Shown here: piece by piece, positions 1 through 64,000 of the stretch
Numbering within the stretch: position 1 is the stretch's first letter
Layout of the letters: each line of letters begins with the position of its first letter
Assembly: GCA_040219065.1 (NCBI GenBank)
Contig: JAVJTD010000267.1
Coordinates: 33-64,032 of the forward strand
DNA length: 64,000 nt
DNA from: Planctomycetota bacterium
GTDB taxonomy: Bacteria > Planctomycetota > OFTM77
Direction of reading: 5' to 3'
Program-made: the position numbers and the translations under genes
The notes under the pieces: model-generated
The model's input: the letters and a program-made list of their open reading frames with translations, nothing else
Databases searched by the model: none
Told to the model about the DNA's origin: nothing

Positions 1-116
1 CCGCTGTGCCCTTCCTGATCTCGGCGGAACTCCATTGGTGCTTACGAAAGCACTCGGTAGCGGGTGATTGAACCGAGCCCGCAAGAGCTATTCGGCCTCG
101 AGAACATGAGACGGCC

Positions 117-455
117 TCAGCCTCGCTCTTCCTGGTTCTGGACCAAGCGGATCAAGCTAGCGACATTGCGATGTCGCTCGATCGGATGACGCAGGGGAAG
201 GTCGTCGCGAATCTCGTAGCGGTTTCGGCGACCTTCCCGGATGCGCTCCAAGTACCCGGCTGCCTCGAGATCGGAGATGATGCGATGCACGGCTCGCTCG
301 GTGATACCAACTTCCTCGGCCACATCACGAATTCGAGCCTCGGACTGCTTCACCAGACACAAGAGCACGTGCGCATGGTTCGTCAGGAATGTCCAGCTCG
401 AGCCGGACGGTGTCGGACCATTCTTGTCTTTGCCACCGTTGTTCGTCTCCGGCAC
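117..455 (-). CDS. winged-helix (MarR/AsnC-like) transcriptional regulator
   Basis: WTFLTNHAHVLLCL...RIRDVAEEVGITERAVHRIISDLEAAGYLERIREGRRNRY is a typical small wHTH family signature. Confidence 0.85.
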   Translation of the reverse strand: MPETNNGGKDKNGPTPSGSSWTFLTNHAHVLLCLVKQSEARIRDVAEEVGITERAVHRIISDLEAAGYLERIREGRRNRYEIRDDLPLRHPIERHRNVASLIRLVQNQEERG

Positions 456-932
456 CGATCCGCCCTTTCGCTTCGGCCATCCAGCGCACCGGCGCTTCCT
501 TGCCGGTACTCGTCAGGAGAACGAGGCTCATTCTGCGCATTCATCCGGTTTCGGCAAGCCCGTCGAGACGGCAGGCCCCTCTTCCCCGGTCGGTCGAACC
601 GCGACGTCGACGGTCGCAGAGCCTTGCGACATCGAGACCTACGACTGCGGGGCCGGCATGGGACGGCCAGACGAAAAGATGCCCTCGGTGTCCGGAAACC
701 CGAGACAAGATCTTCCGAACCCTAGTCGCGTCCTTCCGCACTTCGCGATCGCACCGGTCGCCTGCAGCATCAGCCCCATCTCCATCCGCGGCAGATTCGG
801 CTTGAGCGGCTCTAGCCGGCGAACCCATAATGTCGGCTCGTTCGAGGCGAGCGGGGCAAAGCCCCGAAGGGCTCGGGGGTGGCTCGCGATCGACCGCCCG
901 CTCGCAGGACGCGCCGTCGTGCGAGGAAACCG

Positions 933-1433
933 ATGACCGAGAAGGATCCCCGGCGCCGCCCCTTGGTCGGCGTCATCATGGGAAGCAAGAGCGATTGGAG
1001 CACGATGCAGCATGCCTGCGACGTGCTCGAGAGCTTCGGTATCCCTTTCGAAGCGAAGATCGTCTCGGCGCATCGAACCCCCGACCTGCTGTTCCAGTAC
1101 GCCTCGGAAGCCGAGGGCCGCGGCTTGCGCGTCCTGATCGCGGGTGCGGGCGGCGCGGCGCACCTGCCGGGCATGGCCGCAGCCAAGACCACCTTGCCGG
1201 TGCTCGGCGTGCCCGTTCAGTCACGAGCTCTCAACGGCATCGACTCACTGCTCTCGATCGTGCAAATGCCACGGGGCATCCCGGTCGGTACTCTCGCGAT
1301 CGGCGAGGCGGGAGCGGTCAACGCCGCATTGCTCGCGGCCTCCATTCTGGCGATCAGTGACGACTCGATCCGCAGACGGGTCGCCCAGCATCGCGCCGAT
1401 CAGACGGCCAAGGTGCTGGAGGACTCGCTGTGA
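933..1433 (+). CDS. purE: N5-carboxyaminoimidazole ribonucleotide mutase
   Basis: [41 protein letters not shown] motifs; ATG at 933. Confidence 0.97.
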
Positions 1434-2608
1434 GTGGCCTGCCGGCCGGCTCGGTCATTGGCGTCATCGGTGGCGGTCAGCTCGCCCGCATGATCGCCCT
1501 CGAAGCGCGGCGTTTCGGCTTCGAGATCGCCGTGCTCGATCCCGAGGGCGACTGCCCCGCCGCGCAGATCGCTGAGCACTGGGTCGAAGGCGCCTTGAAT
1601 GACCTCGAAGCGGCCAAGCGCCTCGCGGAAATCTCCGACGTGATCACGCTCGATACCGAGCACGTCGACGCCGCGCTGCTCAACAGCTTGGAAGCGATCA
1701 CCCCTGTTCGGCCTTCGGCGCAAGTGCTCGGAACGATCCAGGACCGATGGACGCAGCGCCAGTTCCTCTCCGAGAACGGGCTTCCTCAGCCGGTTTACCA
1801 TTCGATCCGCGACGAGGACGAATGCGCCGACGTCGCCGAGAAGATGCCCGGCGGCGGTGTGCTCAAGACGCGGCGGTTCGGTTACGACGGCCGCGGCCAA
1901 GCCCGGGCCGCCTCCGGGGACGAGATCGGCTCCGCATGGGCACGCCTGGAGCGCGCGCCCGTCGTCATCGAAGAATGGATCGATTTCGAGCGGGAGATCT
2001 CCGTCGTGCTCGCAAGGGGTCTCGATGGACACATCGAGCTCTATCCGGTCGTCGAGAACCGTCACGAGCGGCACATCCTCAAGACGAGCCATGCACCGGC
2101 CCAGATCGCCGCGTCCCTTTCGAGGGAAGCCGAGCGGCTGGCCGCCCGGATCGCCGAGGCCCTGGATGCCTTCGGCGTCGTCGCCGTGGAGATGTTCGTC
2201 ACGCGAGACCAGAAGCTGCTGATCAACGAGATCGCGCCGCGCGTGCACAACAGCGGGCACTTCACCCTCGGGGCGTGCGTGACCTCACAGTTCGAGCAGC
2301 ACCTGCGAGGAATCTCAGGGTTGCCGCTCGGCGATCCGTCACTGTTACGACCGGCCGTCCTGTTCAATCTCCTCGGAGATCTCTGGAAGAGCGGTGAGCC
2401 GGACTGGACCCGAGTGCTCGCGCACAAGGAGGCTCGCCTTCACCTCTATGGGAAGAAGCAGCCGTTCCCGGGCCGCAAGATGGGGCACGTCCTGCTCCTC
2501 GACGAGGACCTGAGCCGCGCCGAAGCGAATGCCGAGTCGATCCTCGAGGCCTTGGGACATTACCAAGCCCTCGAGCCCGAGTCCGGCCCGGCTCCTTTGC
2601 GCAAGTGA
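1430..2608 (+). CDS. purK: N5-carboxyaminoimidazole ribonucleotide synthase (ATP-grasp)
   Basis: [40 protein letters not shown]; GTGA overlap with purE. Confidence 0.97.
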
Positions 2609-2620
2609 GAGGGCCGCGGC

Positions 2621-2983
2621 TCAGCGCGCAGCGCGATGCGCTTCGAGCTGCTCGAGGTCCACGAACTCGAGGGTCGAGACGTGGGTCGCCTTGAGGACGA
2701 TTTGCGGCGCCTTGCCGGCTTCGAAGGCCTCTTTCCAGCGAGTGACGCACAGGCACCAACGATCCCCTGGCTGGAGGCCTTGGAACCCCCACTCCGGGCG
2801 CGGCGTGCTGAGATCGTTGCCGCAGCTCTTGGAGTAGGCGAGGAACTCTGCGGTCATGACGGCACAGACGAGGTGCAGTCCGCGGTCTCCCGCGCCGGTA
2901 TTGCAGCAGCCATCGCGAAAGAAGCCGGTCATCGGGGAACGGCTGCAGGTCTCGAGCTTCTGGCTGAGTACGTTTCTTGCCAC
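2621..2983 (-). CDS. DUF2237 family protein
   Basis: NVL..LETCS..PMTGFFRDGCC, GNDLSTPRPE, GDRWCLC, ATH motifs; GTG start at 2983. Confidence 0.9.
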   Translation of the reverse strand: MARNVLSQKLETCSRSPMTGFFRDGCCNTGAGDRGLHLVCAVMTAEFLAYSKSCGNDLSTPRPEWGFQGLQPGDRWCLCVTRWKEAFEAGKAPQIVLKATHVSTLEFVDLEQLEAHRAAR

Positions 2984-3172
2984 GGGATCGAGCTCTCCGG
3001 TTCGGGACGGGGGACTTCGCGGCTCTCGAGTGGCCGAATGGTACCGGGTGAGACGGCCGCTGAGAACTGCCAAGAACCAAAGAGAAACCGGAAGGTCGCT
3101 TCGAGAAGCGACCTCCCGGTTCATCGTATCGAACTGGCGAGTGAGCTCAGATCGGCTCTCTGGCCACGTGGC

Positions 3173-3508
3173 TCACCAGCGGCCGCCGCCGCCGCCTCCG
3201 CCACGTCCACCACCGCCGCCGTATCCGCCACCGCCGCCGCCGCCACCGCCACCGCCGCCACGAGGGCTGCGCTCGCGAGCCTCGTTGACCGTCAAGCGAC
3301 GGCCATCGAAGTCCTGGCCATTGAGAGCGCTGATGGCATCATCGGCGCCACTCTCCATGTCCACGAAGCCGAAGCCCCGCGGACGACCGGTCTCCCGGTC
3401 GGTGATCAGGTTCACGGAATTCACGGTTCCGTGTTGCTCGAAGAGCGCTCGGACGGTGTCTTCGTCCGCGGAGAAGGGGAGATTCCCGACATAAAGTCGC
3501 TGAGACAT
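3173..3508 (-). CDS. RRM-domain RNA-binding protein with Gly-rich tail
   Basis: RNP2 LYVGNL, RNP1 RGFGFV, GGGGYGGGG tail. Confidence 0.95.
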   Translation of the reverse strand: MSQRLYVGNLPFSADEDTVRALFEQHGTVNSVNLITDRETGRPRGFGFVDMESGADDAISALNGQDFDGRRLTVNEARERSPRGGGGGGGGGGGGYGGGGGRGGGGGGGRW

Positions 3509-4213
3509 TCTGATCTGCTCCTGCAGGTCCAAGAGGCAGCTTCAAGGCCCGGTGCGAGGTCTGAAGCGAAGGACAAGACAGCGATCACGCGACTCGAAGC
3601 GAGTCTCGGACCGCGAAGGAATGACTCGACCACTTCGCCGCTGCCAGGCGAGCGCAGCAAACGCCCGTGGACCCACAAAGGGGAATGCCTGCAAGCAAGA
3701 GTGCTTCCACAAAGCTGCAGAAGCCTTCAGGACGGATCGGATCGCTCTGGATTCGGGAATCTCGGTCGTGCACCGACGACCGGTTGCCGGAGGAAGAGTG
3801 ATCGCCAGGATCGGTACGAAGGAGGTCAGGGCCATTGAAGGGCTCGAGCGAGTCACAGCGAGAAACCCGCTGCTCAATTCCTTGACCGTGAAGGCGAAGG
3901 TCTCGACTTGCACGGTCAGCTCGGTCACACCCGACGTTCTGTGGCTCCCTCGCCCATCACGAGGCCACCTCAGCTCACTCGAGTGACCGCGTCCGACCCT
4001 TTGAGTCGGCTACGGCTTTACGATGGTAGCGAGGTCCACCTTGGATGTCCATGGGCACCGAGAGGGAAATACCGCCCTGTCTGGACCCGACAGATCCACA
4101 GAGATCGAGCAGCGAGAGACCCGACATCATAAGAGCCTTCATTCATTTGATGTCGCCACCGCTCGGTCCGTCCGCCCCGCCCGTCCCGCGTCTCGACCTG
4201 CCGGATCGCACGC

Positions 4214-5356
4214 TCACGACGTCGGCTCCACGATGAGCGCGTAGGTCAGCGCGTCGATGCGATCGCGGTCGATATCGAGAGGCAATGGACTGGACGCCTC
4301 GGCCGCTTCCATTTCGCGCTGCAGGCTACCAGCGATCGACACGAGCTCGTCGAAGCTCCAGCGACCGTCGCGAATGGCCGACAGCTCGGCCGCGTCTGAG
4401 CGCCGGACCTGAAGCGACCCCGACCGAAGTGCCTCCAGGCCCATGCGCATCAGGCGTACGAGATGCATCGCATGCTTGGTGTCATAGCCATGCTCCCGCT
4501 CCAAAGCCGCGCGCTTCTCGTTTCTCTCTCGCTGCCACGATTGAAACGCCTCCCAATGCTTCAGAGCCGATCGATAGCGCCGCTCAGCATTCAGCGTCGC
4601 CAGGGTCTCCGGGGCGAGGCTCATGGACCGCGCGGCGACGGCGCGCCAACGATCCTCAGCGCCGGCTTCATCCGTTTGGAGCACGTCCCGATGGAGCTCG
4701 TCCACTCGCTCCTTCAGCGCGATGCGCAGGGACTTGGGCAACTCGATCTCGTCGATTCCGTAGGCGCGGATCTTCTCGTGCAGAGACTTCTCGAGACGGT
4801 TTTGATCGTCGCGGGACAGGCCGCTCGAGGAAGCCAAGAGCCCGAAGTCCTCGCGCATGGGCTTCCTCTTCGGCGGATCGAGGAGCCAGGCTCGGTGTGT
4901 TCGAATCCTCTTGAGCTGCGCCATGGCGTACCCTGAGAACGTCTGCCGCACCCGGCGCGTCAGGAAGAGGCTCCGTTGCCGGTGGAGCCTTCTCCAGGCC
5001 GGCGTCTCGATCAGCCAGTCTCCCTCTTCCGCGAAGAGGATCTCGAGCGCGTTCGGATTCGCTACCGAGCAGAGCTGAACGAGCTTGGCGATGTCGTAGA
5101 CCACGCACTCGACCTTCTCGGCACGCGACGGCCCGGCCGTGGGATGCGACCCGAGCGTCTCCGAGATTCGCGATCGAAGGCCGTGCGGCAGGTCTCCCTC
5201 GAACTGCTCGAAGCTCTCGAAGAGAGACACCCGCTGACGAAGCGGTGCGATGCAGACACCGCGGAGGTCCACGTCCGATCCGTCGCGCGCGGTGCCATGC
5301 GCATGACTCCCCGCGAGCGTGAGGAAGATCGTATGCTCCTCCAAAGGAAAGGGCAT
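4214..5356 (-). CDS. Pol-beta superfamily nucleotidyltransferase (YcgL/RlaP-like), long form
   Basis: GSHAHG...SDVDLRGV catalytic motif, ANPNALE, GYDTKHAMHLVRL. Confidence 0.88.
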   Translation of the reverse strand: MPFPLEEHTIFLTLAGSHAHGTARDGSDVDLRGVCIAPLRQRVSLFESFEQFEGDLPHGLRSRISETLGSHPTAGPSRAEKVECVVYDIAKLVQLCSVANPNALEILFAEEGDWLIETPAWRRLHRQRSLFLTRRVRQTFSGYAMAQLKRIRTHRAWLLDPPKRKPMREDFGLLASSSGLSRDDQNRLEKSLHEKIRAYGIDEIELPKSLRIALKERVDELHRDVLQTDEAGAEDRWRAVAARSMSLAPETLATLNAERRYRSALKHWEAFQSWQRERNEKRAALEREHGYDTKHAMHLVRLMRMGLEALRSGSLQVRRSDAAELSAIRDGRWSFDELVSIAGSLQREMEAAEASSPLPLDIDRDRIDALTYALIVEPTS

Positions 5357-6142
5357 TCAAGCCTCCGAGTTGGCGAGCCGCGCTCGAATGACGAAGTCCT
5401 CGAGGGCCGGGACCGTGGTGGGCTCTTCGGGCAAGTGGCTCGCGCGATGCGCGGCCGCCAGCTCCGCTTCGAGACGATCGAGGGTGGGACCGTGGAGCTG
5501 CAGATCCTCCGGCGCCAGCTTCATCTTTTCATGCCCCGCCCGCTTTCGAGCGACCAGCTCCTCGATCTCCGAGAGCCGGAATCGCTCGTTCAAGACCTCG
5601 ACGTTCGAGACGACCACACCAATGCTCATCAGGTGGATCCCCGTGAGGAGGACCCGATATGCATAGAGAAGGTGCTTCACGGTCGGTGCCGGCTGGACGA
5701 GCCGCTCTCGTCGGCCTCGAGCAAAGCCTTGGTAGTGACGAACCGTCGGCCGAGTGATGCAGCCTTGACCGATTGCCATCAGCTCTTCATGGGCGGGCGA
5801 AGAGATCACGACGAGCGGAGAGTAGAGCTGCTCGAGCACGTAGCCGTTGTGTCGCGTCATCAACCGCGCGAACTTGCGCAGGTCGTGCGCGACCCAGTCG
5901 AGCTCGATCGTGGACACCTCGTCGATGGAGATCGTCTCGTCCGGGGGCTCGAGACCCAGCACCGCTTTGAGCGGATGAAGGAACGCGCCACGCAGGTCGA
6001 CATCACTGTCCGGAGACGCGAATCCGTAGAGATGAGCTCCACTGACCGTAGCGAAGATGGGCAAGGGGCCTGAGCGTGCCACCCTCGCAAGGTGCTCCCG
6101 GTCGAGCATCGACCAGACTTCTGCGATTCGATCGGTGTTCAT
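5357..6142 (-). CDS. Pol-beta superfamily nucleotidyltransferase (YcgL/RlaP-like), short form
   Basis: SGAHLYGFASPDSDVDLRG, NGYVLEQL, KHLLYAYRVLLTGIHLM; stop abuts the next ATG. Confidence 0.88.
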   Translation of the reverse strand: MNTDRIAEVWSMLDREHLARVARSGPLPIFATVSGAHLYGFASPDSDVDLRGAFLHPLKAVLGLEPPDETISIDEVSTIELDWVAHDLRKFARLMTRHNGYVLEQLYSPLVVISSPAHEELMAIGQGCITRPTVRHYQGFARGRRERLVQPAPTVKHLLYAYRVLLTGIHLMSIGVVVSNVEVLNERFRLSEIEELVARKRAGHEKMKLAPEDLQLHGPTLDRLEAELAAAHRASHLPEEPTTVPALEDFVIRARLANSEA

Positions 6143-6161
6143 GAGCAACGCCTCATCGTGC

Positions 6162-6602
6162 TCAGGTCATGACCTCCTGCTCGTGGATGATGACGACCGG
6201 GATCGGAGTCAGGCGAGCGAGGCGAGCGGAGGTGCTTCCCAAGATCAGGCTTTGAAGTGGCCCTTGGCGACGAGCTCCCACCACCACCAGGTCCGCGCCG
6301 ACGGTCTTCGCGACGTCGACGAGCACGTCGGCAGGCTCGCCTTCCAGGATCGAGAGCTCATGGCTCACGCTGCGACGCTCGAGCTCCCCCTCGAACAGCT
6401 CCTGCATGCGTGCTCGGCACTCGTCGCGAAGATCCTGCAGCGACTTCCCCGGGGCGAGCTCCTCCAAGTGCGCGAGCGGTTGGTACACGTGGACCAGTAC
6501 CAGCCGTGCGCCGAGCTGGTCCGAAAGGTCGGTCGCCCAAGTCAAGGCAGCCCGAGAGCCCGGGGACTCATCGATGCCGACCACGATCGTTTCGACGCTC
6601 AT
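6162..6602 (-). CDS. universal stress protein (UspA family)
   Basis: IVVGIDESPGS, ADLVVVGARRQG..LILGSTS; the true start is internal to the listed 464-aa ORF. Confidence 0.92.
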   Translation of the reverse strand: MSVETIVVGIDESPGSRAALTWATDLSDQLGARLVLVHVYQPLAHLEELAPGKSLQDLRDECRARMQELFEGELERRSVSHELSILEGEPADVLVDVAKTVGADLVVVGARRQGPLQSLILGSTSARLARLTPIPVVIIHEQEVMT

Positions 6603-7579
6603 CACTTCACCTCCGAGACGGGCGCGCTCGCGCGCAGCGAAGTCCAAACCGTGATCGCCAGGACGACGGTGATCACGCCGAGCGAGAGCAGGGTGGGAAT
6701 GTGAATCCAGTGAGACAGGATCATCTTCGTGCCGACGAACGCCAAGATCGCGGCCAATCCTCGGTTCAGGTGGACGAGGCGGTCCTGAGCACCCGCCAGG
6801 AGAAAGTAGAGCGCCCGCAGACCCAGGATCGCCATCGCGTTCGAGCTGAACACCACGAACGGGTCGCGGCTGATGGCGAGGATCGCGGGTACCGAGTCGA
6901 CCGCGAAGACGACATCGGTGGCCTCGACGAGCACCAGCGCGACGAACAGCGGCGTCGCCAACACTCGCCCGTCGATCTTGGCGAAGAGCTTCTGCCCATG
7001 GAAGTCCGCGGTCACGGGAACGAAGCGCCGGAGCAGCTTCAAGACCGGATTTCGCTCGGGGTGGGTGTCTTCGACCTTGTGCCGGGCCACTCGCCAGGCC
7101 GTGAACAGGAGCAGCCCGCCGAATACGAAGAGCAGCCAGGAGAGCCTCTCGAGCAGCGCCACGCCACTGAAGATGAACACCGCCCGCAGGACCAGCGCGC
7201 CGAAGATGCCCCAGAACAAGACGCGATGCTGGTAGCGAGAGGGAATCGCGAAGGTCTGGAACACGATGGCCCAGACGAAGACGTTGTCGACCGAGAGCGA
7301 TTTCTCGATCACGTAGCCGGTGAGGTACTGAGTGGCGGCTGCCATGCCCAGGATCCACCACAGCGGCAGAGCGACGAGGAGCCCCAGAGCGATCCAGAGC
7401 GCCGAGGTCCACAGCGCCTCCCGCATCCGAATCTCGTGCGCCTGGCGATGCAGGACGAGCAGGTCCAGGAGAAGCAGCAACACGACCCCAGCGAGAAAGG
7501 CACCCCAGAGCCAAGTGGGCACCTCGAAGCGACGCAGGTCTTGAAGGGCGAGCCACGCCGCGCCGTGAATGTGGAGCAT
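6602..7579 (-). CDS. TerC/Alx family integral membrane protein
   Basis: GYVIEKSLSVDNVFV, QHRVLFWGIFGALVLR, DVVFAVDSVPA, LGLRALYF. Confidence 0.93.
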   Translation of the reverse strand: MLHIHGAAWLALQDLRRFEVPTWLWGAFLAGVVLLLLLDLLVLHRQAHEIRMREALWTSALWIALGLLVALPLWWILGMAAATQYLTGYVIEKSLSVDNVFVWAIVFQTFAIPSRYQHRVLFWGIFGALVLRAVFIFSGVALLERLSWLLFVFGGLLLFTAWRVARHKVEDTHPERNPVLKLLRRFVPVTADFHGQKLFAKIDGRVLATPLFVALVLVEATDVVFAVDSVPAILAISRDPFVVFSSNAMAILGLRALYFLLAGAQDRLVHLNRGLAAILAFVGTKMILSHWIHIPTLLSLGVITVVLAITVWTSLRASAPVSEVK

Positions 7580-7871
7580 GGATTTCTTGCTCGGAAGAGC
7601 CTCGATGGGTGAAGAGCGCAAAGGAGCGACGACGCTAGCACAAGCCCGGACGAACGTCGAAGCGCCGAAGGCACCTGGCGTGCCGTCGTTTGTTCTGCCA
7701 GCCCCGCAGTGACACATGGCTTGGCAGTTGCTCGAAGGGCCTTCGATCACTCGACGCGGAGACCGAGCAGTCATTGGCTGCCGTTTTGGTGCACTCGCGG
7801 CAGCAAGTCTGCCCCAGTCACGAAGTATCCGTCCCGATTCCGGACGCCATCACCGAGAAGGATCCCAGGAA

Positions 7872-9137
7872 ATGAAAAAGTCCTCGACCCAGACAGCCAA
7901 GCGAGCTGCGACATCACCTCTGCGCGCCACGCTCCTCATCGGGCTAGCCGTAGTAGCCCTGCCTTCCTTGGCCAGCGCGCAGCCGAGCCGCTCCCGGTCG
8001 AGCGCGCAGCCGCTCGGCATCGTCTTCCGACAGATCGCGAGCCCCGACTCCGCAGTCCGCCCGCTTGGAAATCGTCCCGCGCTGCACCGAGGTCAGGTGG
8101 CGTTCTACGGCTATCGCGGGGCCAGCTACGGAACCGACGTCGTGATGGCGATCCGACGCGCGGACGGCAAAGGCGCCTTCTCGATCCTGGCGGCCGAGGG
8201 CGATCCGCGTCCGGACGAGGCCGGATCGACGTTCGACCACTTCGGCAATCCGGCTCTCTTCGATGGTGAAGCCGTATTCCTCGGCGGAGAGTTCGGCACC
8301 CTCTCGAGCACCTACAGCGCCTCGATCTCACAGCCCTATCAGCTCTTCGATGACCGAGGCATCAACAATCCCTTCTTCGGAGCGCTCGGCGTCACGACTC
8401 CCGCGTCGCCGCAGGGCATCGCCTACCGGGATCCGAATGGAGTCTTCACCTTCCTGGGCCTGTATCAGGATCCCCTTCCCTGTGGTACGGGCTCCTTCGC
8501 CTACAACAACGTGCCCGGTCTGAGATATGTCCCGCAAGGCGGCGACCTCTTGGTGTGGCCGGCCCTAGCCAATACCTCGGACTATGCCGGTGACCTCATC
8601 GCCGGCTACGACACCACCTTCGGTCAGCTCTACTGCGTCGCCACCGGTCTCGATACGATCCCGGGATTGGGTACGCCCTTCGACTTCTTCTACAAGGCGG
8701 ACACCGACGGCGACCGAGTGGCCTTCATCGGCATGGATGACACGAGCGGCTTCGGTCGCCATGAAGGCGTCTACGTCCGGGATGCTTCGGGCACGGGACC
8801 GATCACCCTCATCGCCGACGTGCTGACGGCCGCTCCTGGAGGCGGCACGTTCGGCAGCTTCGAAGCCGTCTCGATCGACGGCGACCTCGTGATCTTCGAG
8901 GGCTGCGCAGGTGGTTCCGGCGGATGTGCGGTCTACGGGTTCTTCGGCTGCTTCGTGCGCAACGGCACGCCCGGTCCCATCTTCGAGATCCTCAACACGG
9001 GACAGATGATCGGCGGACGACCGATCATCGACCTGACCATGAGCCCCACCGGCCGCGACGGCAACCGCTTCGCCTTCGATGTCCGTCACGCGGCGAACAG
9101 CGCGTCCCTCTACGTCGCCACGATTCGGGTGCCGTGA
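7872..9137 (+). CDS. secreted hypothetical protein, probably beta-rich/propeller repeat
   Basis: signal peptide ending ASA-Q; recurring F..FG.PA/SIDG..V.F units. Confidence 0.7.
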   Translation: MKKSSTQTAKRAATSPLRATLLIGLAVVALPSLASAQPSRSRSSAQPLGIVFRQIASPDSAVRPLGNRPALHRGQVAFYGYRGASYGTDVVMAIRRADGKGAFSILAAEGDPRPDEAGSTFDHFGNPALFDGEAVFLGGEFGTLSSTYSASISQPYQLFDDRGINNPFFGALGVTTPASPQGIAYRDPNGVFTFLGLYQDPLPCGTGSFAYNNVPGLRYVPQGGDLLVWPALANTSDYAGDLIAGYDTTFGQLYCVATGLDTIPGLGTPFDFFYKADTDGDRVAFIGMDDTSGFGRHEGVYVRDASGTGPITLIADVLTAAPGGGTFGSFEAVSIDGDLVIFEGCAGGSGGCAVYGFFGCFVRNGTPGPIFEILNTGQMIGGRPIIDLTMSPTGRDGNRFAFDVRHAANSASLYVATIRVP

Positions 9138-9256
9138 GGACACATCGCGAGGGTCGGAGCAGCGCCGGGTCCGCCGCCGGGGATTCTCTCAGAGGCGGAT
9201 GAGCCCCCCGGCGCTTCTCGGACGCTCATCCCCGCTGCGATTCATCTCGAGCGTCC

Positions 9257-9682
9257 TCAAAGCTCCTCCCCCTCACTTCCGCGACGCTCCTCCTCACTCG
9301 ATTCGGCATCGGCCCCTCTTCGATCCTCGAGCCACTGCCAGACCTCCATCGCGAGGAGCCAGTGGATTCCTCCGGTATCGAAAACGGCGAGCGACCAGGT
9401 CGCGACATCGAGAAGCAGCGAACCCTCGTGCCGGATCCAGAACACCCACGCGAAGATCACGAAAGTGGATCCGAAGAGCGGGACGCCCGAGATAAAGCGG
9501 TAGTCGTCACGGCACTTCCCTTTGGCCTGGATGATTGGATACCTGAGGAAGGTCAGGTAGAAGTTGACCACACAAATGAAGGCTCCAAAGATCCAGACGA
9601 TCCAGCCCAAGATCCAAACGATCCAGCCCAGCATCAGCGCTCCCCCTGAGATTGCGATCGACCATCCAAGGTCGACGCCCAA
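9257..9682 (-). CDS. small membrane protein
   Basis: three hydrophobic segments; duplicated ILGWIVW; start uncertain. Confidence 0.5.
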   Translation of the reverse strand: MGVDLGWSIAISGGALMLGWIVWILGWIVWIFGAFICVVNFYLTFLRYPIIQAKGKCRDDYRFISGVPLFGSTFVIFAWVFWIRHEGSLLLDVATWSLAVFDTGGIHWLLAMEVWQWLEDRRGADAESSEEERRGSEGEEL

Positions 9683-9930
9683 TTGGCGTCCCCGCTCGTT
9701 CCTGGGTCCATCACCGCATTCATCGATTGCACCCAGGATTCAGACGCTTGGGAACGCGACCTCATCTCGATGTTCAAGACTCAGGCTTCGACCAATCGGC
9801 CGGGCGGACTGCTCATCCCGAACCGGCCTGAGACACACGATGTCACTGGCGCTACCAGCCAAGTTGCAGAATGCGGGCGCGATCACACTCCCTCGCCGCG
9901 GTGGGAAGGACAGGCAGCTCGAGCAGCCCC

Positions 9931-11175
9931 TCAACGATTCTTCCGGCGCGACTGCTTGGCCGACTTCCGCTTGCGCTTGTCCTTCGCCTTGTCCTTCTTG
10001 GCCTTCGCGGGCTTGGACTTTGGCCAGGCCTGGACTCTCTCTTGGGTGTTCAGGTCGTGGCCCTCCCCGGCACCGCCCATGAGCATCGACTTGGCCCTCC
10101 CGAACTGGCTCCTGTCCGAGAGCGCCTCTTCGAGCTCTTTCTCGATGCCTTCCACCCGCAGCGCCTGGAGGCAAGCCGGCGCTTGAGGAAGCCGAAGGTC
10201 TCGATCGAGGAACGTGTAGAAGTCGCGCAGCACCTCGAGGATCTCCGGGGCTTCCTCCGCCTCGACGCTGAGCTTGCGCGGGAAGATGTCGAAGAGGATC
10301 TCCTGGAGCTCTCTGGGCGTCAGCGTCGCGATGGTGGCCCCGCACGAGTGGGCCGCGAACTGCATGAGAGTGCGGCAATACCAGGATGGATTGAGCTTCC
10401 CCGCTCCTTCCCGAGAGTGGAGAAAGCGCTCCAGGAGGCGGTCTATCAGAACTTCGTGCGCATCGGGATCGATCCCCTCCTTGGCGAGCCGAATCAGGGG
10501 CAAGAGCAGATCATCGGCGGGAATCGCTCCGATCAGCGGAGCTCGAAGGCTGATCTCGACCTCCTCGGTGCAGTAAGTGTCGACCGCCCTTTCCACCACG
10601 ATGCCAGGCCCCCCTTTGAACGCGGCTTGCCATTGCTGCTCCCCGAAATTCAAGGAGCTCAGCGCCGAGCACAGCGTCTCCATCGCCTCGATGTGAGCCT
10701 CACTCAGGGCTTGCGTCTCGCCAGGACGGGGACAGACCCGAAGCACCGGATAGGCATCGTCTCCAGCGATGGGCCAGCCGTGGGCCTCGATCTCTTTCAG
10801 CACCTCCGCGGGCAGCTCGGCTGCCGGTGAAAAGGTCAAAGAGAGATGGCGAGGGAGCGGTAGCTTCTTTCCTTCCGGAGCAGCCGCGACATCTCCGAGG
10901 AGCTCGAGGAACTCCCAGGGTCGATCGAACTGGAGGAAGCCCTTCGTCCCTCCGGCCTGACCGATGAAAGACAGCGCAGCGCCGTTCATGCTGAACCGCC
11001 AGCAGGTGACCGCGACCGTCGCCTCCTCGGCCGGCAGGGCCTCCCAGCTCAGCTCGCGATGAAGCAACGCCGCGGCGCGAAACAGCTTCTCCACGACCTC
11101 GGGATCCAGCCCGTCCCGTAGATAGCTCCAGTCATCACACTTCGGCTTCTCGGCCCGCTCCCACCAGTGCGTCAT
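9931..11175 (-). CDS. hypothetical protein with basic C-terminal tail (paralog of 34243-35820)
   Basis: shares EI..HGW..AG..AYPVL, ELxEIxFxIxPRK and K..K.KRK.AKQSRxKNR with 34243-35820. Confidence 0.75.
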   Translation of the reverse strand: MTHWWERAEKPKCDDWSYLRDGLDPEVVEKLFRAAALLHRELSWEALPAEEATVAVTCWRFSMNGAALSFIGQAGGTKGFLQFDRPWEFLELLGDVAAAPEGKKLPLPRHLSLTFSPAAELPAEVLKEIEAHGWPIAGDDAYPVLRVCPRPGETQALSEAHIEAMETLCSALSSLNFGEQQWQAAFKGGPGIVVERAVDTYCTEEVEISLRAPLIGAIPADDLLLPLIRLAKEGIDPDAHEVLIDRLLERFLHSREGAGKLNPSWYCRTLMQFAAHSCGATIATLTPRELQEILFDIFPRKLSVEAEEAPEILEVLRDFYTFLDRDLRLPQAPACLQALRVEGIEKELEEALSDRSQFGRAKSMLMGGAGEGHDLNTQERVQAWPKSKPAKAKKDKAKDKRKRKSAKQSRRKNR

Positions 11176-11341
11176 GAGTCTCCTCAGCGTCAAAGCTGCG
11201 ATCCGCCTCGGCCCGATCCGAGGCCCGAGGGCACAGCGTAGTGCCCAGACCAAGCACCCTCAACGGGCCGGTGAGTTTCACTTCGGCGGCGCCGCGGGCT
11301 CCTCGTCCACCGCATCAACCACCGCCACCTGCGATACCCAT

Positions 11342-11463
11342 CCTCTGAGCTCCACGGCGCATTCTGCGGTTGGATCCGGGATCTTCCACCGCAGAGAACG
11401 CGGAGAGCGCAGAGGGGACCTCGACGGAGCGGGCCCGATTTCTTCCTCTGCGTTCCTCAGCGT
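11342..11463. repeat. inverted-repeat cluster A (ACCGCAGAG..GCGGAGAGCGCAGAGG family)
   Basis: reverse unit 11342-11374, forward unit 11385-11415, partial reverse unit 11445-11463. Confidence 0.85.
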
Positions 11464-11470
11464 GCTCGAC

Positions 11471-11516
11471 GCCGTCCTTCAGGCGGTGGACGCTGAAGAA
11501 GATGAGCAGGCCGACC
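11471..11516 (-). pseudogene. remnant of a GxxExxY gene 3' end
   Basis: ccgtccttcaggcggtggacgctgaagaagatgagcaggccgacc aligns to 12140-12184 of the intact gene (VGLLIFFSVHRLKDG vs VGLLINFNVQRLKDG). Confidence 0.75.
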
Positions 11517-11785
11517 CGCTCCGGTCTTCGAGGCTCAGTCCGATACGCCCAGCCAATTCTGGGCTCCTGACAGATCGAGCAGGTAAGCAGCCACGACCTC
11601 CCGCTCCACCCAGTCCGGCATCAGCGGCTGGAACTTGCTCAGTCGATAGCTCCCTGGTTGCCGGGCGCATTCGCGAACTACCTACTTCACTCGCCCACTC
11701 CCGCAGCCCACGGATCGTCGAAGACAGAGCCCTCTTGCCATCAGCGATCATGGTCATGGGGTCACTCTTCCCTCACTTCGTGGTA

Positions 11786-11859
11786 TCAGAGGACCTCGCG
11801 GAGCTCCTCGCGGGTCACTTCGCTGTCCCTCAGGACTTACCGAGCAAACCCGGGCCGAT
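11786..11859 (-). pseudogene. HicA toxin C-terminal remnant
   Basis: IGPGLLGK..RDSEVTREELREVL* (with a frameshift) matches the end of the hicA at 13855-14083. Confidence 0.75.
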
Positions 11860-11961
11860 CGGAAGCCTCGCGGGGAAGCAGGCGATCAACAGAGAACGGT
11901 TTCCCCCGAACGGAGGAACCGACGGTGCGATCAAGCCTCGAGCGCCGCTGCGACCCTCTTC

Positions 11962-12093
11962 CCTCTGCGTTTCTCGGCGCACTCAGCGGTTGGATCCGGG
12001 ATCTTCCACCGCAGAGATCGCGGAGAGCGCAGAGGCGACGGGCTCGAGCGACGCTCCTCTTCCTCTGCGATCCTCAGCGTCCTCTGCGGTTGG
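11962..12093. repeat. inverted-repeat cluster B, immediately 3' of the GxxExxY gene
   Basis: reverse unit 11962-11994, forward unit 12005-12035, reverse unit 12062-12093. Confidence 0.9.
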
Positions 12094-12111
12094 CATTCCC
12101 GGAACTTCTCA

Positions 12112-12489
12112 TCACAGGCCGTTCACCAGACGCTTGATACCGTCCTTGAGGCGCTGGACGTTGAAGTTGATGAGCAGGCCGACCTTCACGCCGCTGAGCT
12201 TGAGGTAGGTCAGGAGCTGAGCTTCGTGGATCGGGAGGAGCTCTCGGACCGCCTTCAGCTCGACGATGACGACGCCGTCGACAAGGAGATCCACGCGATA
12301 ACCGGCGTCGATCCTCACCCCCTCATAATGCACGGGCAGCACCTCCTGAACACCGACCGCATGTCCTCGCTGCCGCAGCTCGTGCACGAGACACGCCTCG
12401 TACGCCGACTCCAAGAGCCCCGGCCCCAATGCAGTGTGCACCTTCATCGCCGCATCCACGACGTCCCCACTCACCTCATTGACGTCCAT
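12112..12489 (-). CDS. GxxExxY protein (PD-(D/E)XK nuclease-like fold)
   Basis: LGPGLLESAYEACL, YRVDLLVDG.VIVELK, HEAQLLTYLKL, GLLINFN. Confidence 0.95.
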   Translation of the reverse strand: MDVNEVSGDVVDAAMKVHTALGPGLLESAYEACLVHELRQRGHAVGVQEVLPVHYEGVRIDAGYRVDLLVDGVVIVELKAVRELLPIHEAQLLTYLKLSGVKVGLLINFNVQRLKDGIKRLVNGL

Positions 12490-12526
12490 CCCCTCGCCCC
12501 TCGTTCCTGTCCAGCACTTCTCCTGT

Positions 12527-12586
12527 CAGCACTCTGCGGTTCGAGTCCGCCAGAATCAACCGCAGAGTACGCGGAGAGCGCAGAGG
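12527..12586. repeat. inverted-repeat cluster C, 5' of the GxxExxY gene
   Basis: ctctgcggtt at 12532-12541 and caaccgcagagtacgcggagagcgcagagg at 12557-12586. Confidence 0.85.
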
Positions 12587-12599
12587 CTCTGCCCGGAGC

Positions 12600-13514
12600 T
12601 CACGCTTCGTCATCGGTCCACGGCTCCCTCGCCCGGACATCGGCGAGCAGGCAGCGAACGCCCAAGTGATCAGCAGGATCGAGCCACAGTAGGCGCTCGA
12701 AAGCTCGCTCGGCCTCCTCCCATTGCTCCATTCGCCAAAGGCAGAGCCCATAACCGTGGAGGCAGCGGAGGAAGGGGCGATTCTCGATCACGGACCAGGG
12801 AAGCAGCCCGTCGAAGTCCTCTCCCAAGGACAGCTCGCCGATGCGGACGCCGACCTCGTAATGCGGCAGCGCCCATTGCGGCCAGCCACCGAAGTCGAGG
12901 TGCCCGAGATGCGCGTGCGCATCGAGGCAGCGGAGGTCGATCTCGAGCAAGTCCTGCAGGAGATCCTCGGCACCGGAGCGGTCGCCGGCGTCCCGGCGAT
13001 CGATCGACTCGCAGATCGGATCCGTGAGCGGATCCTCGAGATCTCGGCCGGGCAGCACCTGCTCCATCTCGAACATTTGCCGAGGCCCACGGGCAATGAT
13101 CGCCTGAGCCCAGTCCTCGAGCGGGCCGCCCTCTACACCCCAATACGCCTTCGCCGGATCCCACTCCCCCACCGGCGTCAACGTGAGCGGCGTCAACCCG
13201 AGCGCCGCAGCATCGACGCGAGTCGACACGACCTCGCCCGAGAGATACGGGTGGCTTTTGAACTGCCAATGCTTCTTCGCCTGCACGGTCAGGATCTGCC
13301 CCGGCACATACCGCCCGAGGCTTCGAGCCCGAAGCGTGATCCCCTCGCCGCCATCCACGAACCGACACCGGGCCGCCTTCTCCCGAAGCCGAACGAGGAC
13401 CAGATCGATCGGCTTCGACAGGTCGAGCCCCTCGTCCCTCGCCTCGGGGTTCTCGTCGAAGGGCTCCGAGTACTTTCCGCGCAGTCCACCGTAGAACTCG
13501 TACTGTTTTCGCAT
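12600..13514 (-). pseudogene. C-terminal part of a TPR-repeat protein (paralog of 18748-19968) fused to an unrelated short N-terminus
   Basis: from DLSKPIDLVLVR onward it is colinear with 18748-19968 (FEMEQV.PG, DLRCLDAH.HLG, NRPFLR.LHG); the first ~20 aa MRKQYEFYGGLRGKY resemble a BrnA-type antitoxin start. Confidence 0.7.
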
Positions 13515-13572
13515 ACATGCTCACGGTCAATCGACCGCCTCCAGTTGGACACTCGTTTTCGGCTCCGCGCCC

Positions 13573-13788
13573 TCAGGCCAGGCGTAGCCGGCGGCCCTTC
13601 GGTTCTGGAATGGCTCGACCTTGGTCCCGAGCAGTCTCGATCCAGAGCCCGATCGCCTCCTGGCAATTGGCCAGCGCTGCCCCTGGCGAGTCCCCGTGGG
13701 CCGCGCAGCCTGCCAGCTCGGGCAGTTCAGCGACGAAGGCCTGATCGTCGTCGCTCCAGTAGATGAGGATTTCGTACTTGTACGACAT
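13573..13788 (-). CDS. HicB-family antitoxin
   Basis: YEILIYWSDDDQAFVAELPELAGCAAHG...AIGLWIETA...IPEP. Confidence 0.9.
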   Translation of the reverse strand: MSYKYEILIYWSDDDQAFVAELPELAGCAAHGDSPGAALANCQEAIGLWIETARDQGRAIPEPKGRRLRLA

Positions 13789-13854
13789 CTCTCGGCTGGT
13801 CCCCTGGTGACGCGAAGGTGGTGGACAACGCCACACTCACCTCCTTTCGTCTGA

Positions 13855-14083
13855 TCACAGGACCTCTCGGAGCTCCTCCCGGGTGAGTTCGCAGTCTCGT
13901 AGGATCTTGCCGAGCAATCCCGGGCCGAGCGTTTCTTTCGCATGAACGGGAACGATGGTCGTTCGCCCGTCGCGAGGCCTGAGAAAGTTGTGGCTCCCGC
14001 GAACACGCGCGACCTCGAACCCCCAGGCGCTCGAGCGCTGCGACCAACCGCTTGCCCGTGATTTGTGGAAGCTTGTCGCTCAT
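13855..14083 (-). pseudogene. HicA-family toxin, +1 frameshift
   Basis: KLPQITGKRLVAALERLG|FEVARVRGSHNFL...VPVH...LGPGLLGKILRDC; one extra base in the C5 run at 14020-14024. Confidence 0.85.
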
Positions 14084-14292
14084 GCCACTCGGATGCGCTG
14101 GACTCCGACGAACTCGAGCGGCTCCGGTGTGGGTCCCTCGACTTCGAGGTACAGGAGGATGGCCTCTCTCACCCTCTTCATGAGCTCATCGAGGGACCTC
14201 GCCTGCGTATGGCAACCCTTCAGGGCGGGTACGGTCGCGACGAAGTAGCCTTCCGAGTCTTGCTCGATGATCACATCGAACTCATTGTTCAT
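14080..14292 (-). CDS. HicB-family antitoxin
   Basis: VIIEQDSEGYFVATVPALKGCHTQARSLDELM..VREAI; overlaps the hicA start. Confidence 0.92.
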   Translation of the reverse strand: MNNEFDVIIEQDSEGYFVATVPALKGCHTQARSLDELMKRVREAILLYLEVEGPTPEPLEFVGVQRIRVA

Positions 14293-14475
14293 GGTTTGTC
14301 ATCCTCAGGAGTCCGGGGGTCTCGTGGTGAACGTCATTCTCCATCGGGCGGGCCTCTCGGGGAAGGAGGCACTCGGCGGAGTGCGGTCGACCCGAACGTA
14401 CGGAACGACGGCAGACCAGAACCCGCGCGAGCCGACTTGGCCGCCGAGCCGTGGCGCCAAGACCGCGGCGCCCAG

Positions 14476-14685
14476 CTAGGCGACTTGGATCGTTTGTATG
14501 CCGACGAGCTCCGACTCTAGCTTCGGGTCCCCGTCTTCGAACAACATCGAGATGACCTCGCGGAAGTTCTTCTCAAGCTCGTCCAGAGTCGTTCCCTGGC
14601 TGTGCGCTCCTGGCGATCCAGGAACCGACCCGATGAACAGCTCCGTCTCCGGGTCTCGTTCGACCAATACGTTGGGAGTCTTCAT
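14476..14685 (-). CDS. HicB-family antitoxin
   Basis: VERDPETELFIGSVPGSPGAHSQGTTLDELEKN.REVI..LESELVGIQTI; GTG start. Confidence 0.85.
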   Translation of the reverse strand: MKTPNVLVERDPETELFIGSVPGSPGAHSQGTTLDELEKNFREVISMLFEDGDPKLESELVGIQTIQVA

Positions 14686-14780
14686 CGATCACTCCTTCGC
14701 CAGACTTCGGCTGCACCCAGGTTACGGTCGACCACCGGATTCGCAACACGCTGAGTTCCTCCGGCATCGCGCCCCACCTC

Positions 14781-14854
14781 CCTCTGCGCTCCTCGGCGCC
14801 CTCTGGGGTTGGATTGTGGATCTTCCACCGCAGAGATCGCGGAGAGCGCAGAGG
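14781..14854. repeat. inverted-repeat cluster D
   Basis: reverse unit 14781-14813, forward unit tccaccgcagagatcgcggagagcgcagagg 14824-14854 (identical to 12005-12035). Confidence 0.9.
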
Positions 14855-14877
14855 GGGACGGGCGTGCGGCTCATTCC

Positions 14878-15052
14878 TCGCGACCAACGACAGCCCCTGC
14901 CCGACCACCGTCACCTCCACCGGCAGCTTCAGGCCCTCACTGATCGCATCGAGCAAAGCCCAGAGCTGCTCATCCTCGCCGTACGCATCGGTGAGGATCT
15001 CCTCGAGAAGAGCATCGATACGGTCAGGCGCAGGTCGCCTCGGCGTGGACAT
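14878..15052 (-). pseudogene. N-terminal fragment of the TPR-repeat protein
   Basis: MSTPRRPAPDRIDALLEEILTDAYGEDEQLWALLDAISEGLKLPVEVTVVGQGLSLVA aligns to the N-terminus of 18748-19968; similarity stops just before repeat cluster D. Confidence 0.75.
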
Positions 15053-15489
15053 GATCTCGCTCCGGATGAGGAGGACTTCGATGGAACGGGCCGAGCTCAT
15101 CGCCGGCCGCGCGCATCTTACCAGGGAGCCGATCGACAACGGTCCAGCCGCTCCCTCCGAGCAGAAGCCCCTCGCAAGGCCAAACGCTCGCTTGAGAGCC
15201 TCTCTCCGTTCATTCCCACCGCCGCTCGCCGAGATTGCCCGCAACGCGTGGGGCGTGGATGCACCCCGTTCCGAGGGAGCAAGCAATGCGCCCCGAGTCG
15301 TCCCGACGCGAGCATTGATTCCGACGGGCGACAGTTGACACTCCCACGAGCGGGGCGTACTCTGCCCTCTCAGCAGTGGAGGGTCAATGAGAGTGAGAAC
15401 GACATTCAAACTGGAAGATGACGGAGCGAGCTCCGTTGCGATCGCCAGCACCTGCCCCCGCACCGCCGGTCCAGCGAATGATCGGAAGC

Positions 15490-15920
15490 ACGTTGGCCAT
15501 GAGCACGATCGCGACCTCGCCCCCGTCCAGCTGGGTAAGACTTGCCAGATCCTGTCGCAGAGGATCTCGAACGCCGGGAGCGATCGGCCCTGGCAATGGG
15601 TCTTCCCGGAGACCCGGCTTTACAGGCACGAGCCGAACGGCAAGCGGCACCGCCATCACTTGCACGAGACCGTGCTCCAGCGCGCGGTGCGAAGCGCCGC
15701 GAAGGCAGCCGGCCTGAGCCAGCGGGTCACGTGTCACACGTTCCCCCACTCCTTCGCCACGCATCTCCTGGAAGACGGCTACGACATCCGGACGGTCCAA
15801 GAGCTGCTCGGTCACCGAGACGTCTCGACGACGATGATCTACACCCACGTCCTGAACCGCGGCCCCGGTGGAGTCAGGAGCCCGGCCGATGTGATGCCGC
15901 CGTTCGAGGAGACGTCATGA
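15490..15920 (+). pseudogene. intI: integron integrase (IntI), C-terminal remnant
   Basis: WQWVFP...[13 protein letters not shown] (IntI patch), [48 protein letters not shown]; N-terminal half absent; catalytic HxxR has R replaced by P. Confidence 0.9.
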
Positions 15921-16049
15921 GCAGGGATGCTGCCCGCTCCACCACTCCCGCTTATCCAGGTCCGCCTAATCCAGCAGGCCGCACCCGCTATCCATCCCCA
16001 AACACAGGCTGTCGATCACCTTCCGCCCCTCCCGAAGCGACCGACGGAC

Positions 16050-16123
16050 CTGTTATGCAGCCGCGCCACCGTGAATTAGGCTGCAGGGAGATATTAGGCA
16101 GGTCTGTGGAATTGTAATTAGAC
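16050..16123 (+). mobile_element. putative attI region
   Basis: AT-richer stretch ending in a/TTAGAC (16117-16123), complementary to the R'' GTCTAAC of the first cassette. Confidence 0.5.
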
Positions 16124-16144
16124 CGAATCCGAGGCCACCCTCAG

Positions 16145-16801
16145 TTGCGCGATTACCTCCCAGACAGCGTCCTGGAACGGATACGAGACCGGTACCTAGC
16201 CGGCGTTGCGGATGCGGAGGCGAAATTCCAGTTCAACGCAGGCGACGAAGACTCGTTGACCGGCGCGCTAGGCTCCGCCATCACTACGCCCGAGCCTGTG
16301 AGCCACATCGTGGACGGCGTAAGGTACACGTGGCAAATATACTACCGAAAGCTTAGGGGTCGGGGCTCGGGTGCACCAGAGAAGAGTCTGGGCGCCGACG
16401 GAATCTTTCAGATTGAGATTCACGATCAGAAAGGTAGGGTCCTGAAGCGAAAAGGCCTACCCTTTCAAGCGAAGAAGGGGTGGACAGTTCGAGACCGAAG
16501 CTTGGTGCATCAGGCTCGAAAAATGACGGATTCCGCTGGAGATGGTTTGGTCGTCGACTATTCCGCAAGAGGCTTCACGTGCTGCTCGGCTGAATCGGTC
16601 GTTGATGTGGATGGTCAAAAGAAAGACCTTATCGATTCATGGCGCATAGGCAGCCTCGGCCAAGCAATTGGAAATGAATTTCTTAATTGCGAAATTGGGG
16701 TCGATGGATTGTTCTTCGACCCGGATTCCGAGATGTTTCACATCGAACCCCCAGAACACGCTATTGGTACGTCCGTCGAAGTTGAACGATTCCCTGGCTA
16801 A
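16145..16801 (+). CDS. integron cassette 1: hypothetical protein with PD-(D/E)XK-like E..LGAD...FQAK motif
   Basis: lower GC than its neighbours; DEDSLTGAL, PEKSLGADGIF, GLPFQAKK; followed by attC. Confidence 0.7.
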   Translation: MRDYLPDSVLERIRDRYLAGVADAEAKFQFNAGDEDSLTGALGSAITTPEPVSHIVDGVRYTWQIYYRKLRGRGSGAPEKSLGADGIFQIEIHDQKGRVLKRKGLPFQAKKGWTVRDRSLVHQARKMTDSAGDGLVVDYSARGFTCCSAESVVDVDGQKKDLIDSWRIGSLGQAIGNEFLNCEIGVDGLFFDPDSEMFHIEPPEHAIGTSVEVERFPG

Positions 16802-16807
16802 CAGTTG

Positions 16808-16879
16808 GTCTAACAATCGGCTGGAGCTGACAAACATTCCGCAACGCGAAATGTTCGCAGCTCAGCCCCGGCGTTGGGC
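16808..16879 (+). mobile_element. attC site 1
   Basis: R'' GTCTAAC 16808-16814, R' GTTGGGC 16873-16879, inner GGCTGGAGCTG/CAGCTCAGCC stem with an extrahelical G, aacatt/aatgtt arm. Confidence 0.88.
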
Positions 16880-16902
16880 CGACAAGGAGCATGGAGTAAA
16901 GC

Positions 16903-17160
16903 GTGCCTGAGATCTCTCGGTTTCTGGGGATAGTGATCGCGATGTACTACAACGATCACGCCCCGCCGCACTTTCACGCGAGGTACGGGGCCTTCGAAAT
17001 CACCGTCAGCATCGCGGACGGCGTCGTGGAGGGTCGGTTCCCCCGGCGGGCTCTGAATCTGGTGCTGGAGTGGTACAGTCTCCATCAGGCTGAGCTCCTT
17101 GAAGATTGGGACCTGGCCCGCGAGCGGAAGCCCTTGCATCGCATCGACCCACTGGAGTAA
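16903..17160 (+). CDS. DUF4160 family protein (putative TA component), cassette 2
   Basis: MPEISRFLGIVIAMYYNDHAPPHFHARYG...LVLEW..LHQAELLEDW. Confidence 0.93.
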   Translation: MPEISRFLGIVIAMYYNDHAPPHFHARYGAFEITVSIADGVVEGRFPRRALNLVLEWYSLHQAELLEDWDLARERKPLHRIDPLE

Positions 17161-17165
17161 TTCGC

Positions 17166-17444
17166 ATGATCCCCAAGCTCGAGTCAGCTGAGTACGTAAC
17201 CGGACACGCCATTCGCCTCAGGTTCGCGGACGGAACGGAAGGGGTCGTCGACCTGAAGGACGAACTCTGGGGCGAGGTCTTCGAGCCCCTCAAGGATCCG
17301 GCAACGTTTCGGACGTTTCGTCTTGATTCCGAGCTCAATACGGTGACCTGGCCCTCAGGGGCAGACTTGGCCCCCGAGTTCCTGTACGAGAAGGCGGCGG
17401 CCCAACAAGCCGACGCCTCGGACCGGCCTTCGGCCGGCCGCTGA
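17166..17444 (+). CDS. DUF2442 family protein (partner of DUF4160), cassette 2
   Basis: IRLRFADGTEGVVDL..L.GEVFEPLKDP..F...TVTWPSGADLAPEFLYE. Confidence 0.92.
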   Translation: MIPKLESAEYVTGHAIRLRFADGTEGVVDLKDELWGEVFEPLKDPATFRTFRLDSELNTVTWPSGADLAPEFLYEKAAAQQADASDRPSAGR

Positions 17445-17461
17445 TCGGCAAGGCGTTAACG
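17400..17461 (+). mobile_element. attC site 2 (degenerate)
   Basis: R'' GCCCAAC (exact complement of the GTTGGGC opening this cassette), central ccggccttcggccgg hairpin, R' GTTAACG 17455-17461. Confidence 0.75.
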
Positions 17462-17470
17462 GAGACGAGC

Positions 17471-17740
17471 ATGAATGAATAGAAGTTCTACATCTGGAAG
17501 CTCGCTGATTTCCTGGCGCAACACGAGATGCGCATTTCGGGCGAGGAGCTGGCTGCGCACTTGAACCGGAATGAGTTCCTGACTGACGCCGGCACTGAGT
17601 TCCAGGGAGGGCGCGGCACCTGCAAGCTGATCCAGGCAACGTGGCGCTGGCTGCACGACGACCTCGGCCTCGAGGTTGAGGCCGCCAAGGTTGCCGCGGC
17701 CTATGTCAAGCAGGATGGCAAGTACGCCTACGAGGTCTGA
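17471..17740 (+). pseudogene. integron cassette 3: small hypothetical protein with a nonsense codon
   Basis: GGAG RBS, then ATG AAT GAA TAG AAG TTC... in frame with MRISGEELAAHLNRN; TAG at 17480-17482. Confidence 0.65.
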
Positions 17741-17932
17741 CAGCAGCCCGTTGACTCCCCGACTTTGCCGCGTTGCTGAAGCGACTGGGCGGCGCCACGC
17801 ACTCCAGCATTTCGTGCTGTCCCACCGCTCACCTCCGGAGCGTTTCCAATCACTCCGAGCGGTCCAGCGTCGATGGCTGTGTCTGCGCGCGTCGTGCGGT
17901 CATCCTGGCCCTGCGGCCTTCCCTACCCTCTT

Positions 17933-17964
17933 CCTCTGCGTTTTTCTGCGTCCTCTGCGGTTGG
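17933..17964. repeat. repeat unit E (reverse orientation)
   Basis: cctctgcgtttttctgcgtcctctgcggttgg. Confidence 0.8.
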
Positions 17965-18017
17965 GTTTCTTACGTCTTCCACGCCGCCCCACGTTCATCG
18001 CCCTTTGGGCTCGACGT

Positions 18018-18042
18018 GCGGGCAGGATGCCCGCGTTCCCAG
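18018..18042. repeat. REP-like palindrome of a second family
   Basis: gcgggcaggatgcccgcgttcccag: GCGGGCA-gga-TGCCCGC hairpin. Confidence 0.55.
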
Positions 18043-18049
18043 TGCTTGG

Positions 18050-18570
18050 TCACTGCAACCTCACCCTCGCGCCCTGCCGGATCTTCTCCAGCAACCTCGC
18101 TCGCACCTCCTCCACCAGCGCGTCGACTTTGGCTTCCGTGGTGAGCTCCCGGTTCCTTAGACCCAGATCCAGTCGCACGATCAAGGGCTTCTCGCCTTCG
18201 CTCAGGTGGTGGTCCAGGATCTCGTCAGCTTGGTCTTCTGCTCTCGTCAGGGCGAGGGTGAAGGTGTCGCGCAAGCTCGCCATGGTCGGGGCGATGGACA
18301 CTTCGTCGGTGGGGGTGGCTGCTTCGGTCAGGGGTCTGAGGACTTGGCGAGCTTGGTCGGCGGTCAGGGTGCTGATGCCTTCCCTTCTCTTCGCTTGACC
18401 CTCGCGGGGGCGGCTTCGAGCTCTTCTTCTTGGCGCTGGAGGAGGCTGGCTCGCTCGGCGCGGTAGGCGGCTCGGATGTCCGTGACGGGTTGATCCAGCT
18501 CGCCGATCTCTCGCCAGGGGCGCTCGGTTCTTAGGTGCTCTTCGATGCGGACGGCGGCGGCTTCGATGTT
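18050..18570 (-). pseudogene. frameshifted C-terminal fragment resembling the BREX P-loop ATPase BrxC
   Basis: RPWREI...IRAAYRAER..RVKRREG | LTADQARQVLRPL...LGLRNRELTTEAKVDALVEEVRARLLEKIRQGARVRLQ*; family assigned from memory. Confidence 0.5.
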
Positions 18571-18660
18571 CGTGGCTTTACGTGGCCTCGACGTATTCGG
18601 TTGCCCGCTCACGCCAGCACATCCGTCGCTGCGATCTGGTCGCGCCTTGGCTGAACGCGA

Positions 18661-18731
18661 CCTGGCGTTCCTCGCCCTCTGCTGTCGGAAGCCGCCATCG
18701 TCGATCACCCAGAACGCCGAGAGCGCGGAGG
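18661..18731. repeat. degenerate repeat cluster F
   Basis: cagaacgccgagagcgcggagg (18710-18731) preceded by a degenerate reverse unit. Confidence 0.6.
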
Positions 18732-18747
18732 CGTCCGCCTTTCGGGC

Positions 18748-19968
18748 TCAGGGCTTGGTCCAGGCGGTTCGCGTTTGGACTTCGGCCAGGGAGAAGCGGT
18801 TGCTCATGAAGTCGTCAGGGTCCAGCCAGAGCAGGCGCTCGAAGACTCGTTCGGCTTCTTCCCAACGCTCCAGTCGCCAGAGGCAGGTTCCGCAGCCGTG
18901 GAGGCTGCGGAGGAAGGGTCGGTTCTGAGTGTACTCCCAAGGAAGCAGTCCATCGAAGTCCGCTCCCAGGGACAGCTCGGCGATGCGGATGCCGACCTCG
19001 TAGTGCGGCAATGCCCAGTCCGCCCGGAACCGGTAGTCGAGGTGACCGAGGTGCACATGGGCATCCAGACAACGAAGGTCCTCCTCGAGTAGGCCTTGAA
19101 GGATCTCTCCGGCCCCGGCGAGGTCTCCGGACTCTCGGAGCTCGGTGGACTCGGAGATGGGGTCGCCAAACGGATCCGTGAAGTTGCGGCCGGGCACGAC
19201 TTGCTCCATCTCGAACACCTGTCGAGACCCGCGGGCCATGATCGCCTCGGCCCAGCCTTCGAGCGCCTCGCCTCTTCCGAGCCACTCGCCCTCGGCGGGA
19301 TTCCACTCACCGACCGGCGACAATTCTAGCGGCGTCAGCCCGAGTGCGGCAGCGTCGATGCGGGCCGACGCGACCTCGCCCGACAAGTACAGACGCTCAT
19401 CTGACTCCATCTGGCTCTTGGGCCGGACGGTGAGAACATGCCCCGGTACGAAGCGGCTGAGCCCGTCCGCTCGCAGCGTGATGTCTCGATCATCGCCGAG
19501 CAAGCGGCAATGTGCTGCCTGGGAAGAGAACCGCACGAGGACGAGGTCGATCATTTGCGAGAGGTCGAGCTCGCGCCTGACTCTTCGAAGCTCGCCTTCG
19601 GGCCGGCTCAGTTGCGCCGCCCGCCCTTCGTCGAGAGGATCGAGCTCCAGCCAATGACGATAGGCATTGATGAGCTCATGACCGGGCTCGTCGGGTGTCA
19701 CGCGGATCGCCGCGAGGCTGAACTGATGCTCGTGTCCATCGTTGTCCACGCATCGAGCCGTGATCCCGCTCAGGAGATCGCCATCGGTGTCGATCGCGAC
19801 GAGCGAGACCGGGTGGTCCACGACCATCACGTCCATCGGTAGCTTCATCGCTTCCCGGATCGCCTCGAGCAAGGCCCAAACCTCCTCTTGCTCCTCGCTG
19901 GCGCCGGCGAGGAGCTCGTCGAGGACAGCGTTGAGACGATCGAGCGATGGTTGCTCTCGCGTGGGCAT
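18748..19968 (-). CDS. TPR-repeat protein with acidic N-terminal domain
   Basis: intact 406-aa ORF; C-terminal TPR-like helices (DLRCLDAHVHLG, CLWRLERWEEAERVFERLLWLDP). Confidence 0.8.
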   Translation of the reverse strand: MPTREQPSLDRLNAVLDELLAGASEEQEEVWALLEAIREAMKLPMDVMVVDHPVSLVAIDTDGDLLSGITARCVDNDGHEHQFSLAAIRVTPDEPGHELINAYRHWLELDPLDEGRAAQLSRPEGELRRVRRELDLSQMIDLVLVRFSSQAAHCRLLGDDRDITLRADGLSRFVPGHVLTVRPKSQMESDERLYLSGEVASARIDAAALGLTPLELSPVGEWNPAEGEWLGRGEALEGWAEAIMARGSRQVFEMEQVVPGRNFTDPFGDPISESTELRESGDLAGAGEILQGLLEEDLRCLDAHVHLGHLDYRFRADWALPHYEVGIRIAELSLGADFDGLLPWEYTQNRPFLRSLHGCGTCLWRLERWEEAERVFERLLWLDPDDFMSNRFSLAEVQTRTAWTKP

Positions 19969-20089
19969 GAGTAGCTCCGGTAGAGTGAGCTCGTGACCGA
20001 ACGGTCAGCCTTCAACACGGCAGCAGTCTACTGGCGCGGCCCGCCGCGGGACATGGAGTGATGAGGAACAGTCCGTTCGATCTCCAACT

Positions 20090-20320
20090 CGACCTCGAGC
20101 AGCCCCGACATCACGAGCCATTTGAGCAGCGTGTAGGCCACTTGCTCCTCGACCTCCCGGAAGAAGTCATCCTTGGACCGCTCCCTCTTCTTCTCTCCGC
20201 CCCCCGGACACCCGACCAGCCGCCCTTCAGTCGCCTCGGACGACTCCGCATCCTGCTCCCGCACCGACAACCGATATTGCGCATCGGCGGCGGCCCGAAG
20301 AGCGGTCAGCAACCTCCTGC
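20090..20320 (-). pseudogene. fragment resembling the N-terminus of BREX PglX methyltransferase
   Basis: RRLLTALRAAADAQYRLSV...FFREVEEQVAYTLLKWLV...LLE; a related copy (KDTFRETEKQAANTLL) lies at about 22860-22950. Confidence 0.45.
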
Positions 20321-20570
20321 ATTGGAGTGCCCAAGTCGAGCGAGCCGAAGACCGAGTTTTCTGTTGAGGGCATTCACGAGCGAGCTTGGGCCGGGCCACC
20401 ATTGCGACGACGGCGCACTCCGAGCGGCCCCTTGCTCAGCGCTTCCTGGCTCGATCATCGGCGATGTCGAGGAAGCACTTTCCCGCTCACCACCTCCCCC
20501 CGTTTCGGTCGCGCGGGCTCTGGTTGGATCTGCGCCCTTCAGCGTCCTCTGAGGTGCCCGAACCTCCCTC

Positions 20571-22608
20571 TCAACGATCGGGATCGATCCGCTGCCAGCG
20601 CTCGCTCGCGCCGTCATTGGGATCGAAGGTCGGCTCGTTGGTCAGGACGTATTCGCCCTGGCCATTGCTGTAGACGTAGCTGTACAGGCTTGGCAGCTTG
20701 ACCGAGGAGCCGTCGACGTCTTGGAAGTCGTCGACATCGCGAATGTAGTCGTTGAAGGATTCTTGCAGACGGTCGCTCGAGGCTTGCTGCTCCTTCACGC
20801 CGCTCTGGTAGATCTCCCAGGCTTCTTGCTGGCCTCTGCGATTGATCTCCCCGATCTTGGTGAGCGCGTCGAGCTGCTGCTGGTTGATCTTGTTTCGGAG
20901 GTGCATGAGCACCGCGGAATAGCGGGGGTTCGGCTGCAGCGAGAGGCTGATCGCCTCGAGGATGGGGCGAGCCGGATCGAGCTGTCCGGCCGGAGCGCGC
21001 ACGCCTCTTGGATCCGTCATGATCCAGTGCACCGTGTTCACCATCGGCATGTTCGGCATCTGCTGAGCGCTGCGCTGCACGCTCCCGAGGACCCAGACGT
21101 CCTCCTCGAACGCCCGTCCCGCCTCCTCGTAGGCAATCCGAACCCGCTCGGCGACGATCGACATCGTCGTCTGGGCGTTGGCCCCCATCTGCCGGAGCTG
21201 CGCGTCGTTCCGCTGAGCCTGCTCGAGGACCGGCTCCATCACGGTGCGCATCCGTTGCTCCACATCGGGGAGCGGCGTTCGGTCGATCACGCGCACCGAT
21301 CGCGCTTGCGGACGATGGGCCGGGAGGACGATCTGAGTGACGTAGTCACTGGCGCTCTCCGGCAGAGGCATGTGCACGATACCGTCTGTCGTGACCGTCC
21401 CCGGCTTCGGACGACCGCCGGTCGCGCCCATCCGTGCGCCGATCTCATAGACGTCGGAGTCCTCGTAGAAGCCACCGGGATAGACGGCCAGCTCTCGCCC
21501 GTCACCGGAGCGCACCCGAAGGCTCATGTGGACGAAGTCTCGAAACGCTCGTGGATTCCATTGCGGACCGCCCTCGACCTCCCAGCCTTTGGGCTTGAGC
21601 AGCGTGTGGGACTCCATGCCGTTGACGCCGGGATCGCGCAGCGTGACCTTCTCGAAGACCATCCTCGCCGGAAGGGCCACCGCGCTCTCTCGACGGGCGT
21701 TCTGGCTCCCATCCGAGCGATCGTCGCCCGCCCGCTCGCGATCCGGCGCGGCCGTGACCTTCTCGCGGCGGAGCTGCAGGGGTGTCCACCCCTCGACCGG
21801 GTTGCCGACGGTCCCTTTCATGCGGCCGTCCGAGGACATCTCGAGCCGCAGCGTCTGCGCACCAAGGGACTCGGACTGGCCTTGCGTCGTCGCCAAGACC
21901 TCTCGCGCACTCAGCTCGACCTTCGCGCCGCTCGCCGTGCGTCCCGTGAAGCGACCGGTCACCTCGATCGGGATCGTCTGGCCGGGGCCCACCGGGTAGT
22001 CGACCGTCGATCGGAGCTCAGCCGTGAGCTCGCCCTGAGGAGAGCTCACGATGTCGATGGTGACCGGGAAGGTGAGCGGAGTCCCGTCGTCGGCCTCGTC
22101 TTTGCCGGTTCCCTTCCAGGTCCCGGTGAAGGTGCCGCTGGGCTCGGCTTTCGGGGATCGGCCCTGGGCACTGGCGTCCGGAAACGGCCTCGAGGGCCGA
22201 TCGACCGACTCGATGGAGTAGGACGAGCTCCCGGTCACGAAGGTCCACTTCTCACCCTCGGACCGCGAGGCGGTGAATGCGAACTTCTTGTCTCCGGCCC
22301 GAAACTCTCCCGCAAAGGAGCTCTCGCCCGAGGTCGTGCCCGTGTAAGGGAAGACTTGGTCGCCCAACCGGATCTGGCCCTGGACGCGACCGGAAGTGCC
22401 CTCGAGCCTCTGGAGGCTCACGATCAAGCCGTCCCCCTCGAAGTAGCGGGTCGAGATCTTCTTGGGAGGATCGAGTGGGTTGTCCTGAGCAGACGTGCGA
22501 TCGACCGCGAAGCCGAAGGCGACGGCGAGCACCAGGAGGCTGACCCGAAGGAGTCCTCCGCAGGCGAGCGGATCGTCACTGCGACGACGTCCATGTCCTG
22601 TAGGCATG
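20571..22608 (-). CDS. large secreted hypothetical protein
   Basis: hydrophobic signal/anchor LLRVSLLVLAVAFGFA, beta-rich N-half, SHTLLKPKGWEVEGG, C-terminal FNDYIRDV...Y.YVYSNGQGEY; start uncertain. Confidence 0.75.
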
Positions 22609-22976
22609 TTCAAGTCTCCTGGCTCGGTGGGGGCCATGCATCGCGAGGACGCGGTCCTGACATGGGAAGCGGCCAACGACGACCGGCTTTCGAAGCGGCA
22701 ACGAGCAGGAGCGCTGCCTTCCAGGGAAAGGTGGCCGGCAGACTAAGCCAGCGGTCGAGGGCTGTCAAACGAGCGATCGGAGCGGAATTCGCCCTCCCCA
22801 TGCGAGCTCACGAAAGGCCGCGAGGCAAATCGCAGCCACTGGACTGGGCGGCTCAACCGCCTCGAGCAGCGTGTTGGCCGCCTGCTTCTCGGTCTCCCGG
22901 AAGGTGTCCTTCCGGGACCGCTCGCCTTTCGTCTCCCCGCCCCCACCTGAGCCCGCTGCACGTAGAAGACCTTGGC

Positions 22977-23126
22977 TCAGAGCGCCTGCTGGAGGGCTTG
23001 GTGAACAAGCGTTGTCTTGCCGATCCGTCGTCGACCGGTGATGCGTGCGAAGAACCACCGCCCTCGCTCGAGTATCTCCCGGAGCTGAGACAGCTCCAAC
23101 GAGCGCCCGTAGAACCCCCAGGCCAT
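22977..23126 (-). pseudogene. truncated P-loop ATPase N-terminus
   Basis: MAWGFYGRSLELSQLREILERGRWFFARITGRRRIGKTTLVHQALQQAL*: FxGR..EL plus Walker A GRRRIGKTT, then a stop. Confidence 0.75.
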
Positions 23127-23245
23127 GCCGGCCTCCGCTTATTTAAAACGTTTTAAGTTACGAGGTCGTCATGCCGAAATCGTTTGCCTGTTTCAAGTTC
23201 CAGGCACACGAGTGACGTCCGGGGTCGCGAACGGCGCCCGGATCT

Positions 23246-23328
23246 TCCACCGCAGAGATCGCGGAGAGCGCAGAGGAGACCACGACGGATTTCTTCCTCT
23301 GCGCTCCTCGGCGTCTTCCGCGGTTGGA
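23246..23328. repeat. inverted-repeat cluster G
   Basis: forward unit 23246-23276 (identical to 12005-12035), reverse unit 23296-23328. Confidence 0.9.
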
Positions 23329-24129
23329 CTCCCGGGAAGACCCGAGCACAGCCCGTTCACCGACTAATGGAGGAGCCAGAAGAAGCCATCGACTCGACGC
23401 CGGTCCCCGCAGGCTCACCATCTCCGGTGGGCGTGTTCGTGCAAACAGGAGATCGTTCGTGGGATTGAAGATCCACGTCGCGCCGCACGCCCGGACGGCC
23501 GCTCGTGACCTGATGAACGACGGTGCTGTCGGTATCGACGACATCGGCGAGAACCTCTACGACGTCATCCGCGACGAGATCCTCGAGGAGCTACCGAGTC
23601 GAGACGGCGATCGGGCCCGTATTCGTCATTCGGGAACGCTCCGTCTGGACGGCCGCGGCGGCAAAGAGTGCGATCCTGCCGCAGCCTTTACGATCTTGAC
23701 TTGGTCCACGGCTGTGGATCATGGCACGATTCTCTCACGCTTCGCTGTTCTCAGGCGCGATGGGCTGTGCCTTTCCGAGTATTCGTCGGTTCGGGCCGTT
23801 CAGGTCGGGCTGGCCTCCGCCGAACTGTTTGCGGTGGGCGCCGCTCTTCCGCTTCTGTGCGCCGTCTTGATTCCGCTCGCCGCGCTCATGGGGGTCGTCT
23901 CAGCCAGTTCGATCTAGTTTCTTGCGCTCTTGGGTTTGGTGTCCTCCAAGGCAGGCGGCGCTCCGATAGCTGCCGAAGCCTCTCCCGTCACCCTTTGGGG
24001 CACCCTGGAAACGGCGTCGACCGCTGCGGTGGGTGCGCGCCTCGGTGTGGCGAATTGATTTCATTGGCGACGAAATCTGGGCGCTCAACACGCCGTGTAT
24101 GACATGGAAGAGAAGGAGGTGTCCTCGCC

Positions 24130-25476
24130 GTGAGAGGACGGTTGTTCAAGTACTGGAATCGTATCCGTTCAGGCTTCTGGTTCATTCCGGCGACTATGGC
24201 CGGCGCGGCCGTTGCGTTGGCATTCCTGAGCGTGGCCGTGGACAAACCGCTGACGGAGTGGCTGGCGCTCAGCTTGGGTTTGAACTTCACTGGTGGAGCG
24301 GAAGGGGCAAGCGCCGTTCTGGGCATCATCGCCGGGTCGATGATCACGATCGCCGGTGTGGTCTTCTCAATGACGCTGGTCGCGCTCTCGTTGGCCTCGT
24401 CTCAACTGGGACCCCGTCTGCTGCGCACTTTCATGCGCGATTCCACGACACAGGTGGTCCTCGGCACGTTCATCGCCACTTTTTTGTACTGCTTGCTCGT
24501 CCTCCGCACGATCCGCCGCGCAGAGGAGGTCTCATTCGTTCCGCACCTGTCGGTCACCCTCGGCGTTCTACTCGCAGTCGCGAGCGTGGGAGTGTTGATC
24601 TACTTCATCCATCACGTGTCCGTCTCCATCCAGGCCAACGAGATCGCCGCGCGGATAGGCCAGCAATTGCTGGGAAGGCTCGAGACTCTCTTCCCCGACC
24701 AAATCGGAGCCGGGGCGCCAAAGGTCCAGACGGAGCCACACGACTCGAGCTTCCTGGAGGCCTTTGACCGGGACTCCTCGGCAGTCAGAGCGGACGGAGA
24801 TGGCTACCTCCAGTTCATCGACGGTGCGGCGTTGCTGGCGCTGGCAGTGGAGGAGGATATCGTGGTTCGACTGGAACGAAAGCCTGGAAACTTCGTCGTG
24901 GCCAATTGCCCTCTGGCGCTGATCTGGCCAAAGAGCCGAGCGACCGACAAGATCACGGATCAAGTCCGCTCCCTATTCGTCCTGGGTAACCAACGGACTT
25001 CCGACCAGGACATCGAGTTCGGAGTGAACCAATTGGTAGAGATTGCGGTCCGAGCCCTCTCCCCTGGGCTGAACGACCCGTTCACGGCGATGATGTGCGT
25101 GGACCATTTGGGATCCGTTCTGTGTCGTTTGGCAGCACGAGATACGCCGTCACCTCATCGCTATGACCACCAGAACCAGCTTCGGGTGATTGCACCCGCC
25201 AACACGTTCCCCGAGGTCATGGACGCAGCCTTCAATCAGGTGCGGCAATACTCTCGCACCAGCGTCGCGGTGACTCTTCGCTTGCTGGAGACGATCGCCG
25301 TGGTCGCGGGATTCGCTCGTCGGCCAGGAGACCTCGCCGCTCTCCGACAGCACGCTGAAATGATCGGGCGAGGGGCTATGGACGCGCTTTCTGAAAGGGA
25401 GGATCGCCGCGCGGTGGAAGAGCGCTGCCAGGCGGCCATCCAGTCGTGTAGCGAAGCGGCAGCTTCTTGCCGCTGA
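24130..25476 (+). CDS. DUF2254 family membrane protein
   Basis: FWFIP, AGSMITIAGVVFSMT..ASSQLGPRLL, EIAVRALSPGLNDPFTA. Confidence 0.92.
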   Translation: MRGRLFKYWNRIRSGFWFIPATMAGAAVALAFLSVAVDKPLTEWLALSLGLNFTGGAEGASAVLGIIAGSMITIAGVVFSMTLVALSLASSQLGPRLLRTFMRDSTTQVVLGTFIATFLYCLLVLRTIRRAEEVSFVPHLSVTLGVLLAVASVGVLIYFIHHVSVSIQANEIAARIGQQLLGRLETLFPDQIGAGAPKVQTEPHDSSFLEAFDRDSSAVRADGDGYLQFIDGAALLALAVEEDIVVRLERKPGNFVVANCPLALIWPKSRATDKITDQVRSLFVLGNQRTSDQDIEFGVNQLVEIAVRALSPGLNDPFTAMMCVDHLGSVLCRLAARDTPSPHRYDHQNQLRVIAPANTFPEVMDAAFNQVRQYSRTSVAVTLRLLETIAVVAGFARRPGDLAALRQHAEMIGRGAMDALSEREDRRAVEERCQAAIQSCSEAAASCR

Positions 25477-25876
25477 GGCCGTGGCGACGCGACGATCGAG
25501 ACGCTGAAGGCTTCGATCCCGTTCGACGGAAGCCTGGGGATGGGCGAAGCAGTCCCCGGCCCTGCGCACCTCCTCGCCGGTGCGCTCGCGGCGTGCCTAC
25601 TCAAGAACGTCGAGCGCTTCCACCACATGCTGCCCTTCGCCTACACTGCCGCGTCCGCGGAGGTGGAGCTCGAGCGACGGGACGCGCCACCCGCAATCGT
25701 GCGGGTCCGTTACCGGCTCCAAGTGCACAGCGACGAACCCTCATCACGCTGCGCCTTTCCACAAGAACGTGCGCCAGTTCGGCACGATCACGAACACGCT
25801 GGCGGCCGCTTGCGAGCTCGAGGGCTCGCTCCGAGCAGTGCGAAGCGATGGCAGCGTCGAGGAGATCTCCGCGTGA
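25477..25876 (+). pseudogene. OsmC-like protein, 5'-truncated and frameshifted
   Basis: PGPAHLLAGALAACLLKNVERF...SDEP | HKNVRQFGTITNTLAAAC in two frames; shift near 25755. Confidence 0.7.
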
Positions 25877-26094
25877 TCCACTCCCCATCTTGCCCCATCA
25901 AATCGTATTTCGGCGGTGACCGATGAACAAGGAGCACCGATGATCACTAGCCACGACCGCTCATCGATGGGCAGCACTGCGCGCGCCCTCAGCAGGCAGG
26001 CGGGGCGCCCCGTCCTGATGATCCCGAACCTTTGAACTCGCGCGTCGCGGCGTCTCCCACGAGCGCACGCGACTCGCCGACCGTGCAGGAAGTC

Positions 26095-27114
<1,020 letters not shown>

Positions 27115-27204
27115 GAGGCTCGCCACGTGCTGAATGGTACGGGGAGCATCGTCTCTATGAAGCGGGTCTTGCCGGCACATCGACGTGAACGATCATTCGC
27201 TGCC

Positions 27205-27765
27205 TCATGTCGCGCCTTCCTGTGGCTGGGAGCGTTGGCTCCCTGGGTCTTTCCCTTCCTGGGCCGGCGGTGACTTCGACTTGTTCCTTTGCACCGGGTG
27301 GGTCGGGTCGCCTCCGGGCCGGACGAAGTGGCGAGCGTAGGCTCTCTCGAGGTTCGGCTCTCTCGTCTTGGTGAAGCGGAGCTGCTGTTTGCAGCCCTTG
27401 CCCCAGCGGCGATAGATCGTCTGGGACGGCTTCAGCCCCAGGTCGTGGGCGTGCATGCTCAGTATCCGGAGGAAGCGCCCCAAGCGTCCGAGATTGCCGC
27501 GAAGGACCTTCTCGAGATACGGAGTCCTTCCCCGGCGCCAGTCCAGTAGCCTGTCCGCATCGAGGCGACCCGTCTCGACGAGCACGTCGACGGGCGCCAC
27601 GACATCACCGCGAGCCAGCAGTGTGTCGACGGCCTTCACGATCCCTGGATACAAGCGATGTCGACGGTAGGTCTGCGGCGTCACGCGGGAATCGACGCCG
27701 CGCTGGGGCTTCTTCTTTTTCTTCTTCGCCCTCGTCGCGGGCTGCCCTTCTCGGGCTGGCTCCAT
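27205..27765 (-). CDS. basic hypothetical protein downstream of SNF2/SWIM
   Basis: VAPVDVL...WRRGRTPYLEKV..NL...LKPS.T.Y.RWG....LRFTKT....E.AY.RHF; co-oriented with the SWIM gene. Confidence 0.75.
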   Translation of the reverse strand: MEPAREGQPATRAKKKKKKPQRGVDSRVTPQTYRRHRLYPGIVKAVDTLLARGDVVAPVDVLVETGRLDADRLLDWRRGRTPYLEKVLRGNLGRLGRFLRILSMHAHDLGLKPSQTIYRRWGKGCKQQLRFTKTREPNLERAYARHFVRPGGDPTHPVQRNKSKSPPAQEGKDPGSQRSQPQEGAT

Positions 27766-27875
27766 CGATCACCTCTTCAGAGTCGAGGAAGTGCTCACGA
27801 CACCTTGGGGTCTCTCGGAGTACCGGCCTTCTGCCGTTCTCCGTCTTGCCATGGTGCCGTCACCTGGGTGCCCAG

Positions 27876-28829
27876 TTACTTCGAGCGCTTCGAAGCTCTT
27901 GTCTTCTTCCTGGCGGACTTCTTCTTCGTGGCCCTGTTGGTCGTCGACTTCCTCTTCGCCGCCGACTTCCCAGGTCCCTTCTTCGTGGCAACGGCCGGGG
28001 CCTTCTTCATGGCAGTCTTCTTCTTGGCGGACTTCTTTTTCGCAGTCTTCTTCGCAGCCTTCTTCTTGGCAGCCCTCTTCTTCGCGGGCTTCGCCGCCGC
28101 CACTTCTTCCGTCCCCGTGCCGAAGTCGATGCCGAAGATGTCGGCGAGGTCGTCTTCGGCGAGGGTGTCTTCTCGGGGGGTGCCCGGCGTCATGGCTTGG
28201 TGCTCGACGACGGACTCGATCATCTCGGCGGGGTCGACGCCGCGGAGGACGAACAGCAGCTCGGGGTCATCGTCGAGGCGAGCGCCGATGCCGTAGAGTG
28301 CGGCGGCGACGTGCTTGCACATCACGGCCCAGTCCGGGCAGCTACATCCTAGCCGGATCTCGGCTGGCATCGGGAAGAGTCCCTCACCGGGCCGTGTCAC
28401 GATCTCCATCACGCCTTTCGACAATCGGCCCTGCAGCAGCTCGACGAGCGACTGGATCTTGCCGGCGCAGCCCGTCTTGAGGGAGCCCCATCGATCCTGC
28501 TCGAGCTCGGCGATCCGGATCGTCACGTCGTAGAACGTCGAGCCGTTGACGAGCGCCGTCACTTGGCCGGCTTCGATCTGGAGGTCGAGCACCGAGCCGT
28601 TGCGGACATAGGTCCGCCCGCGCGGTAGTCGGTTCGCATAGTCGCTGTACGACTCGAGGTTCCGGCACCACGCCTCACCCCAGAAGGTCTGCGCGATCTT
28701 GCGCCCTTGGATCTCGATCGGCGAGACCACGCGTCCCGCCTTTCGCATCTTCTCGATGCGCTGCCGGGCCTTCCGCCGCCGCTCGGCGACCGGTACGTAA
28801 GGACCAAAGCCGTAGTCATATCGAGCCAT
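27876..28829 (-). CDS. SWIM zinc-finger protein with Lys/Ala-rich tail
   Basis: NRLPRGRTYVRNG, CSCPDWAVMCKHVAA; KKAAKK repeats at the C-terminus. Confidence 0.93.
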   Translation of the reverse strand: MARYDYGFGPYVPVAERRRKARQRIEKMRKAGRVVSPIEIQGRKIAQTFWGEAWCRNLESYSDYANRLPRGRTYVRNGSVLDLQIEAGQVTALVNGSTFYDVTIRIAELEQDRWGSLKTGCAGKIQSLVELLQGRLSKGVMEIVTRPGEGLFPMPAEIRLGCSCPDWAVMCKHVAAALYGIGARLDDDPELLFVLRGVDPAEMIESVVEHQAMTPGTPREDTLAEDDLADIFGIDFGTGTEEVAAAKPAKKRAAKKKAAKKTAKKKSAKKKTAMKKAPAVATKKGPGKSAAKRKSTTNRATKKKSARKKTRASKRSK

Positions 28830-28859
28830 CAGTGGCTTTCCCCTCCAGCAGGGCCTTTC

Positions 28860-31568
28860 TCAAATACTCATTGCCGCATCGAGGTCGAGCGAGATCATCG
28901 AGAGCAGCTCCTCGTTGCTCAACTCGGTCAATGCCGAAGCGCCCTCGAACGACAAGACGCCGTCGGAGAGCTCCTGCTTCGCCCGGATCATCTCGTCGAT
29001 GCGCTCCTCGATCGTACCCTTGCACACGAACTTGTGAACCAGGACGTTCCGCCTCTGTCCGATGCGAAAGGCCCGATCCGTCGCCTGGTTCTCGACGGCC
29101 GGGTTCCACCAGCGATCGAAATGCACCACGTGCGAGGCCGCCGTCAAGTTCAAGCCCGTTCCCCCCGCCTTCAGGGAGAGCACCATGAACGGCACCTGGT
29201 CACTCTCCTGAAACGATGTGACGAGCTGCTGACGCTTCTTGACCGGTGTGCCGCCGTGGAGGACATGTCCGCTTCGGCCGAACACGTCGGTGAGGAATCG
29301 GGACAGCGGATCCGTCATCTCTCGGAACTGAGTGAAGACCAAGACCTTGTCCTGGCGCGCCGCGATCGACTCGCAGATCTCGCCCAGCCGCTCGAGCTTG
29401 CCGCTGTCGGCCGTCACGTATCCGCCGTCGCCCAGCCAATGCGAGGGATGATTGCAGATCTGCTTGAAGCGCATCAGGAATGCGAGCACCAACCCGCGGC
29501 GCTCCATGCCTTCGAGCTCTCCGAGTGCGCGCTCGAGCTCCTTGACCGACTGCTCGTAGAGCACGGCTTGACGGCGACTCAACGCGCAGTAAGCCGTGAC
29601 CTCGGTCTTGTCGGGCAGGTCTTGGATGACGCGCTTGTCGGTCTTCAATCGTCGCAAGAGGTAGGGCCGGAGCAGCCGGCGCAACGGCGCGAACCCCTCC
29701 CGCCGATCCTCTCCCATCGCCTTGCATTGTTTTTGGAAGCCTTTGGCCGAGCCGAGCAGGCCCGGGTTCAAGAAGTCGAAGATCGACCAGAGCTCGCCGA
29801 GGTGATTCTCGACGGGCGTGCCCGTCAGGGCGAGTCGCCAGGAAGCCGCGAGCGACTTCACGCTCTTGGTCTGCCTCGCCCCCGGGTTCTTGATGGCTTG
29901 CGCCTCGTCGAGGATCCCGCTGCGCCAGGCAAAAGACTTCAGCCAATCGACGCGAGCGACCATGCCATAGGTCGTGATCACGACATCGTAGCCCGAGACG
30001 ACAGTCGCCTCGAGCTTCTTCAATTCGGCCGTGGGCCGCTGGGAGGCGTGGACGATCAGGACCTTCAGGCGCGACGCGAACCTCTGGATCTCCTGATGCC
30101 AGTTGGCGATCAGCGACGCGGGCACGACCAACAAGTCGGTGCCTCTCTCCTGGCTCTCTCGTGCGCGCGACATCACACCGAGGACTTGAATGGTCTTCCC
30201 GAGCCCCATGTCGTCGGCGAGGCAGCCGCCGAGGCTCAATGAGCGAAGCGTCCACAGCCACTCGAGACCCTCGGCTTGATACGGTCGCAGCTCGGCCTTC
30301 AAGCCGTGCGAGGCTTTCGCATCCGCCGTCGGTTGACGCAGGTGATCGAGCTGCTCCTTCAGCCAGTCGCCCGCGACGACCTCGGACCAGTCGCGATGTC
30401 GATCGGCCGCTCCGGCATCGCCCTCTCCGTCCGAGGAGCCCGAGAGGAGTCGCATGGCTTCGCCGAGCGAGACACCCTCCTTCCAGGATCTCTCCTGGGC
30501 GGACTGCCAATGGGCGAGCACCGCCTCCAATCGGTCCTGATCGACCTCGACCCAGCGACCCTTGACGAGGACCAGGCCGGCGCTGCTCTCGAGGAGCTGC
30601 CGAATCTCGTCTTCGCTGAGCTCTTCACCGTCCAGGGTGACCTGAACATCGAAGTCGAGCATCGCCGCCAGCCCCATCGTCGAAGGGCGCTCGGCTCCGA
30701 CCGACACGGTCGCCTTCGGACGCGCTTTTTGACGGCGGCTCCACCAGTCCGGGACCCGGACGACCAACCCGGCCCGCTCGCAGGTCCCGATCTGTTGGAG
30801 GAACGCGTGTGCCTGGCGAGCCGACCACGACAACGGATGATAGAGGTCCCCGGAGTCGACCAGCTCTCGAAGCAGCTCGCTCTCCTCGGCCGCGCGCGAG
30901 ACCGGAGCCAAGAGTGCCAGCAGCTTGGCGCGGTTCTTCGCTCCCGCGTACTCCTGGAGCGCACGCCCGAGCGGCACGTGCTGCGCCTTGGCGCTGCGAG
31001 TGACTTCGGGCACGTAGGTCGCGATGAAGGCGAACGGGCGGTCCGGCCTCCGCTTGTTCTCGGCCAGGTGCAGGCAGACGCGTCCGACGACGTTCCAGAC
31101 GGAGCTCTGCTCGGCGAGGAATCCCGCCAGGCCGTCGCTCCGATTGGAGAGCTCCTCCTCGAGTGCGCGAGCGATGTCCGTCCAGAGCTCGCCGAGAAGA
31201 TCCTCGGTGACGAGCTCGGCGCCGAGCATCGGCGGCACCGACTCGATCCAGCTCAGGGCATCGCCGGGCTCCAGCGGCGGCGATTCCCAATTCGCAGGAT
31301 CGACCGGATCCACCAAGGCACACGCTCGGCTGACGAAGCGGCGCCCGATGGTCCGCCAGAAGCTCAGCGCCGGGGGCAGCTCGGTCGCGACCTCGCGCGC
31401 GCCGAGGGCGAGGAGGCCCGCTCCTGTGCCCTGCGCGAACGCTTGCAGGATTCGCTTGCGCACGTCGAAGGGCAACGAGGTCGCACCATCCTCGGGAAAG
31501 ACCTCGATCCTCCCGTGCGGCGTGACTCGGCAGGAGAGGGATTGTTCCTCGGCGACTGTCTTGGACAT
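28860..31568 (-). CDS. SNF2-family (SF2) helicase/translocase
   Basis: LRPYQ, LADDMGLGKT, LDEAQAIKN, ALTGTPVEN, SLKAGGTGLNLT, WWNPAVENQATDRAFRIGQ. Confidence 0.96.
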   Translation of the reverse strand: MSKTVAEEQSLSCRVTPHGRIEVFPEDGATSLPFDVRKRILQAFAQGTGAGLLALGAREVATELPPALSFWRTIGRRFVSRACALVDPVDPANWESPPLEPGDALSWIESVPPMLGAELVTEDLLGELWTDIARALEEELSNRSDGLAGFLAEQSSVWNVVGRVCLHLAENKRRPDRPFAFIATYVPEVTRSAKAQHVPLGRALQEYAGAKNRAKLLALLAPVSRAAEESELLRELVDSGDLYHPLSWSARQAHAFLQQIGTCERAGLVVRVPDWWSRRQKARPKATVSVGAERPSTMGLAAMLDFDVQVTLDGEELSEDEIRQLLESSAGLVLVKGRWVEVDQDRLEAVLAHWQSAQERSWKEGVSLGEAMRLLSGSSDGEGDAGAADRHRDWSEVVAGDWLKEQLDHLRQPTADAKASHGLKAELRPYQAEGLEWLWTLRSLSLGGCLADDMGLGKTIQVLGVMSRARESQERGTDLLVVPASLIANWHQEIQRFASRLKVLIVHASQRPTAELKKLEATVVSGYDVVITTYGMVARVDWLKSFAWRSGILDEAQAIKNPGARQTKSVKSLAASWRLALTGTPVENHLGELWSIFDFLNPGLLGSAKGFQKQCKAMGEDRREGFAPLRRLLRPYLLRRLKTDKRVIQDLPDKTEVTAYCALSRRQAVLYEQSVKELERALGELEGMERRGLVLAFLMRFKQICNHPSHWLGDGGYVTADSGKLERLGEICESIAARQDKVLVFTQFREMTDPLSRFLTDVFGRSGHVLHGGTPVKKRQQLVTSFQESDQVPFMVLSLKAGGTGLNLTAASHVVHFDRWWNPAVENQATDRAFRIGQRRNVLVHKFVCKGTIEERIDEMIRAKQELSDGVLSFEGASALTELSNEELLSMISLDLDAAMSI

Positions 31569-31586
31569 TTCCCTTTTTCGTCAAGA

Positions 31587-31690
31587 CCCGGCTGAAGCCG
31601 GGGAAACAACCCGACTGAAGTCGGGGGATACAAAGTTCAACCCGACTGAAATCGGGGGATACGAGGTTCAACCCGACTGAAGTCGGGGGA
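31587..31690. repeat. tandem REP-like hairpins CCCGACTGAAGTCGGGG (4 copies, last three with 31-bp period)
   Basis: copies at 31587, 31610, 31641, 31672. Confidence 0.88.
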
Positions 31691-31702
31691 TGTGAAAGTC
31701 GA

Positions 31703-33652
31703 TTACTCCGTCCAGATCGGCGACGACCAGGCCATGACCGGGAGGCCTCGCACTTCGTTCACTTGGCTCACACGCACGAAGTAGATGGCGCCGGGTACCG
31801 GCTGCTCATCTCGCCAGGTGGCCACGAGCGCCATGCGCATCGGCTCGAAGGTGTGCGCGACCGAGAAGCGCTCTTCGTCCGGTCGCCAGCGGAGCACTTC
31901 GACACGCTCGATCACGTCCGTGCCGAGGACGCGCACCGACACTAGCGCCTGCTCGCCGATCTTGGCGACGCCTCCCATCGGCGTGCCATTCAGCGTCACC
32001 TCCAAGACGATCTTCGATCCCGTCGTTCCGTAGGTGCGGCGATCGTAGAGCGCTTGGAAGATGCCTTCGCGCGTCAGCTCTTCGGCCCAGACGCCGGTCA
32101 GGCCGTAGTGCGGCTGGCCGGGCTTGGAGCGATGGTCGTCCGAGGCGGCGATCGTCGAGAGCTTCAGCCCTTGCCTCCAGACGTCATGGGCGAAGGTCGA
32201 GTCTCTCAAGCTCTTCGATGGCGATGTGAAGTCACTCTGCTCGAAGGCCAAGGGATGCTCGGGATCATAGACCTCGGAGAGCCCGTGGCCCGAGTAGATC
32301 TCGAAGTTGCGCCGCCGCTCAGGGTCGTGAATCGAGAAGTCGATGCCGCCGGGGAACTTGCCGGTGTGATGAGGAATCGTCAGCGCGTCTCCCGCGTCGA
32401 GCGCTTCCCAGAGCTCGGGAAGCTTCGAGGTCTCGGGGTTCTTCAAGGCTCCCGGTGCGCCACGAAAGAAGACGTTGTGATGGCCGAACGGCCGTCCGAA
32501 CGAGCACTCGTAGGCGTGAAGTGTCACGAAGCGACCCGGCTCATGGTGTGCCTCGGTCTCGGCGGTGTACTCGCCCCACACCCCCTCGTGCAGCCCTTGC
32601 GGTCCGCGGCCGGAGACGACGCGGGAATGATCGGTCATGGCGTAGAAGTCCAGGCCCGACGTGTCGCGCGCGTAGCCGAAGGCGTCCGTGCCGACGCCGT
32701 CCCAACTGTAATGAGTATGTGAGTGGAGGTCGCCCCAGTACAGCCGCCGCTCCGGCTCTCGGTGGGAGACATCGACCGGGTTCGAGGTCGCTTCCAGGCC
32801 GAGCGCTTTGAAGCTCGCCCGAATCCTCAGCACGCCGGTCGCTGTCGGTGTGACGCGGAAACGAAGATGTCCCGCGCCTTCGGGCACCGAGACGGCCTTT
32901 GGCAGCTCGGCCTCACCGGTCACGACCTCCAGCTCGATGGCAGCGGCCTCCCGCGCCACGTTGGCGTGCCTATCGAGTAGTGAGATCAGGAGCTCGAAGT
33001 CCTTTTCGCTCACTGCCTGCGATGGAGCGTGGAGCTGAATCTCCGAGACCGGTCCGGGGGCGATCGCGACAGTGGCATCGTGCTCCACGCTCTCGAACGT
33101 CCCTTCCCCACTGCGATCGATGGCCACCATCACCGGTGTTCTGGACAGCACGACATCTCCGGCCGTGAAGCCCGGGCTGCCACTCTCCACATCGCCGTAG
33201 ATCACCTCGACGACGTCATCCGCTCGAAGCGAGCCGCTCACGACCTCGACGCGGACGACCATCACATACCGCTCGAACCGGCCGTCGAGCGACTCCTTGG
33301 AGTGCTTGACCAAGAGCCCGGCGCGCTCGTCCTCGACCGTCGTCTTCAGAACGACTCCATCCCGCGACGTCTTGGCCGTCACGTACTGCGCCCGCTTCGG
33401 ATCGCTCGCCTGAAGCGGCGTCGCCGAGTTGCGCGGACCCGAGTGCCACGCGTCGGGCATCTGGACCCGCAATGCGCCGCCGGTCTCGATCCCTCCATCT
33501 CCGACCCGGATGCCCACCGTCCAGGTACCGACTTCCCCAGCGATGGCCGTCTCCGGCGAGATCTCGACGTGAGACTCGATCTCTGCTTGCCGCGATGCCA
33601 TTAGCCAGATACCGAGCAGCAGCACGGCGGCGAGCCCGACCCGTGTGTTCAT
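31703..33652 (-). CDS. secreted PHP-like metallohydrolase (DUF3604/CehA-McbA-like)
   Basis: YWGDLHSHT..SWDG, LDFYAMTDH, YEC...GHHNVFF, IPHH, EIYSGHG, AASDDH, AWSSPIW. Confidence 0.85.
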   Translation of the reverse strand: MNTRVGLAAVLLLGIWLMASRQAEIESHVEISPETAIAGEVGTWTVGIRVGDGGIETGGALRVQMPDAWHSGPRNSATPLQASDPKRAQYVTAKTSRDGVVLKTTVEDERAGLLVKHSKESLDGRFERYVMVVRVEVVSGSLRADDVVEVIYGDVESGSPGFTAGDVVLSRTPVMVAIDRSGEGTFESVEHDATVAIAPGPVSEIQLHAPSQAVSEKDFELLISLLDRHANVAREAAAIELEVVTGEAELPKAVSVPEGAGHLRFRVTPTATGVLRIRASFKALGLEATSNPVDVSHREPERRLYWGDLHSHTHYSWDGVGTDAFGYARDTSGLDFYAMTDHSRVVSGRGPQGLHEGVWGEYTAETEAHHEPGRFVTLHAYECSFGRPFGHHNVFFRGAPGALKNPETSKLPELWEALDAGDALTIPHHTGKFPGGIDFSIHDPERRRNFEIYSGHGLSEVYDPEHPLAFEQSDFTSPSKSLRDSTFAHDVWRQGLKLSTIAASDDHRSKPGQPHYGLTGVWAEELTREGIFQALYDRRTYGTTGSKIVLEVTLNGTPMGGVAKIGEQALVSVRVLGTDVIERVEVLRWRPDEERFSVAHTFEPMRMALVATWRDEQPVPGAIYFVRVSQVNEVRGLPVMAWSSPIWTE

Positions 33653-33689
33653 CAGGACACTCCACGTCTTGAATGGGGAAGCGAGCATT

Positions 33690-34229
33690 CTACCCGCTCG
33701 CCTGTGGCGACGAACGTTCTCCGGTCTCGAGCTCGGCCAATCGAATCACGCCTTCGATGAAGGGCGCCTTCGCCTTCTGGTAAGCGTCCCGATCGCCGGC
33801 AAGCTCGATCGCGAGACGCAGCTTCAACTCGCCGTACTCGTCCCGAGCTCCCGGGTGGCCGCGGAGGAAGTCGCGAAACCAGAGGTGTGATCTCACGCGC
33901 GGATGCTTTGCCGGGAACACGTGAAGATGCGTCTTCTCCTGCGCACCCCGAGGTCTCGTGAAGTACCGCCGATCGGGAATCCCGTGCTCCCCCTTGCCGA
34001 CGTACCCGAGCGCGGCGAGGTCCGGCTCACGGCGATCGATCTCGCGGACGTCTCGGACCTCCATCAGGACGTCGATCACCGGCTTGGCGGCAAGGCCCGG
34101 CACACTGGTGCTGCCGATGTGATGCACCCGAACGATCTCATCCGACAGGATGCGCTCGAGCTCGTCCCGAATGTCCGAGTAGGCCTCGGGCCAGGTCGGA
34201 TTCCAAGGCACGACTCGCGTCGGCTTCAC
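33690..34229 (-). CDS. GrpB (UPF0157) family protein
   Basis: HHIGSTSVPGLAAKPVID, HLHV, FRDFLR, Y..LK..LA, YQKAK..FI. Confidence 0.92.
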   Translation of the reverse strand: MKPTRVVPWNPTWPEAYSDIRDELERILSDEIVRVHHIGSTSVPGLAAKPVIDVLMEVRDVREIDRREPDLAALGYVGKGEHGIPDRRYFTRPRGAQEKTHLHVFPAKHPRVRSHLWFRDFLRGHPGARDEYGELKLRLAIELAGDRDAYQKAKAPFIEGVIRLAELETGERSSPQASG

Positions 34230-34242
34230 TCGGCCACCGGTC

Positions 34243-35820
34243 TCAACGGTTCTTCTTTCGCGACTGCTTGGCCGCCTTGCGCTTCTTCTTCTCCTTCGCC
34301 TTGTCCTTCTTGGGCTTGGTGTCCCGATGCTTCGAAGGAAGGCCGGGGGGCTCCGAGCTCGGCTCCAGCAAGAACCTCTCGGGAATCCCCATCCCCAGCG
34401 CGACGGACTTGGCCATGCCGAATTTGCTCGAGTCGCCGAGCGCTTCCTCGAGCTCGCTCACGGCGTCCGTTGCTCGCAAGACCTCGAGACAGGCTGGCGC
34501 CTGCTCCAGTCCGAGCTCGCGGCCAAGGAAGACGAAGAAGGCTTCCAGCTCCTCGAGGATCTCGCAGGCTTCCTCGGCATCGACCACCACCTTACGCGGA
34601 ATGATCTCGAAGACGATCTCCCGCAGTTCCGAGGGCGCCAAGCTGGCAATGGTCTTGCCGTGATAATCCGCCGCGAAGTCCATGACGAAGTGGCACATCG
34701 AGGCGTCCTGGAACGCCGTTCCTTCGGGAGAGCGCAAGAAGCGCGCTTCGAGTGCATCCTGCAGCGGCGCAGTGATGTCGCGATTGAGGTCCTCCCTTTC
34801 CAGCTTCCGAAACTCGGCGAGCAAATCGTCAGACGAGAACGCGCGCTCTTCCTCCACGCCCAGCGTGAAGACGGTGGCTTCGTAGAATTTGCCCGACGCC
34901 TTCACGCGCATCTTCCGGGACAACCCGGCCCCCACTTCCCAGACCTTCTCCCAGGCGACGATACCCTTCATGACTTCGAGGATGATCTGGCACAAGATCT
35001 CGCCGAGGATGAAATCGTCGACCTCGAGCGGGTCTTCGAAGGCCCCCTCCCCCCCTTTGGCGAGAACGGGGTAAGCCCTCGGTCCGGCGACTCGCCAACC
35101 ATGCTCGCGGATCTCTTCGAGCAGCTTGGGCAGGAGCTCACCGGCCGGTCTGAAGATCAGAGAGAAGTGTGGTGGCATGTCGCATGGCTCGGCCTCTTCG
35201 CCACTCGAGAGCTCGGCGTACTGCTCCAAGTCGTCGAGGTCTTCGAAAAGGAGGAAGCCCGGGTCCCGACCATCCTGCCCCGTGACACCGAGCACGGCCG
35301 CTTCGAGCCCATAGTCGTCGAGGCGGATCCCGAGGAAGCTCCGGTCGGCGGAAAACCGCTTCCACGGCTCGGCGCGATACAGCTTCGCGGCCGTGTCGAA
35401 GAAGGCGGCCACTTCTTTGGAAGAGACTAGCTCACTGAGGTACGTGGCCTGCCCCGCAACGCTCAAGGCTTGCATGAGCGAGTAGAGGACCTCTTCCATC
35501 TTCGGCGTCGGCTCGCAGACGACCTCGATCGCGGGAAAGCCCTTCCGAAGTAGGTCGGCAAGCTCTTGGTCTTCGAAGCGCACTCGCATCGGTAAGGGTA
35601 CCGAGTCGCGCTTCGCTTCTCGAAGAGTGGCCTCCAAGCTGGAGCACACCGAATCCTCCAGCTTCCCTGGCTCGACCGGGGTCACTCCGCGGGGCTCTCC
35701 GTCGGCCGTGGCCCACACGAGAATGTGCGGCACGAGGTGCTTCACCGCCTCGTGGTCACCTTCGACGAGCGGTAGCGCGCCGCCGATCCACTCCACCACC
35801 TTCTTCTTCCGTCCAAACAT
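34243..35820 (-). CDS. hypothetical protein with basic C-terminal tail (paralog of 9931-11175)
   Basis: FF..AA.LYRAEPW, GV.GQ.G...GFLLF, EIREHGW.VAG..AYP; KKKRKAAKQSRKKNR end. Confidence 0.8.
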   Translation of the reverse strand: MFGRKKKVVEWIGGALPLVEGDHEAVKHLVPHILVWATADGEPRGVTPVEPGKLEDSVCSSLEATLREAKRDSVPLPMRVRFEDQELADLLRKGFPAIEVVCEPTPKMEEVLYSLMQALSVAGQATYLSELVSSKEVAAFFDTAAKLYRAEPWKRFSADRSFLGIRLDDYGLEAAVLGVTGQDGRDPGFLLFEDLDDLEQYAELSSGEEAEPCDMPPHFSLIFRPAGELLPKLLEEIREHGWRVAGPRAYPVLAKGGEGAFEDPLEVDDFILGEILCQIILEVMKGIVAWEKVWEVGAGLSRKMRVKASGKFYEATVFTLGVEEERAFSSDDLLAEFRKLEREDLNRDITAPLQDALEARFLRSPEGTAFQDASMCHFVMDFAADYHGKTIASLAPSELREIVFEIIPRKVVVDAEEACEILEELEAFFVFLGRELGLEQAPACLEVLRATDAVSELEEALGDSSKFGMAKSVALGMGIPERFLLEPSSEPPGLPSKHRDTKPKKDKAKEKKKRKAAKQSRKKNR

Positions 35821-36667
35821 CCCGGCAAGCTTTCGAGTCCTGCAAGTCCTGTCGCCGAGCACCGCTCACGGGGGTCTCGGCTCGCCAGGCGGCCAGCCTA
35901 ATTCCGAGAAGCGCGGCTGACAACTAGATCCGCTCGCTCGACTCGAAGGATCATCTCGCCCAGCCACCCTCGTGAGCCCGACTCCTGCCTGGCTTCTGCT
36001 TCGCCGTCTCGGACCACGCGTTCCTCCTCCTGACAGGCTTTCGACGAGTGACTTCTTTCGGAAGGAGACCCGCTGGTCTTCCTGACGCTCGAGCACTCGC
36101 GTGCAACCATACTTCTCGTTTGATCAAACTCGACATGCCGAAACCGGCTCCATCAGACAGGAGTCCAGGATCATCGCTTGGCTCGAGCGGTCGATCGATC
36201 ATTGCTCATCCCGCCAGGTGGCGAGTAGGATCGCGACCACGATCGTCCCCCGAGCTCCTCCGTGCGCGCTCATCGACAAACGATGAACATCCGTCCCTTG
36301 GTCCCCTTTCCGACCGTCGCCGCGTGTTGTTACGCCTCGGCCCTTCAACCGGCACCGGAGGGAGCTGGTAGCCCTAACGCCGAATGTCTCCCTTCGACGG
36401 CCTCCGCGAGAGCTGACAGGAGCACGCCTGAATGAAGCCTGTGCGAGAAACGCGCCCACCTGGCCACGCGCTCTCGGCGCGTGCTCTTCTCGAGAGCCAA
36501 TCCGATGAGATGGCACTTTCCTCCTGTGAAGCCGTGCGCTCGCTTTCCGAGCGCGCCCACGAGGCCCATGTCCAGGCCGAGCCGGTACGCGACTCTCTGG
36601 TGACCTTGCGCGTGTCCCGTCCCGATGAAGAAGCGAGTGGCGCTGACGACGAGAGCGAGATCGAAGG

Positions 36668-39600
36668 ATGACCCGTCAGACGAAGGCGGCACGGTTGATC
36701 GTCGGCGTGGGGGCGTCGGCCGGTGGCCTGGAGGCGTTCAAGCGGCTATTGTCCGTGCTTCCGAGCGACCAGGGGATGGCCTTCCTCCTGGTACAACACC
36801 TCGCCCCCACCCATGAAAGCCACCTGGCCGAGCTGCTGACGCCTTGCACTCCGATGGCCGTTCGAGATGCCCAGCACGGTCTCGAGATCGCGGCGGACTC
36901 CGTGTACATCATCCCTCCCGACACGTCGCTCGCCGTTCGCCAAGGGATGATCGAGCTCACGAAGCCGACCTTGCACCGCGGTGTGCGGCTGCCCGTCGAT
37001 CACCTCTTCCACTCCCTGGCGCGCGAGTACGGATCCCGGTCCGTCGGGATCATCTTGTCGGGTGCCGGTAGCGACGGGAGCTCGGGCATTCGGGACATCA
37101 AGGCTGCTGGTGGCCTCACCATTGCCGAGGATCCTGAGGAGTCGGGCCAGCCCGGCATGCCCCAGAGCGCCATCGACACGGGAGTCATCGACCTCGTGGT
37201 CTCCATCAGCGAGATTCCCCAGGCCTTGCAGCGCTTCGTGAGCCTGCCGCCCGGCTCGCTCACCGAGCCATTGGGTGAGGAATTGCAGGAAGAGCGCTCC
37301 GAAGAGCACTCGACCCTCGAGGCGACCGAGCTGAACCGCCTCGCCGCCCTTCTCGAGGCCCAGCTCGACTTCGACCTCCGCGTCTACAAGCTGGGCACGA
37401 TCGAGCGACGTGTGCTCCGACGGATGACCTTGTCCGGCTTCGAAAAGATGGAGCCTTACCTCGATCATGTGCGCCAAGACCCATCGGAGCAGCAGGCGCT
37501 GGTCCGCGATCTCCTGATCAGCGTCACCGAGCTCTATCGCGACCCCGAGTCCATCTCCGCCCTGCGGGAGATGGTGATCGATCCTTTGGTTCAGCAGGCC
37601 GCGCCCGGATCCACAGTGCGGGCCTGGGTCCCGGGATGTGCCACCGGCGAAGAGGCGTTCACGATCGGCATCGAGCTCCTGGACGCGATCGTGACGCAGA
37701 ACAAGCGCATCGGCGTCCAGATCTTCGCCACCGACGTCGACCAGGACGCTCTGGCGTACGGGCGAGCGGGCCTGTATCCGCTCACCATCTCCGAGCGCGT
37801 CTCTCCTCAGAAGCTCCAGACCTACTTCCAACTGCTCGACGGTCGGGGCTATCGGGTCCGTCCCGCGCTGCGTGACCTGGTCTCGTTCGCTGCGCACGAT
37901 TTGACCAAGGATCCGCCGTTCTCGCGAATGCACCTGGTGAGCTGCCGCAACGTGCTGATCTATCTGACTCCCGAAGCTCAGAAGCTCGTGCTGCGATCGC
38001 TACACTTCGCCCTCGAGCCCGACGGGCATCTCTTCTTGAGCACCTCGGAGTCCACGGGCTCTCAGCGAGACATCTTCTCCACCATCTCGAAGGGACATCG
38101 GATCTACCGAAAGCTCGGTGCGTCACCGCCGCTCTTGCTGGCGCACTCGAGGACGCGTCTCACCGGTCGCGGAGACAGCTCGGGAGGCAGCGGCTCCGGG
38201 ACCGCGGCAGCCCGGCGCAAACCGAGTGAGGGCGACCTGGCCCGCCGGGCGGTGCTCGAGGCCTTGGCGCCCCCGACGATCGTCGTCTCCGAGGACGGTA
38301 GCGTCCTGTTCTCGCACGGGGAGCTCGGCCCCTACCTCCAGATCCCCCAAGGGGACAGCCCTCGGCTCGAGCTGGGTGCGATCCTGCGTCCCGACATCGC
38401 GACGCGGACGCGCGGTGTCCTCTACAAGTGCCGGCGCCTCCAGAGCCTGGTCACCGCGATCTCCCGTCCCGACGGCGAGGCTCGCTCGATCCGGATCAGT
38501 GCCCGACCGGCCCCTGGCCTCGGGGACTCGGCCGTGATCCTCACATTCGAGGAGATGAACGACACTCACGTCGAGCCCGCCGAGCGTTCGGAGTCGCCCG
38601 GGCGAGAAGCCGTCATCGAGCAGATCGAGAAGGAGCTACAAGCCACTCGCGAGGACTTGAGGAACACGGTCGAAGAGCTCGAGACCTCGAACGAGGAGTT
38701 GCGCTCGTCGAACGAGGCGTCGATGTCGATGAACGAGGAGCTCCAATCGACCAACGAGGAGCTCGAGGCGACGACCGAGGAGCTCCGCTCGCTCAACGAG
38801 GAGCTCACCACCGTCAACGCCCAGCTCCGTGAGAAGGTCGAGCAGCTCGAGCAAGCGCACGACGATCTGGGGAACTTTCTTTCGAGCACCCAGGTGGCGA
38901 CGGTCTTCCTCGACGAACGGCTGTGCATCAAGCGCTTCACTCCGGCCGCCGAGGAGCTGCTCGACCTCGACCACGCCGACACCGGCCGCTGCGTCGTCGA
39001 CATCGCCCGTGAGCTCCTTCAGAACGACCTTCATTCCGAAGCCAAGGCCGTGCTGGACGAGCAGTCCTTTCGGCGACGGGATCTCCTGACGAGCACTGGC
39101 CGGTGGATTCATAGGAGCGTCCTTCCCTATCGCACCGAGAGCCGTCGCATCCAGGGCGTCGTCGTCACGTTCACCGACGTCACCGCCCTCCGATCGGCCA
39201 ACGAGGAGCTGACCGCCCACAGCCGCCGCCTCGAGCTCGCCTGGGAGGTCGCTCGCGGCGGGATCTACGAGCACCGGGTCCCGCTCGATGAGTCGACCTA
39301 TCACAGCGAGCACTGGGCGCAGATCCTCGGCTACACCCGCGACGAGCTGCCGGCCTACGACAAGTTCCTGAAATGGCTGATGGAGCAGGTCCACCCTTCG
39401 GACCGAGACGAACTGGACCGGGCGTACAACGACTTCGTCGCCGGCCGGACCGAGCAGTGCTCGGTCGAGACGCGACTGCGCCACCGATCGGGCCACTGGA
39501 TGTGGGTCCGCGGCGTGTCCAAAGCCCTCGAGCGCAATCCGGACAACACCGTCTGCCACGTCCTCGGCATGATGATCGACATCACCGACATCAAGCAGGT

Positions 39601-41488
39601 CGAGGAGTCGCTTCGAGAGAGTGAGATGCGCTTCCGGGAGATGGCCGATGGGCTGCCCATCCTGGTCTGGGTCCATGACGAGACGGGTGATCAGCAGCTC
39701 GTGAATCACACCTTCTGCGAGTTCTTCGGCGTCGACCGGCAGGAGATGAAGGGCGGCCGTTGGCAGTACCTGCTCCATCCCGACGACGTCGAGGCCTACG
39801 CCGGAGAGTTCTTCCGCTGCGTGCGAGAGAAGCGCCCGTTCCACGCCGAAGCCCGAGTCAAGCACGCCTACGGTTCTTGGAAGTGGATCGAGTCCTGGGC
39901 CCGGCCCCGATTCACGCCCGCCGGCGGCTTCAAGGGCTTCGTCGGGGCGAGCGCCGACATCACCGACCGGCGTCGCATCGAGGACGAGCTACGCGATAGC
40001 GAAGAGCGATTCCGGACCCTGAGTGACAACATCCCGCAGCTCGCCTGGATGGCTCAAGGCGACGGTTGGATCTTCTGGTACAACCAGAGATGGTTCGAGT
40101 ACACCGGGACGACGCTCGAGCAAATGAAGGGTTGGGGCTGGCGCTCCGTCCATCATCCCGATCACGTCGATCGCGTGGTCGAGAAGGTCAGCCACCACTT
40201 CGCGACCGGCGAGGTCTGGGAAGACACGTTTCCGATTCGGGGTGCCGACGGGGAGTTCCGGTGGTTCCTCTCGCGCGCCATCCCCATTCGGGACGAGGAG
40301 GGCAAGGTCGTTCGCTGGTTCGGAACGAACACCGACGTGACCGAGCAGCTCGAGGCCGAACGGCGGCTGATGGACGCCGACCGTCAAAAGGACGAGTTCC
40401 TGGCGATGCTGGGTCACGAGCTGCGCAATCCGCTCGCCGCCATTCGCACCGCCTCCGAGCTCCTGCGACAGCGCTCGGGAACCGCCGCTTCCATCGCCGA
40501 GACCCAGGAGATCCTCGAGCGTCAAACCACCCATATGAGTAAACTGATCGACGGCTTGCTGGACGTCTCTCGCATCATCTGCGGCAAGATCAAGCTCGAC
40601 CTCGGGGCGACGGACCTCGGCGCCATCTGCCGCGAGGTCTCGTCCGAGGTACGGAGTCGTATCGCACAGCGCGACCTGGAGCTTCGGATCGAGATTGCCT
40701 CCGAGCCGGTCTGGGTCGAGGGCGACCGCGTGCGTCTCTGGCAGCTTGTCGACAACCTTCTCTCGAACGCCGTGAAGTACACGCCCGACGGAGGTGAGGT
40801 CTCGCTATCGCTCGAGCGCGGTCGCGGCGAAGCCGTCTTGCAGATCCGAGACACCGGCGTCGGGATCGAGCCCGAGCTCCTCCCCCACGTCTTCGAGCTC
40901 TTCCGGCAATCCGAGCAAAGCCTCGATCGCTCCGAGGGCGGCCTCGGTCTCGGCTTGGCCTTCGTCAAGACGATCGTCGAGCTGCACCACGGCACCGTGA
41001 CCGCCCACAGCGAAGGGAAGGGGCGTGGCGCCGAGCTCGTCGTGACGCTGCCGACGATCCAGCCTCCCGGCCAGGCGAAGAGACAGGACCTCGAGCGGAG
41101 TGATCGCAGCCGCCGCATCTTGCTGATCGAGGACAATCGGGACGCCGCCGTGATGCTCAAATTCCTCCTCGAGCTCGCGGGACATCAAGTCCACATCGCG
41201 GCCAACGGCCAAGACGGAGTGAATGCGGCCAGGGAGCTCCGGCCCGACATCGTCCTGTGTGACTTGGGTCTCCCGGACGGCATGAGCGGCTACGACGTCG
41301 CGACCGAGCTGCAAGGCGATCCGGCGACGTGCGACATCCATCTCGTCGCCCTGTCCGGCTACGGACGCCCCGAAGACAAGGCCCGCTGCGCGGAAGCCGG
41401 CTTCGACGACCACCTCACCAAGCCCGTCGACATCCAGGAGCTGGAGGACCTCCTCGCCGCGCTCCCCCCTCGCGATGGCAACCCATGA
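36668..41488 (+). CDS. CheB-CheR-PAS-histidine kinase-receiver fusion
   Basis: GASAGG/VQHL/GAGSDG (CheB), WVPGCATGEE/SCRNVLIY (CheR), EELQSTNEEL coil, several PAS domains, LGHELRNPL, GGLGLGL, LCDLGLP..HLTKP. Confidence 0.95.
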   Translation: MTRQTKAARLIVGVGASAGGLEAFKRLLSVLPSDQGMAFLLVQHLAPTHESHLAELLTPCTPMAVRDAQHGLEIAADSVYIIPPDTSLAVRQGMIELTKPTLHRGVRLPVDHLFHSLAREYGSRSVGIILSGAGSDGSSGIRDIKAAGGLTIAEDPEESGQPGMPQSAIDTGVIDLVVSISEIPQALQRFVSLPPGSLTEPLGEELQEERSEEHSTLEATELNRLAALLEAQLDFDLRVYKLGTIERRVLRRMTLSGFEKMEPYLDHVRQDPSEQQALVRDLLISVTELYRDPESISALREMVIDPLVQQAAPGSTVRAWVPGCATGEEAFTIGIELLDAIVTQNKRIGVQIFATDVDQDALAYGRAGLYPLTISERVSPQKLQTYFQLLDGRGYRVRPALRDLVSFAAHDLTKDPPFSRMHLVSCRNVLIYLTPEAQKLVLRSLHFALEPDGHLFLSTSESTGSQRDIFSTISKGHRIYRKLGASPPLLLAHSRTRLTGRGDSSGGSGSGTAAARRKPSEGDLARRAVLEALAPPTIVVSEDGSVLFSHGELGPYLQIPQGDSPRLELGAILRPDIATRTRGVLYKCRRLQSLVTAISRPDGEARSIRISARPAPGLGDSAVILTFEEMNDTHVEPAERSESPGREAVIEQIEKELQATREDLRNTVEELETSNEELRSSNEASMSMNEELQSTNEELEATTEELRSLNEELTTVNAQLREKVEQLEQAHDDLGNFLSSTQVATVFLDERLCIKRFTPAAEELLDLDHADTGRCVVDIARELLQNDLHSEAKAVLDEQSFRRRDLLTSTGRWIHRSVLPYRTESRRIQGVVVTFTDVTALRSANEELTAHSRRLELAWEVARGGIYEHRVPLDESTYHSEHWAQILGYTRDELPAYDKFLKWLMEQVHPSDRDELDRAYNDFVAGRTEQCSVETRLRHRSGHWMWVRGVSKALERNPDNTVCHVLGMMIDITDIKQVEESLRESEMRFREMADGLPILVWVHDETGDQQLVNHTFCEFFGVDRQEMKGGRWQYLLHPDDVEAYAGEFFRCVREKRPFHAEARVKHAYGSWKWIESWARPRFTPAGGFKGFVGASADITDRRRIEDELRDSEERFRTLSDNIPQLAWMAQGDGWIFWYNQRWFEYTGTTLEQMKGWGWRSVHHPDHVDRVVEKVSHHFATGEVWEDTFPIRGADGEFRWFLSRAIPIRDEEGKVVRWFGTNTDVTEQLEAERRLMDADRQKDEFLAMLGHELRNPLAAIRTASELLRQRSGTAASIAETQEILERQTTHMSKLIDGLLDVSRIICGKIKLDLGATDLGAICREVSSEVRSRIAQRDLELRIEIASEPVWVEGDRVRLWQLVDNLLSNAVKYTPDGGEVSLSLERGRGEAVLQIRDTGVGIEPELLPHVFELFRQSEQSLDRSEGGLGLGLAFVKTIVELHHGTVTAHSEGKGRGAELVVTLPTIQPPGQAKRQDLERSDRSRRILLIEDNRDAAVMLKFLLELAGHQVHIAANGQDGVNAARELRPDIVLCDLGLPDGMSGYDVATELQGDPATCDIHLVALSGYGRPEDKARCAEAGFDDHLTKPVDIQELEDLLAALPPRDGNP

Positions 41489-41796
41489 AAGCTGCGGCGA
41501 CCGCGTTCTCGCTCCGACACGCGGCCTCGCATCGTCAGCCGCTCGAGAGTCGGCTCATGCGAAGCACACCGCCATCCACTTCAGCGCGCCCATTGCCATG
41601 GCGACTCGGACCAGCTCCCGAGGGCCGCCGGAACCAGGGCGCCCCCTGGATGGCCCGGTCTGGCGGGAATTGGAAGTTGAGGGGATCTCGCTGGATGCCA
41701 TACTGCTGAGGTTGGGAATCCGATCGCGGGCGGCCAAGGAGCGTCTACTCTCGACCACTCGAACCGGGCGGTCACAGATCGCCTGGGGAAATGTTC

Positions 41797-44700
41797 ATGG
41801 GGACGTCAAAGAACAGCAAGGGCAAGGACAGCGGCGGCGATAAAGAGGCCCGAACGGGGCCGCCGGCCCGTCCGCCCTTCGCTGAAACGGGCGACAGCTC
41901 GGCAGAGACCGACTCCCCCCCTGTGGTGGGGATCGGCGCTTCGGCAGGTGGGCTCGAGGCCCTCAGGCTGATGTTCTCTCACGTGTCCGCGGACTCGGGC
42001 ATTGCTTTCGTCGTGATCCAGCACCTGGATCCCGAGCAGCCAAGCATGCTCACGAGCGTCCTCGAGGGGATCACCAGGCTGCCGGTCGTCGAGACGAAGA
42101 ACGGCATGCCGGTCAAGCGGAACCGAGTCCACGTGATCCCCTCGGGCTCAGACATTTCCATCGAAGGCGGGACTCTCAGGCTCGTCCCGCGGCGGCTGAC
42201 CGGTCGGCTCCACCTCCCGATCGACTCGTTCTTCCGATCCCTCGCCTTGGAGCGGCGCAATCGCGCCGTTGGTGTCATCTTGTCCGGCTCTGGCGCGGAC
42301 GGGACCGAAGGACTCCGGGCGATCAAGGCCGAGGGCGGCATTGCGATCGCACAGGAGCCGGACTCGACTCGATTTCGTGAGATGCCCGAGAGCGCCATCG
42401 CCGCGGGAGTGGTCGACTTTCGTGGTACGCCGCAAGAGATCGCCGGTGAACTCGAACGGCTCTGCCGTCATCCCTACCTCTCCTTCTCGAGCCGCATCGA
42501 GGGCGAGCTCCAAGAGCCGCCGCCCAGCCAAGAGGAGAGCCTGTCTGCGGTGTTCGCCCTCGTGCGGCAGCAGGCGGGCATCGATTTTTCTGGCTACAAG
42601 CGGACGACGGTGCTCCGGCGCATCGAGAGGCGCATGGCGCTGCGCCAGGTGGGTGGACTGGATGAGTACGTCGCTCTGCTCACCGACTCCCCGGAGGAGG
42701 CCCGATCCGTAGCGCAGGACATGCTCATCCACGTCACGTCCTTCTTCCGCGATCCCGAGGCGTTCACGGCGCTCGAGGAGAAGGTCTTTGCCGAGCTCGG
42801 GCGAGGGAAGGATGACCGTGATTCGATCCGCATCTGGATTCCGGGATGCGCAACGGGCGAGGAGGCCTACGCCGTCGCCATCAGCCTTCTTGAGTCCTTG
42901 GGTACGCGGGCCGAGACTTTGGCCATCAAGATCTTCGGAACCGATCTGAGTGAGGAGGCGATCGAGACCGCCCGTGTCGGCCGCTATCCAGAGAGCGCGG
43001 TAGTCGGTATTGCCCCCGAACGGCTGTCTCGCCACTTCGAGCGCATGGAGGGCGGCTACCAGATCGCCAAGCACGTCCGCGACCTGTGCGTGTTCGTGAG
43101 GCACGACCTCAGCCGTGACCCGCCTTTCGCGAAGCTCGATCTCATCAGTTGCCGAAACTTGCTCATCTACTTCGATGTCGAGCTCCAGCGTCGAGTCATT
43201 CCGCTCATGCATCACTGTCTCAACAGGAAGGGGCACCTCTTCCTGGGTCAGAGCGAGACGATCGCGGGCTATTCGGACATCTTCGCGCCTTTGGACAAGG
43301 AACATCGGATCTTCGTGAAGACGGGGGAAAGCCGCCAGCTCGTTTACCCCGCTCCCGCCGATCGCGAGGTCGAGGGAAAGCTGTCTGAGGGCAAGCTCAC
43401 GGTGCGGCGTCATCCCGCGCGCGAGGCGCAGAGGCAGGCCGATCATCTCTTGCTCGCGCATTACGCACCGCCCGGCGTGCTCGTAAATGAACGAATGGAG
43501 ATCGTCCAGTTCCGAGGGCGAACCGGAGCCTTCCTCGAGCCACCGCCCGGCCAGCCGCAAACGAACCTGCTGAGGATGGTGCGCGAGGACCTGGTGGTTC
43601 ATGTCCGAGACGCGATCGAGAGCGCGAAGGCACGGTCCGGATCGGTCAGGATTGAGGGGCTGCGAATCCAGGTGGGTTCTGAGAATCGGGTCATCGATCT
43701 GAATGTGACCCCGCTTGCACTCACGCCCGACCTGACGGATCGCTACTTCCTCGTATTGTTCGAAGAGTCCGCGATGCGCCCTGGCCAGGGCGAGAGCCAG
43801 ACTGTGACGACGGTGAAGCGCGAAGCACCTTCGGAGTCCATCGCCGAAATCCATCGCCTCAAGACCGAGCTCGTCGCGACCAAGAACTATCTCCAGTCGC
43901 TCATCTCCGAGCACCAGGCCGCCACTGAGGATCTCGCCGCCACCAACGAGGAGATGGTGGCAACCAATGAAGAGCTGCAGAGCACGAACGAGGAATTGCA
44001 GAGCATCAAAGAGGAGCTACAGTCCACCAACGAGGAGCTCTCGACGGTCAACGATCAGCTTCAGACTCGGAACCAGGAGCTCGATCAGATCGCTAGCGAT
44101 CTCGAGAACGTCCTGTCCAGCGTCGAGATCCCCGTCATCATCGTCGACCTCGAGCTCCGGGTCCGCCGCTTCACTCCGAGCGTCAGCGACATCGCTAGCT
44201 TCATTCCCGAAGACGTGCGACGGCCCATCGATGACCTCAAGATGAAGCTCCAGGTCGACGATCTCCCGAGTCGAATCCGAGAGGTGATCGACGGCTTGTC
44301 CCCCAAGGAATGGGAGGTTCAACGGCGAGACGGGCACTGGTTCCAAATGCACATCCGCCCCTACCGTAGGAGCGATCAGCGGCTCGACGGAGCCGTCCTC
44401 GCGTTCCTCGATGTAGACATCCTCAAACACGCCCGCGAGGAGGCCGAGAGCACCCGCGACTACGCCCGGAACATCGTCGATACGGTGACGGCCGCCCTGG
44501 TCGTGCTCGACTCGAGCCTGCGCATCCTGTCGGCCAATGCCTCATTTCTGAGGAGCTTCTCAATATCCACAGAGCGGATCGAGGGCAAGTCTCTCTTCGC
44601 TCTCGGCGCGGAGCCGTGGCAATTGCCTGCCATACGGAAGACGCTCGAGGCATCGGTGACGACGCACGCGCCATTCAGCGCTCTGGAAGTGAAAACCGAG

Positions 44701-46440
44701 CTGCCCCACCTCGGCCGCAGGGTGCTTTCCCTGACGGGCCGTCCAATCATCTCGCACGGCGTCGCGTCGATGATGCTGCTGACCGTCGATGACATTACCG
44801 AGCTGCGTGCCCTCGAGACTGAGCGGGAGCTCCTCCTCGCTTCGGAGAAGGAGGCGAGGCTCGAAGCCGAGCGCGCGAACCAAGCCAAGGACCTGTTCCT
44901 CGCCATCCTCTCGCACGAGCTGCGTACACCGCTCAGCACGATGCTGATGTCTGCCGAGCTGCTCAAGCAGATTCCGACGGAGGACCTTAGAATCGAACGG
45001 GCCAGCGCCTCGATCGAGCGCGCCGCGAAAGCTCAGTCTAGACTCATCGATGATCTCTTGGACGTCTCGCGCATCGTTTCGGGTAAGCTCATGCTCGATC
45101 TGGCGCCGGTCGACTTGGAGGCCGTCGTTCAGGGCGCCATCGACATCGTACAGCCCACGGCTCAGGCCAAATCGCTGGATCTCGATCTCGTGGTCGACGG
45201 CGAGATCGGTACCGTTTGCGGTGATTCGCTGCGGCTGCAGCAGGTGGTCAACAACCTGCTCTCCAATGCGATCAAATTCACATCGCACGGCGGACGCGTC
45301 TCGGTGCGTATCCGGCGAGATCGGGATCAAGCACAGCTCACGGTCACCGATACCGGCATGGGGATCCGACCCGAAGTGCTTTCCCAGCTCTTCAACAGGT
45401 TCGTCCAGGCCGACTCGTCAGTGACGCGAACCCATGGCGGCCTCGGCCTGGGCCTCTCGATCATTCGACATATCGTGGAGGCTCACGGTGGCCAGGTGCA
45501 CGCTGAAAGTCCAGGCGAGGGGCATGGCGCCACCTTTCGCGTGACGTTGCCTCTTGGAGCCGTCGACGATTCGAGAGGCGTCTCCCGACTGCGCGTCGGC
45601 GAGCGAAAGATCGTAGGCGTGCGTGTCCTGTTGGTCGAGGACGACGACGATACCCGGGAAAGCTACGCGGCGATGCTCACGGAGCTCGGGGCTCAGGTGC
45701 GGGCTGCCTCGTCCGCCGCGGATGGTTATCGGGCCCTCGAGGAGTTTCACCCCCAAGTCCTCCTCTCCGACATCGCCATGCCCGGCGAGGACGGTCTCAG
45801 CTTCATGCGGCGAGTAAGGTGCCTCCCCCCCGAGAGAGGCGGGCGGGTGCCGGCCGTCGTCCTCACGGCCCTGGGCAGCGACGACGATCGGCAACGGGCT
45901 TTCCAGGCAGGCTTCCAGATGCACGTGCGAAAGCCAGTAGATGCGGCTCACCTCCAATCGATCGTCGCGACGCTGGCCGATGAGCGGCTTTGCGAAGAAT
46001 GGCGCGAAGCCGCGACCGCTGAAGTAGGCCGGAGTGACCAGTTGCTCCGAGAACCGGCCAAGCCGCCCCGAACTCGCTCTCTCCGAATCATGGTGGTGGA
46101 GCACGACGACCCCTTCAACCCAAAGCTGTCCGAGCTCCTCGAGCGTCGGGGGTATGACACCCGAAGTGTCCCCGACGGAAGGGCGGCCCTCGAGACGAAC
46201 CGGTCCTTTCAGCCCGACGTCGCACTCCTCGAGCTCGGTCTGCCCGATCAGGATAGCTACGAGCTCGCGCAGCGACTGCGGGAGAAGTCGAAGAACCGGC
46301 GCTTACTGCTGGTCGCTCTCACCGATAAAGGTGCAGATCGCACGAGACTCGAGCAGGCAGGCTTCGATCGGCACCTGCTTGAGCCCGCCGATGTCGATGC
46401 CCTCGACGGGCTGCTGGAAGAATGGGATTCGGCCCGGTGA
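41797..46440 (+). CDS. second CheB-CheR-PAS-histidine kinase with two receiver domains
   Basis: GIGASAGG, VTSFFRDP, PGCATGEE, LSHELRTPL, GGLGLGL, LSDIAMP; degenerate second REC (LLELGLP, LLEP). Confidence 0.95.
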   Translation: MGTSKNSKGKDSGGDKEARTGPPARPPFAETGDSSAETDSPPVVGIGASAGGLEALRLMFSHVSADSGIAFVVIQHLDPEQPSMLTSVLEGITRLPVVETKNGMPVKRNRVHVIPSGSDISIEGGTLRLVPRRLTGRLHLPIDSFFRSLALERRNRAVGVILSGSGADGTEGLRAIKAEGGIAIAQEPDSTRFREMPESAIAAGVVDFRGTPQEIAGELERLCRHPYLSFSSRIEGELQEPPPSQEESLSAVFALVRQQAGIDFSGYKRTTVLRRIERRMALRQVGGLDEYVALLTDSPEEARSVAQDMLIHVTSFFRDPEAFTALEEKVFAELGRGKDDRDSIRIWIPGCATGEEAYAVAISLLESLGTRAETLAIKIFGTDLSEEAIETARVGRYPESAVVGIAPERLSRHFERMEGGYQIAKHVRDLCVFVRHDLSRDPPFAKLDLISCRNLLIYFDVELQRRVIPLMHHCLNRKGHLFLGQSETIAGYSDIFAPLDKEHRIFVKTGESRQLVYPAPADREVEGKLSEGKLTVRRHPAREAQRQADHLLLAHYAPPGVLVNERMEIVQFRGRTGAFLEPPPGQPQTNLLRMVREDLVVHVRDAIESAKARSGSVRIEGLRIQVGSENRVIDLNVTPLALTPDLTDRYFLVLFEESAMRPGQGESQTVTTVKREAPSESIAEIHRLKTELVATKNYLQSLISEHQAATEDLAATNEEMVATNEELQSTNEELQSIKEELQSTNEELSTVNDQLQTRNQELDQIASDLENVLSSVEIPVIIVDLELRVRRFTPSVSDIASFIPEDVRRPIDDLKMKLQVDDLPSRIREVIDGLSPKEWEVQRRDGHWFQMHIRPYRRSDQRLDGAVLAFLDVDILKHAREEAESTRDYARNIVDTVTAALVVLDSSLRILSANASFLRSFSISTERIEGKSLFALGAEPWQLPAIRKTLEASVTTHAPFSALEVKTELPHLGRRVLSLTGRPIISHGVASMMLLTVDDITELRALETERELLLASEKEARLEAERANQAKDLFLAILSHELRTPLSTMLMSAELLKQIPTEDLRIERASASIERAAKAQSRLIDDLLDVSRIVSGKLMLDLAPVDLEAVVQGAIDIVQPTAQAKSLDLDLVVDGEIGTVCGDSLRLQQVVNNLLSNAIKFTSHGGRVSVRIRRDRDQAQLTVTDTGMGIRPEVLSQLFNRFVQADSSVTRTHGGLGLGLSIIRHIVEAHGGQVHAESPGEGHGATFRVTLPLGAVDDSRGVSRLRVGERKIVGVRVLLVEDDDDTRESYAAMLTELGAQVRAASSAADGYRALEEFHPQVLLSDIAMPGEDGLSFMRRVRCLPPERGGRVPAVVLTALGSDDDRQRAFQAGFQMHVRKPVDAAHLQSIVATLADERLCEEWREAATAEVGRSDQLLREPAKPPRTRSLRIMVVEHDDPFNPKLSELLERRGYDTRSVPDGRAALETNRSFQPDVALLELGLPDQDSYELAQRLREKSKNRRLLLVALTDKGADRTRLEQAGFDRHLLEPADVDALDGLLEEWDSAR

Positions 46441-46450
46441 GCCCGACCTG

Positions 46451-46695
46451 ATGGAACCACGGAGTCACGAGCTTCCAGCGAAGCTTGCCGATCGTTTCAC
46501 GAAGCCTTTCTCACGCTTCCTCAAGGTCGAAGCCGCAAACGGGTTACTGCTTGCCGTGGGGCGACGGCCGCGTCGCTGATCGTATCGAACTCACCTTGGT
46601 CGCGGCCGTTCTCAAGCTTTTGGGAAACGCCGTTGGGACTGTCGTGGGGTGTCCTCGATTTCACTCGCCCGCTGCGGCATTGGATCAACGACGCG
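46451..46695 (+). pseudogene. nhaA: Na+/H+ antiporter NhaA N-terminal fragment
   Basis: [16 protein letters not shown] | SLIVSNSPW...FWETP...LRHWINDA; frameshifted and truncated. Confidence 0.8.
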
Positions 46696-47723
46696 GGCGC
46701 GTGATGGAGATGCTCAGCGAGCACCAGTGTCAGGGTTGGCTCGAAGGCTACCTGCTGACCGGTCGCCATGGCTTCTTCTCGTGCTACGAGGAGTTCGTCC
46801 ACATCGTCGACTCGATGTTCAATCAGCACGCCAAGTGGTCGAAGGTGACGCGAAACATCCCCTGGCGCCGACCGATCGCATCGCTCAACTACCTCCTCAC
46901 GTCTCACGTCTGGCGCCATGACCACAACGGCTTCAGCCATCAGGATCCTGGCTTCATCGATCATGTCGTCAACAAGAAGGCCGAGGTCATTCGCGTCTAC
47001 TTGCCCCCCGACACCAGCACGCTGCTGTCGGTCACCGATCACTGCTTGCGGAGCCGGAACTACGTCAACGTCATCGTCGCCGGGAAGCAGCCGATGCCTC
47101 AATGGCTGACGATGGACGAGGCCGTCGATCATTGCCGCGCCGGCCTGGGGATCTGGGACTGGGCCAGCCAGGGCACCGATGACGAGCCCGACGTCGTGTT
47201 GGCTTGCTGTGGCGACATTCCGACGCTCGAGACCCTCGCCGCCGCGGATCTGCTCCGTCACCTCGCTCCCGAGCTCCGGGTACGCGTCGTCAACGTCGTC
47301 GACCTCATGCGTCTGCAGCCGAAGAGCGAGCACCCGCATGGCCTCGAGGACGCCGAGTTCGATGCGATCTTCACGACCGACAAGCCGATCCTCTTCTCGT
47401 TCCACGGTTGCCCGTGGCTGATCCACGGCCTCACGTATCGCCGTACGAACCATGGACAGCACCACGTGCGTGGCTACAAAGAGGAAGGCACCACGACGAC
47501 CCCTTTCGACATGCGGATGCTGAACGACTTGGATCGCTTCCAGTTGGTCACCGATGTGGTCCGATGGACACCCGGCTTGAAGCCGAAGGCCGACGCGAAT
47601 CGACGCGCGATGCAAGAGAAGCGCGCAGAGCATCGCGCTTACATTCGACGCGTGGGAGACGATCTGCCAGAGGTGAGGGACTGGACGTGGGGCTTCTACG
47701 CGGAGCGGGGAGCCTTCTCATGA
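46696..47723 (+). pseudogene. xfp: phosphoketolase C-terminal fragment
   Basis: [52 protein letters not shown]; N-terminal TPP-binding half absent. Confidence 0.9.
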
Positions 47724-47771
47724 GATGCTCTGCGACGCCCGCTCCGGATCCGAGAGCGGCCGGGGCAATCC

Positions 47772-48527
47772 TCAGCGCTGCGCGATGAAGAGCTCGTAGC
47801 CGTAGGTACTCGAGTGCTTCTCGTGCATCTCGGGCTCGCGGGCGATCTCGTCGAGGGCGGCCTGCGCTTCGGGGTCACCCGCGTACTTTCGGCGTAGCGC
47901 CTCGATCTGCCCGCGCATCGGGGTGTAGAAGTCGTCCCACCACGCGGAGTCGGGAAGCGTGAAGTGACTGACGAGGCGCAGACCACAGCGCTCGATGAGA
48001 CGGATCGCATCCGTGGCGTTGCCCATCCCGGGATAGTCCGCGAACATCGCTCGCACCTCGGCCGCTGGATCGTCATCTCGCCAGACGGGCTCGGTGAATA
48101 CGAGGAAGCCTCCCGGGCGAAGCAGGTCGTGGCACACCTTCAGCGCCGGCTCCAGCCCGACGTTGTAGAGAGCGCCTTCGGACCAGATCAGATCGAAGCT
48201 GCTGCTCTCGAGATCGGCCCGTGCGATGTCTCCGACTCGAGGATGAACGCGCTCACTCAGTCCTCGCCCGGCGACGGCGGCTCGAAGCCGCTCGATGCTC
48301 GGAGCGTGGCTGTCGATGGCGACGATCGTGCCACCGGTCAGCTCGGCGAGGACGAGCGTCTGCCCGCCCGTCCCGCAACCGAGGTCGAGCACGGCCGGGT
48401 CGAGTGGCAAACCTGAGCACGAGGCGAGCGCCCGCTCCGCACAGGCCCGGCTGCCCGGGCCCTGCCGAGGCAGCGCCTCGAAGACCTCGAAGAAGATCTG
48501 CTCCAGGCGAGGAGACAGCTCGTTCAT
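47772..48527 (-). CDS. class I SAM-dependent methyltransferase
   Basis: LPRQGPGS, VLDLGCGTG, FDLIWSEGA, LRPGG. Confidence 0.92.
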   Translation of the reverse strand: MNELSPRLEQIFFEVFEALPRQGPGSRACAERALASCSGLPLDPAVLDLGCGTGGQTLVLAELTGGTIVAIDSHAPSIERLRAAVAGRGLSERVHPRVGDIARADLESSSFDLIWSEGALYNVGLEPALKVCHDLLRPGGFLVFTEPVWRDDDPAAEVRAMFADYPGMGNATDAIRLIERCGLRLVSHFTLPDSAWWDDFYTPMRGQIEALRRKYAGDPEAQAALDEIAREPEMHEKHSSTYGYELFIAQR

Positions 48528-49012
48528 TCCAAATCTCCGTAACCGAGCCCCGAGCGAGCTTGGCCGGGCCTCATGGAATGACCGTGCGACGCTCGTCGAC
48601 TGGCAGACGGTCTCCTCGGGCTGACTGGCACAAGAGTCGGAGTATACCGAGACCGGTGTCGGCGCTCCAAGCGCGTCGCGATGAACGCTGTGTGGCTCAA
48701 ATCAGGCGCGCCTCCGCGGCGCCCGGAGCATGCAGGAATGAAACGATCGGAGCCCCACTCGCGACCTTGTTGCCAACCCATACCACAGAGCCCCCGCCAA
48801 GGCACGGAAATCATGCGATCCCGCGGGGTTGGGTGCGGCGAGCGTGAACAGGTGGAGGCCATCCGCGGGACGACCCGACACGGGGCCGTGTCCGGGGCGT
48901 GGTGGGCCTGAAGAGCCGGCCGTTGGGGTCTGGGGCCGGATGGCGGGTGGTGGCCGGCGTGGGGCGAACACGGGCCGACAGGCAGGAGCGCCGCATTGGC
49001 CGACGCCCCGGG

Positions 49013-50776
49013 TCACTCGCCCACCGATGCATCAATGAAGTAGCTGTCGTTCATCGCAGGGTGCGGCTGAAAGCGCTCGGTGATGATGACGATCCGCCCG
49101 ACGTCCTTCGGCAGATTCTCGATGCGGTCGAGCGCGGCGTTCACCCGATTGCATTGGTCGGCGTCCAAGTAGAACCGATGCTCATCCAGCCAGCTGCGCG
49201 GCTTGTGGTAGTCGTCGAGCGTGGCAGCTTCCAGTGCTTCTACTGCCGCAGCAATGGCGTCGCGCGGAATGCGCGGTCGCAGCACAGGTATGACGTCGAC
49301 GGTACGGTCATCCGACACCACGACTGCAAGCCGAGGCGTCTCGGTCGACCCAACATAGCGTACCCCGGAATTGTAACGCGAACCTCGAGATGGCGTGCAC
49401 TCCGGACGTGCCGGACCATCCAAGATCACGCCGATCGCGTGGCAGGTGCACTGGGGATCGACGATGATCGTCCCATCGATGCCACTGACGCGCTCGTAGA
49501 GCTCGGGCGTTAGCTTCGTGGGTTCAACCTTTGTGCCCTGACCACCGAGACGCTCGGCTTCGGCCGCAGCGTCCTCGGCAACGACGACCATGCTGCCGTG
49601 CCTCTGGCCGACAGCAGTCTCGAACACCGCGAGGAAGTCCGCCACGGCTTGCTCCCCCGCTGATGGGAAGAGCCTTTGGTATGTGTCCTTGAGCACGTCA
49701 CGCGGAAACGGTTCTTGGGGAAGAGACGGAGATCCATAGCGACTGACGAGCAGAACCTCGTCACCGCACGACAGGCGCCAGTGGTAGTGGTCGAGAAACT
49801 CGATTTCGAAGACGTTCTGAGTGGCCCAGGGGTCGATGCCCTCCGCGATGGTCCCGAGTCCAAGAACCTTCTCGCAGTCCGCGATGAGCGCCGTCTCCGA
49901 CGATGCCATCTGAAGCACCTTGCGCGACCAGCGTGGTTCTCGAAAGGGGACGGGCTCTGCGAGCTCGAGCAACATGTCCACGGATCCGCCGTCCGGTTTC
50001 GCCAGCAGCATGCGACCCGTACCCTCCGTCCCTTCGTACATCAGGGAAGAGATCAGGTTGAACCGCTCGAACAGATTCGGACTGCCGTAGTTCCGATCGC
50101 CGATCGCCAAGCCCGGGCTGTACATGAAGGACGCGGCCGCCAAGCGGACGATCTCCTCAGCTGATCGAGAACGGCCCGCCAGGGAGCGCCCTGGCTCAGG
50201 TCGCAATAGCTCATCGTGCGCCTCGCTCAGTACCTGCGAGACGGACGCGTGAATCAAGCTCGGCGATCCCGTGAAGCGACCATCTGACACAGGCTCCCGA
50301 AGCGGACGGAATCGTTCAAACAGGTCCGTGGGGATCTGGACTACTGGCACGACGTAGTAGTCGCCGACCGGTGCGGGCCCGCCCGCGAACGACTGTACTT
50401 GGTTCTCGCGATCGTAGGCAGCCAGTGCAGCCTCAACTGCCCGCCGCACAGAGTCGCGACGAATATTCTCCGGCTTGTCGCGCATGCTCGGCTCGTCGCC
50501 GTAATACATGTTCTGCAACGGATGATTTGCGACCTGCGCCTCGACCGCCTCCAGCAGACCCGAGAATAGTCGGATCGGCCACTTTCCGTCCTCCGGCTCG
50601 ACGCACACATCGTTCGGGTTCGTCCGGTCCGGAATGCGAGCACCGACAAGAAGGCACTCGGCGCCGCCTACCGCGACACCAAGTTCCTTGAGCACGTTGT
50701 TCATTCGAAGCTCAACGTCGATCCTGTAGTGCGGTTGGTACCCCCACATGAAGAGCGTGATCGTGTGCCCGGCCAT
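49013..50776 (-). CDS. large diadenylate cyclase-like protein (C-terminal DisA_N/DAC domain, long N-terminal sensor region)
   Basis: QRHGSMVVV, IDGTIIVD...AIGVILDG, RGSRYNS, VVVSDD.TVD are variant DGA/RHR DAC motifs; YEG..G.G in the N-terminal region. Confidence 0.82.
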   Translation of the reverse strand: MAGHTITLFMWGYQPHYRIDVELRMNNVLKELGVAVGGAECLLVGARIPDRTNPNDVCVEPEDGKWPIRLFSGLLEAVEAQVANHPLQNMYYGDEPSMRDKPENIRRDSVRRAVEAALAAYDRENQVQSFAGGPAPVGDYYVVPVVQIPTDLFERFRPLREPVSDGRFTGSPSLIHASVSQVLSEAHDELLRPEPGRSLAGRSRSAEEIVRLAAASFMYSPGLAIGDRNYGSPNLFERFNLISSLMYEGTEGTGRMLLAKPDGGSVDMLLELAEPVPFREPRWSRKVLQMASSETALIADCEKVLGLGTIAEGIDPWATQNVFEIEFLDHYHWRLSCGDEVLLVSRYGSPSLPQEPFPRDVLKDTYQRLFPSAGEQAVADFLAVFETAVGQRHGSMVVVAEDAAAEAERLGGQGTKVEPTKLTPELYERVSGIDGTIIVDPQCTCHAIGVILDGPARPECTPSRGSRYNSGVRYVGSTETPRLAVVVSDDRTVDVIPVLRPRIPRDAIAAAVEALEAATLDDYHKPRSWLDEHRFYLDADQCNRVNAALDRIENLPKDVGRIVIITERFQPHPAMNDSYFIDASVGE

Positions 50777-50779
50777 TTC

Positions 50780-51424
50780 TCACCCCTTGCCGGTCTCGGC
50801 GCTGCCGTCGAAGGTCCGGGCGGCTTCGTCGAAGCTGGAACAGATCGTCTTCCGATGGCCCGATGTCTCAAGCTCCCCTCGACTGTTCCGGTCGGTCCAG
50901 TAGTGCCCTTTCAGGCGAGCAACCGGGTCGCCCTCAACCTCAAGCAACAGTCCCCCGTAGTGAATCTGACTGCGGTCGCGAACCTGGAGCTTGGGCTCAT
51001 TGCGGTAGATGGCGTAGACACGATAGGTGCCGTCCGGGGCTTCGACGACATCGGTGCCAAGAACCTCGGACGAGGACTCCTTGGTCAGTAATCGGAGGCT
51101 TAGGCGCGAGAAGGACTGCCGGGCTACCAGGTAGGCATCGATGGCCTCGGAAACCTCTCCGGTCTCGGGGTCTTTCCATTCCGAGCGCAGTCGAGTCCTC
51201 CACGTCCCGCGCAGCAGTGGTCGCTTCACGAACCACCCGTGAAGAAAGCGGAGGCGCCACAACCAGAGGTCAAAGGCCAGCAGGAGCAACAAGAGCGCGC
51301 CGATCACGAGCGAGAAAGGGCGCATCCACGCAGCGCTAAGGGACACCCCTTCGAGCACGAGCATTGCGGCCCAGAGCGCGACGGCAATGCCGATGATGAC
51401 GGAAAGATGAAGCCTCGAGATCAT
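50780..51424 (-). CDS. cap15: Cap15-like 2TM + beta-barrel CBASS effector (S-2TMbeta)
   Basis: two N-terminal TM helices, FD.WLWR, P.LRGTW...L.SEW, RQ.FS.LS..L.T.ES.S, Y.NEP.......H.G, G.YWTDR.SRG. Confidence 0.85.
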   Translation of the reverse strand: MISRLHLSVIIGIAVALWAAMLVLEGVSLSAAWMRPFSLVIGALLLLLLAFDLWLWRLRFLHGWFVKRPLLRGTWRTRLRSEWKDPETGEVSEAIDAYLVARQSFSRLSLRLLTKESSSEVLGTDVVEAPDGTYRVYAIYRNEPKLQVRDRSQIHYGGLLLEVEGDPVARLKGHYWTDRNSRGELETSGHRKTICSSFDEAARTFDGSAETGKG

Positions 51425-51427
51425 TGG

Positions 51428-51532
51428 CTACTCCAGCTCGCAGTATCCCCACGCCGCGACGACGAAGGCGTGCGCATCTACGCGTGTCCAGGGCTGCGAC
51501 GCCCTGAAGAGGTACTTGAGTTCGTTGACCTC
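51428..51532 (-). pseudogene. C-terminal 34 aa of a CD-NTase (cGAS/DncV-like, CdnE-type)
   Basis: EVNELKYLFRASQPWTRVDAHAFVVAAWGYCELE*; stop 3 nt before the cap15 ATG; upstream sequence is replaced by the esterase gene. Confidence 0.7.
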
Positions 51533-51934
51533 TCAGAAGCGGCAGACCATCGCCACCGCGTGCAGCGCGCCGATCGACGCGCCGGCCGTCCAGATGGGCA
51601 GGGTGTCCGTGCGGCAATCCGCGTAGATCGCGGGGACCACCTCGTGGCGCACGTACTGCTGGAACTGGTTCATGACCCACATGCGGTGGCCGAGGTCGCC
51701 CTCTTGCGCGAACCACGCCTGACCCGCCACCGAATCACAGGAGTAGATCTTGACGCGCCCCGCCCCCAGCAGCGGCGCCAGCGCTCGGATCATCTGCCAG
51801 CGCTCGATCTCCTCGGAGTCGCCGCCCGCGGTGGGGAAGACGAGGACCGGCACGCCGAAGTGACCCCAGCGGCTGAGGCGCACCTCGCGCTTCACCCGGT
51901 GGCTGTACCAGGTGGACGTCTCGTGAAGGCTCAC
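51533..51934 (-). pseudogene. alpha/beta-hydrolase (esterase), 3'-truncated at the junction
   Basis: RWGHFGVPVLVFPTAGGD..E, GASIGA nucleophile elbow; ends at VCRF* shortly after the elbow, without the downstream Asp/His. Confidence 0.8.
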
Positions 51935-53172
51935 GCCGGGGACCCCTCTTCGGCGCGCCACTTCTGGATGCGGCCCCAGAACAGCTCGGTGAACGAGTCG
52001 CGCTCGTGCTCCGGGTAGAGCGCCTCGACCTTCCGGCGCACCGCCCGCTTCGCGTCGTCGGTCCCGAAGTAGGCGTACGCCTCCTCGTCCAGGTGGGCGA
52101 GGTGCGTGGCGCAGAACTCCTCGAAGCGCTCCGTCTCGAAGCGGTCGGCCGCGATCTCGGCGTAGCGCGCGAGCTTCTCCGGGTAGGGCGCGTCCTCGTT
52201 CGCGATGGCGTAGTAGGCGTCCCAGTCGAGCGTGCGCCGCATCGGCCGGCCGGTCACCGCGCAGTAGACGCTCCAGCGCAGCAGCGACTTCACGAGCCAG
52301 GGGAAGTGGTAGTGGAGCGACGTGACCTGTGAGTCCGGGCAGGCGTTGGCGAAGTCGATGGGGTGCCAGACGCCCTCGCTCCGCATCAGCTCGCAGCTGT
52401 TGAACTCCCAGCCGAAGAAGCTGTTGATGGTCATCGTCGTGTCCCGGATCTCCGCCTCCTCGGCGGCGGTCAAGAACGCGGTGTCCATCGTGTAGCGGTC
52501 GTGCAGCGGCGCCGTCAGGTCGTACTTCACGAAGCGCGTCTGCGGGCCGATGCCGACGCAGCGCACGAACATGTCGTGCGGGTGTACGGCCTTCTGGGCG
52601 TGCATGACGAGGCTGCCGCTCGACTCGTACGCGCGCCGGAGCGCCGCCTCGTCCTCCGCCCGCGTGACCGCGCGCCAGCCGCCGCCGTCGTAGGGCTTGA
52701 GGATCACCGGGTAGCCCAGCTCCTTGCCGACGCGGCCGACGTCGAAGAGCTTCGCGTAGCGCTGGAGCGTGTCGCGCAGGTCCGGGAGCGGCTCGTAGGA
52801 CTTCGGCGGGAGCATCCACGTCTCGGGGATGGCCATGCCGAGCTTCATCATCGCGCAGTAGGTCGTCTGCTTCTCCATCGACTGGAGCGACCAGGGGTTG
52901 TTGAGGACGTAGAGGTCGTCCATCAACACGGCTTTCTTTATCCACTCCCGGCTCGTGTGGTACCAGTGCGTCAGCCGGTCTATGACCACGGCGTAGCTGC
53001 ACGGCTGGCTCAGGTCGAAGGGCTCGATCGAGACCCGCTCGACCTCGAGCTGGACCCGGTCGCCGTCCACGGGGATCGACAGCGCGAGCCGCCGGAGGAG
53101 GTCCTCGTAGCAGAGGGGCCAGCAGAGGTCGGCTCCCAGCGAGAGCCCGATCTTCTTCGTCACGTTCGGCAT
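51931..53172 (-). CDS. ATP-grasp family protein
   Basis: VIDRLTHWY, LNNPW, GYPVILKPYDGGGW, NSCE, IDFANACPD. Confidence 0.88.
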   Translation of the reverse strand: MPNVTKKIGLSLGADLCWPLCYEDLLRRLALSIPVDGDRVQLEVERVSIEPFDLSQPCSYAVVIDRLTHWYHTSREWIKKAVLMDDLYVLNNPWSLQSMEKQTTYCAMMKLGMAIPETWMLPPKSYEPLPDLRDTLQRYAKLFDVGRVGKELGYPVILKPYDGGGWRAVTRAEDEAALRRAYESSGSLVMHAQKAVHPHDMFVRCVGIGPQTRFVKYDLTAPLHDRYTMDTAFLTAAEEAEIRDTTMTINSFFGWEFNSCELMRSEGVWHPIDFANACPDSQVTSLHYHFPWLVKSLLRWSVYCAVTGRPMRRTLDWDAYYAIANEDAPYPEKLARYAEIAADRFETERFEEFCATHLAHLDEEAYAYFGTDDAKRAVRRKVEALYPEHERDSFTELFWGRIQKWRAEEGSPA

Positions 53173-53179
53173 GCGTCTC

Positions 53180-54328
53180 TCACTCGTAGACCATCAAGAG
53201 CGGTCCGGGGAAGAGCCACGAGAGCCCGTCCTGCAGTCGATCCCGCCAGTTTTCCCAGTTGTGACCGTCGCGCGCCTCTTCGAAGCGCACCTCCATGCCG
53301 CTCTCGCTCAGGAGCGGCACCAGCGAGCGGTTCTCGTAGATCAGCGACTCGTACACGCCGCAGCTCAGGAACACGCGCTCGCTCATCGGGCCGATGTCCT
53401 TGCGGAGCTCGTTCACGAACGCGACCACGGGGTCGAAGAGCGGGCCGCGCCGGTTCCCGCCGCCGATGTCCGTGAAGGCGAACGAGCCCGACTGCAGCAT
53501 CAGCCGGCCGAAGAAGCCCGGGTAGCGCCACGCGGTCGAGAGCGCGGCGACCGCGCCGAAGCTCGCCCCCATGAGGCAGCGCCCCTGCGGCCTCGCGTCG
53601 AGCGGGAGCGTGCGCTCGAGGTGCGGGACGAGCTCCTCCTTGAGGAAGCGCGCGTGCGCCTCGTCGCTCGCGTACTCCTTGAGGCGGTCGGGCGAGTCGC
53701 TGAAGCAGACCACCATGTCCGGGATGGCCAGGCGGTGGATCAGGTTGTCGAGCACCGTCTTCATCGCCGCGTAGCGGAGGTAGTCGCTGCCGTCGTGCAC
53801 CACGAGGAGCGGGTAGCGGCGCGAGGTGCGGTAGCGCGCCGGGTAGTAGAGGTGGCCGCCGCGCACGCCGCCGAAGACCCGGCTCTTCATGCGGAAGGGC
53901 TCGAGCACGCCGGCCCGCGCCTCCGGATCCGTCTGCGTCCAGGCGGGGACCTCGTAGCCCTCGCCGTGCGCGACGGAGTTCGCACCGAAGGGATCGTGCG
54001 CGCGCTTGTCGTTCAGCGGGTCCTCGACCCACCAGCTGTTGCCGTCCTTGCGGAGCTCGAGCTTGTACTCGACCCGCGAGTGCGGCGGCAGCTCGACGAT
54101 CCCGTAGAAGAGGTCGGTCTCCGGCACGCGCGTCAGCGCCTGCGAGGACTCGAGGCCGTAGATCCAGTGCCGCAGGTTCACGCCCTCGACGTCGCCCCGG
54201 AAGACGAACGTGACGCTCGCGCCTTCGACGACCGGGAACTCGCGCCCCTTCAGGAACGCGTCGATCTTCTCGCCCGTCACGGGCGCGTCGGCGAGGAGCC
54301 GATGGATGGCGAGCCGCTCGCCGGTCAC
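53180..54328 (-). CDS. Fes-like esterase with N-terminal Ig/CBM48-like domain
   Basis: VTFVFRG, RVEYK, DPLN, YPLLVVHDG.DY, GASFGA, QSGSF, DGHNWENW; GTG start at 54328. Confidence 0.88.
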   Translation of the reverse strand: MTGERLAIHRLLADAPVTGEKIDAFLKGREFPVVEGASVTFVFRGDVEGVNLRHWIYGLESSQALTRVPETDLFYGIVELPPHSRVEYKLELRKDGNSWWVEDPLNDKRAHDPFGANSVAHGEGYEVPAWTQTDPEARAGVLEPFRMKSRVFGGVRGGHLYYPARYRTSRRYPLLVVHDGSDYLRYAAMKTVLDNLIHRLAIPDMVVCFSDSPDRLKEYASDEAHARFLKEELVPHLERTLPLDARPQGRCLMGASFGAVAALSTAWRYPGFFGRLMLQSGSFAFTDIGGGNRRGPLFDPVVAFVNELRKDIGPMSERVFLSCGVYESLIYENRSLVPLLSESGMEVRFEEARDGHNWENWRDRLQDGLSWLFPGPLLMVYE

Positions 54329-55251
54329 GCTGCCTCCGCGTCCGCGACGGCGCCGTCTGCGTGGAGGGTCAGGGCGCGTTGGCTCTCGACCAGGGCGCCC
54401 GCCTCGAAGAGCACCCAGCTGCGGCGCGGCAGGACCATGCAGGTCGCGGGCGCGAAGCGCTGCGCGTACATCGCCATCCGCTCGGCGTCGTCCAGCGCGA
54501 GCCGGGCCTCCGGGTTCGGCAGCGCCACGACGTCCGACACAAGCCCGAGGCCGGGCTCGAGCACCTGCGGTGCGTCCACCCCGTAGGGAGGGTCGTCGTG
54601 GAAGAGCACGATGCGCTCGGTGACGGCCATCGCGCCCGCCGACCAGGCGAAGACCGGGCGCTCCCCGATGAGGTCCGTCACGCCGAAGAGCTGCAACCGG
54701 TTGAGCAGCGACGCGACGTGCCCGCCCGCGATCGCGACCGCGTCGCAGCCCTCGAGCAGCCGCGCGAGCTCCGCCCGGTGCCAGGCGACGCGACCTCGCG
54801 CGTGCGGCGCCCACTCCTTCTGGAACTCCGTCCGCACGCGCTCGCACTGACGGAGATGGTGCTTATCGAGCACGCGAATCCCGTTGACCGACCACTCCTG
54901 CTCCTGCGCGAGCAGCTCGGTGGGGGCGGCGCGGTGCGCGATCACCCGCGCGGACTCGATCAGGTGCTCGAGCCGGATGCGGTAGAAGTCCTGGAGCTGG
55001 CGGAAGCGGAGCTGGCGCGCGCGGTAGGCCCCGCGCAGCTCGCCGTCGCTCCGGAAGACGTCGTCGGCCCGCTCGTGCAGCGCGAGGTTCACCGTGCGGC
55101 CGCCGAGGTGCTCGGACAGCTCGTCGTCCTCCCGCTCGCGCTCCTGCCAGCCGGCGGTGATCAGCGCGAAGCGCCCGGTGACGCCGGCCGCCTTCGCCGC
55201 CTCGGCCACGCTGGGGTCGAAGCGCTGCGGTCCGAGTAGCGCGACCTTCAC
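54325..55251 (-). CDS. peptidase E / cyanophycinase-like (S51, GAT-1 fold) protein
   Basis: LITAGWQERE, IAGGHV..L, AWSAGAM nucleophile motif, GLGL. Confidence 0.75.
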   Translation of the reverse strand: MKVALLGPQRFDPSVAEAAKAAGVTGRFALITAGWQEREREDDELSEHLGGRTVNLALHERADDVFRSDGELRGAYRARQLRFRQLQDFYRIRLEHLIESARVIAHRAAPTELLAQEQEWSVNGIRVLDKHHLRQCERVRTEFQKEWAPHARGRVAWHRAELARLLEGCDAVAIAGGHVASLLNRLQLFGVTDLIGERPVFAWSAGAMAVTERIVLFHDDPPYGVDAPQVLEPGLGLVSDVVALPNPEARLALDDAERMAMYAQRFAPATCMVLPRRSWVLFEAGALVESQRALTLHADGAVADAEAA

Positions 55252-55276
55252 GTCGCCTCCGGGTCGGGTACCGAGC

Positions 55277-56500
55277 TCATCGAGCGCGAACCTGCACCGT
55301 CTGGCCGACCGCGTCCAGGATGCGGCGCAGGGTGTCGTAGTCCGGGTGGCGGAAGCGCATCCACGCGTTGGCCATGTAGCCGGCCTCGACGGGCTGGGTC
55401 GGCGTCCCCGCGGGCGGCAGGTGCGCGTCGATCAGGTGCTCACCGAAGTTTCGCTGGACCTCTTCGAGCCCGTCGTAGTGATCGATGACGCCGTCCCGGT
55501 CCGGGCGGAGCGCGATGATGCCCGCCGCGTAGCGTCGCGAGGGCTTGGAGCCGGGCCGGCCGTGCACGACGGCCATCGCCCACTCGCGGTAGAGGTCCAT
55601 CTCGTTGCCCGCGCTGTAGAGGTCCCACGCGCCGACGCCCGGCGGGCGGCAGCCGATCTCGCTGAAGCGCAGGCCCTTGGGCCCGAAGAACCACTCCATG
55701 TGCGTGGCGCTCGTGCCGATGTCGAGCGCCTCGATGACCCGGCGGCCCATCGCGCGCACCTCTTCGTACCCCGGCGCGCTCTCCACGCGGTTGGTGGTGA
55801 TGAACTGCGGCGAGATCCAGCGCGTGCGCATCGCCTCGAGCACGTTCGGGTAGTAGTGGCAGACGAACTCGTGCACGACGCGGCCGTCGACCGTGACGGT
55901 GTCGTAGAAGCCCTCGTGCCCCTCGACGAACTCCTCGATCGCGACCGACGCGCCGCGGCCGAGGCCGCTCTTCTGCATCGCCGCCTCGAGCTCCGCGTCG
56001 TCGTCCACGCGGAAGGTGCCCGCCGCGCCCGCGCCGTCGCGGGGCTTGAGGATGAGCGGGTAGCCGACCCGGGCCGCGAAGGCGCGCGCCTCGTCGGGGG
56101 AGCCGGTCCCCGTCGACGCCGCGCAGGGGACGCCGGCCTGGCGGAGCACCTCCTTCATGGAGGGCTTGTCGCGGCACAGGAACGCCGTCTTCGCGCTCGT
56201 GCCCGGGATCCCGCAGCGCTCGCGCACCTGCGCCGCGGTCTGGATGTGGGCCTCGACCGTCGCCTCGAGCCGCTCGGGGTGGCTGATCGACTGGACGAAG
56301 CGCACCGCCTTCTCGAGCGCCGCCTCGTCGCACACGTTCGAGACCTGCTCGTAGTGCGTGAGCCAGTGCCGCAGGCTGTCGTCGAGCGCCTCCTTGGGGC
56401 GCTCGCCGATGCCGATCACGCGCGCGCCCACCGAGTGCAGCGCCCGCGCGAACTCACGCTGGTTCCGGGGAAAGCACGGCTCGACGAGGATGACGTCCAT
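55277..56500 (-). CDS. ATP-grasp family protein
   Basis: CRDKPSMK, GYPLILKPRDGAGA, IEEFVEG.E, THMEWF, FSEIGCRPPG. Confidence 0.92.
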   Translation of the reverse strand: MDVILVEPCFPRNQREFARALHSVGARVIGIGERPKEALDDSLRHWLTHYEQVSNVCDEAALEKAVRFVQSISHPERLEATVEAHIQTAAQVRERCGIPGTSAKTAFLCRDKPSMKEVLRQAGVPCAASTGTGSPDEARAFAARVGYPLILKPRDGAGAAGTFRVDDDAELEAAMQKSGLGRGASVAIEEFVEGHEGFYDTVTVDGRVVHEFVCHYYPNVLEAMRTRWISPQFITTNRVESAPGYEEVRAMGRRVIEALDIGTSATHMEWFFGPKGLRFSEIGCRPPGVGAWDLYSAGNEMDLYREWAMAVVHGRPGSKPSRRYAAGIIALRPDRDGVIDHYDGLEEVQRNFGEHLIDAHLPPAGTPTQPVEAGYMANAWMRFRHPDYDTLRRILDAVGQTVQVRAR

Positions 56501-57951
56501 CAGAGCTCCCTCACGCGCTCATAGAGCTCCTCGTAGGTGCGGACCCGCCGCTCCCACGAGAAGTCCTGCGCCATGGCGTTGTCCTGGAGTCGGCGCCAGA
56601 GCGGCCGGTTCCGGTAGGTGCGCAGCGCCTGGTCGAGCGCCCAGCCCAGGCCCTGCGCGTCGAAGTGCTCGAAGACGAAGCCCGTGCCCTCGCCCGTGCG
56701 CGCGTCGAAGGGGCGCACGCTGTCCTTGAGCCCGCCCGTGGCGCGCACGATGGGCGCGGTGCCGTAGGCGAGGCTGTAGAGCTGGTTCAGACCGCACGGC
56801 TCGAAGCGCGAGGGCATCAAGAACATGTCCGAGCCCGCCTCGATGAGGTGCGCCAGCTCGTTCGAGAAGCCGCGGTAGAAGCAGACCTGGTGGGGGAAGC
56901 GGTGCTGGAGCTGCGAGAACGCGTTCTCGTAGTGCGTCGCGCCCGAGCCGAGCACGACCAGCTGCATGCGCCCGCGGGCCAGGAAGTGCGGGGCCACCTC
57001 GAGGATGAGCTCGAGCCCCTTCTGCGCCGTCAGCCGGGTGACCACGCCCGCGAGCGGCAGCCCGGTGTGATAGGGCAGGCCCACGCTCTCGAGGAGCGCC
57101 TTCTTGCAACGCTCCTTGCCGTCGAGATCCCCGCGTGAGAAGCGGTGCGGGATGAGCGGATCGGTCGCCGGATCCCACTCGGTGGGGTCGATCCCGTTCA
57201 GGACGCCCACCACCGTGCTCGCCCGCTCGCGGAGCAGCCCGTCGAGGCCCATGCCGAGCTCGGGGGACTGGATCTCCTTCGCGTAGGTGGGGCTGACGGT
57301 GGTGATCGCGTCGGCGTAGAGGATGCCCGTGGTGAGCAGGCTGATCGCGCCCGCGCTGAGCTGATCCTGGTGGAAGAGGTGCGCGCTGTCCGCGAGGCCG
57401 GTGTCGGGCAGGACGTGCGCGCCGAACGCGCCCTGGTGGGCGAGGTTGTGGATCGTCAGGACCGTCTTGGTGCGCCCGAAGATCGCCCCGTCCCAGTCGT
57501 AGCGGCAGCGCAGCGCGAGCGGCAACAGCGCGGTCTGCCAGTCGTGCACGTGGGCGATGTCGGGCGCGAAGCCGAGCCGCTGACACGCGGTCAGCGCGGC
57601 GTAGGTCAACACGATGAAGCGCAGGTGCTCGTCTGGGTCCTGCGTGTAGATCCCGTCGCGCCCGTACAGCGCGTCGCAGCGCACGAAGCAGACCTGGACC
57701 TCCGAGTTGGGCAGCGGCGCGCGGTGCAGCGAGACGCGGACCTCGTGCGGGCCGAGCGACAGCCGCAGATCCTGGGCGCCGGGGATGGGCGTGGTCTCCA
57801 CCGTCTCGCGCACGCGACGGTAGAGCGGCGCCACCAGCAGCACGTCGTGGCCGCGGCGCGCGAGGTGGCGCGGCAGCGCGGCCGAGACGTCGGCGAGGCC
57901 GCCGGTCTTGGCGAAGGGGGCGACCTCCGATGCAGCGTAGAGGATCTTCAC
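56500..57951 (-). CDS. glgA: glycogen synthase (GT5)
   Basis: SEVAPFAKTGGLADV, HVHDWQT, TIHNLAHQG, TVSPTYA.EI, LNGID, RLTAQKG, PSRFEPCGLNQ, TGGLKDSV; GTG start at 57951. Confidence 0.95.
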   Translation of the reverse strand: MKILYAASEVAPFAKTGGLADVSAALPRHLARRGHDVLLVAPLYRRVRETVETTPIPGAQDLRLSLGPHEVRVSLHRAPLPNSEVQVCFVRCDALYGRDGIYTQDPDEHLRFIVLTYAALTACQRLGFAPDIAHVHDWQTALLPLALRCRYDWDGAIFGRTKTVLTIHNLAHQGAFGAHVLPDTGLADSAHLFHQDQLSAGAISLLTTGILYADAITTVSPTYAKEIQSPELGMGLDGLLRERASTVVGVLNGIDPTEWDPATDPLIPHRFSRGDLDGKERCKKALLESVGLPYHTGLPLAGVVTRLTAQKGLELILEVAPHFLARGRMQLVVLGSGATHYENAFSQLQHRFPHQVCFYRGFSNELAHLIEAGSDMFLMPSRFEPCGLNQLYSLAYGTAPIVRATGGLKDSVRPFDARTGEGTGFVFEHFDAQGLGWALDQALRTYRNRPLWRRLQDNAMAQDFSWERRVRTYEELYERVREL

Positions 57952-57959
57952 GTGTCGGC

Positions 57960-59186
57960 TCAGGCGTATCGTACGCGAACGGCGTCGATGACGGCGCGCA
58001 TCGCGTCCTCGACCACCGAGGTCTCGGGGTGGCGCACGATGACGTGGCCGTCGCCCTCGTAGCTGTCGGACTTGGGGGCGCCGATGGTGGGCACCTTCGC
58101 CTCGACCACCAGGTCCCCGATGGCGCGGTGCACCGCGTCCAGCCCCTCCACGCCGAGCACCCGCCCGCGCCCGATCCCGCGCAAGAACGCCGAGCCGCTC
58201 GCGTAGCGTCGCTCGAAGGGGCCGTCGAAGGCCTCGTCGATCACCGCGCGCGCCCACGCGCGGTACATGCTGGTGTCGTGCGCGAGCCCGGTCAGCCGCA
58301 CGATGTTGGCCCCGGGCGGGCGCGCCGCGATCTCCCCGATCGCGAGCGACCCGTCCTCGCGGCGGAACCACTCCATGTGCGTCATGCCGCTGCCGAGCCC
58401 GAGCGCCTTCACGGCGCGCTTCGCCAGCGCGGCCGCCTCCTGCACGCCCGGACCGTCCAGCTCGCGCGGGGCGATGACCGCCCACTGGATCCAGTCGTTC
58501 TCGACCACCTCGAGCGGCGTCGGGTGGTACTCGGTGCTCGAGAACATCCGCACCTCGCCCTTGACCGTGATGGTCTCCAGGCTGTGCTCGCGGCCGCGCA
58601 GGAATTCCTCGGCCAGGACCGGGTCCTCGCTCCGCGGCTGGAGCGCCTCGAGCGCGGCGCGCGCCTGCTCGATCGACTCGATGCGCCACGTCGCCTTGCA
58701 GGCCATGCCGGCCGGCGGCTTCAGCACGATCGGGAAGCCGACCTCGTCGAGGAACGCGCCCGCGTCCTCCCAGGAGCGCAGGAGCCGGTGCCGCGCCGTG
58801 GGCAGGCCCGCCGCCCGCAGGGCGTCCTTCATCATCGCCTTGTCGCGGAAGAGCGCCGCCGTCTTCTCGTCCGTGCCGCTCACCCCGAAGTGCGCCCGGA
58901 GCTTGGCCAGCTCCACCTGCATCGGCTCGAGGATCCCGAGGATGCGGTCGGGCCGCCCGTGCTTCGCGGCGAGCCGCTCGATGGCGCCCGCGAGCTGACC
59001 GAGATCCATGGGGTTGTCGACCCGCGCCATGTCGTGGAACAGCCCGGAGTCCGCGCCACCGGGGGCCGTGTGCACGACGCCGAGGAGGCGACCACGCCCT
59101 CCGTCTTCGGAGAGCAGCGCCTTGCTCGCGCGCACGAAGCGCAGCGTGGTCTCGGCGGGGAAGGGGGCGATGAAGATGACGTTCAT
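57960..59186 (-). CDS. ATP-grasp family protein
   Basis: FRDKAMMK, GFPIVLKPPAG, AEEFLRG.E, THMEWF, GEIAARPPG. Confidence 0.92.
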   Translation of the reverse strand: MNVIFIAPFPAETTLRFVRASKALLSEDGGRGRLLGVVHTAPGGADSGLFHDMARVDNPMDLGQLAGAIERLAAKHGRPDRILGILEPMQVELAKLRAHFGVSGTDEKTAALFRDKAMMKDALRAAGLPTARHRLLRSWEDAGAFLDEVGFPIVLKPPAGMACKATWRIESIEQARAALEALQPRSEDPVLAEEFLRGREHSLETITVKGEVRMFSSTEYHPTPLEVVENDWIQWAVIAPRELDGPGVQEAAALAKRAVKALGLGSGMTHMEWFRREDGSLAIGEIAARPPGANIVRLTGLAHDTSMYRAWARAVIDEAFDGPFERRYASGSAFLRGIGRGRVLGVEGLDAVHRAIGDLVVEAKVPTIGAPKSDSYEGDGHVIVRHPETSVVEDAMRAVIDAVRVRYA

Positions 59187-59491
59187 GGCGGAGTGGGCGC
59201 CGCTCTACCCCAGCGCGGCGCCGCCGCAAAGCGGCCAGCGTGACGGAGCGCGCACCCGTGCCCCCACGCTCACGACGCGGACGCGGCACGGCTTGCCGAG
59301 CATCAGCGCGCTCGGGTCGGGGCCGCGAGCTGGCGTGCGCACGACCGGGAGGTCGGCCGGACCTTCCTGGGAGCGCGCCGTTCGCCGCGGCCCTCGGCGC
59401 GCGGCTCAGCGTCGCTCCTCGTCGGAGTGCTTCGAGTATTCCTCGTCGTCGCTGCTCGATTCGAAACGCCGATGCCTCGCGGCGACTCGGT

Positions 59492-59518
59492 CATCTCCCC
59501 CATCTCCCCCATCTCCCC
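59492..59518. repeat. 3 x 9-bp tandem repeat CATCTCCCC
   Basis: exact triple copy; reads GGGGAGATG on the minus strand. Confidence 0.8.
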
Positions 59519-59555
59519 TTCGGCGAGGTACCAGCGAATCGCCGGGCGCGTGCGG

Positions 59556-60677
59556 CTACGTGGGCGCGAGCAGTGCGGCGAGCGCGAACCCGAGGCCCGC
59601 GCCCACCGTGATGAGCGCGGCCGCGAGCCAGACGAGCGAGCGGGTCGACGGCGCGGCCGGAGCCGGAGCGGGGGGCACCGAGGGGTGGCGCGGACGAACG
59701 GCCGCCTCCACGAGGCGGCGCTGTTCGGCCAGCTCGTTGCCGAACATGTTCGAGAGGTGATCTTCGAGCGAGATCGGACCCTCGCTCGCGGCCAGCTCGC
59801 TGACCAGCGCGTCGAGGCGCCGGGCGACGTTGGCCGCCGTCGGCGGGCGCTCATCGGGGGTGAAGGCGAGGAGCTCCGCGAGCAGGACCTCGAGGCTCGG
59901 CGGCACGTCCGGGCGCACATCCCGGATCCGGACCGGCTCGGCGCGGTGCATGACCGCGACCGCGCGCGCGATGCCGTCTTCGCCCTCGAAGGGGTGCTGG
60001 CCGCTGAGCAGCTCGTGCAGGACGACGCCGAGCGAGAAGAGGTCACTGCGCCGGTCGAGCGGCTGGTTGGCCACCTGCTCGGGCGACATGTAGGAGTAGC
60101 GGCCCTTCCGGACGCCGATCGCCGTCGCCGTGAACCGCCGCTTGGCCTTGGCGACCCCGAAGTCGAGGAGCCTGACGCGGCCGTCGACGCCGACGAGGAC
60201 GTTGGGCGGCGCGAGGTCGCGATGGACGAGCCCGAGCGGCTCGCCGTCGACGTCGCGGGCCTCGTGCGCGGCGTGGAGCCCGTGCGCCACCTGCGCCGCG
60301 ATGGTCGCGCAGAGCTGGGCGGGCAGGGCCTCTCGCGTCCCGTCGATCACGGCGCGCAGGTCGAGCCCTTCGACGAAGTCCATCGCGATGAAGGGGCCGT
60401 TGGCGTCGCAGCCCGTGTCCCGGACCGCCACCACGTTCTCGTGGTGGATGCGGCTGGCCAGGCGGGCTTCGTCGAGGAACATGTCCATCCGTCCGGGGTC
60501 GCTCGCCTCGCTCGGATGAAGCCGCTTCACCGCATAGAGTTGCCCGTCAGGCGGGCGAATCGCGAGCTCGATGACGCCGAAGCCCCCGTGGGCCAGCAAG
60601 GCCAGGCGACGGAACGAAGCGTCGATGGCGGTGGACTCCTCGAGGTGGCTGCTCTTGGTGGTGAGGTCCGGGTTCAT
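59556..60677 (-). CDS. Hanks-type Ser/Thr protein kinase with C-terminal TM helix
   Basis: LAHGGFG, YAVKRL, VHRDLAPPNVL, DFGVAK, YMSPEQ, SDLFSLG. Confidence 0.93.
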   Translation of the reverse strand: MNPDLTTKSSHLEESTAIDASFRRLALLAHGGFGVIELAIRPPDGQLYAVKRLHPSEASDPGRMDMFLDEARLASRIHHENVVAVRDTGCDANGPFIAMDFVEGLDLRAVIDGTREALPAQLCATIAAQVAHGLHAAHEARDVDGEPLGLVHRDLAPPNVLVGVDGRVRLLDFGVAKAKRRFTATAIGVRKGRYSYMSPEQVANQPLDRRSDLFSLGVVLHELLSGQHPFEGEDGIARAVAVMHRAEPVRIRDVRPDVPPSLEVLLAELLAFTPDERPPTAANVARRLDALVSELAASEGPISLEDHLSNMFGNELAEQRRLVEAAVRPRHPSVPPAPAPAAPSTRSLVWLAAALITVGAGLGFALAALLAPT

Positions 60678-60822
60678 GCTCTCTCCGAGCGGCCCAGGGC
60701 GCGGCGTTCGGCCACATTTGCAGGCCCCGAGGCGCGGCGTCAACGCCGGGCTGCGGCGCGTCGCGACGGTGCTACGCTTGGCCGATCGCCAACATCCCTC
60801 GACCCGCCAGCGGTTGGAGCTC

Positions 60823-62532
60823 ATGCGCGTACCTGAAGTGTTGTGGTCGCTGACCGACCAAGGCGTCATCGACGAGGTCGTCCGTCCCCTCAAGAGCGGC
60901 AAGGAGGCCCAGGTCTACCTCGTGCGCGCCGGCGGCGACGTGCGGGTGGCCAAGGTCTACAAGGACGCGAGCGAGCGCTCGTTCAAGCAGCGCGCCCAGT
61001 ACTCGGAGGGTCGTCGGGTCCGCAACACGCGCGACCAGCGGGCCATCGACCGGCGCAGCCGCCACGGCCGAGCGCAGGAGGAGCAGGCCTGGAAGTCGGC
61101 CGAGGTCGACGTGATCCACCGGCTCCACGCGCAGGGTGTGCGCGTCCCCGCCCCGTGGAACTTCATCGACGGGGTGCTGATCATGGAGCTCGTCCGCGGC
61201 GACGACGGATACCCCGCGCCGCGGCTGGCGGAGCTCGACCTCGACGCCCAGACGGCCACCGCGTACTTCGAGCGCCTGCTCCGCGAGGTCGTCAAGATGC
61301 TGTGCGCGGGAATCGTGCACGGCGACCTCTCGGACTACAACATCCTCGTCGACGCGGACGGGCCGGTGGTCATCGACTTCCCGCAGTCGGTCGACGCGGC
61401 GCAGAACCGCAACGCCAAGAAGCTGCTGATCCGCGACGTGGACAACCTCTCGGCGTTCCTCTCGCGCTTCTCGCCGAGCGCCCGCCGTCGGCCGTACGGG
61501 GAGGAGCTCTGGGCCGCCTACGAGAGCAACACGCTCACCCCGGACCTCGAGCTCACGGGCCGCTTCCAGCGCTCGTCGGCGCCGGTCGACATGCGCGGCA
61601 TCCTCTCGCAGATCGAGGACGCCGACGAAGACGAGCGGCGTCGCCGTGAGAAGGTCGGCGGGCAGCCGCAGCGCAAGCGCGAGGTCGTGATGACGGCGCC
61701 GCAGCCCGAGGGCGGCCGCGGACGCCGCCGCTCGGGTGGCGCGGGCGGGGCGCCCAACGAGCGCGCCGCGCGGAGCGGAGACCCGCGCCGCCGCGACGCC
61801 CGCGCCGGAGACGGCCGCAGCCGCAGCGACGGCGACGCCCGGGCTCGTGGCGGGGACACCCGCGATGGCGATCCCCGGAGCCGCAACGGCGACGGGCGCG
61901 GCCGTGACGCACGCAACGGCGACGCCCGGAGCCGTCACGGAGACGGGCGCAACGGCGAGGCTCGGAGCCGGAGCGGAGACGGGCGCAACAGCGAGGCTCG
62001 GAGCCGGAGCGGCGATGCGCGCCGCGACGACGCGCGCAGCCGTGACGGCCGGAGCCGCGATGGCGACGCGCGGCGCGACGACGCACGCGGTCGCGACGGC
62101 GACGCGCGCCGCGACGTGCGCAGCCGTGACGGTGGGAGCCGCGATGGCGACGCGCGCCATGGCGACGTCCGCGGTCGCGACGGCGAAGGGCGCCGCGGCG
62201 ACGCGCGCAGCCGTGACGGTGGGAGCCGCGATGGCGACGCGCGCCATGGCGACGCCCGCGGTCGCGACGGCGACGCGCGGAGCCGCAGCGCTGAGGGGCG
62301 CGGCCACGACTCGCAGCGCCCGGAGGAGGGCGCGCCTCCGAAGCGCCGCCGCCGCCGCCGCCGTAGCGGGGACCCGAAGCCGGACGAAGGTCGCCAGCCG
62401 CAGTCGCAGCAGCCTCCGCAGCAGAACGGTGCGAGGGAAGCCCCGCGGTCGGGCGCCGAGGACGGAGCGCCGAAGCGTCGTCGCCGTCGCCGCCGTCGCC
62501 GCAAGTCCCCCGCGCCCCTCTCGGGCGGCTGA
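60823..62532 (+). CDS. RIO1-like protein kinase with long Arg/Asp/Gly repetitive tail
   Basis: LKSGKEAQVY, AKVYK, VHGDLSDYNIL, VIDFPQ; tail of RDGDAR repeats and poly-Arg runs. Confidence 0.92.
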   Translation: MRVPEVLWSLTDQGVIDEVVRPLKSGKEAQVYLVRAGGDVRVAKVYKDASERSFKQRAQYSEGRRVRNTRDQRAIDRRSRHGRAQEEQAWKSAEVDVIHRLHAQGVRVPAPWNFIDGVLIMELVRGDDGYPAPRLAELDLDAQTATAYFERLLREVVKMLCAGIVHGDLSDYNILVDADGPVVIDFPQSVDAAQNRNAKKLLIRDVDNLSAFLSRFSPSARRRPYGEELWAAYESNTLTPDLELTGRFQRSSAPVDMRGILSQIEDADEDERRRREKVGGQPQRKREVVMTAPQPEGGRGRRRSGGAGGAPNERAARSGDPRRRDARAGDGRSRSDGDARARGGDTRDGDPRSRNGDGRGRDARNGDARSRHGDGRNGEARSRSGDGRNSEARSRSGDARRDDARSRDGRSRDGDARRDDARGRDGDARRDVRSRDGGSRDGDARHGDVRGRDGEGRRGDARSRDGGSRDGDARHGDARGRDGDARSRSAEGRGHDSQRPEEGAPPKRRRRRRRSGDPKPDEGRQPQSQQPPQQNGAREAPRSGAEDGAPKRRRRRRRRRKSPAPLSGG

Positions 62533-62594
62533 GTCGGCCCGCGGCGCGTCGTTTCCCGTCACGGAGCTGCGCCGATCGGGGTAAGCTCGTCGTC

Positions 62595-63812
62595 ATCGAC
62601 GTCCTCTTCCTCGCCCCGACCTATCCCCCGGAGATGCGCCAGTACGCGCGCGGGCTCGCCGAGGTCGGCGCGCGTGTCCACGGCGTCGGCGACACGCCCC
62701 TCGAGGGGCTGCCGGCGGACAGCCGCCGCTATCTCTCGAGCTACCTAGCCGTGCCCCGGCTGCTCGACGAGGACGACGTGCTCGAGCGCGCCACGGCGTG
62801 GCTCCGAGGCCGCAGCATCGACCGGGTGCTCTGCAACTGGGAGCCGCTCATCGTGCTCGCGGCGCGGATGCGAGAGCGCTGGGGGGTGCCCGGCATGTCG
62901 GTCGACACCGCCATCGGCTTCCGCGACAAGGACGTGATGAAGCAGCGAGTCGAGGCGGCGGGCCTCCGCGTCCCGCGCGCCGCTCGCGCTCGCAGCGCTC
63001 GCCAGGTCTGGGCCGCGGCCGAGGAGATCGGCTACCCGCTCATCCTCAAGCCCATCGCGGGCGCGGGAAGCGCCGACACCTACCGAGTGGATGACGCGGT
63101 CGATCTCCAGCGCGTGCTCGACGCCGTGCGGCACGTCCCCGAGGTCAGCGTCGAGGAGTTCGTGCACGGTGAGGAGCGCACCTACGACACGGTGTGCGTG
63201 GACGGTCAGCCTCTGTTCGAGAACGTGGCGCAGTACCTGCCCAGGCCGCTCGAGGCGCGCTCGACGGAGTGGATCAGCCCCGTGATCATCACGGTCCGCG
63301 ATCTCGAGCGACCCGAGCTCCAGCCGGGCCTCGCCCTCGGCCGCGCGGTGCTCGGCGCGCTCGGCATGCAGGACGGCTTCACGCACATGGAGTGGTTCCT
63401 CACCGACGACGGCGAGGCGGTCTTCGGCGAGATCGGAGCCCGCCCGGGCGGCGCGCACCTGGTCGATCAGATGAACTACACATGTGACGTCGACCTCTTC
63501 GTCGAGTGGGCGCGCGCGGTCTGCTGGGGGCGCTTCGAGGGCGATACACAGCGCAAGTACAACTGCGCCATCACGTTCAAACGGGCGAAGGGCGCGGGCG
63601 CCATCCAGGCGGTCCGCGGCATGGACGCGCTCCGCCGCCGCTGCGGGCGCTGGCTCATCGAGGAGCGCCTGCTGCCGGTGGGCTCGCCGCGGCGCAACTG
63701 GCGCCACACGCTGGTGAGCGACGGCTACCTGATGTTCCGACACCCGGAGTGGGAAGAAGCCAAGGCGATGGCGTTCGCTGCGGCGACCGAGGTGGAGCTC
63801 ATCGCGGGCTGA
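62595..63812 (+). CDS. ATP-grasp family protein (paralog of 55277-56500 and 57960-59186)
   Basis: FRDKDVMK, GYPLILKPIAGAGS, EEFVHG.E, THMEWF, GEIGARPGG; homology extends to ATC at 62595, first ATG at 62634. Confidence 0.9.
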   Translation: MDVLFLAPTYPPEMRQYARGLAEVGARVHGVGDTPLEGLPADSRRYLSSYLAVPRLLDEDDVLERATAWLRGRSIDRVLCNWEPLIVLAARMRERWGVPGMSVDTAIGFRDKDVMKQRVEAAGLRVPRAARARSARQVWAAAEEIGYPLILKPIAGAGSADTYRVDDAVDLQRVLDAVRHVPEVSVEEFVHGEERTYDTVCVDGQPLFENVAQYLPRPLEARSTEWISPVIITVRDLERPELQPGLALGRAVLGALGMQDGFTHMEWFLTDDGEAVFGEIGARPGGAHLVDQMNYTCDVDLFVEWARAVCWGRFEGDTQRKYNCAITFKRAKGAGAIQAVRGMDALRRRCGRWLIEERLLPVGSPRRNWRHTLVSDGYLMFRHPEWEEAKAMAFAAATEVELIAG

Positions 63813-63860
63813 CCGGGCTCGAAGCTCCCGCGGCCTCCGCGTCTGCTGCCGACTCGGCAT

Positions 63861-64000
63861 CCGCTGCCGCTGCCGCTTCCGCTTCCGCTGCCGCTGCCGC
63901 TGCCGCTGCCGAGTTCGGAGCCGCTCCCGAGTCCGCCTCCGCTCCCGCTCCCGCTCCCGCTCCCGCTCCCGCTCCCGCTCCCGCTCCCGCTCCCGCTCCC
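63861..64000. repeat. 6-bp simple-sequence repeat (CCGCTG/CCGCTC)n running off the window end
   Basis: direct tandem hexamers. Confidence 0.9.

Follow-up and report, generated by a model that had tools for sequence, protein, structure and literature searches.

Inverted ~31-nt heptad repeats as possible terminal arms of a small module carrying a GxxExxY nuclease gene

What ties a family of short inverted repeats to the nuclease-like gene lying among them? The window, by which we mean the whole 64,000-nt stretch of planctomycete DNA analysed here, carries ~15 units of ~31 nt in both orientations between 11342 and 23328 and none elsewhere, each unit consisting of three CGCAGAG-like heptads. A sequence-only reading had named seven repeat clusters and compared them to REP repeats with their RAYT transposase; all seven are present. 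The 31-nt forward (F) unit, TCCACCGCAGAGAWCGCGGAGAGCGCAGAGG, matches at 11385, 12005, 12556 (2 mismatches), 14824 and 23246, against 0.00 matches expected from 100 shuffles, and motif matching bears out the claimed mutual identity of the copies at 12005, 14824 and 23246. Diverged reverse-complement (R) units start at 11342, 11445, 11962, 12062, 14781, 17933 and 23296; a further one at 20529 is weak, and an F unit near 18701 is degenerate. The units are as follows.

11342-11374, minus strand: R unit, the reverse-complement form, ending in ...CTGCGGTTGGA; pairs with the F unit at 11385 over a 10-nt loop (nhmmer, fold)
11385-11415, plus strand: F unit, three CGCAGAG-like heptads, 0 mismatches
11445-11477, minus strand: R unit, outer end truncated (nhmmer E 5e-4; pair fold no better than shuffles)
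11962-11994, minus strand: R unit (repeat family and nhmmer)
12005-12035, plus strand: F unit, same sequence as the 14824 and 23246 copies (motif match)
12062-12094, minus strand: R unit, 17 nt past the GxxExxY stop codon (repeat family and nhmmer)
12527-12586, plus strand: short R-like stub (12527-12541) and F unit (12556-12586, 2 mismatches), upstream of the GxxExxY start
14781-14854, no strand: R unit (14781-14813) and F unit (14824-14854) on either side of a 10-nt loop; of all the hairpins this is the most stable (z -5.4)
17933-17965, minus strand: solitary R unit (repeat family and nhmmer)
18701-18731, plus strand: degenerate F unit (64%) directly past the stop codon of the full-length TPR paralogue
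20529-20555, minus strand: weak, doubtful R-like unit (85% over 27 nt; nhmmer E 1.3)
23246-23328, no strand: gene-less arm-spacer-arm hairpin of F (23246-23276), 19-nt spacer and R (23296-23328) (z -4.3)

An nhmmer profile of 12 units found zero copies on the window's contig outside 11.3-23.4 kb. The claim that none lie outside that interval thus holds within this contig; beyond the window, five other contigs (C19, C30, C153, C391 and C495) carry ~11 more matches at E<1. The hairpin capacity read from the letters was also recovered: folded as single-stranded DNA, six of the seven unit pairs did far better than shuffled sequences (z -3.3 to -5.4, with 0 or 1 of 200 shuffles equally good), and the seventh, with its truncated arm, did no better than shuffles (z -0.2). 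The hairpin at 14781-14854 is located at the right edge of a 1.45-kb stretch interrupting a TPR gene. The degenerate F unit at 18701-18731 parallels the one at 12556-12586 beside the other TPR copy.

The genes and gene fragments among the units are listed below.

12112-12489, minus strand: intact GxxExxY gene, 125 aa, PF13366 / TIGR04256 (TIGR04256 149 bits)
11465-11518, minus strand: relic of another GxxExxY gene covering residues 102-119 at 67% identity (tblastn E 0.002)
12600-13514, minus strand: 3' part of a TPR gene, the 5' part of which appears to resume at 14881
14080-14685, minus strand: two HicB-like antitoxin ORFs (14080-14292 and 14476-14685)
15507-15920, plus strand: C-terminal half of an integron integrase (TIGR02249 positions 185-314; 167 bits)
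18364-18708, minus strand: BrxC-like C-terminal fragment (E 8.3e-6, positions 997-1064 of 1173)
18748-19968, minus strand: full-length TPR paralogue
20028-20402, minus strand: PglX-like N-terminal fragment (E 1.2e-4, positions 16-106 of 1319)
22977-23126, minus strand: 49-aa N-terminal fragment of an ATPase_2/AAA protein

The setting is a decaying variable island with a truncated intI, HicB-like ORFs and BREX, TPR and ATPase fragments. Gene fragments had been described beside the clusters; we found the interrupted TPR gene and the BrxC-like and ATPase_2 pieces, and in addition the PglX-like piece and the GxxExxY remnant. In place of the hicA tip named there, only the two HicB-like ORFs were seen. 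The integron array reported with them came down to the decayed C-terminal intI half at 15507-15920, which falls below the 265-bit TIGR02249 cut-off because half of it is missing. The shuffling of defence/TA cassettes, as put forward by the sequence-only reading, is a conjecture drawn from this mosaic.

The integrase half invites an alternative in which a chromosomal integron has decayed here, leaving a cassette array with the units as its attC sites. Small cassette-like ORFs (HicB-like, DUF4160/DUF2442) would suit such an array. The core sites of attC are GTTRRRY and RYYYAAC, and GTTGGRY, which fits the former, ends five of the six full R units; the opposite unit end (TTCCACC), however, misfits the latter, and arms on contig C19 and in other phyla end in GGTGAA, GGTTCA or GGTGCA. 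No units were found on the contigs of the other intI fragments (C376, C159) or of an integrase-like ORF (C185), and a complete intI is absent from this genome and its congener. In other phyla one arm stands on each side of single genes amid housekeeping genes, rather than a palindrome at each cassette 3' end. With only a truncated intI at hand and units that show no tie to the other intI fragments, the integron reading fails, and we consider it very improbable.

The GxxExxY gene itself is bracketed as claimed, with units on both sides of 12112-12489 (minus strand). The predicted nuclease is intact, as judged from its sequence, because residues E27, D67, E77, K79 and Q91 are invariant across 54 relatives. 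The remnant at 11465-11518 shares 85% DNA identity with 12132-12184.

The association of repeat and gene holds far beyond this genome. With the window's protein we found 80 GxxExxY loci from at least 14 named phyla, 76 of them with both flanks. A unit lay within 200 nt on at least one flank at 70 of the 76 loci and on both flanks at 45; several of the 6 loci without a unit carry variant heptads invisible to the search pattern. The layout is constant: a purine-rich triple-heptad arm upstream of the gene and its reverse complement downstream. Forward units occurred up to 200 nt upstream at 58/80 loci and reverse units up to 200 nt downstream at 58/76, the opposite orientation being rare (10/80 and 12/76, respectively), against a background of 0.023 units per 200 nt (50 units in 429,554 nt lying >500 nt away). 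The forward arm lies a median of 15 nt from the start codon and the reverse arm a median of 7.5 nt past the stop, and modules are packed tightly between genes. The sequence is specific: a CRCNRAG unit was present within 250 nt at only 1 of 28 four-helix-bundle gene loci in same-phylum genomes. Together with its recurrence across phyla and its gene-less hairpin copies, this arm-gene-arm arrangement suggests a selfish or self-regulating DNA module that has been little described. A point against it is that arms were found at 0/6 distant PF13366 members (under 85 bits).

A further point against is that in our strain the canonical upstream arm of the GxxExxY gene is missing. In a related metagenome strain, 12490 and 17928 are linked through 28 nt, which puts the R unit at 17933 there 28 nt upstream of the GxxExxY start, i.e. 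at the canonical arm position. The window contains a single intact module, the remnant of one further gene and roughly twelve loose arms.

Co-variation of heptads and protein was assessed on a tree of 79 proteins against 200 shuffles. Heptad position 5 required 6 changes on the tree (shuffle mean 22.7, minimum 17), position 2 required 13 (21.0 in shuffles) and position 4 required 17 (27.1), while phylum labels required 37 (73 rows; 48.4 in shuffles). One CACGAAG clade (SH-aLRT 98) covers 7 phyla with G+C of 0.45-0.66. The heptad variant tracks protein clade rather than host phylum.

Gene-less copies are abundant. The short form, two arms separated by 20 to 30 nt, occurs in the window at 23246 and 12005 and is dispersed in many genomes. 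Our genome has 204 pattern matches (12 in a reversed control) and 2 GxxExxY genes, both of which abut hairpins of their own heptad variant; gene-less hairpins thus far outnumber genes. At one intergenic site in Acidobacteria we found 14 instances with the gene by BLAST continuity (9 of them read), 5 arm-spacer-arm hairpins, 4 arm remnants beside other inserts and 1 other element; a second intergenic site gave the same pattern. The Acidobacteria site looks like a case of long vertical residence, not active hopping, because its gene region shows the same conservation as the housekeeping genes on either side (76-81% over continuous alignments). Neither of the two sites yielded an empty version or a target-site duplication: every relative was occupied or had flanks too diverged to read. 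Several unrelated iterated-repeat elements share the Acidobacteria hot spot. One module has an IS landed inside.

In a rival reading, the units would be ordinary extragenic palindromes, either spread by a different enzyme, be it a Y1 transposase of RAYT type or some unknown one, or maintained because they serve the host, with the hairpins acting as recombination hot spots where GxxExxY genes merely land or hitch-hike. The shared hot spot and the IS inside a module fit this explanation. Among 61 same-phylum genomes, which are kin and hence not independent samples, the GxxExxY gene was present in 14/17 with at least 20 units and in 11/44 with fewer (Fisher p 8e-5; Spearman 0.52), so that exceptions run both ways: three unit-rich genomes (G013, G014, G098) had no GxxExxY gene detected, and 11 had the gene with <20 units. 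A Y1 transposase was found in 15/17 unit-rich genomes, but it is common regardless (27/44 unit-poor genomes, Fisher p 0.064). Units therefore track GxxExxY better than the Y1 transposase. Correlation with unit counts extends to four-helix-bundle genes (rho 0.41) and, weakly, to Y1_Tnp (rho 0.26), and 0/3 Y1_Tnp matches of our own genome lie on unit-bearing contigs. Generic palindromes also leave the fixed gene orientation between arms (58 vs 10 upstream) and the tracking of protein clade by heptad variant across phyla without explanation, and we regard them as an improbable account.

The units had further been proposed to mark rearrangement junctions, and breakpoints are indeed enriched at them. 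Alignment ends against a congener lay within 35 nt of a unit in 14 of 46 cases (3.1 expected) and joint ends in metagenome contigs in 8 of 26 (2.3 expected), although repeats may attract alignment ends as a technical artefact.

We therefore propose, tentatively and at a little under an even chance, that a small module with the GxxExxY gene is copied by its nuclease and has the ~31-nt units as terminal inverted arms. The full form of the module would comprise a purine-rich arm of three CRCNRAG heptads, the gene for the 125-aa GxxExxY PD-(D/E)XK nuclease and the reverse-complement arm, and its shortened form would be the gene-less hairpin. Beyond the directly observed pairing, orientation, phylum spread, variant-clade match, gene-less copies and breakpoint excess, we infer that the nuclease acts on the arms. 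Probably as a dimer, it would recognise the iterated heptads of its own arms, in duplex DNA or in an extruded hairpin or cruciform, and cut there. Repair could then copy or homogenise the module by homing or gene conversion, yield deletion derivatives and rearrange neighbouring DNA as a by-product. In the transcript, the two arms would pair into an extended stem resembling the one in 23S rRNA intervening sequences (IVS), and this might allow the insert to be tolerated or processed.

The last step could be the whole story. In an IVS-like RNA module, the arms would pair in the transcript around the ORF and be irrelevant as DNA; RNase III would cut the stem, or the stem would hide the purine-rich ribosome-binding stretch, so that the insert is excised or throttled. 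The nuclease would have an unrelated job (defence or repair), and spread would occur by ordinary recombination or transfer. The Coxiella 23S IVS has complementary termini forming an RNase III-cut 28-bp stem around a small S23p/four-helix-bundle ORF, with three tandem heptamers (GACAGAT) directly upstream of the start codon (PMC4990558). The distances of the arms from start and stop codons and the tight placement of modules between genes agree with such a role. Moreover, an IVS-like layout also surrounds four-helix-bundle genes outside rRNA: in same-phylum genomes, 15 of 23 loci of these '23S IVS protein' genes carry iterated inverted arms above the 95th percentile of mismatched-flank controls. 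Structure appears to be favoured over sequence there, because the sub-repeat differs at each locus. Given this shared architecture around non-nuclease genes and the RNase III-cut IVS stem, the arms need not be a nuclease substrate and may act at the RNA level. Yet arm mismatches show no wobble bias (50 G-U-compatible vs 41 A-C on the sense strand; 1170 aligned positions, 40 loci), and therefore selection on one-strand RNA pairing is not visible. A plain stem needs no three tandem heptads conserved across phyla, gene-less hairpins have spread to many loci, and no Rfam family exists for the arms. An RNA-only role thus seems rather unlikely to us, though a serious contender.

The proposed nuclease-copied module resembles several known systems in part. 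It shares with integron attC sites imperfect palindromes that border small cassettes, and an intI remnant nearby in the window, but differs in its core sites, its geometry around the gene and the absence of intI association elsewhere. PD-(D/E)XK homing enzymes exist, and the proposed module resembles homing endonuclease genes in self-splicing introns and inteins in logic alone: a nuclease gene would be nested in an element that the host tolerates because it is removed from the RNA or is neutral there, and would spread by cut and repair, here without a demonstrated splicing element or defined empty target. Like insertion sequences and MITEs, the module has terminal inverted repeats around one gene and, like MITEs, short gene-less derivatives whose spacer may keep gene ends; unlike insertion sequences, it has internally iterated arms, a long stay at its site, no known transposase family and no target-site duplication seen. 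With the 23S rRNA IVS of Coxiella and Leptospira it has in common a small ORF within complementary termini and tandem heptamers upstream of the start, whereas here the ORF is a nuclease, gene-less copies are dispersed and the module is intergenic, in protein-coding regions (an rRNA search of window positions 9000-26000 found none). In REP/REPIN systems, short extragenic palindromes flank RAYT, an HUH Y1 transposase; their copies number from tens to hundreds and are often paired into inverted doublets, the low-copy gene is itself repeat-flanked, and the module persists long at a site, all as here. The analogy drawn by the sequence-only reading thus stands for pairing, gene-less copies and breakpoint enrichment, and is weakened by similar arms around non-nuclease genes and by the lack of an empty site or target-site duplication. 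What sets our module apart from REP/RAYT is a 125-aa PD-(D/E)XK nuclease in place of the transposase, arms of three tandem heptads instead of one short palindrome that includes a conserved tetranucleotide, a gene placed exactly between arm and complement in fixed orientation, and a GxxExxY protein that, together with its arms, spans many phyla.

Matching of the 31-nt unit against the window gave copies at 11385, 12005, 12556, 14824 and 23246, where 0 are expected by chance; as stated in the sequence-only reading, those at 12005, 14824 and 23246 are identical. Diverged reverse-complement units lie at 11342, 11445, 11962, 12062, 14781, 17933 and 23296; a further one at 20529 is weak, and a forward copy near 18701 is degenerate. 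Placed in one orientation, the 12 clear units have the consensus TCCA(A)CC-GCAGAG-nn-CGCnGAG-nn-CGCAGAGG, i.e. three CRCNRAG-type heptads with a period of ~9 nt behind an ACC-like prefix. In six of seven cases, unit pairs folded as single strands far better than shuffled sequences (z from –3.3 to –5.4), the remaining pair, which has a truncated arm, folding no better than shuffles. Chance and assembly artefact were rejected as the source of the units: 0 matches are expected, and the units are also present in a second genome of the genus and in independent metagenome contigs.

A profile search of the assembly (9.09 Mb, 582 contigs; window at C15:33–64032) returned 14 matches on the window's contig, all within 11.3–23.4 kb, and ~11 more at E<1 on five other contigs (C19, C30, C153, C391 and C495). 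The sequence-only reading had placed no copy outside 11.3–23.4 kb, which holds for the window and fails for the genome. Pattern matching found 204 units in this genome vs 12 in the reversed control, and up to 243 per genome among related genomes. Units of the window's own genome fall into three variants.

Variants of the repeat unit in the window's own genome
CGCAGAG: the window and five other contigs
CACGGAG: ~17 loci, each an arm array, a ~90-nt palindromic centre and an arm array
CACCAAG: 8-nt tandem arrays at many contig ends

Long 8-nt CACCAAGR arrays stand at the ends of C21, C46, C163, C274, C288, C314, C323, C365, C463, C573 and other contigs of this genome, where they probably break the assembly; one array (C531, 279–590) lies just downstream of a four-helix-bundle gene. 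A ~203-bp non-coding element at window 20323–20525 abuts the weak unit at 20529. It is a separate repeat family, far more abundant than the units: near-full copies (≥180 nt, median identity 79%) number at least 224 and are spread over 166 contigs, often in tandem.

The intact GxxExxY gene of the window (12112–12489, minus strand) encodes 125 aa that score 149.1 bits against TIGR04256 (cut-off 35) and 144.5 bits against Pfam PF13366 (PDDEXK_3; cut-off 22), with the GxxExxY motif at G24-L-L-E27-S-A-Y30. Residues E27, D67, E77, K79 and Q91, the presumed PD-(D/E)XK catalytic motif, are invariant in 54 of 54 sequences. The ESM Atlas model is confident (pLDDT 0.94), and the structural neighbours listed for it belong to PF13366 only. 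A sequence search at E≤1 found no relatives in the PDB, and the Pfam search outside PF13366 gave only a weak Cas4 echo (E 0.18). The family (PF13366/TIGR04256) is very common and has no assigned function: at least 8000 relatives were found, all at E≤0.001, and many members are 70–80% identical across phyla, the best relatives listed coming from bins labelled Pirellulales, Binatia, Brocadiia, Chloroflexi and Gammaproteobacteria. A search of openly accessible papers found nothing tying GxxExxY/PF13366 to flanking repeats; in the literature found the name occurs only in passing, as in PMC8934634. The window's own genome has only two GxxExxY genes (related genomes have 0–10 PF13366 matches each). 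The second, on C67, is 43% identical to the first and abuts a large CACGGAG/CACGGGG hairpin array. Within the window, next to the intact gene, a remnant of another copy (residues 102–119) lies at 11465–11518 on the minus strand, against the unit at 11445.

The surroundings of the gene were compared over 80 GxxExxY loci taken from contigs of one genome per species. By eye, a purine-rich triple-heptad arm precedes, and its reverse complement follows, nearly every gene, the heptad letters varying by locus (CACAGAG, CGCAGAG, CACGAAG, CGCGAAG, CACAAAG). Counted with a fixed pattern (three CRCNRAG heptads, 1–5 nt between them), the 200 nt upstream of the gene contain a forward arm in 58 of 80 loci, and the 200 nt downstream of it contain a reverse arm in 58 of 76; arms of the opposite orientation were counted in 10/80 and 12/76, respectively. 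More than 500 nt from the gene, the background is 0.023 units per 200 nt (50 in 429,554 nt). Both arms are present in 45 of 76 loci and a unit on either flank in 70, which extends the pairing to GxxExxY genes of other genomes; some of the six misses hold variant arms with two heptads only or with CACGAAT. Where both arms are near the gene (40 loci), Watson–Crick pairing is possible at 1040 of 1170 aligned arm positions. The median distance is 15 nt from the end of the forward arm to the start codon and 7.5 nt from the stop codon to the reverse arm. The arms are terminal inverted repeats around the gene, as in IS elements and MITEs. Among distant members scoring 110–133 bits, 6 of 8 have arms (score ≥12) made of other heptads such as GGGAAAA, CAGGAA or CACAGAT, and arms were found in 0 of 6 members below 85 bits. 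With a pairing so fixed in orientation, the iterated inverted arms become a concrete candidate substrate for the family.

PF05635 four-helix-bundle genes ('23S rRNA IVS protein'), likewise small and present in several copies in these genomes, served as a control: a CRCNRAG unit lies within 250 nt in 1 of 28 loci. The three Y1_Tnp (PF01797) matches of the window's genome (C55, C189 and C212) are all on contigs without units. Among 61 genomes of the phylum, 17 have 20 or more units, and 14 of these carry a PF13366 gene, vs 11 of the 44 with fewer units (Fisher P-value 8e-5, Spearman 0.52); the corresponding values are 0.024 and 0.41 for PF05635 and 0.064 and 0.26 for Y1_Tnp, all P-values overstating the evidence because the genomes are kin. 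With this reservation, units track the GxxExxY family more than they track the RAYT-type transposase, the two partners that the sequence-only reading had set against each other. The exceptions are three unit-rich genomes without a detected gene and eleven gene-bearing genomes with few units.

For 79 proteins, heptad letters were also followed on a quick maximum-likelihood tree, with 200 shuffles. Position 5 of the heptad (A or G) requires 6 changes vs a shuffled mean of 22.7 (minimum 17), position 2 requires 13 vs 21.0, and position 4 requires 17 vs 27.1, while clustering by host phylum is weak (37 changes vs 48.4, over 73 rows). A single CACGAAG clade (SH-aLRT 98) spans seven phyla with G+C of 0.45–0.66. 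Since heptad variant clusters strongly by protein and phylum only weakly, gene and arms travel and diverge together, largely independently of host and base composition. Co-transfer is expected from physical linkage alone; linkage fails to explain why both arms have remained intact and matched despite ~40% divergence between the proteins.

Gene-less copies are found at sites that hold the full module (arm, gene, reverse-complement arm) in related genomes. At an Acidobacteria intergenic site (locus L009), between a thiolase-like gene and the next gene, the GxxExxY gene is present in 14 instances by BLAST continuity, nine of which were read. In five instances the site is occupied by CACGGAG-variant hairpins, with ~26 nt between the arms; four have an arm remnant beside another palindromic insert, and one has a different iterated element. 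The hairpin spacers start with ATG and a few codons, as would fit internal deletion of a gene-bearing module. At a second Acidobacteria site (L011), two genomes have the arm–gene–arm form; a third has two arms of another heptad variant, 56 nt apart, and in a fourth the place is taken by an unrelated ORF. No empty site was found among relatives at either locus, something being in place at L009 in every relative, and residence of the module at this single site appears long and vertical. Two CACGGAG hairpin elements of the window's genome are absent at the orthologous intergenic sites of the congener, where the flanks, ~75% identical, are too diverged for a target duplication to be read. Two copies in another related genome (G033) that had seemed identical belong to a single 2.9-kb region occurring twice at 86% identity.

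At the Acidobacteria intergenic spot of loci L181 and L185–L188, unrelated palindromic or iterated elements are found depending on the genome (GATCGGG-type, GTAATTG-type, a ~150-nt palindrome); that such varied elements adjoin CRCNRAG arm remnants points to an insertion hot spot. In a complete related genome (locus L153, G077:C1:459600–465000), a DDE transposase gene of 556 aa lies between the GxxExxY gene and the distal arm, so an IS landed inside the module; this module adjoins a gene for a type I restriction R subunit.

The units of the window lie among genes and gene fragments.

Features beside the units in the window
Within 11.3–23.4 kb: two HicB-like ORFs
TPR gene, with a full-length paralogue at 18748–19968
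15507–15920, plus strand: C-terminal half of an integron integrase (TIGR02249 positions 185–314 only)
16903–17444, plus strand: overlapping DUF4160/DUF2442 gene pair, after the intI remnant and before the solitary unit at 17933
Same region as the units: one BrxC-like and one PglX-like fragment, and the N-terminus (49 aa) of an ATPase

In the congener the pieces of this region recur in a different order, divided between two contigs. One piece, window 11996–12586, is 96% identical there and has both ends on units. The TPR gene of the window is broken by ~1.45 kb, the right edge of the insert lying 27 nt from the unit at 14824–14854. Of the ends of congener alignments of at least 150 nt, 14 out of 46 are within 35 nt of a unit where 3.1 are expected (10 of 39 for distinct ends). 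Contigs from four public metagenome runs, each sharing a small part of the words of the stretch (≤0.18), contain further piece orders, and 8 of their 26 joint ends are near units vs 2.3 expected. One such contig joins the gene start (12490) via 28 nt to the solitary unit at 17928, restoring the canonical arm–gene layout that is missing in the window's strain. Breakpoints in relatives are thus enriched at repeats, in line with the sequence-only reading, and the excess is supportive rather than decisive, because repeats can draw alignment ends and short-sided joints for technical reasons. Elsewhere in the window, a 21-nt period (GAGGAGCTC...AACGAGGAGCT) at 38630–38870 and 43885–44080 is probably heptad-repeat coding sequence of two paralogous genes. 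Over 53000–64000, G+C climbs from about 0.62–0.65 to 0.70–0.77, with tandem 36/51-nt repeats at 61819–62315 and GC-rich triplet repeats at 63830–63973.

The integrase fragment bears on the possibility that the units are attC sites of an integron. In an integron, each cassette has at its 3′ end an attC site with RYYYAAC ... GTTRRRY cores; judged by eye, five of six full units fit at one end, whereas the other end does not fit. A scan of 9–26 kb for other short inverted repeats gave no second palindrome family able to be attC, and the reading was rejected. The word GCCTAATT, present in two inverted-repeat arms, was dropped, having only 7 occurrences in the genome. No complete integron integrase was found in the window's genome or the congener, all matches being below the family cut-off; the best are C-terminal fragments (window 15507–15920; C376:4127–4513 and C159:3679–4050 in the same genome; C11 and C141 in the congener). 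Of the integron array that had been placed beside the units, only the C-terminal half of intI stands, and the array itself was not confirmed.

We propose that the predicted GxxExxY nuclease recognises the iterated heptads of its own arms, as duplex or extruded hairpin, that cutting there would lead to repair by which modules are copied and homogenised, and that such repair might occasionally rearrange the modules. We give this proposal somewhat less than an even chance of being right. It is supported by invariant catalytic residues, a conserved arm–gene–arm unit and numerous gene-less copies. If the nuclease acts on the arms, a new class of enzymes would be at work in repeat maintenance or homing, from which compact nucleases specific for sequence or structure might be obtained.

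The main rival, which we consider rather unlikely, is that the arms act in RNA only, either by forming a stem for RNase III or by locking translation. It is favoured by a parallel in four-helix-bundle genes outside rRNA: in 15 of 23 with both flanks, inverted arms score above the 95th percentile of mismatched-flank controls, and most of these arms have an internal period of 7–8 nt, with a sub-repeat that differs by locus. (Same-phylum PF05635 loci L106–L133 have arms of 3–4 tandem 7–8-nt sub-repeats, e.g. GTAGGTT, CCCTTTT, GTCAGC and GTTCCG.) Data on the Coxiella 23S rRNA intervening sequence (IVS) point the same way: according to PMC4990558, its 28-bp terminal inverted-repeat stem is cut by RNase III, and three tandem GACAGAT heptamers, their number strain-dependent, lie directly upstream of a four-helix-bundle ORF. 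Against arms acting in RNA only speak the conserved tandem heptads and the absence of wobble bias between arms (50 G-U-compatible vs 41 A-C mismatches in 40 loci), neither strand being favoured.

Since four-helix-bundle genes also lie in iterated arms, a small ORF between iterated inverted arms is a layout common to two unrelated protein families, of which the window's repeat is the GxxExxY version. Cutting of DNA and an RNA stem are compatible, and the boldest version joins them: GxxExxY proteins would be the nucleases of undescribed tiny selfish modules, a PD-(D/E)XK homodimer reading and cutting its own arms and repair copying the module into other hairpins that share its variant. The arms would serve in addition as a stem of the RNase III type, and four-helix-bundle IVS proteins would ride in a sister class of like architecture. 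We regard this joint version as doubtful; if true, 23S IVS, GxxExxY genes and a large number of REP-like hairpins would share one explanation. The pairing of gene and arms connects three puzzles: the hairpin repeats dispersed in several phyla, how the 23S rRNA IVS arose, and the four-helix-bundle 'IVS proteins'. For annotation, arms account for many of the spurious ORFs and broken contigs met in metagenome bins.

Among known systems, the 23S IVS resembles the GxxExxY module in that the ORF is enclosed by complementary stem-forming termini (both arms in 45/76 loci), and the three heptads per arm resemble the three GACAGAT copies of Coxiella described in PMC4990558, which also cites older proposals that such elements are mobile and that the ORF is required for mobility. 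As to an insertion in 23S rRNA itself, Rfam gave no match at E≤1 in window 9000–26000 and no rRNA in the 13 of 80 loci scanned. The sole match in these 13 loci is an Acido-Lenti-1 RNA (RF01687, 45.7 bits) at L009 2603–2648 on the minus strand, 1.4 kb upstream of the module and unrelated to the arms.

The analogy to REP/REPIN-RAYT systems, drawn in the sequence-only reading, survives for the repeats, which are short, palindromic, able to fold into hairpins and present many times per genome (204 vs 12), often as inverted pairs. It fails for the protein: the flanked gene belongs to PF13366, in place of the HUH Y1 transposase (PF01797), for which unit-bearing contigs of the window's genome have no match. 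Low gene copy number (2 here, 0–10 per related genome) and long vertical residence at one site bring the module nearer to RAYT/REPIN than to hopping IS, yet the protein tree mixes phyla. The joint reading would make the module a bacterial counterpart of a homing endonuclease with a self-removing intron, the insert being rendered harmless in transcripts by an RNase III-type stem.

Follow-up and report, generated by a model that had tools for sequence, protein, structure and literature searches.

The minus-strand run at 51533-59186 of the window (the whole stretch of DNA analysed, 64,000 nt) holds seven genes that, together with a fourth ATP-grasp ligase gene close by, form one conserved cytoplasmic module around its own glycogen-synthase paralog. 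Gene position, co-occurrence across genomes and phylogeny each tie the module to alpha-glucan genes. Such an operon, recurring with a GlgA branch of its own, points to a so far undescribed partner or chemical modification of the glucose store, and the literature search found no published description of the module. The product favoured here, tentatively and with somewhat less than even confidence, is a dedicated alpha-glucan to which the module would reversibly attach aminoacyl or peptidyl groups. We know of no aminoacylated alpha-glucan.

Gene content and boundaries of the operon

Based on the ORF listing and translations, the minus-strand genes run in the order AG_A (ATP-grasp A; 57960-59186, 408 aa), glgA (56500-57951, 483 aa, GTG start), AG_B (ATP-grasp B; 55277-56500, 407 aa), an S51-like serine hydrolase (54325-55251, 308 aa), EstN (53180-54328, 382 aa), AG_C (ATP-grasp C; 51931-53172, 413 aa) and Est2 (51533-51934). 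From AG_A to Est2 the junctions are an 8 nt gap, a 1 nt overlap (the AG_B start with the glgA stop), a 25 nt gap, a 4 nt overlap, a 7 nt gap and a 4 nt overlap. The ORF coordinates thus confirmed the order described in the initial annotation, with every gap or overlap at or below 25 nt. Within the operon neither a gene for a carrier protein nor a small conserved ORF was present, and its products look cytoplasmic when the N-termini are judged by eye. The nearby fourth paralog that had also been reported is AG_D (62634-63812, plus strand), a module member with a PF13535 match of 29.5 bits that shares 36-38% identity with AG_A and AG_B. It adjoins AG_A in many loci and lies immediately upstream of the S51-like gene in L057, L072 and L087.

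The family calls made in the initial annotation (ATP-grasp, S51-like, and an Ig/CBM48-like domain with a Fes-type esterase) were supported by Pfam and by AF2/Foldseek. AG_A, the first gene of the operon, and AG_B matched PF02222 (53 and 34.9 bits). Their best solved sequence relatives were L-amino-acid ligases (RizA, 4wd3; BL00235, 3vot; BacD) at E ~1e-17; 4wd3, named 'L-amino acid ligase', was the best for AG_A at 2.5e-17 and matched AG_B at 3.6e-17. The Pfam scan gave no match for the divergent AG_C, which carries a C-terminal helical domain. Its AF2 model (pLDDT 87.6) showed an ATP-grasp fold, for which Foldseek ranked RimK (5zk6) top at 1.9e-10, then ArgX/LysX and Ddl, the E-values being modest and alike for many ATP-grasp enzymes. 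Identity between the module ligases and L-amino-acid or RimK/LysX-type ligases was low, and LAL_C2 reached only 16.7-16.8 bits (cut-off 29.4). For ATP-grasp enzymes, chemistry via an acyl phosphate is expected. To our knowledge, no characterised L-amino-acid or RimK/LysX-type ligase adjoins a glycogen synthase, and the literature search returned no paper placing one there.

The S51-like protein scored 21.6 bits against PF03575, under the 23.9 cut-off; 13 of 16 relatives matched this family at E≤0.01, and the GGHVA and AWSAGAMA motifs are kept. EstN consists of an N-terminal E-set (Enterochelin_N/CBM48-like) domain and a PF00756 esterase (75.3 bits) with conserved GASFG and DGHNW motifs. Its AF2 model (pLDDT 87.9) matched CBM48+CE1 feruloyl esterases at E ~1e-22 and Fes with a TM score of 0.71. 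The N-domain gave weak hits to Enterochelin_N (32/32), CBM_20 (17/32) and CBM_48 (9/32). The proposed CBM48-like/Ig-like fold was recovered, but the domain scores best against the N-domain of enterochelin esterase, which is no glucan-acting or glucan-binding enzyme, and the fold by itself is therefore no demonstration of glucan binding.

Est2 is a 133-codon 5' fragment of a PF00756 esterase of ~245 aa. It ends just beyond the GASIG motif and aligns solely to residues 1-134 of full-length relatives; the remaining half was absent from the entire assembly. A complete gene was present in all 29 relatives having sufficient downstream DNA, and all seven full-length relatives matched PF00756 (24.9-44.6 bits). 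The initial annotation had taken this final esterase as an operon member but had missed its truncation at a suspect assembly junction. At this junction, 51535/51536, the composition shifts (GC 0.635 at 44001-51532 versus 0.709 at 51533-59186; genome 0.653) and identity to public contigs ends. Because contigs ~99% identical to the window agree with it from 51536 rightwards and diverge on the left (4/4 runs), the border reflects either chimeric assembly or a rearrangement specific to the strain. Searches of the window by tblastn with glgC, glgB, glgX-like and phosphorylase queries were empty, in agreement with the reported lack of glgC, glgB and glgP, and the bin containing the window had no glgC above the cut-off. 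The absent glgC may reflect merely a chimeric contig.

Conservation and linkage to glycogen genes

The neighbourhood survey drew on public genomes and metagenomes (up to 80+80 loci), the genome set being 80 loci anchored on the S51-like gene. This type of operon was seen in no fewer than four bacterial phyla, and identities among module loci were 42-92%. Such recurrence places the arrangement beyond chance. The closest relative (82-92% aa identity) has the identical seven-gene order, and AG_B is 63-78% identical across phyla. Among S51-anchored genome loci with at least 4.5 kb of downstream DNA, EstN was present in 53/53 and AG_C in 52/53; of the 58 loci whose upstream DNA reached 4.5 kb or more, 18 had an AG_A homologue.

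Conservation of the glgA linkage in relatives had been set beforehand as the point on which the original proposal, a peptide or acyl group that would be attached to or removed from an alpha-glucan, could fail. It did not fail there: the linkage was seen in records whose titles name Myxococcota, Planctomycetota and Acidobacteriota, and the linked copies form a clade of their own (see below). In loci with both flanks complete, glgA was no more than 10 kb from the S51-like gene in 16/35, and any glycogen gene (glgA, glgC, glgB, glgX-like or phosphorylase) lay in that range in 19/35. Of the 33 loci with both AG_B and glgA, 24 had the two genes separated by less than 300 bp, in either orientation. 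Polymer-acting genes (glgX-like, phosphorylase, glgB) occurred in eight loci, and in L085 the genes of the module are interspersed with phosphorylase, glgX-like, GH13, glgA and glgC. Nearby glgA was absent from 19/35 fully flanked genome loci and from 16/20 AG_C-anchored metagenome loci, and a compact marine variant (EstN, AG_C, Est2, AG_B) has neither S51 nor glgA nearby. Recurrent extra neighbours were a GCS2-like ligase with CBS domains (22/80 loci) and AstE/AspA and FGase hydrolases.

Co-occurrence was examined in two phylum-wide genome samples, one per phylum. In the first, S51-positive genomes carried glgA in 45/47 and glgC in 44/47 cases, compared with 160/254 of the others for each gene; in the second, glgA was present in 15/15 S51-positive genomes versus 69/106 others. 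Together, 60/62 carriers of the S51-like gene had glgA against 229/360 non-carriers (63-65% in the samples). Within one family (f25), the S51-like gene, glgA and glgC were all found in the same three of ten genomes. In another (f5), one glgA type was present in all seven genomes and an extra type only in the five carriers; in four it adjoined the S51-like gene, and in the fifth it sat at the end of a contig.

The module glgA product is a GT5 glycogen/starch synthase (TIGR02095, 535.9 bits; cut-off 328.45). A tree of 111 GlgA sequences included 44 linked copies and 38 from S51-negative genomes. One clade of 45 rows (SH-aLRT 100), to which the window's glgA belongs, held 41 of the 44 linked copies plus four from S51-positive genomes, and none of the 38. 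Many carriers retain a second, ordinary glgA, and those copies cluster with ordinary glgA; in the second sample, 6 of the 15 carriers had no module-clade glgA. Because 46 near-invariant columns are common to module GlgA and other GlgA and a single column is clade-specific, module GlgA is probably an ordinary glucan elongase, judging by sequence.

Candidate products of the module

For the favoured decorated glucan, module GlgA would make an alpha-1,4-glucan, and the ligases (three L-amino-acid-ligase-like, one RimK/LysX-like) would convert amino-acid carboxylates to acyl phosphates and so add aminoacyl or short peptidyl groups to it, the first bond most likely being an ester to a glucose hydroxyl. 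Removal would fall to the two PF00756 esterases, one with the E-set/CBM48-like domain, and the S51-like peptidase. The outcome would be a reversible, ATP-paid covalent change to a storage glucan, similar in logic to starch phosphorylation and dephosphorylation. The position, co-occurrence and phylogeny results, the retained GlgA columns and the fold of EstN, which resembles both CBM48+carbohydrate-esterase enzymes and Fes, argue for this; Fes cleaves aminoacyl (seryl) esters. Against it stand the closest solved relatives of the ligases, which join amino acids to amino acids or protein C-termini, not sugars, and the enterochelin-esterase affinity of the EstN N-domain. The glgA-free loci, the compact marine variant and the second-sample carriers lacking module-clade glgA also count against it, as do the GCS2-like+CBS, AstE/AspA and FGase neighbours, which fit Glu/Asp peptide chemistry with no glucan required.

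These neighbours, which act on Glu/Asp amides, suit a less probable alternative, that the ligases and hydrolases make and degrade an amino-acid polymer or oligopeptide of their own. This nitrogen or Glu/Asp reserve, resembling cyanophycin, would be co-regulated with the glucan and not covalently linked to it. Carbon and nitrogen stores would then be laid down together. The S51 family contains cyanophycinase and peptidase E, the AG_C fold resembles RimK, a glutamate polymeriser, AG_A and AG_B are nearest to L-amino-acid ligases, and many loci have no glgA nearby. A separate reserve would, however, leave unexplained the carrier-only GlgA clade, the two esterases in the invariant core and the interleaving with glgP, glgX, glgA and glgC in L085, and no cyanophycin synthetase was found (best score 41.7 bits against cut-offs of 850-877).

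It is rather unlikely that module GlgA glucosylates a small ligase-built acceptor. The resulting soluble conjugate of a peptide or amino acid would be an osmolyte or signal, recycled by the hydrolases. A dedicated paralog alongside the ordinary copy, the cytoplasmic look of the whole set by its N-termini and a bin without glgC over the cut-off would fit, but the missing glgC may stem merely from a chimeric contig, and glgC is present in 44/47 carriers. The retained GlgA columns and the eight loci with glgX-like, phosphorylase or glgB genes also count against it.

More doubtful still is a RimK/LysX-like addition of amino acids to a protein (GlgA or a granule protein), as a tag on a side chain or the C-terminus, with the hydrolases removing the tag to regulate glucan synthesis. 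The nearest folds to AG_C, RimK (bound to ribosomal protein S6) and the protein C-terminus enzymes ArgX/LysX, and the 1-nt overlap of glgA and AG_B are consistent with it; the modest, widely shared Foldseek E-values, the lack of a carrier-protein gene or small conserved ORF inside the operon and two carboxyl-esterases with no obvious role are not. Finally, a ligase/esterase set unrelated to glucans and only incidentally adjacent to glgA is strongly disfavoured: about half of the loci have no glgA nearby and the gene is common among non-carriers, but chance would give less than ~1% (our estimate for a single-copy gene, a 20-kb neighbourhood and a 3-10 Mb genome) against the 16/35 observed, the co-occurrence, the carrier-only clade and the other linked glycogen genes are left over, and one recently spread mobile element is at odds with the 42-92% identity range and several phylum labels.

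Comparison with known systems

Cyanophycin metabolism uses the synthetase CphA, which has an ATP-grasp domain, and the cyanophycinase CphB of peptidase family S51. The module likewise pairs ATP-grasp ligases with an S51-type serine hydrolase, in a build-and-break logic suited to a cytoplasmic reserve. It differs in having no CphA and no Mur-ligase-like domain. Its four ligases, encoded separately, its pair of esterases and its glycogen synthase have no counterpart in the cyanophycin system.

The mycobacterial methylglucose lipopolysaccharide pathway combines a dedicated alpha-1,4-glucosyltransferase paralog with acyl decoration of a cytoplasmic glucan. It resembles the module in its second, dedicated glucan synthase and in a small cytoplasmic alpha-glucan with ester-linked groups. 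That pathway, however, has no ATP-grasp ligases and depends on a GT4 enzyme, methyltransferases and acyl-CoA acyltransferases, which are all absent from the operon.

In the accessible portion of a 2026 review, phosphate is the sole covalent modification named for storage alpha-glucans. As far as the accessible text describes it, the reversible phosphorylation of starch and glycogen, by glucan water dikinase and the CBM48- or CBM20-bearing phosphatases SEX4/laforin, resembles the proposal in its ATP-paid tag, removed by a hydrolase with a CBM48-like module. None of the 18 window proteins scanned had a dikinase or dual-specificity phosphatase domain, and in place of phosphate the proposed tag would be a peptide or carboxylic ester, making this an analogy, not membership.

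EstN shares an Ig-like N-domain and a PF00756 alpha/beta hydrolase with Fes and with CBM48+CE1 feruloyl/acetyl-xylan esterases (2b20, 3mga, 6rzn, 7b5v, 8bf3 and 6ne9; TM 0.6-0.71), at ~20% identity. Xylan esterases are secreted, whereas EstN has no signal peptide visible by eye and is thus considered cytoplasmic. EstN has no siderophore genes nearby; its context consists of ligases and glycogen genes.

Gene content and family assignment of the operon

Seven co-directional genes were found on the minus strand at 51533-59186 by ORF listing and inspection of the translations. In the order of transcription, they encode the ATP-grasp ligase AG_A (57960-59186, 408 aa), GlgA (56500-57951, 483 aa, GTG start), a second ATP-grasp ligase, AG_B (55277-56500, 407 aa), a peptidase-E/cyanophycinase-like hydrolase (S51-like; 54325-55251, 308 aa), the esterase EstN (53180-54328, 382 aa), a further ATP-grasp protein, AG_C (51931-53172, 413 aa), and a fragment of a second esterase, Est2 (51533-51934, 133 codons). 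According to the ORF coordinates, neighbouring genes are separated by 8, 25 and 7 nt at the first, third and fifth junctions and overlap by 1, 4 and 4 nt at the second, fourth and sixth; none of these distances exceeds 25 nt, which bears out the tight coupling described in the initial annotation. Judged from the translations, the operon is compact and its products are predicted to be cytoplasmic, soluble enzymes. No glgC, glgB, glgX-like or phosphorylase gene was present within the window, as had been stated for glgC, glgB and glgP.

The ATP-grasp assignments were upheld, AG_A and AG_B matching PF02222 with 53 and 34.9 bits, respectively (cut-off 27). The fourth ligase, AG_D, is encoded on the plus strand at 62634-63812 and matched PF13535 with 29.5 bits (cut-off 27); its 36-38% identity to AG_A and AG_B confirmed it as a true paralog. 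AG_C had no Pfam match and was assigned to the superfamily by the fold of its AlphaFold model (AF2, pLDDT 87.6) together with a glycine-rich loop. The closest folds were RimK, ArgX/LysX and Ddl (E 1e-10 to 1e-8), and the motif K159-P-x-D-G-G-G-W was invariant across 33 sequences. For both AG_A and AG_B, the best PDB relative was an L-amino-acid ligase, and the corresponding LAL_C2 domain was matched at 16.7 and 16.8 bits, below its cut-off of 29.4. Between AG_A and AG_D, at 59556-62532, lie a Ser/Thr kinase gene (59556-60902, minus strand) and a RIO-type kinase gene (60571-62532, plus strand), which overlap by about 330 nt as listed; Ser/Thr kinase genes were also seen near the module in at least six other loci.

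The earlier S51 call stood in part. Of 16 relatives, 13 matched PF03575 at E≤0.01 (best 6e-06), and the GGHVA and AWSAGAMA motifs are conserved in the family. S204 of AWSAGAMA and H218 of F-H-D are nearly invariant, and may be the counterparts of S51 triad residues. The window protein itself scored 21.6 bits against a PF03575 gathering score of 23.9, and a search of the family profile against PDB sequences gave nothing meaningful (best match lysyl-tRNA synthetase, E 0.047). For these two reasons the protein is named S51-like and not an S51 member.

EstN matched PF00756 with 75.3 bits (cut-off 22) and its G-A-S-F-G and D-G-H-N-W motifs showed little or no variation among 32 sequences. An enterochelin-esterase model was matched at 97.6 bits, under that model's cut-off. 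The description of EstN as a CBM48/Ig-like domain joined to a Fes-type esterase was supported by structure prediction: the model (pLDDT 87.9) resembled two-domain CBM48+CE1 feruloyl/acetyl-xylan esterases (E ~1e-22, TM ~0.6) and the enterobactin esterase Fes (TM up to 0.71). The N-terminal domains of the 32 sequences gave weak matches throughout, to Enterochelin_N in 32 (best 1.7e-8), CBM_20 in 17 (best 0.0012) and CBM_48 in 9 (best 2.3e-4). As this domain is a general trait of an esterase subfamily that includes the siderophore esterase, it is by itself no evidence of glucan binding. The seventh gene had also been called an esterase. This holds for the family, since all seven full-length Est2 relatives (~245 aa) matched PF00756 with 24.9-44.6 bits, whereas the copy in the window is a 5' fragment without a Pfam match that halts after 133 codons, just beyond its GASIG motif. 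The missing half was found nowhere in the assembly.

Two known systems could be set apart from the module by gene content. It is not a cyanophycin system as it has no CphA synthetase; the cyanophycin synthetase models reached at best 41.4-41.7 bits against cut-offs of 850-877, and over the ATP-grasp part only. Glucan phosphorylation resembles the module in the idea that a glucan is decorated or dedicated, but its dikinase and phosphatase are missing here, a Pfam scan of 18 window proteins having revealed no glucan water dikinase or dual-specificity phosphatase domain. The mycobacterial methylglucose-lipopolysaccharide pathway, with the same idea in common, is presumably distinct as well. Literature searches (supplements aside) returned nothing on this gene set, which may have been mentioned earlier in comparative genomics.

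Conservation of the module and its association with glucan genes

The four ATP-grasp ligases, two PF00756 esterases, S51-like hydrolase and, often, a dedicated GlgA form a conserved unit. Three independent lines connect this unit with glucan genes, namely position, co-occurrence and a private GlgA lineage.

For position, the S51-like alignment was searched against one genome per species and the best 80 loci of 468 relatives were analysed, with neighbours called by tblastn with the window proteins (E≤1e-8) and a crude ORF filter. The titles of these best 80 records, from which phylum labels were taken, name Myxococcota lineages, Planctomycetota, Acidobacteriota/Thermoanaerobaculia, Eisenbacteria and Bradymonadaceae. 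Among these 80, the 53 loci with at least 4.5 kb downstream held EstN in 53, AG_C in 52 and Est2 in 37, and the 58 with at least 4.5 kb upstream held AG_B in 42, glgA in 29, and AG_A and AG_D in 18 each. Both flanks were complete in 35 of the best 80, and glgA was present in 16 of these, so the reported linkage extends to relatives. In the same set, glgA and AG_B were less than 300 bp apart, in either orientation, in 24 of the 33 loci holding both. Further linked glycogen genes among the best 80 were glgC (5 loci), glgB (1), a CBM48+GH13 glgX-like gene (6) and phosphorylase (3); with these included, 19/35 fully flanked loci and 39/80 overall contained a glycogen gene. At one locus (L085) the module was interleaved with phosphorylase, glgX-like, GH13, glgA and glgC genes. 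Three loci titled Planctomycetota (L057, L072, L087) carried all eight genes as two divergent operons, and the closest relative found (L141; 82-92% protein identity) had the same seven-gene order with an intact Est2. S51, EstN and AG_C also occur in the complete genome behind locus L060.

A second, independent sample consisted of metagenome contigs anchored on AG_C. Of 20 contigs with at least 6.5 kb upstream, 19 had EstN, 15 S51, 14 AG_B and 4 glgA, and full-length Est2 was present in all 29 with at least 3.5 kb downstream. A compact marine variant of four genes, EstN-like (40-45% identity), AG_C, Est2 and AG_B, was seen on six metagenome contigs (L157, L165, L166, L167, L210, L212). Neither an S51-like gene nor glgA was close by, and the variant may represent the minimal core of the module. 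AG_C had no tblastn match to plasmids. In the Atlas, most AG_C-like and S51-like clusters were from Actinomycetota, a phylum outside the counts given here.

For co-occurrence, presence/absence rows were cross-tabulated by eye for 301 genomes of the bin's own phylum (sample 1) and 121 of the phylum of another locus record, L053 (sample 2). No P value is given for these counts because relatedness inflates them. In sample 1, glgA was present in 45/47 carriers of the S51-like gene compared with 160/254 non-carriers, and glgC in 44/47 compared with 160/254. The two carriers without glgA were assemblies of 890 and 1340 contigs, both with glgC. In sample 2, glgA was found in 15/15 carriers and 69/106 non-carriers, with at least two matches in 10/15 carriers compared with 7/69 glgA-bearing non-carriers. 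Within one family (f25), the S51-like gene, glgA and glgC occurred in the same 3 of 10 genomes.

For lineage, the window GlgA scored 535.9 bits against TIGR02095 (GT5 glycogen/starch synthase, a type predicted to use ADP-glucose; cut-off 328.45) and retained the conserved columns. A maximum likelihood tree of 111 glgA sequences (IQ-TREE quick search, LG+G4, SH-aLRT support only, no bootstraps) contained a clade of 45 rows with 100% support, which held 41 of the 44 copies located near an S51-like gene, their record titles coming from three phyla. The other clade rows were four unlinked copies from carrier genomes. The 38 glgA sequences of non-carriers (22 and 16 from the two sampled phyla) all fell outside, and the second glgA copies of carriers grouped with those of non-carriers. 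Three linked copies outside the clade (L050, G053, G381) grouped together, and 6/15 carriers of sample 2 had no clade member. The same division was seen within family f5, where all seven genomes (G004, G070, G095, G239, G255, G173, G207) carried a divergent glgA of 356-408 bits and only the five carriers had an additional, module-type glgA (455-541 bits); in four carriers this copy adjoined the S51-like gene, and in the remaining one it was at the end of a contig.

Proposed function and its alternatives

Bacterial glycogen metabolism is usually seen as a closed set of GlgC, GlgA, GlgB, GlgP, GlgX and the GlgE route. To this set the eight-gene module, conserved in about one sixth or one eighth of genomes in the two sampled phyla, adds ligases and serine hydrolases without an assigned glucan role. 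ATP-grasp enzymes activate carboxylates as acyl phosphates. The module GlgA would make an alpha-1,4-glucan, the ligases would attach amino acids to the glucan and then extend them to a short peptide, and the esterases and S51-like peptidase would take the amino acids or peptide off again. We consider this scheme of synthesis, addition and removal quite possible, if short of probable. More tentatively, several phyla may possess a dedicated second alpha-1,4-glucan, made by a GlgA of its own and reversibly esterified with amino acids or short peptides by the four ligases and stripped by the CBM48-like esterases and S51-like peptidase.

Decoration of a glucan is weighed against by the many loci and some carriers without a module-type glgA, by the nearest relatives of the ligases, which form amide bonds between amino acids, and by the fact that we know of no precedent for an aminoacyl-glucan. 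The first two of these points would suit a separate peptide or polymer of the Glu/Asp type, sharing no more than its regulation with the glucan. When flanking ORFs were clustered, singletons left out, and 24 representatives scanned against Pfam, a GCS2-like carboxylate-amine ligase with two CBS domains was found after Est2 in 22 of the best 80 of 468 loci and in 11 of 29 metagenome contigs, and AstE/AspA-like and FGase-like hydrolases recurred as neighbours. With the private GlgA lineage set beside these neighbours, a separate polymer appears rather unlikely.

A small glucosylated conjugate as the product would likewise involve both ligases and GlgA, and we regard it as improbable. The module clade keeps 46 near-invariant columns common to 59 other GlgA sequences and differs consistently only at Q195; on this basis its members look like working glucan synthases. 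It is very improbable that GlgA or granule proteins are themselves peptide-tagged in the manner of RimK/LysX; the folds closest to AG_C include both enzymes. Prediction of a GlgA and AG_B complex scored 0.00 in both runs, which weighs neither for nor against binding. That the adjacency of glgA is coincidental can hardly be maintained given the association by position, co-occurrence and lineage.

If the ligases do decorate the glucan, this would amount to a novel class of polysaccharide modification, by which carbon and nitrogen reserves could be coupled. It would be a third kind of covalent modification of a storage glucan, after phosphorylation and acylation of the mycobacterial type, and a direct carbon-nitrogen storage conjugate. 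If they do not, the module would still constitute a new peptide-forming pathway kept with a dedicated glucan synthase.

The GCS2-like protein with CBS domains is ~640 aa long, for example at L020 14038-16026, and in 21 further loci. On another contig of the bin (C183; L096 5808-9138), a 50%-identical GCS2-like copy adjoins an AstE/AspA-family hydrolase gene. FGase-family hydrolase genes precede glgA in four loci (L050, L063, L066, L076).

The left border of the operon

The GC content changed from 0.635 (44001-51532) to 0.709 (51533-59186), compared with 0.653 for the genome, and the step coincided with the Est2 stop. Only 5 of 2787 5-kb windows of the assembly reached a GC of 0.70, three of them being this cluster. 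Contigs from four public runs of four studies were aligned to 49000-54400. In all four runs there were contigs of 427 to 19,371 bases whose match to the window began at exactly 51536 and extended to the right, with 0-18 differences, and ~99%-identical contigs ran on to the left of 51536 with sequence unlike the window. Because the public contigs follow the window only rightwards of 51536, the 51535/51536 border probably reflects either a chimeric assembly or a rearrangement specific to the strain, which truncated Est2. In the four runs aligned, 49000-51535 had no contig cover except for scraps of 20-35 bases, and among 19 runs screened the share of words sampled from 50400-52600 never exceeded 0.44, neither of which is proof of absence; an exact 48-mer from the window gave 0 matches to metagenome contigs.

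With such a border, the bin-wide counts may not describe the owner of the operon. These were one glgA only, 22 PSD1 domains, which are presumably associated with Planctomycetota, and no glgC over cut-off. Horizontal transfer into the bin lineage, considered in view of the 22 PSD1 matches, is not claimed as it is indistinguishable from a chimeric contig. Similarly, a same-genus genome without the module and without glgA (G018) was rejected as a sign of joint gain or loss, because a contig whose right end did not belong to the bin would lead one to expect the same just as much.

Directly left of the border, at 49013-51424 on the minus strand, is a two-gene anti-phage pair, and these Cap15-like and DS2_3 defence genes may be from another organism. 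The larger protein (587 aa) matched NCBIfam DS2_3_antiphage with 739 bits, has DACNG and DACNH sensor domains and is not covered by a PADLOC model; the smaller (214 aa) is a Cap15-like 2TM effector (PF18153, 57.6 bits; PADLOC 2TM effector, 257 bits). Adjoining the pair at 47772-48527 (minus strand) is a SAM-dependent methyltransferase gene (PADLOC mad2, mads_2, 75 bits). A 412-aa ORF at 46485-47723 (plus strand) corresponds to the C-terminal part alone of a phosphoketolase (XFP profile positions 55-177 and XFP_C). This stretch gave a long match to G018 (86% over 1 kb), and nothing else in 44001-64000 did. Further left, at 41791-46440 (plus strand), a 1549-aa protein fuses a CheB methylesterase, a CheR methyltransferase, PAS, a histidine kinase and a receiver.
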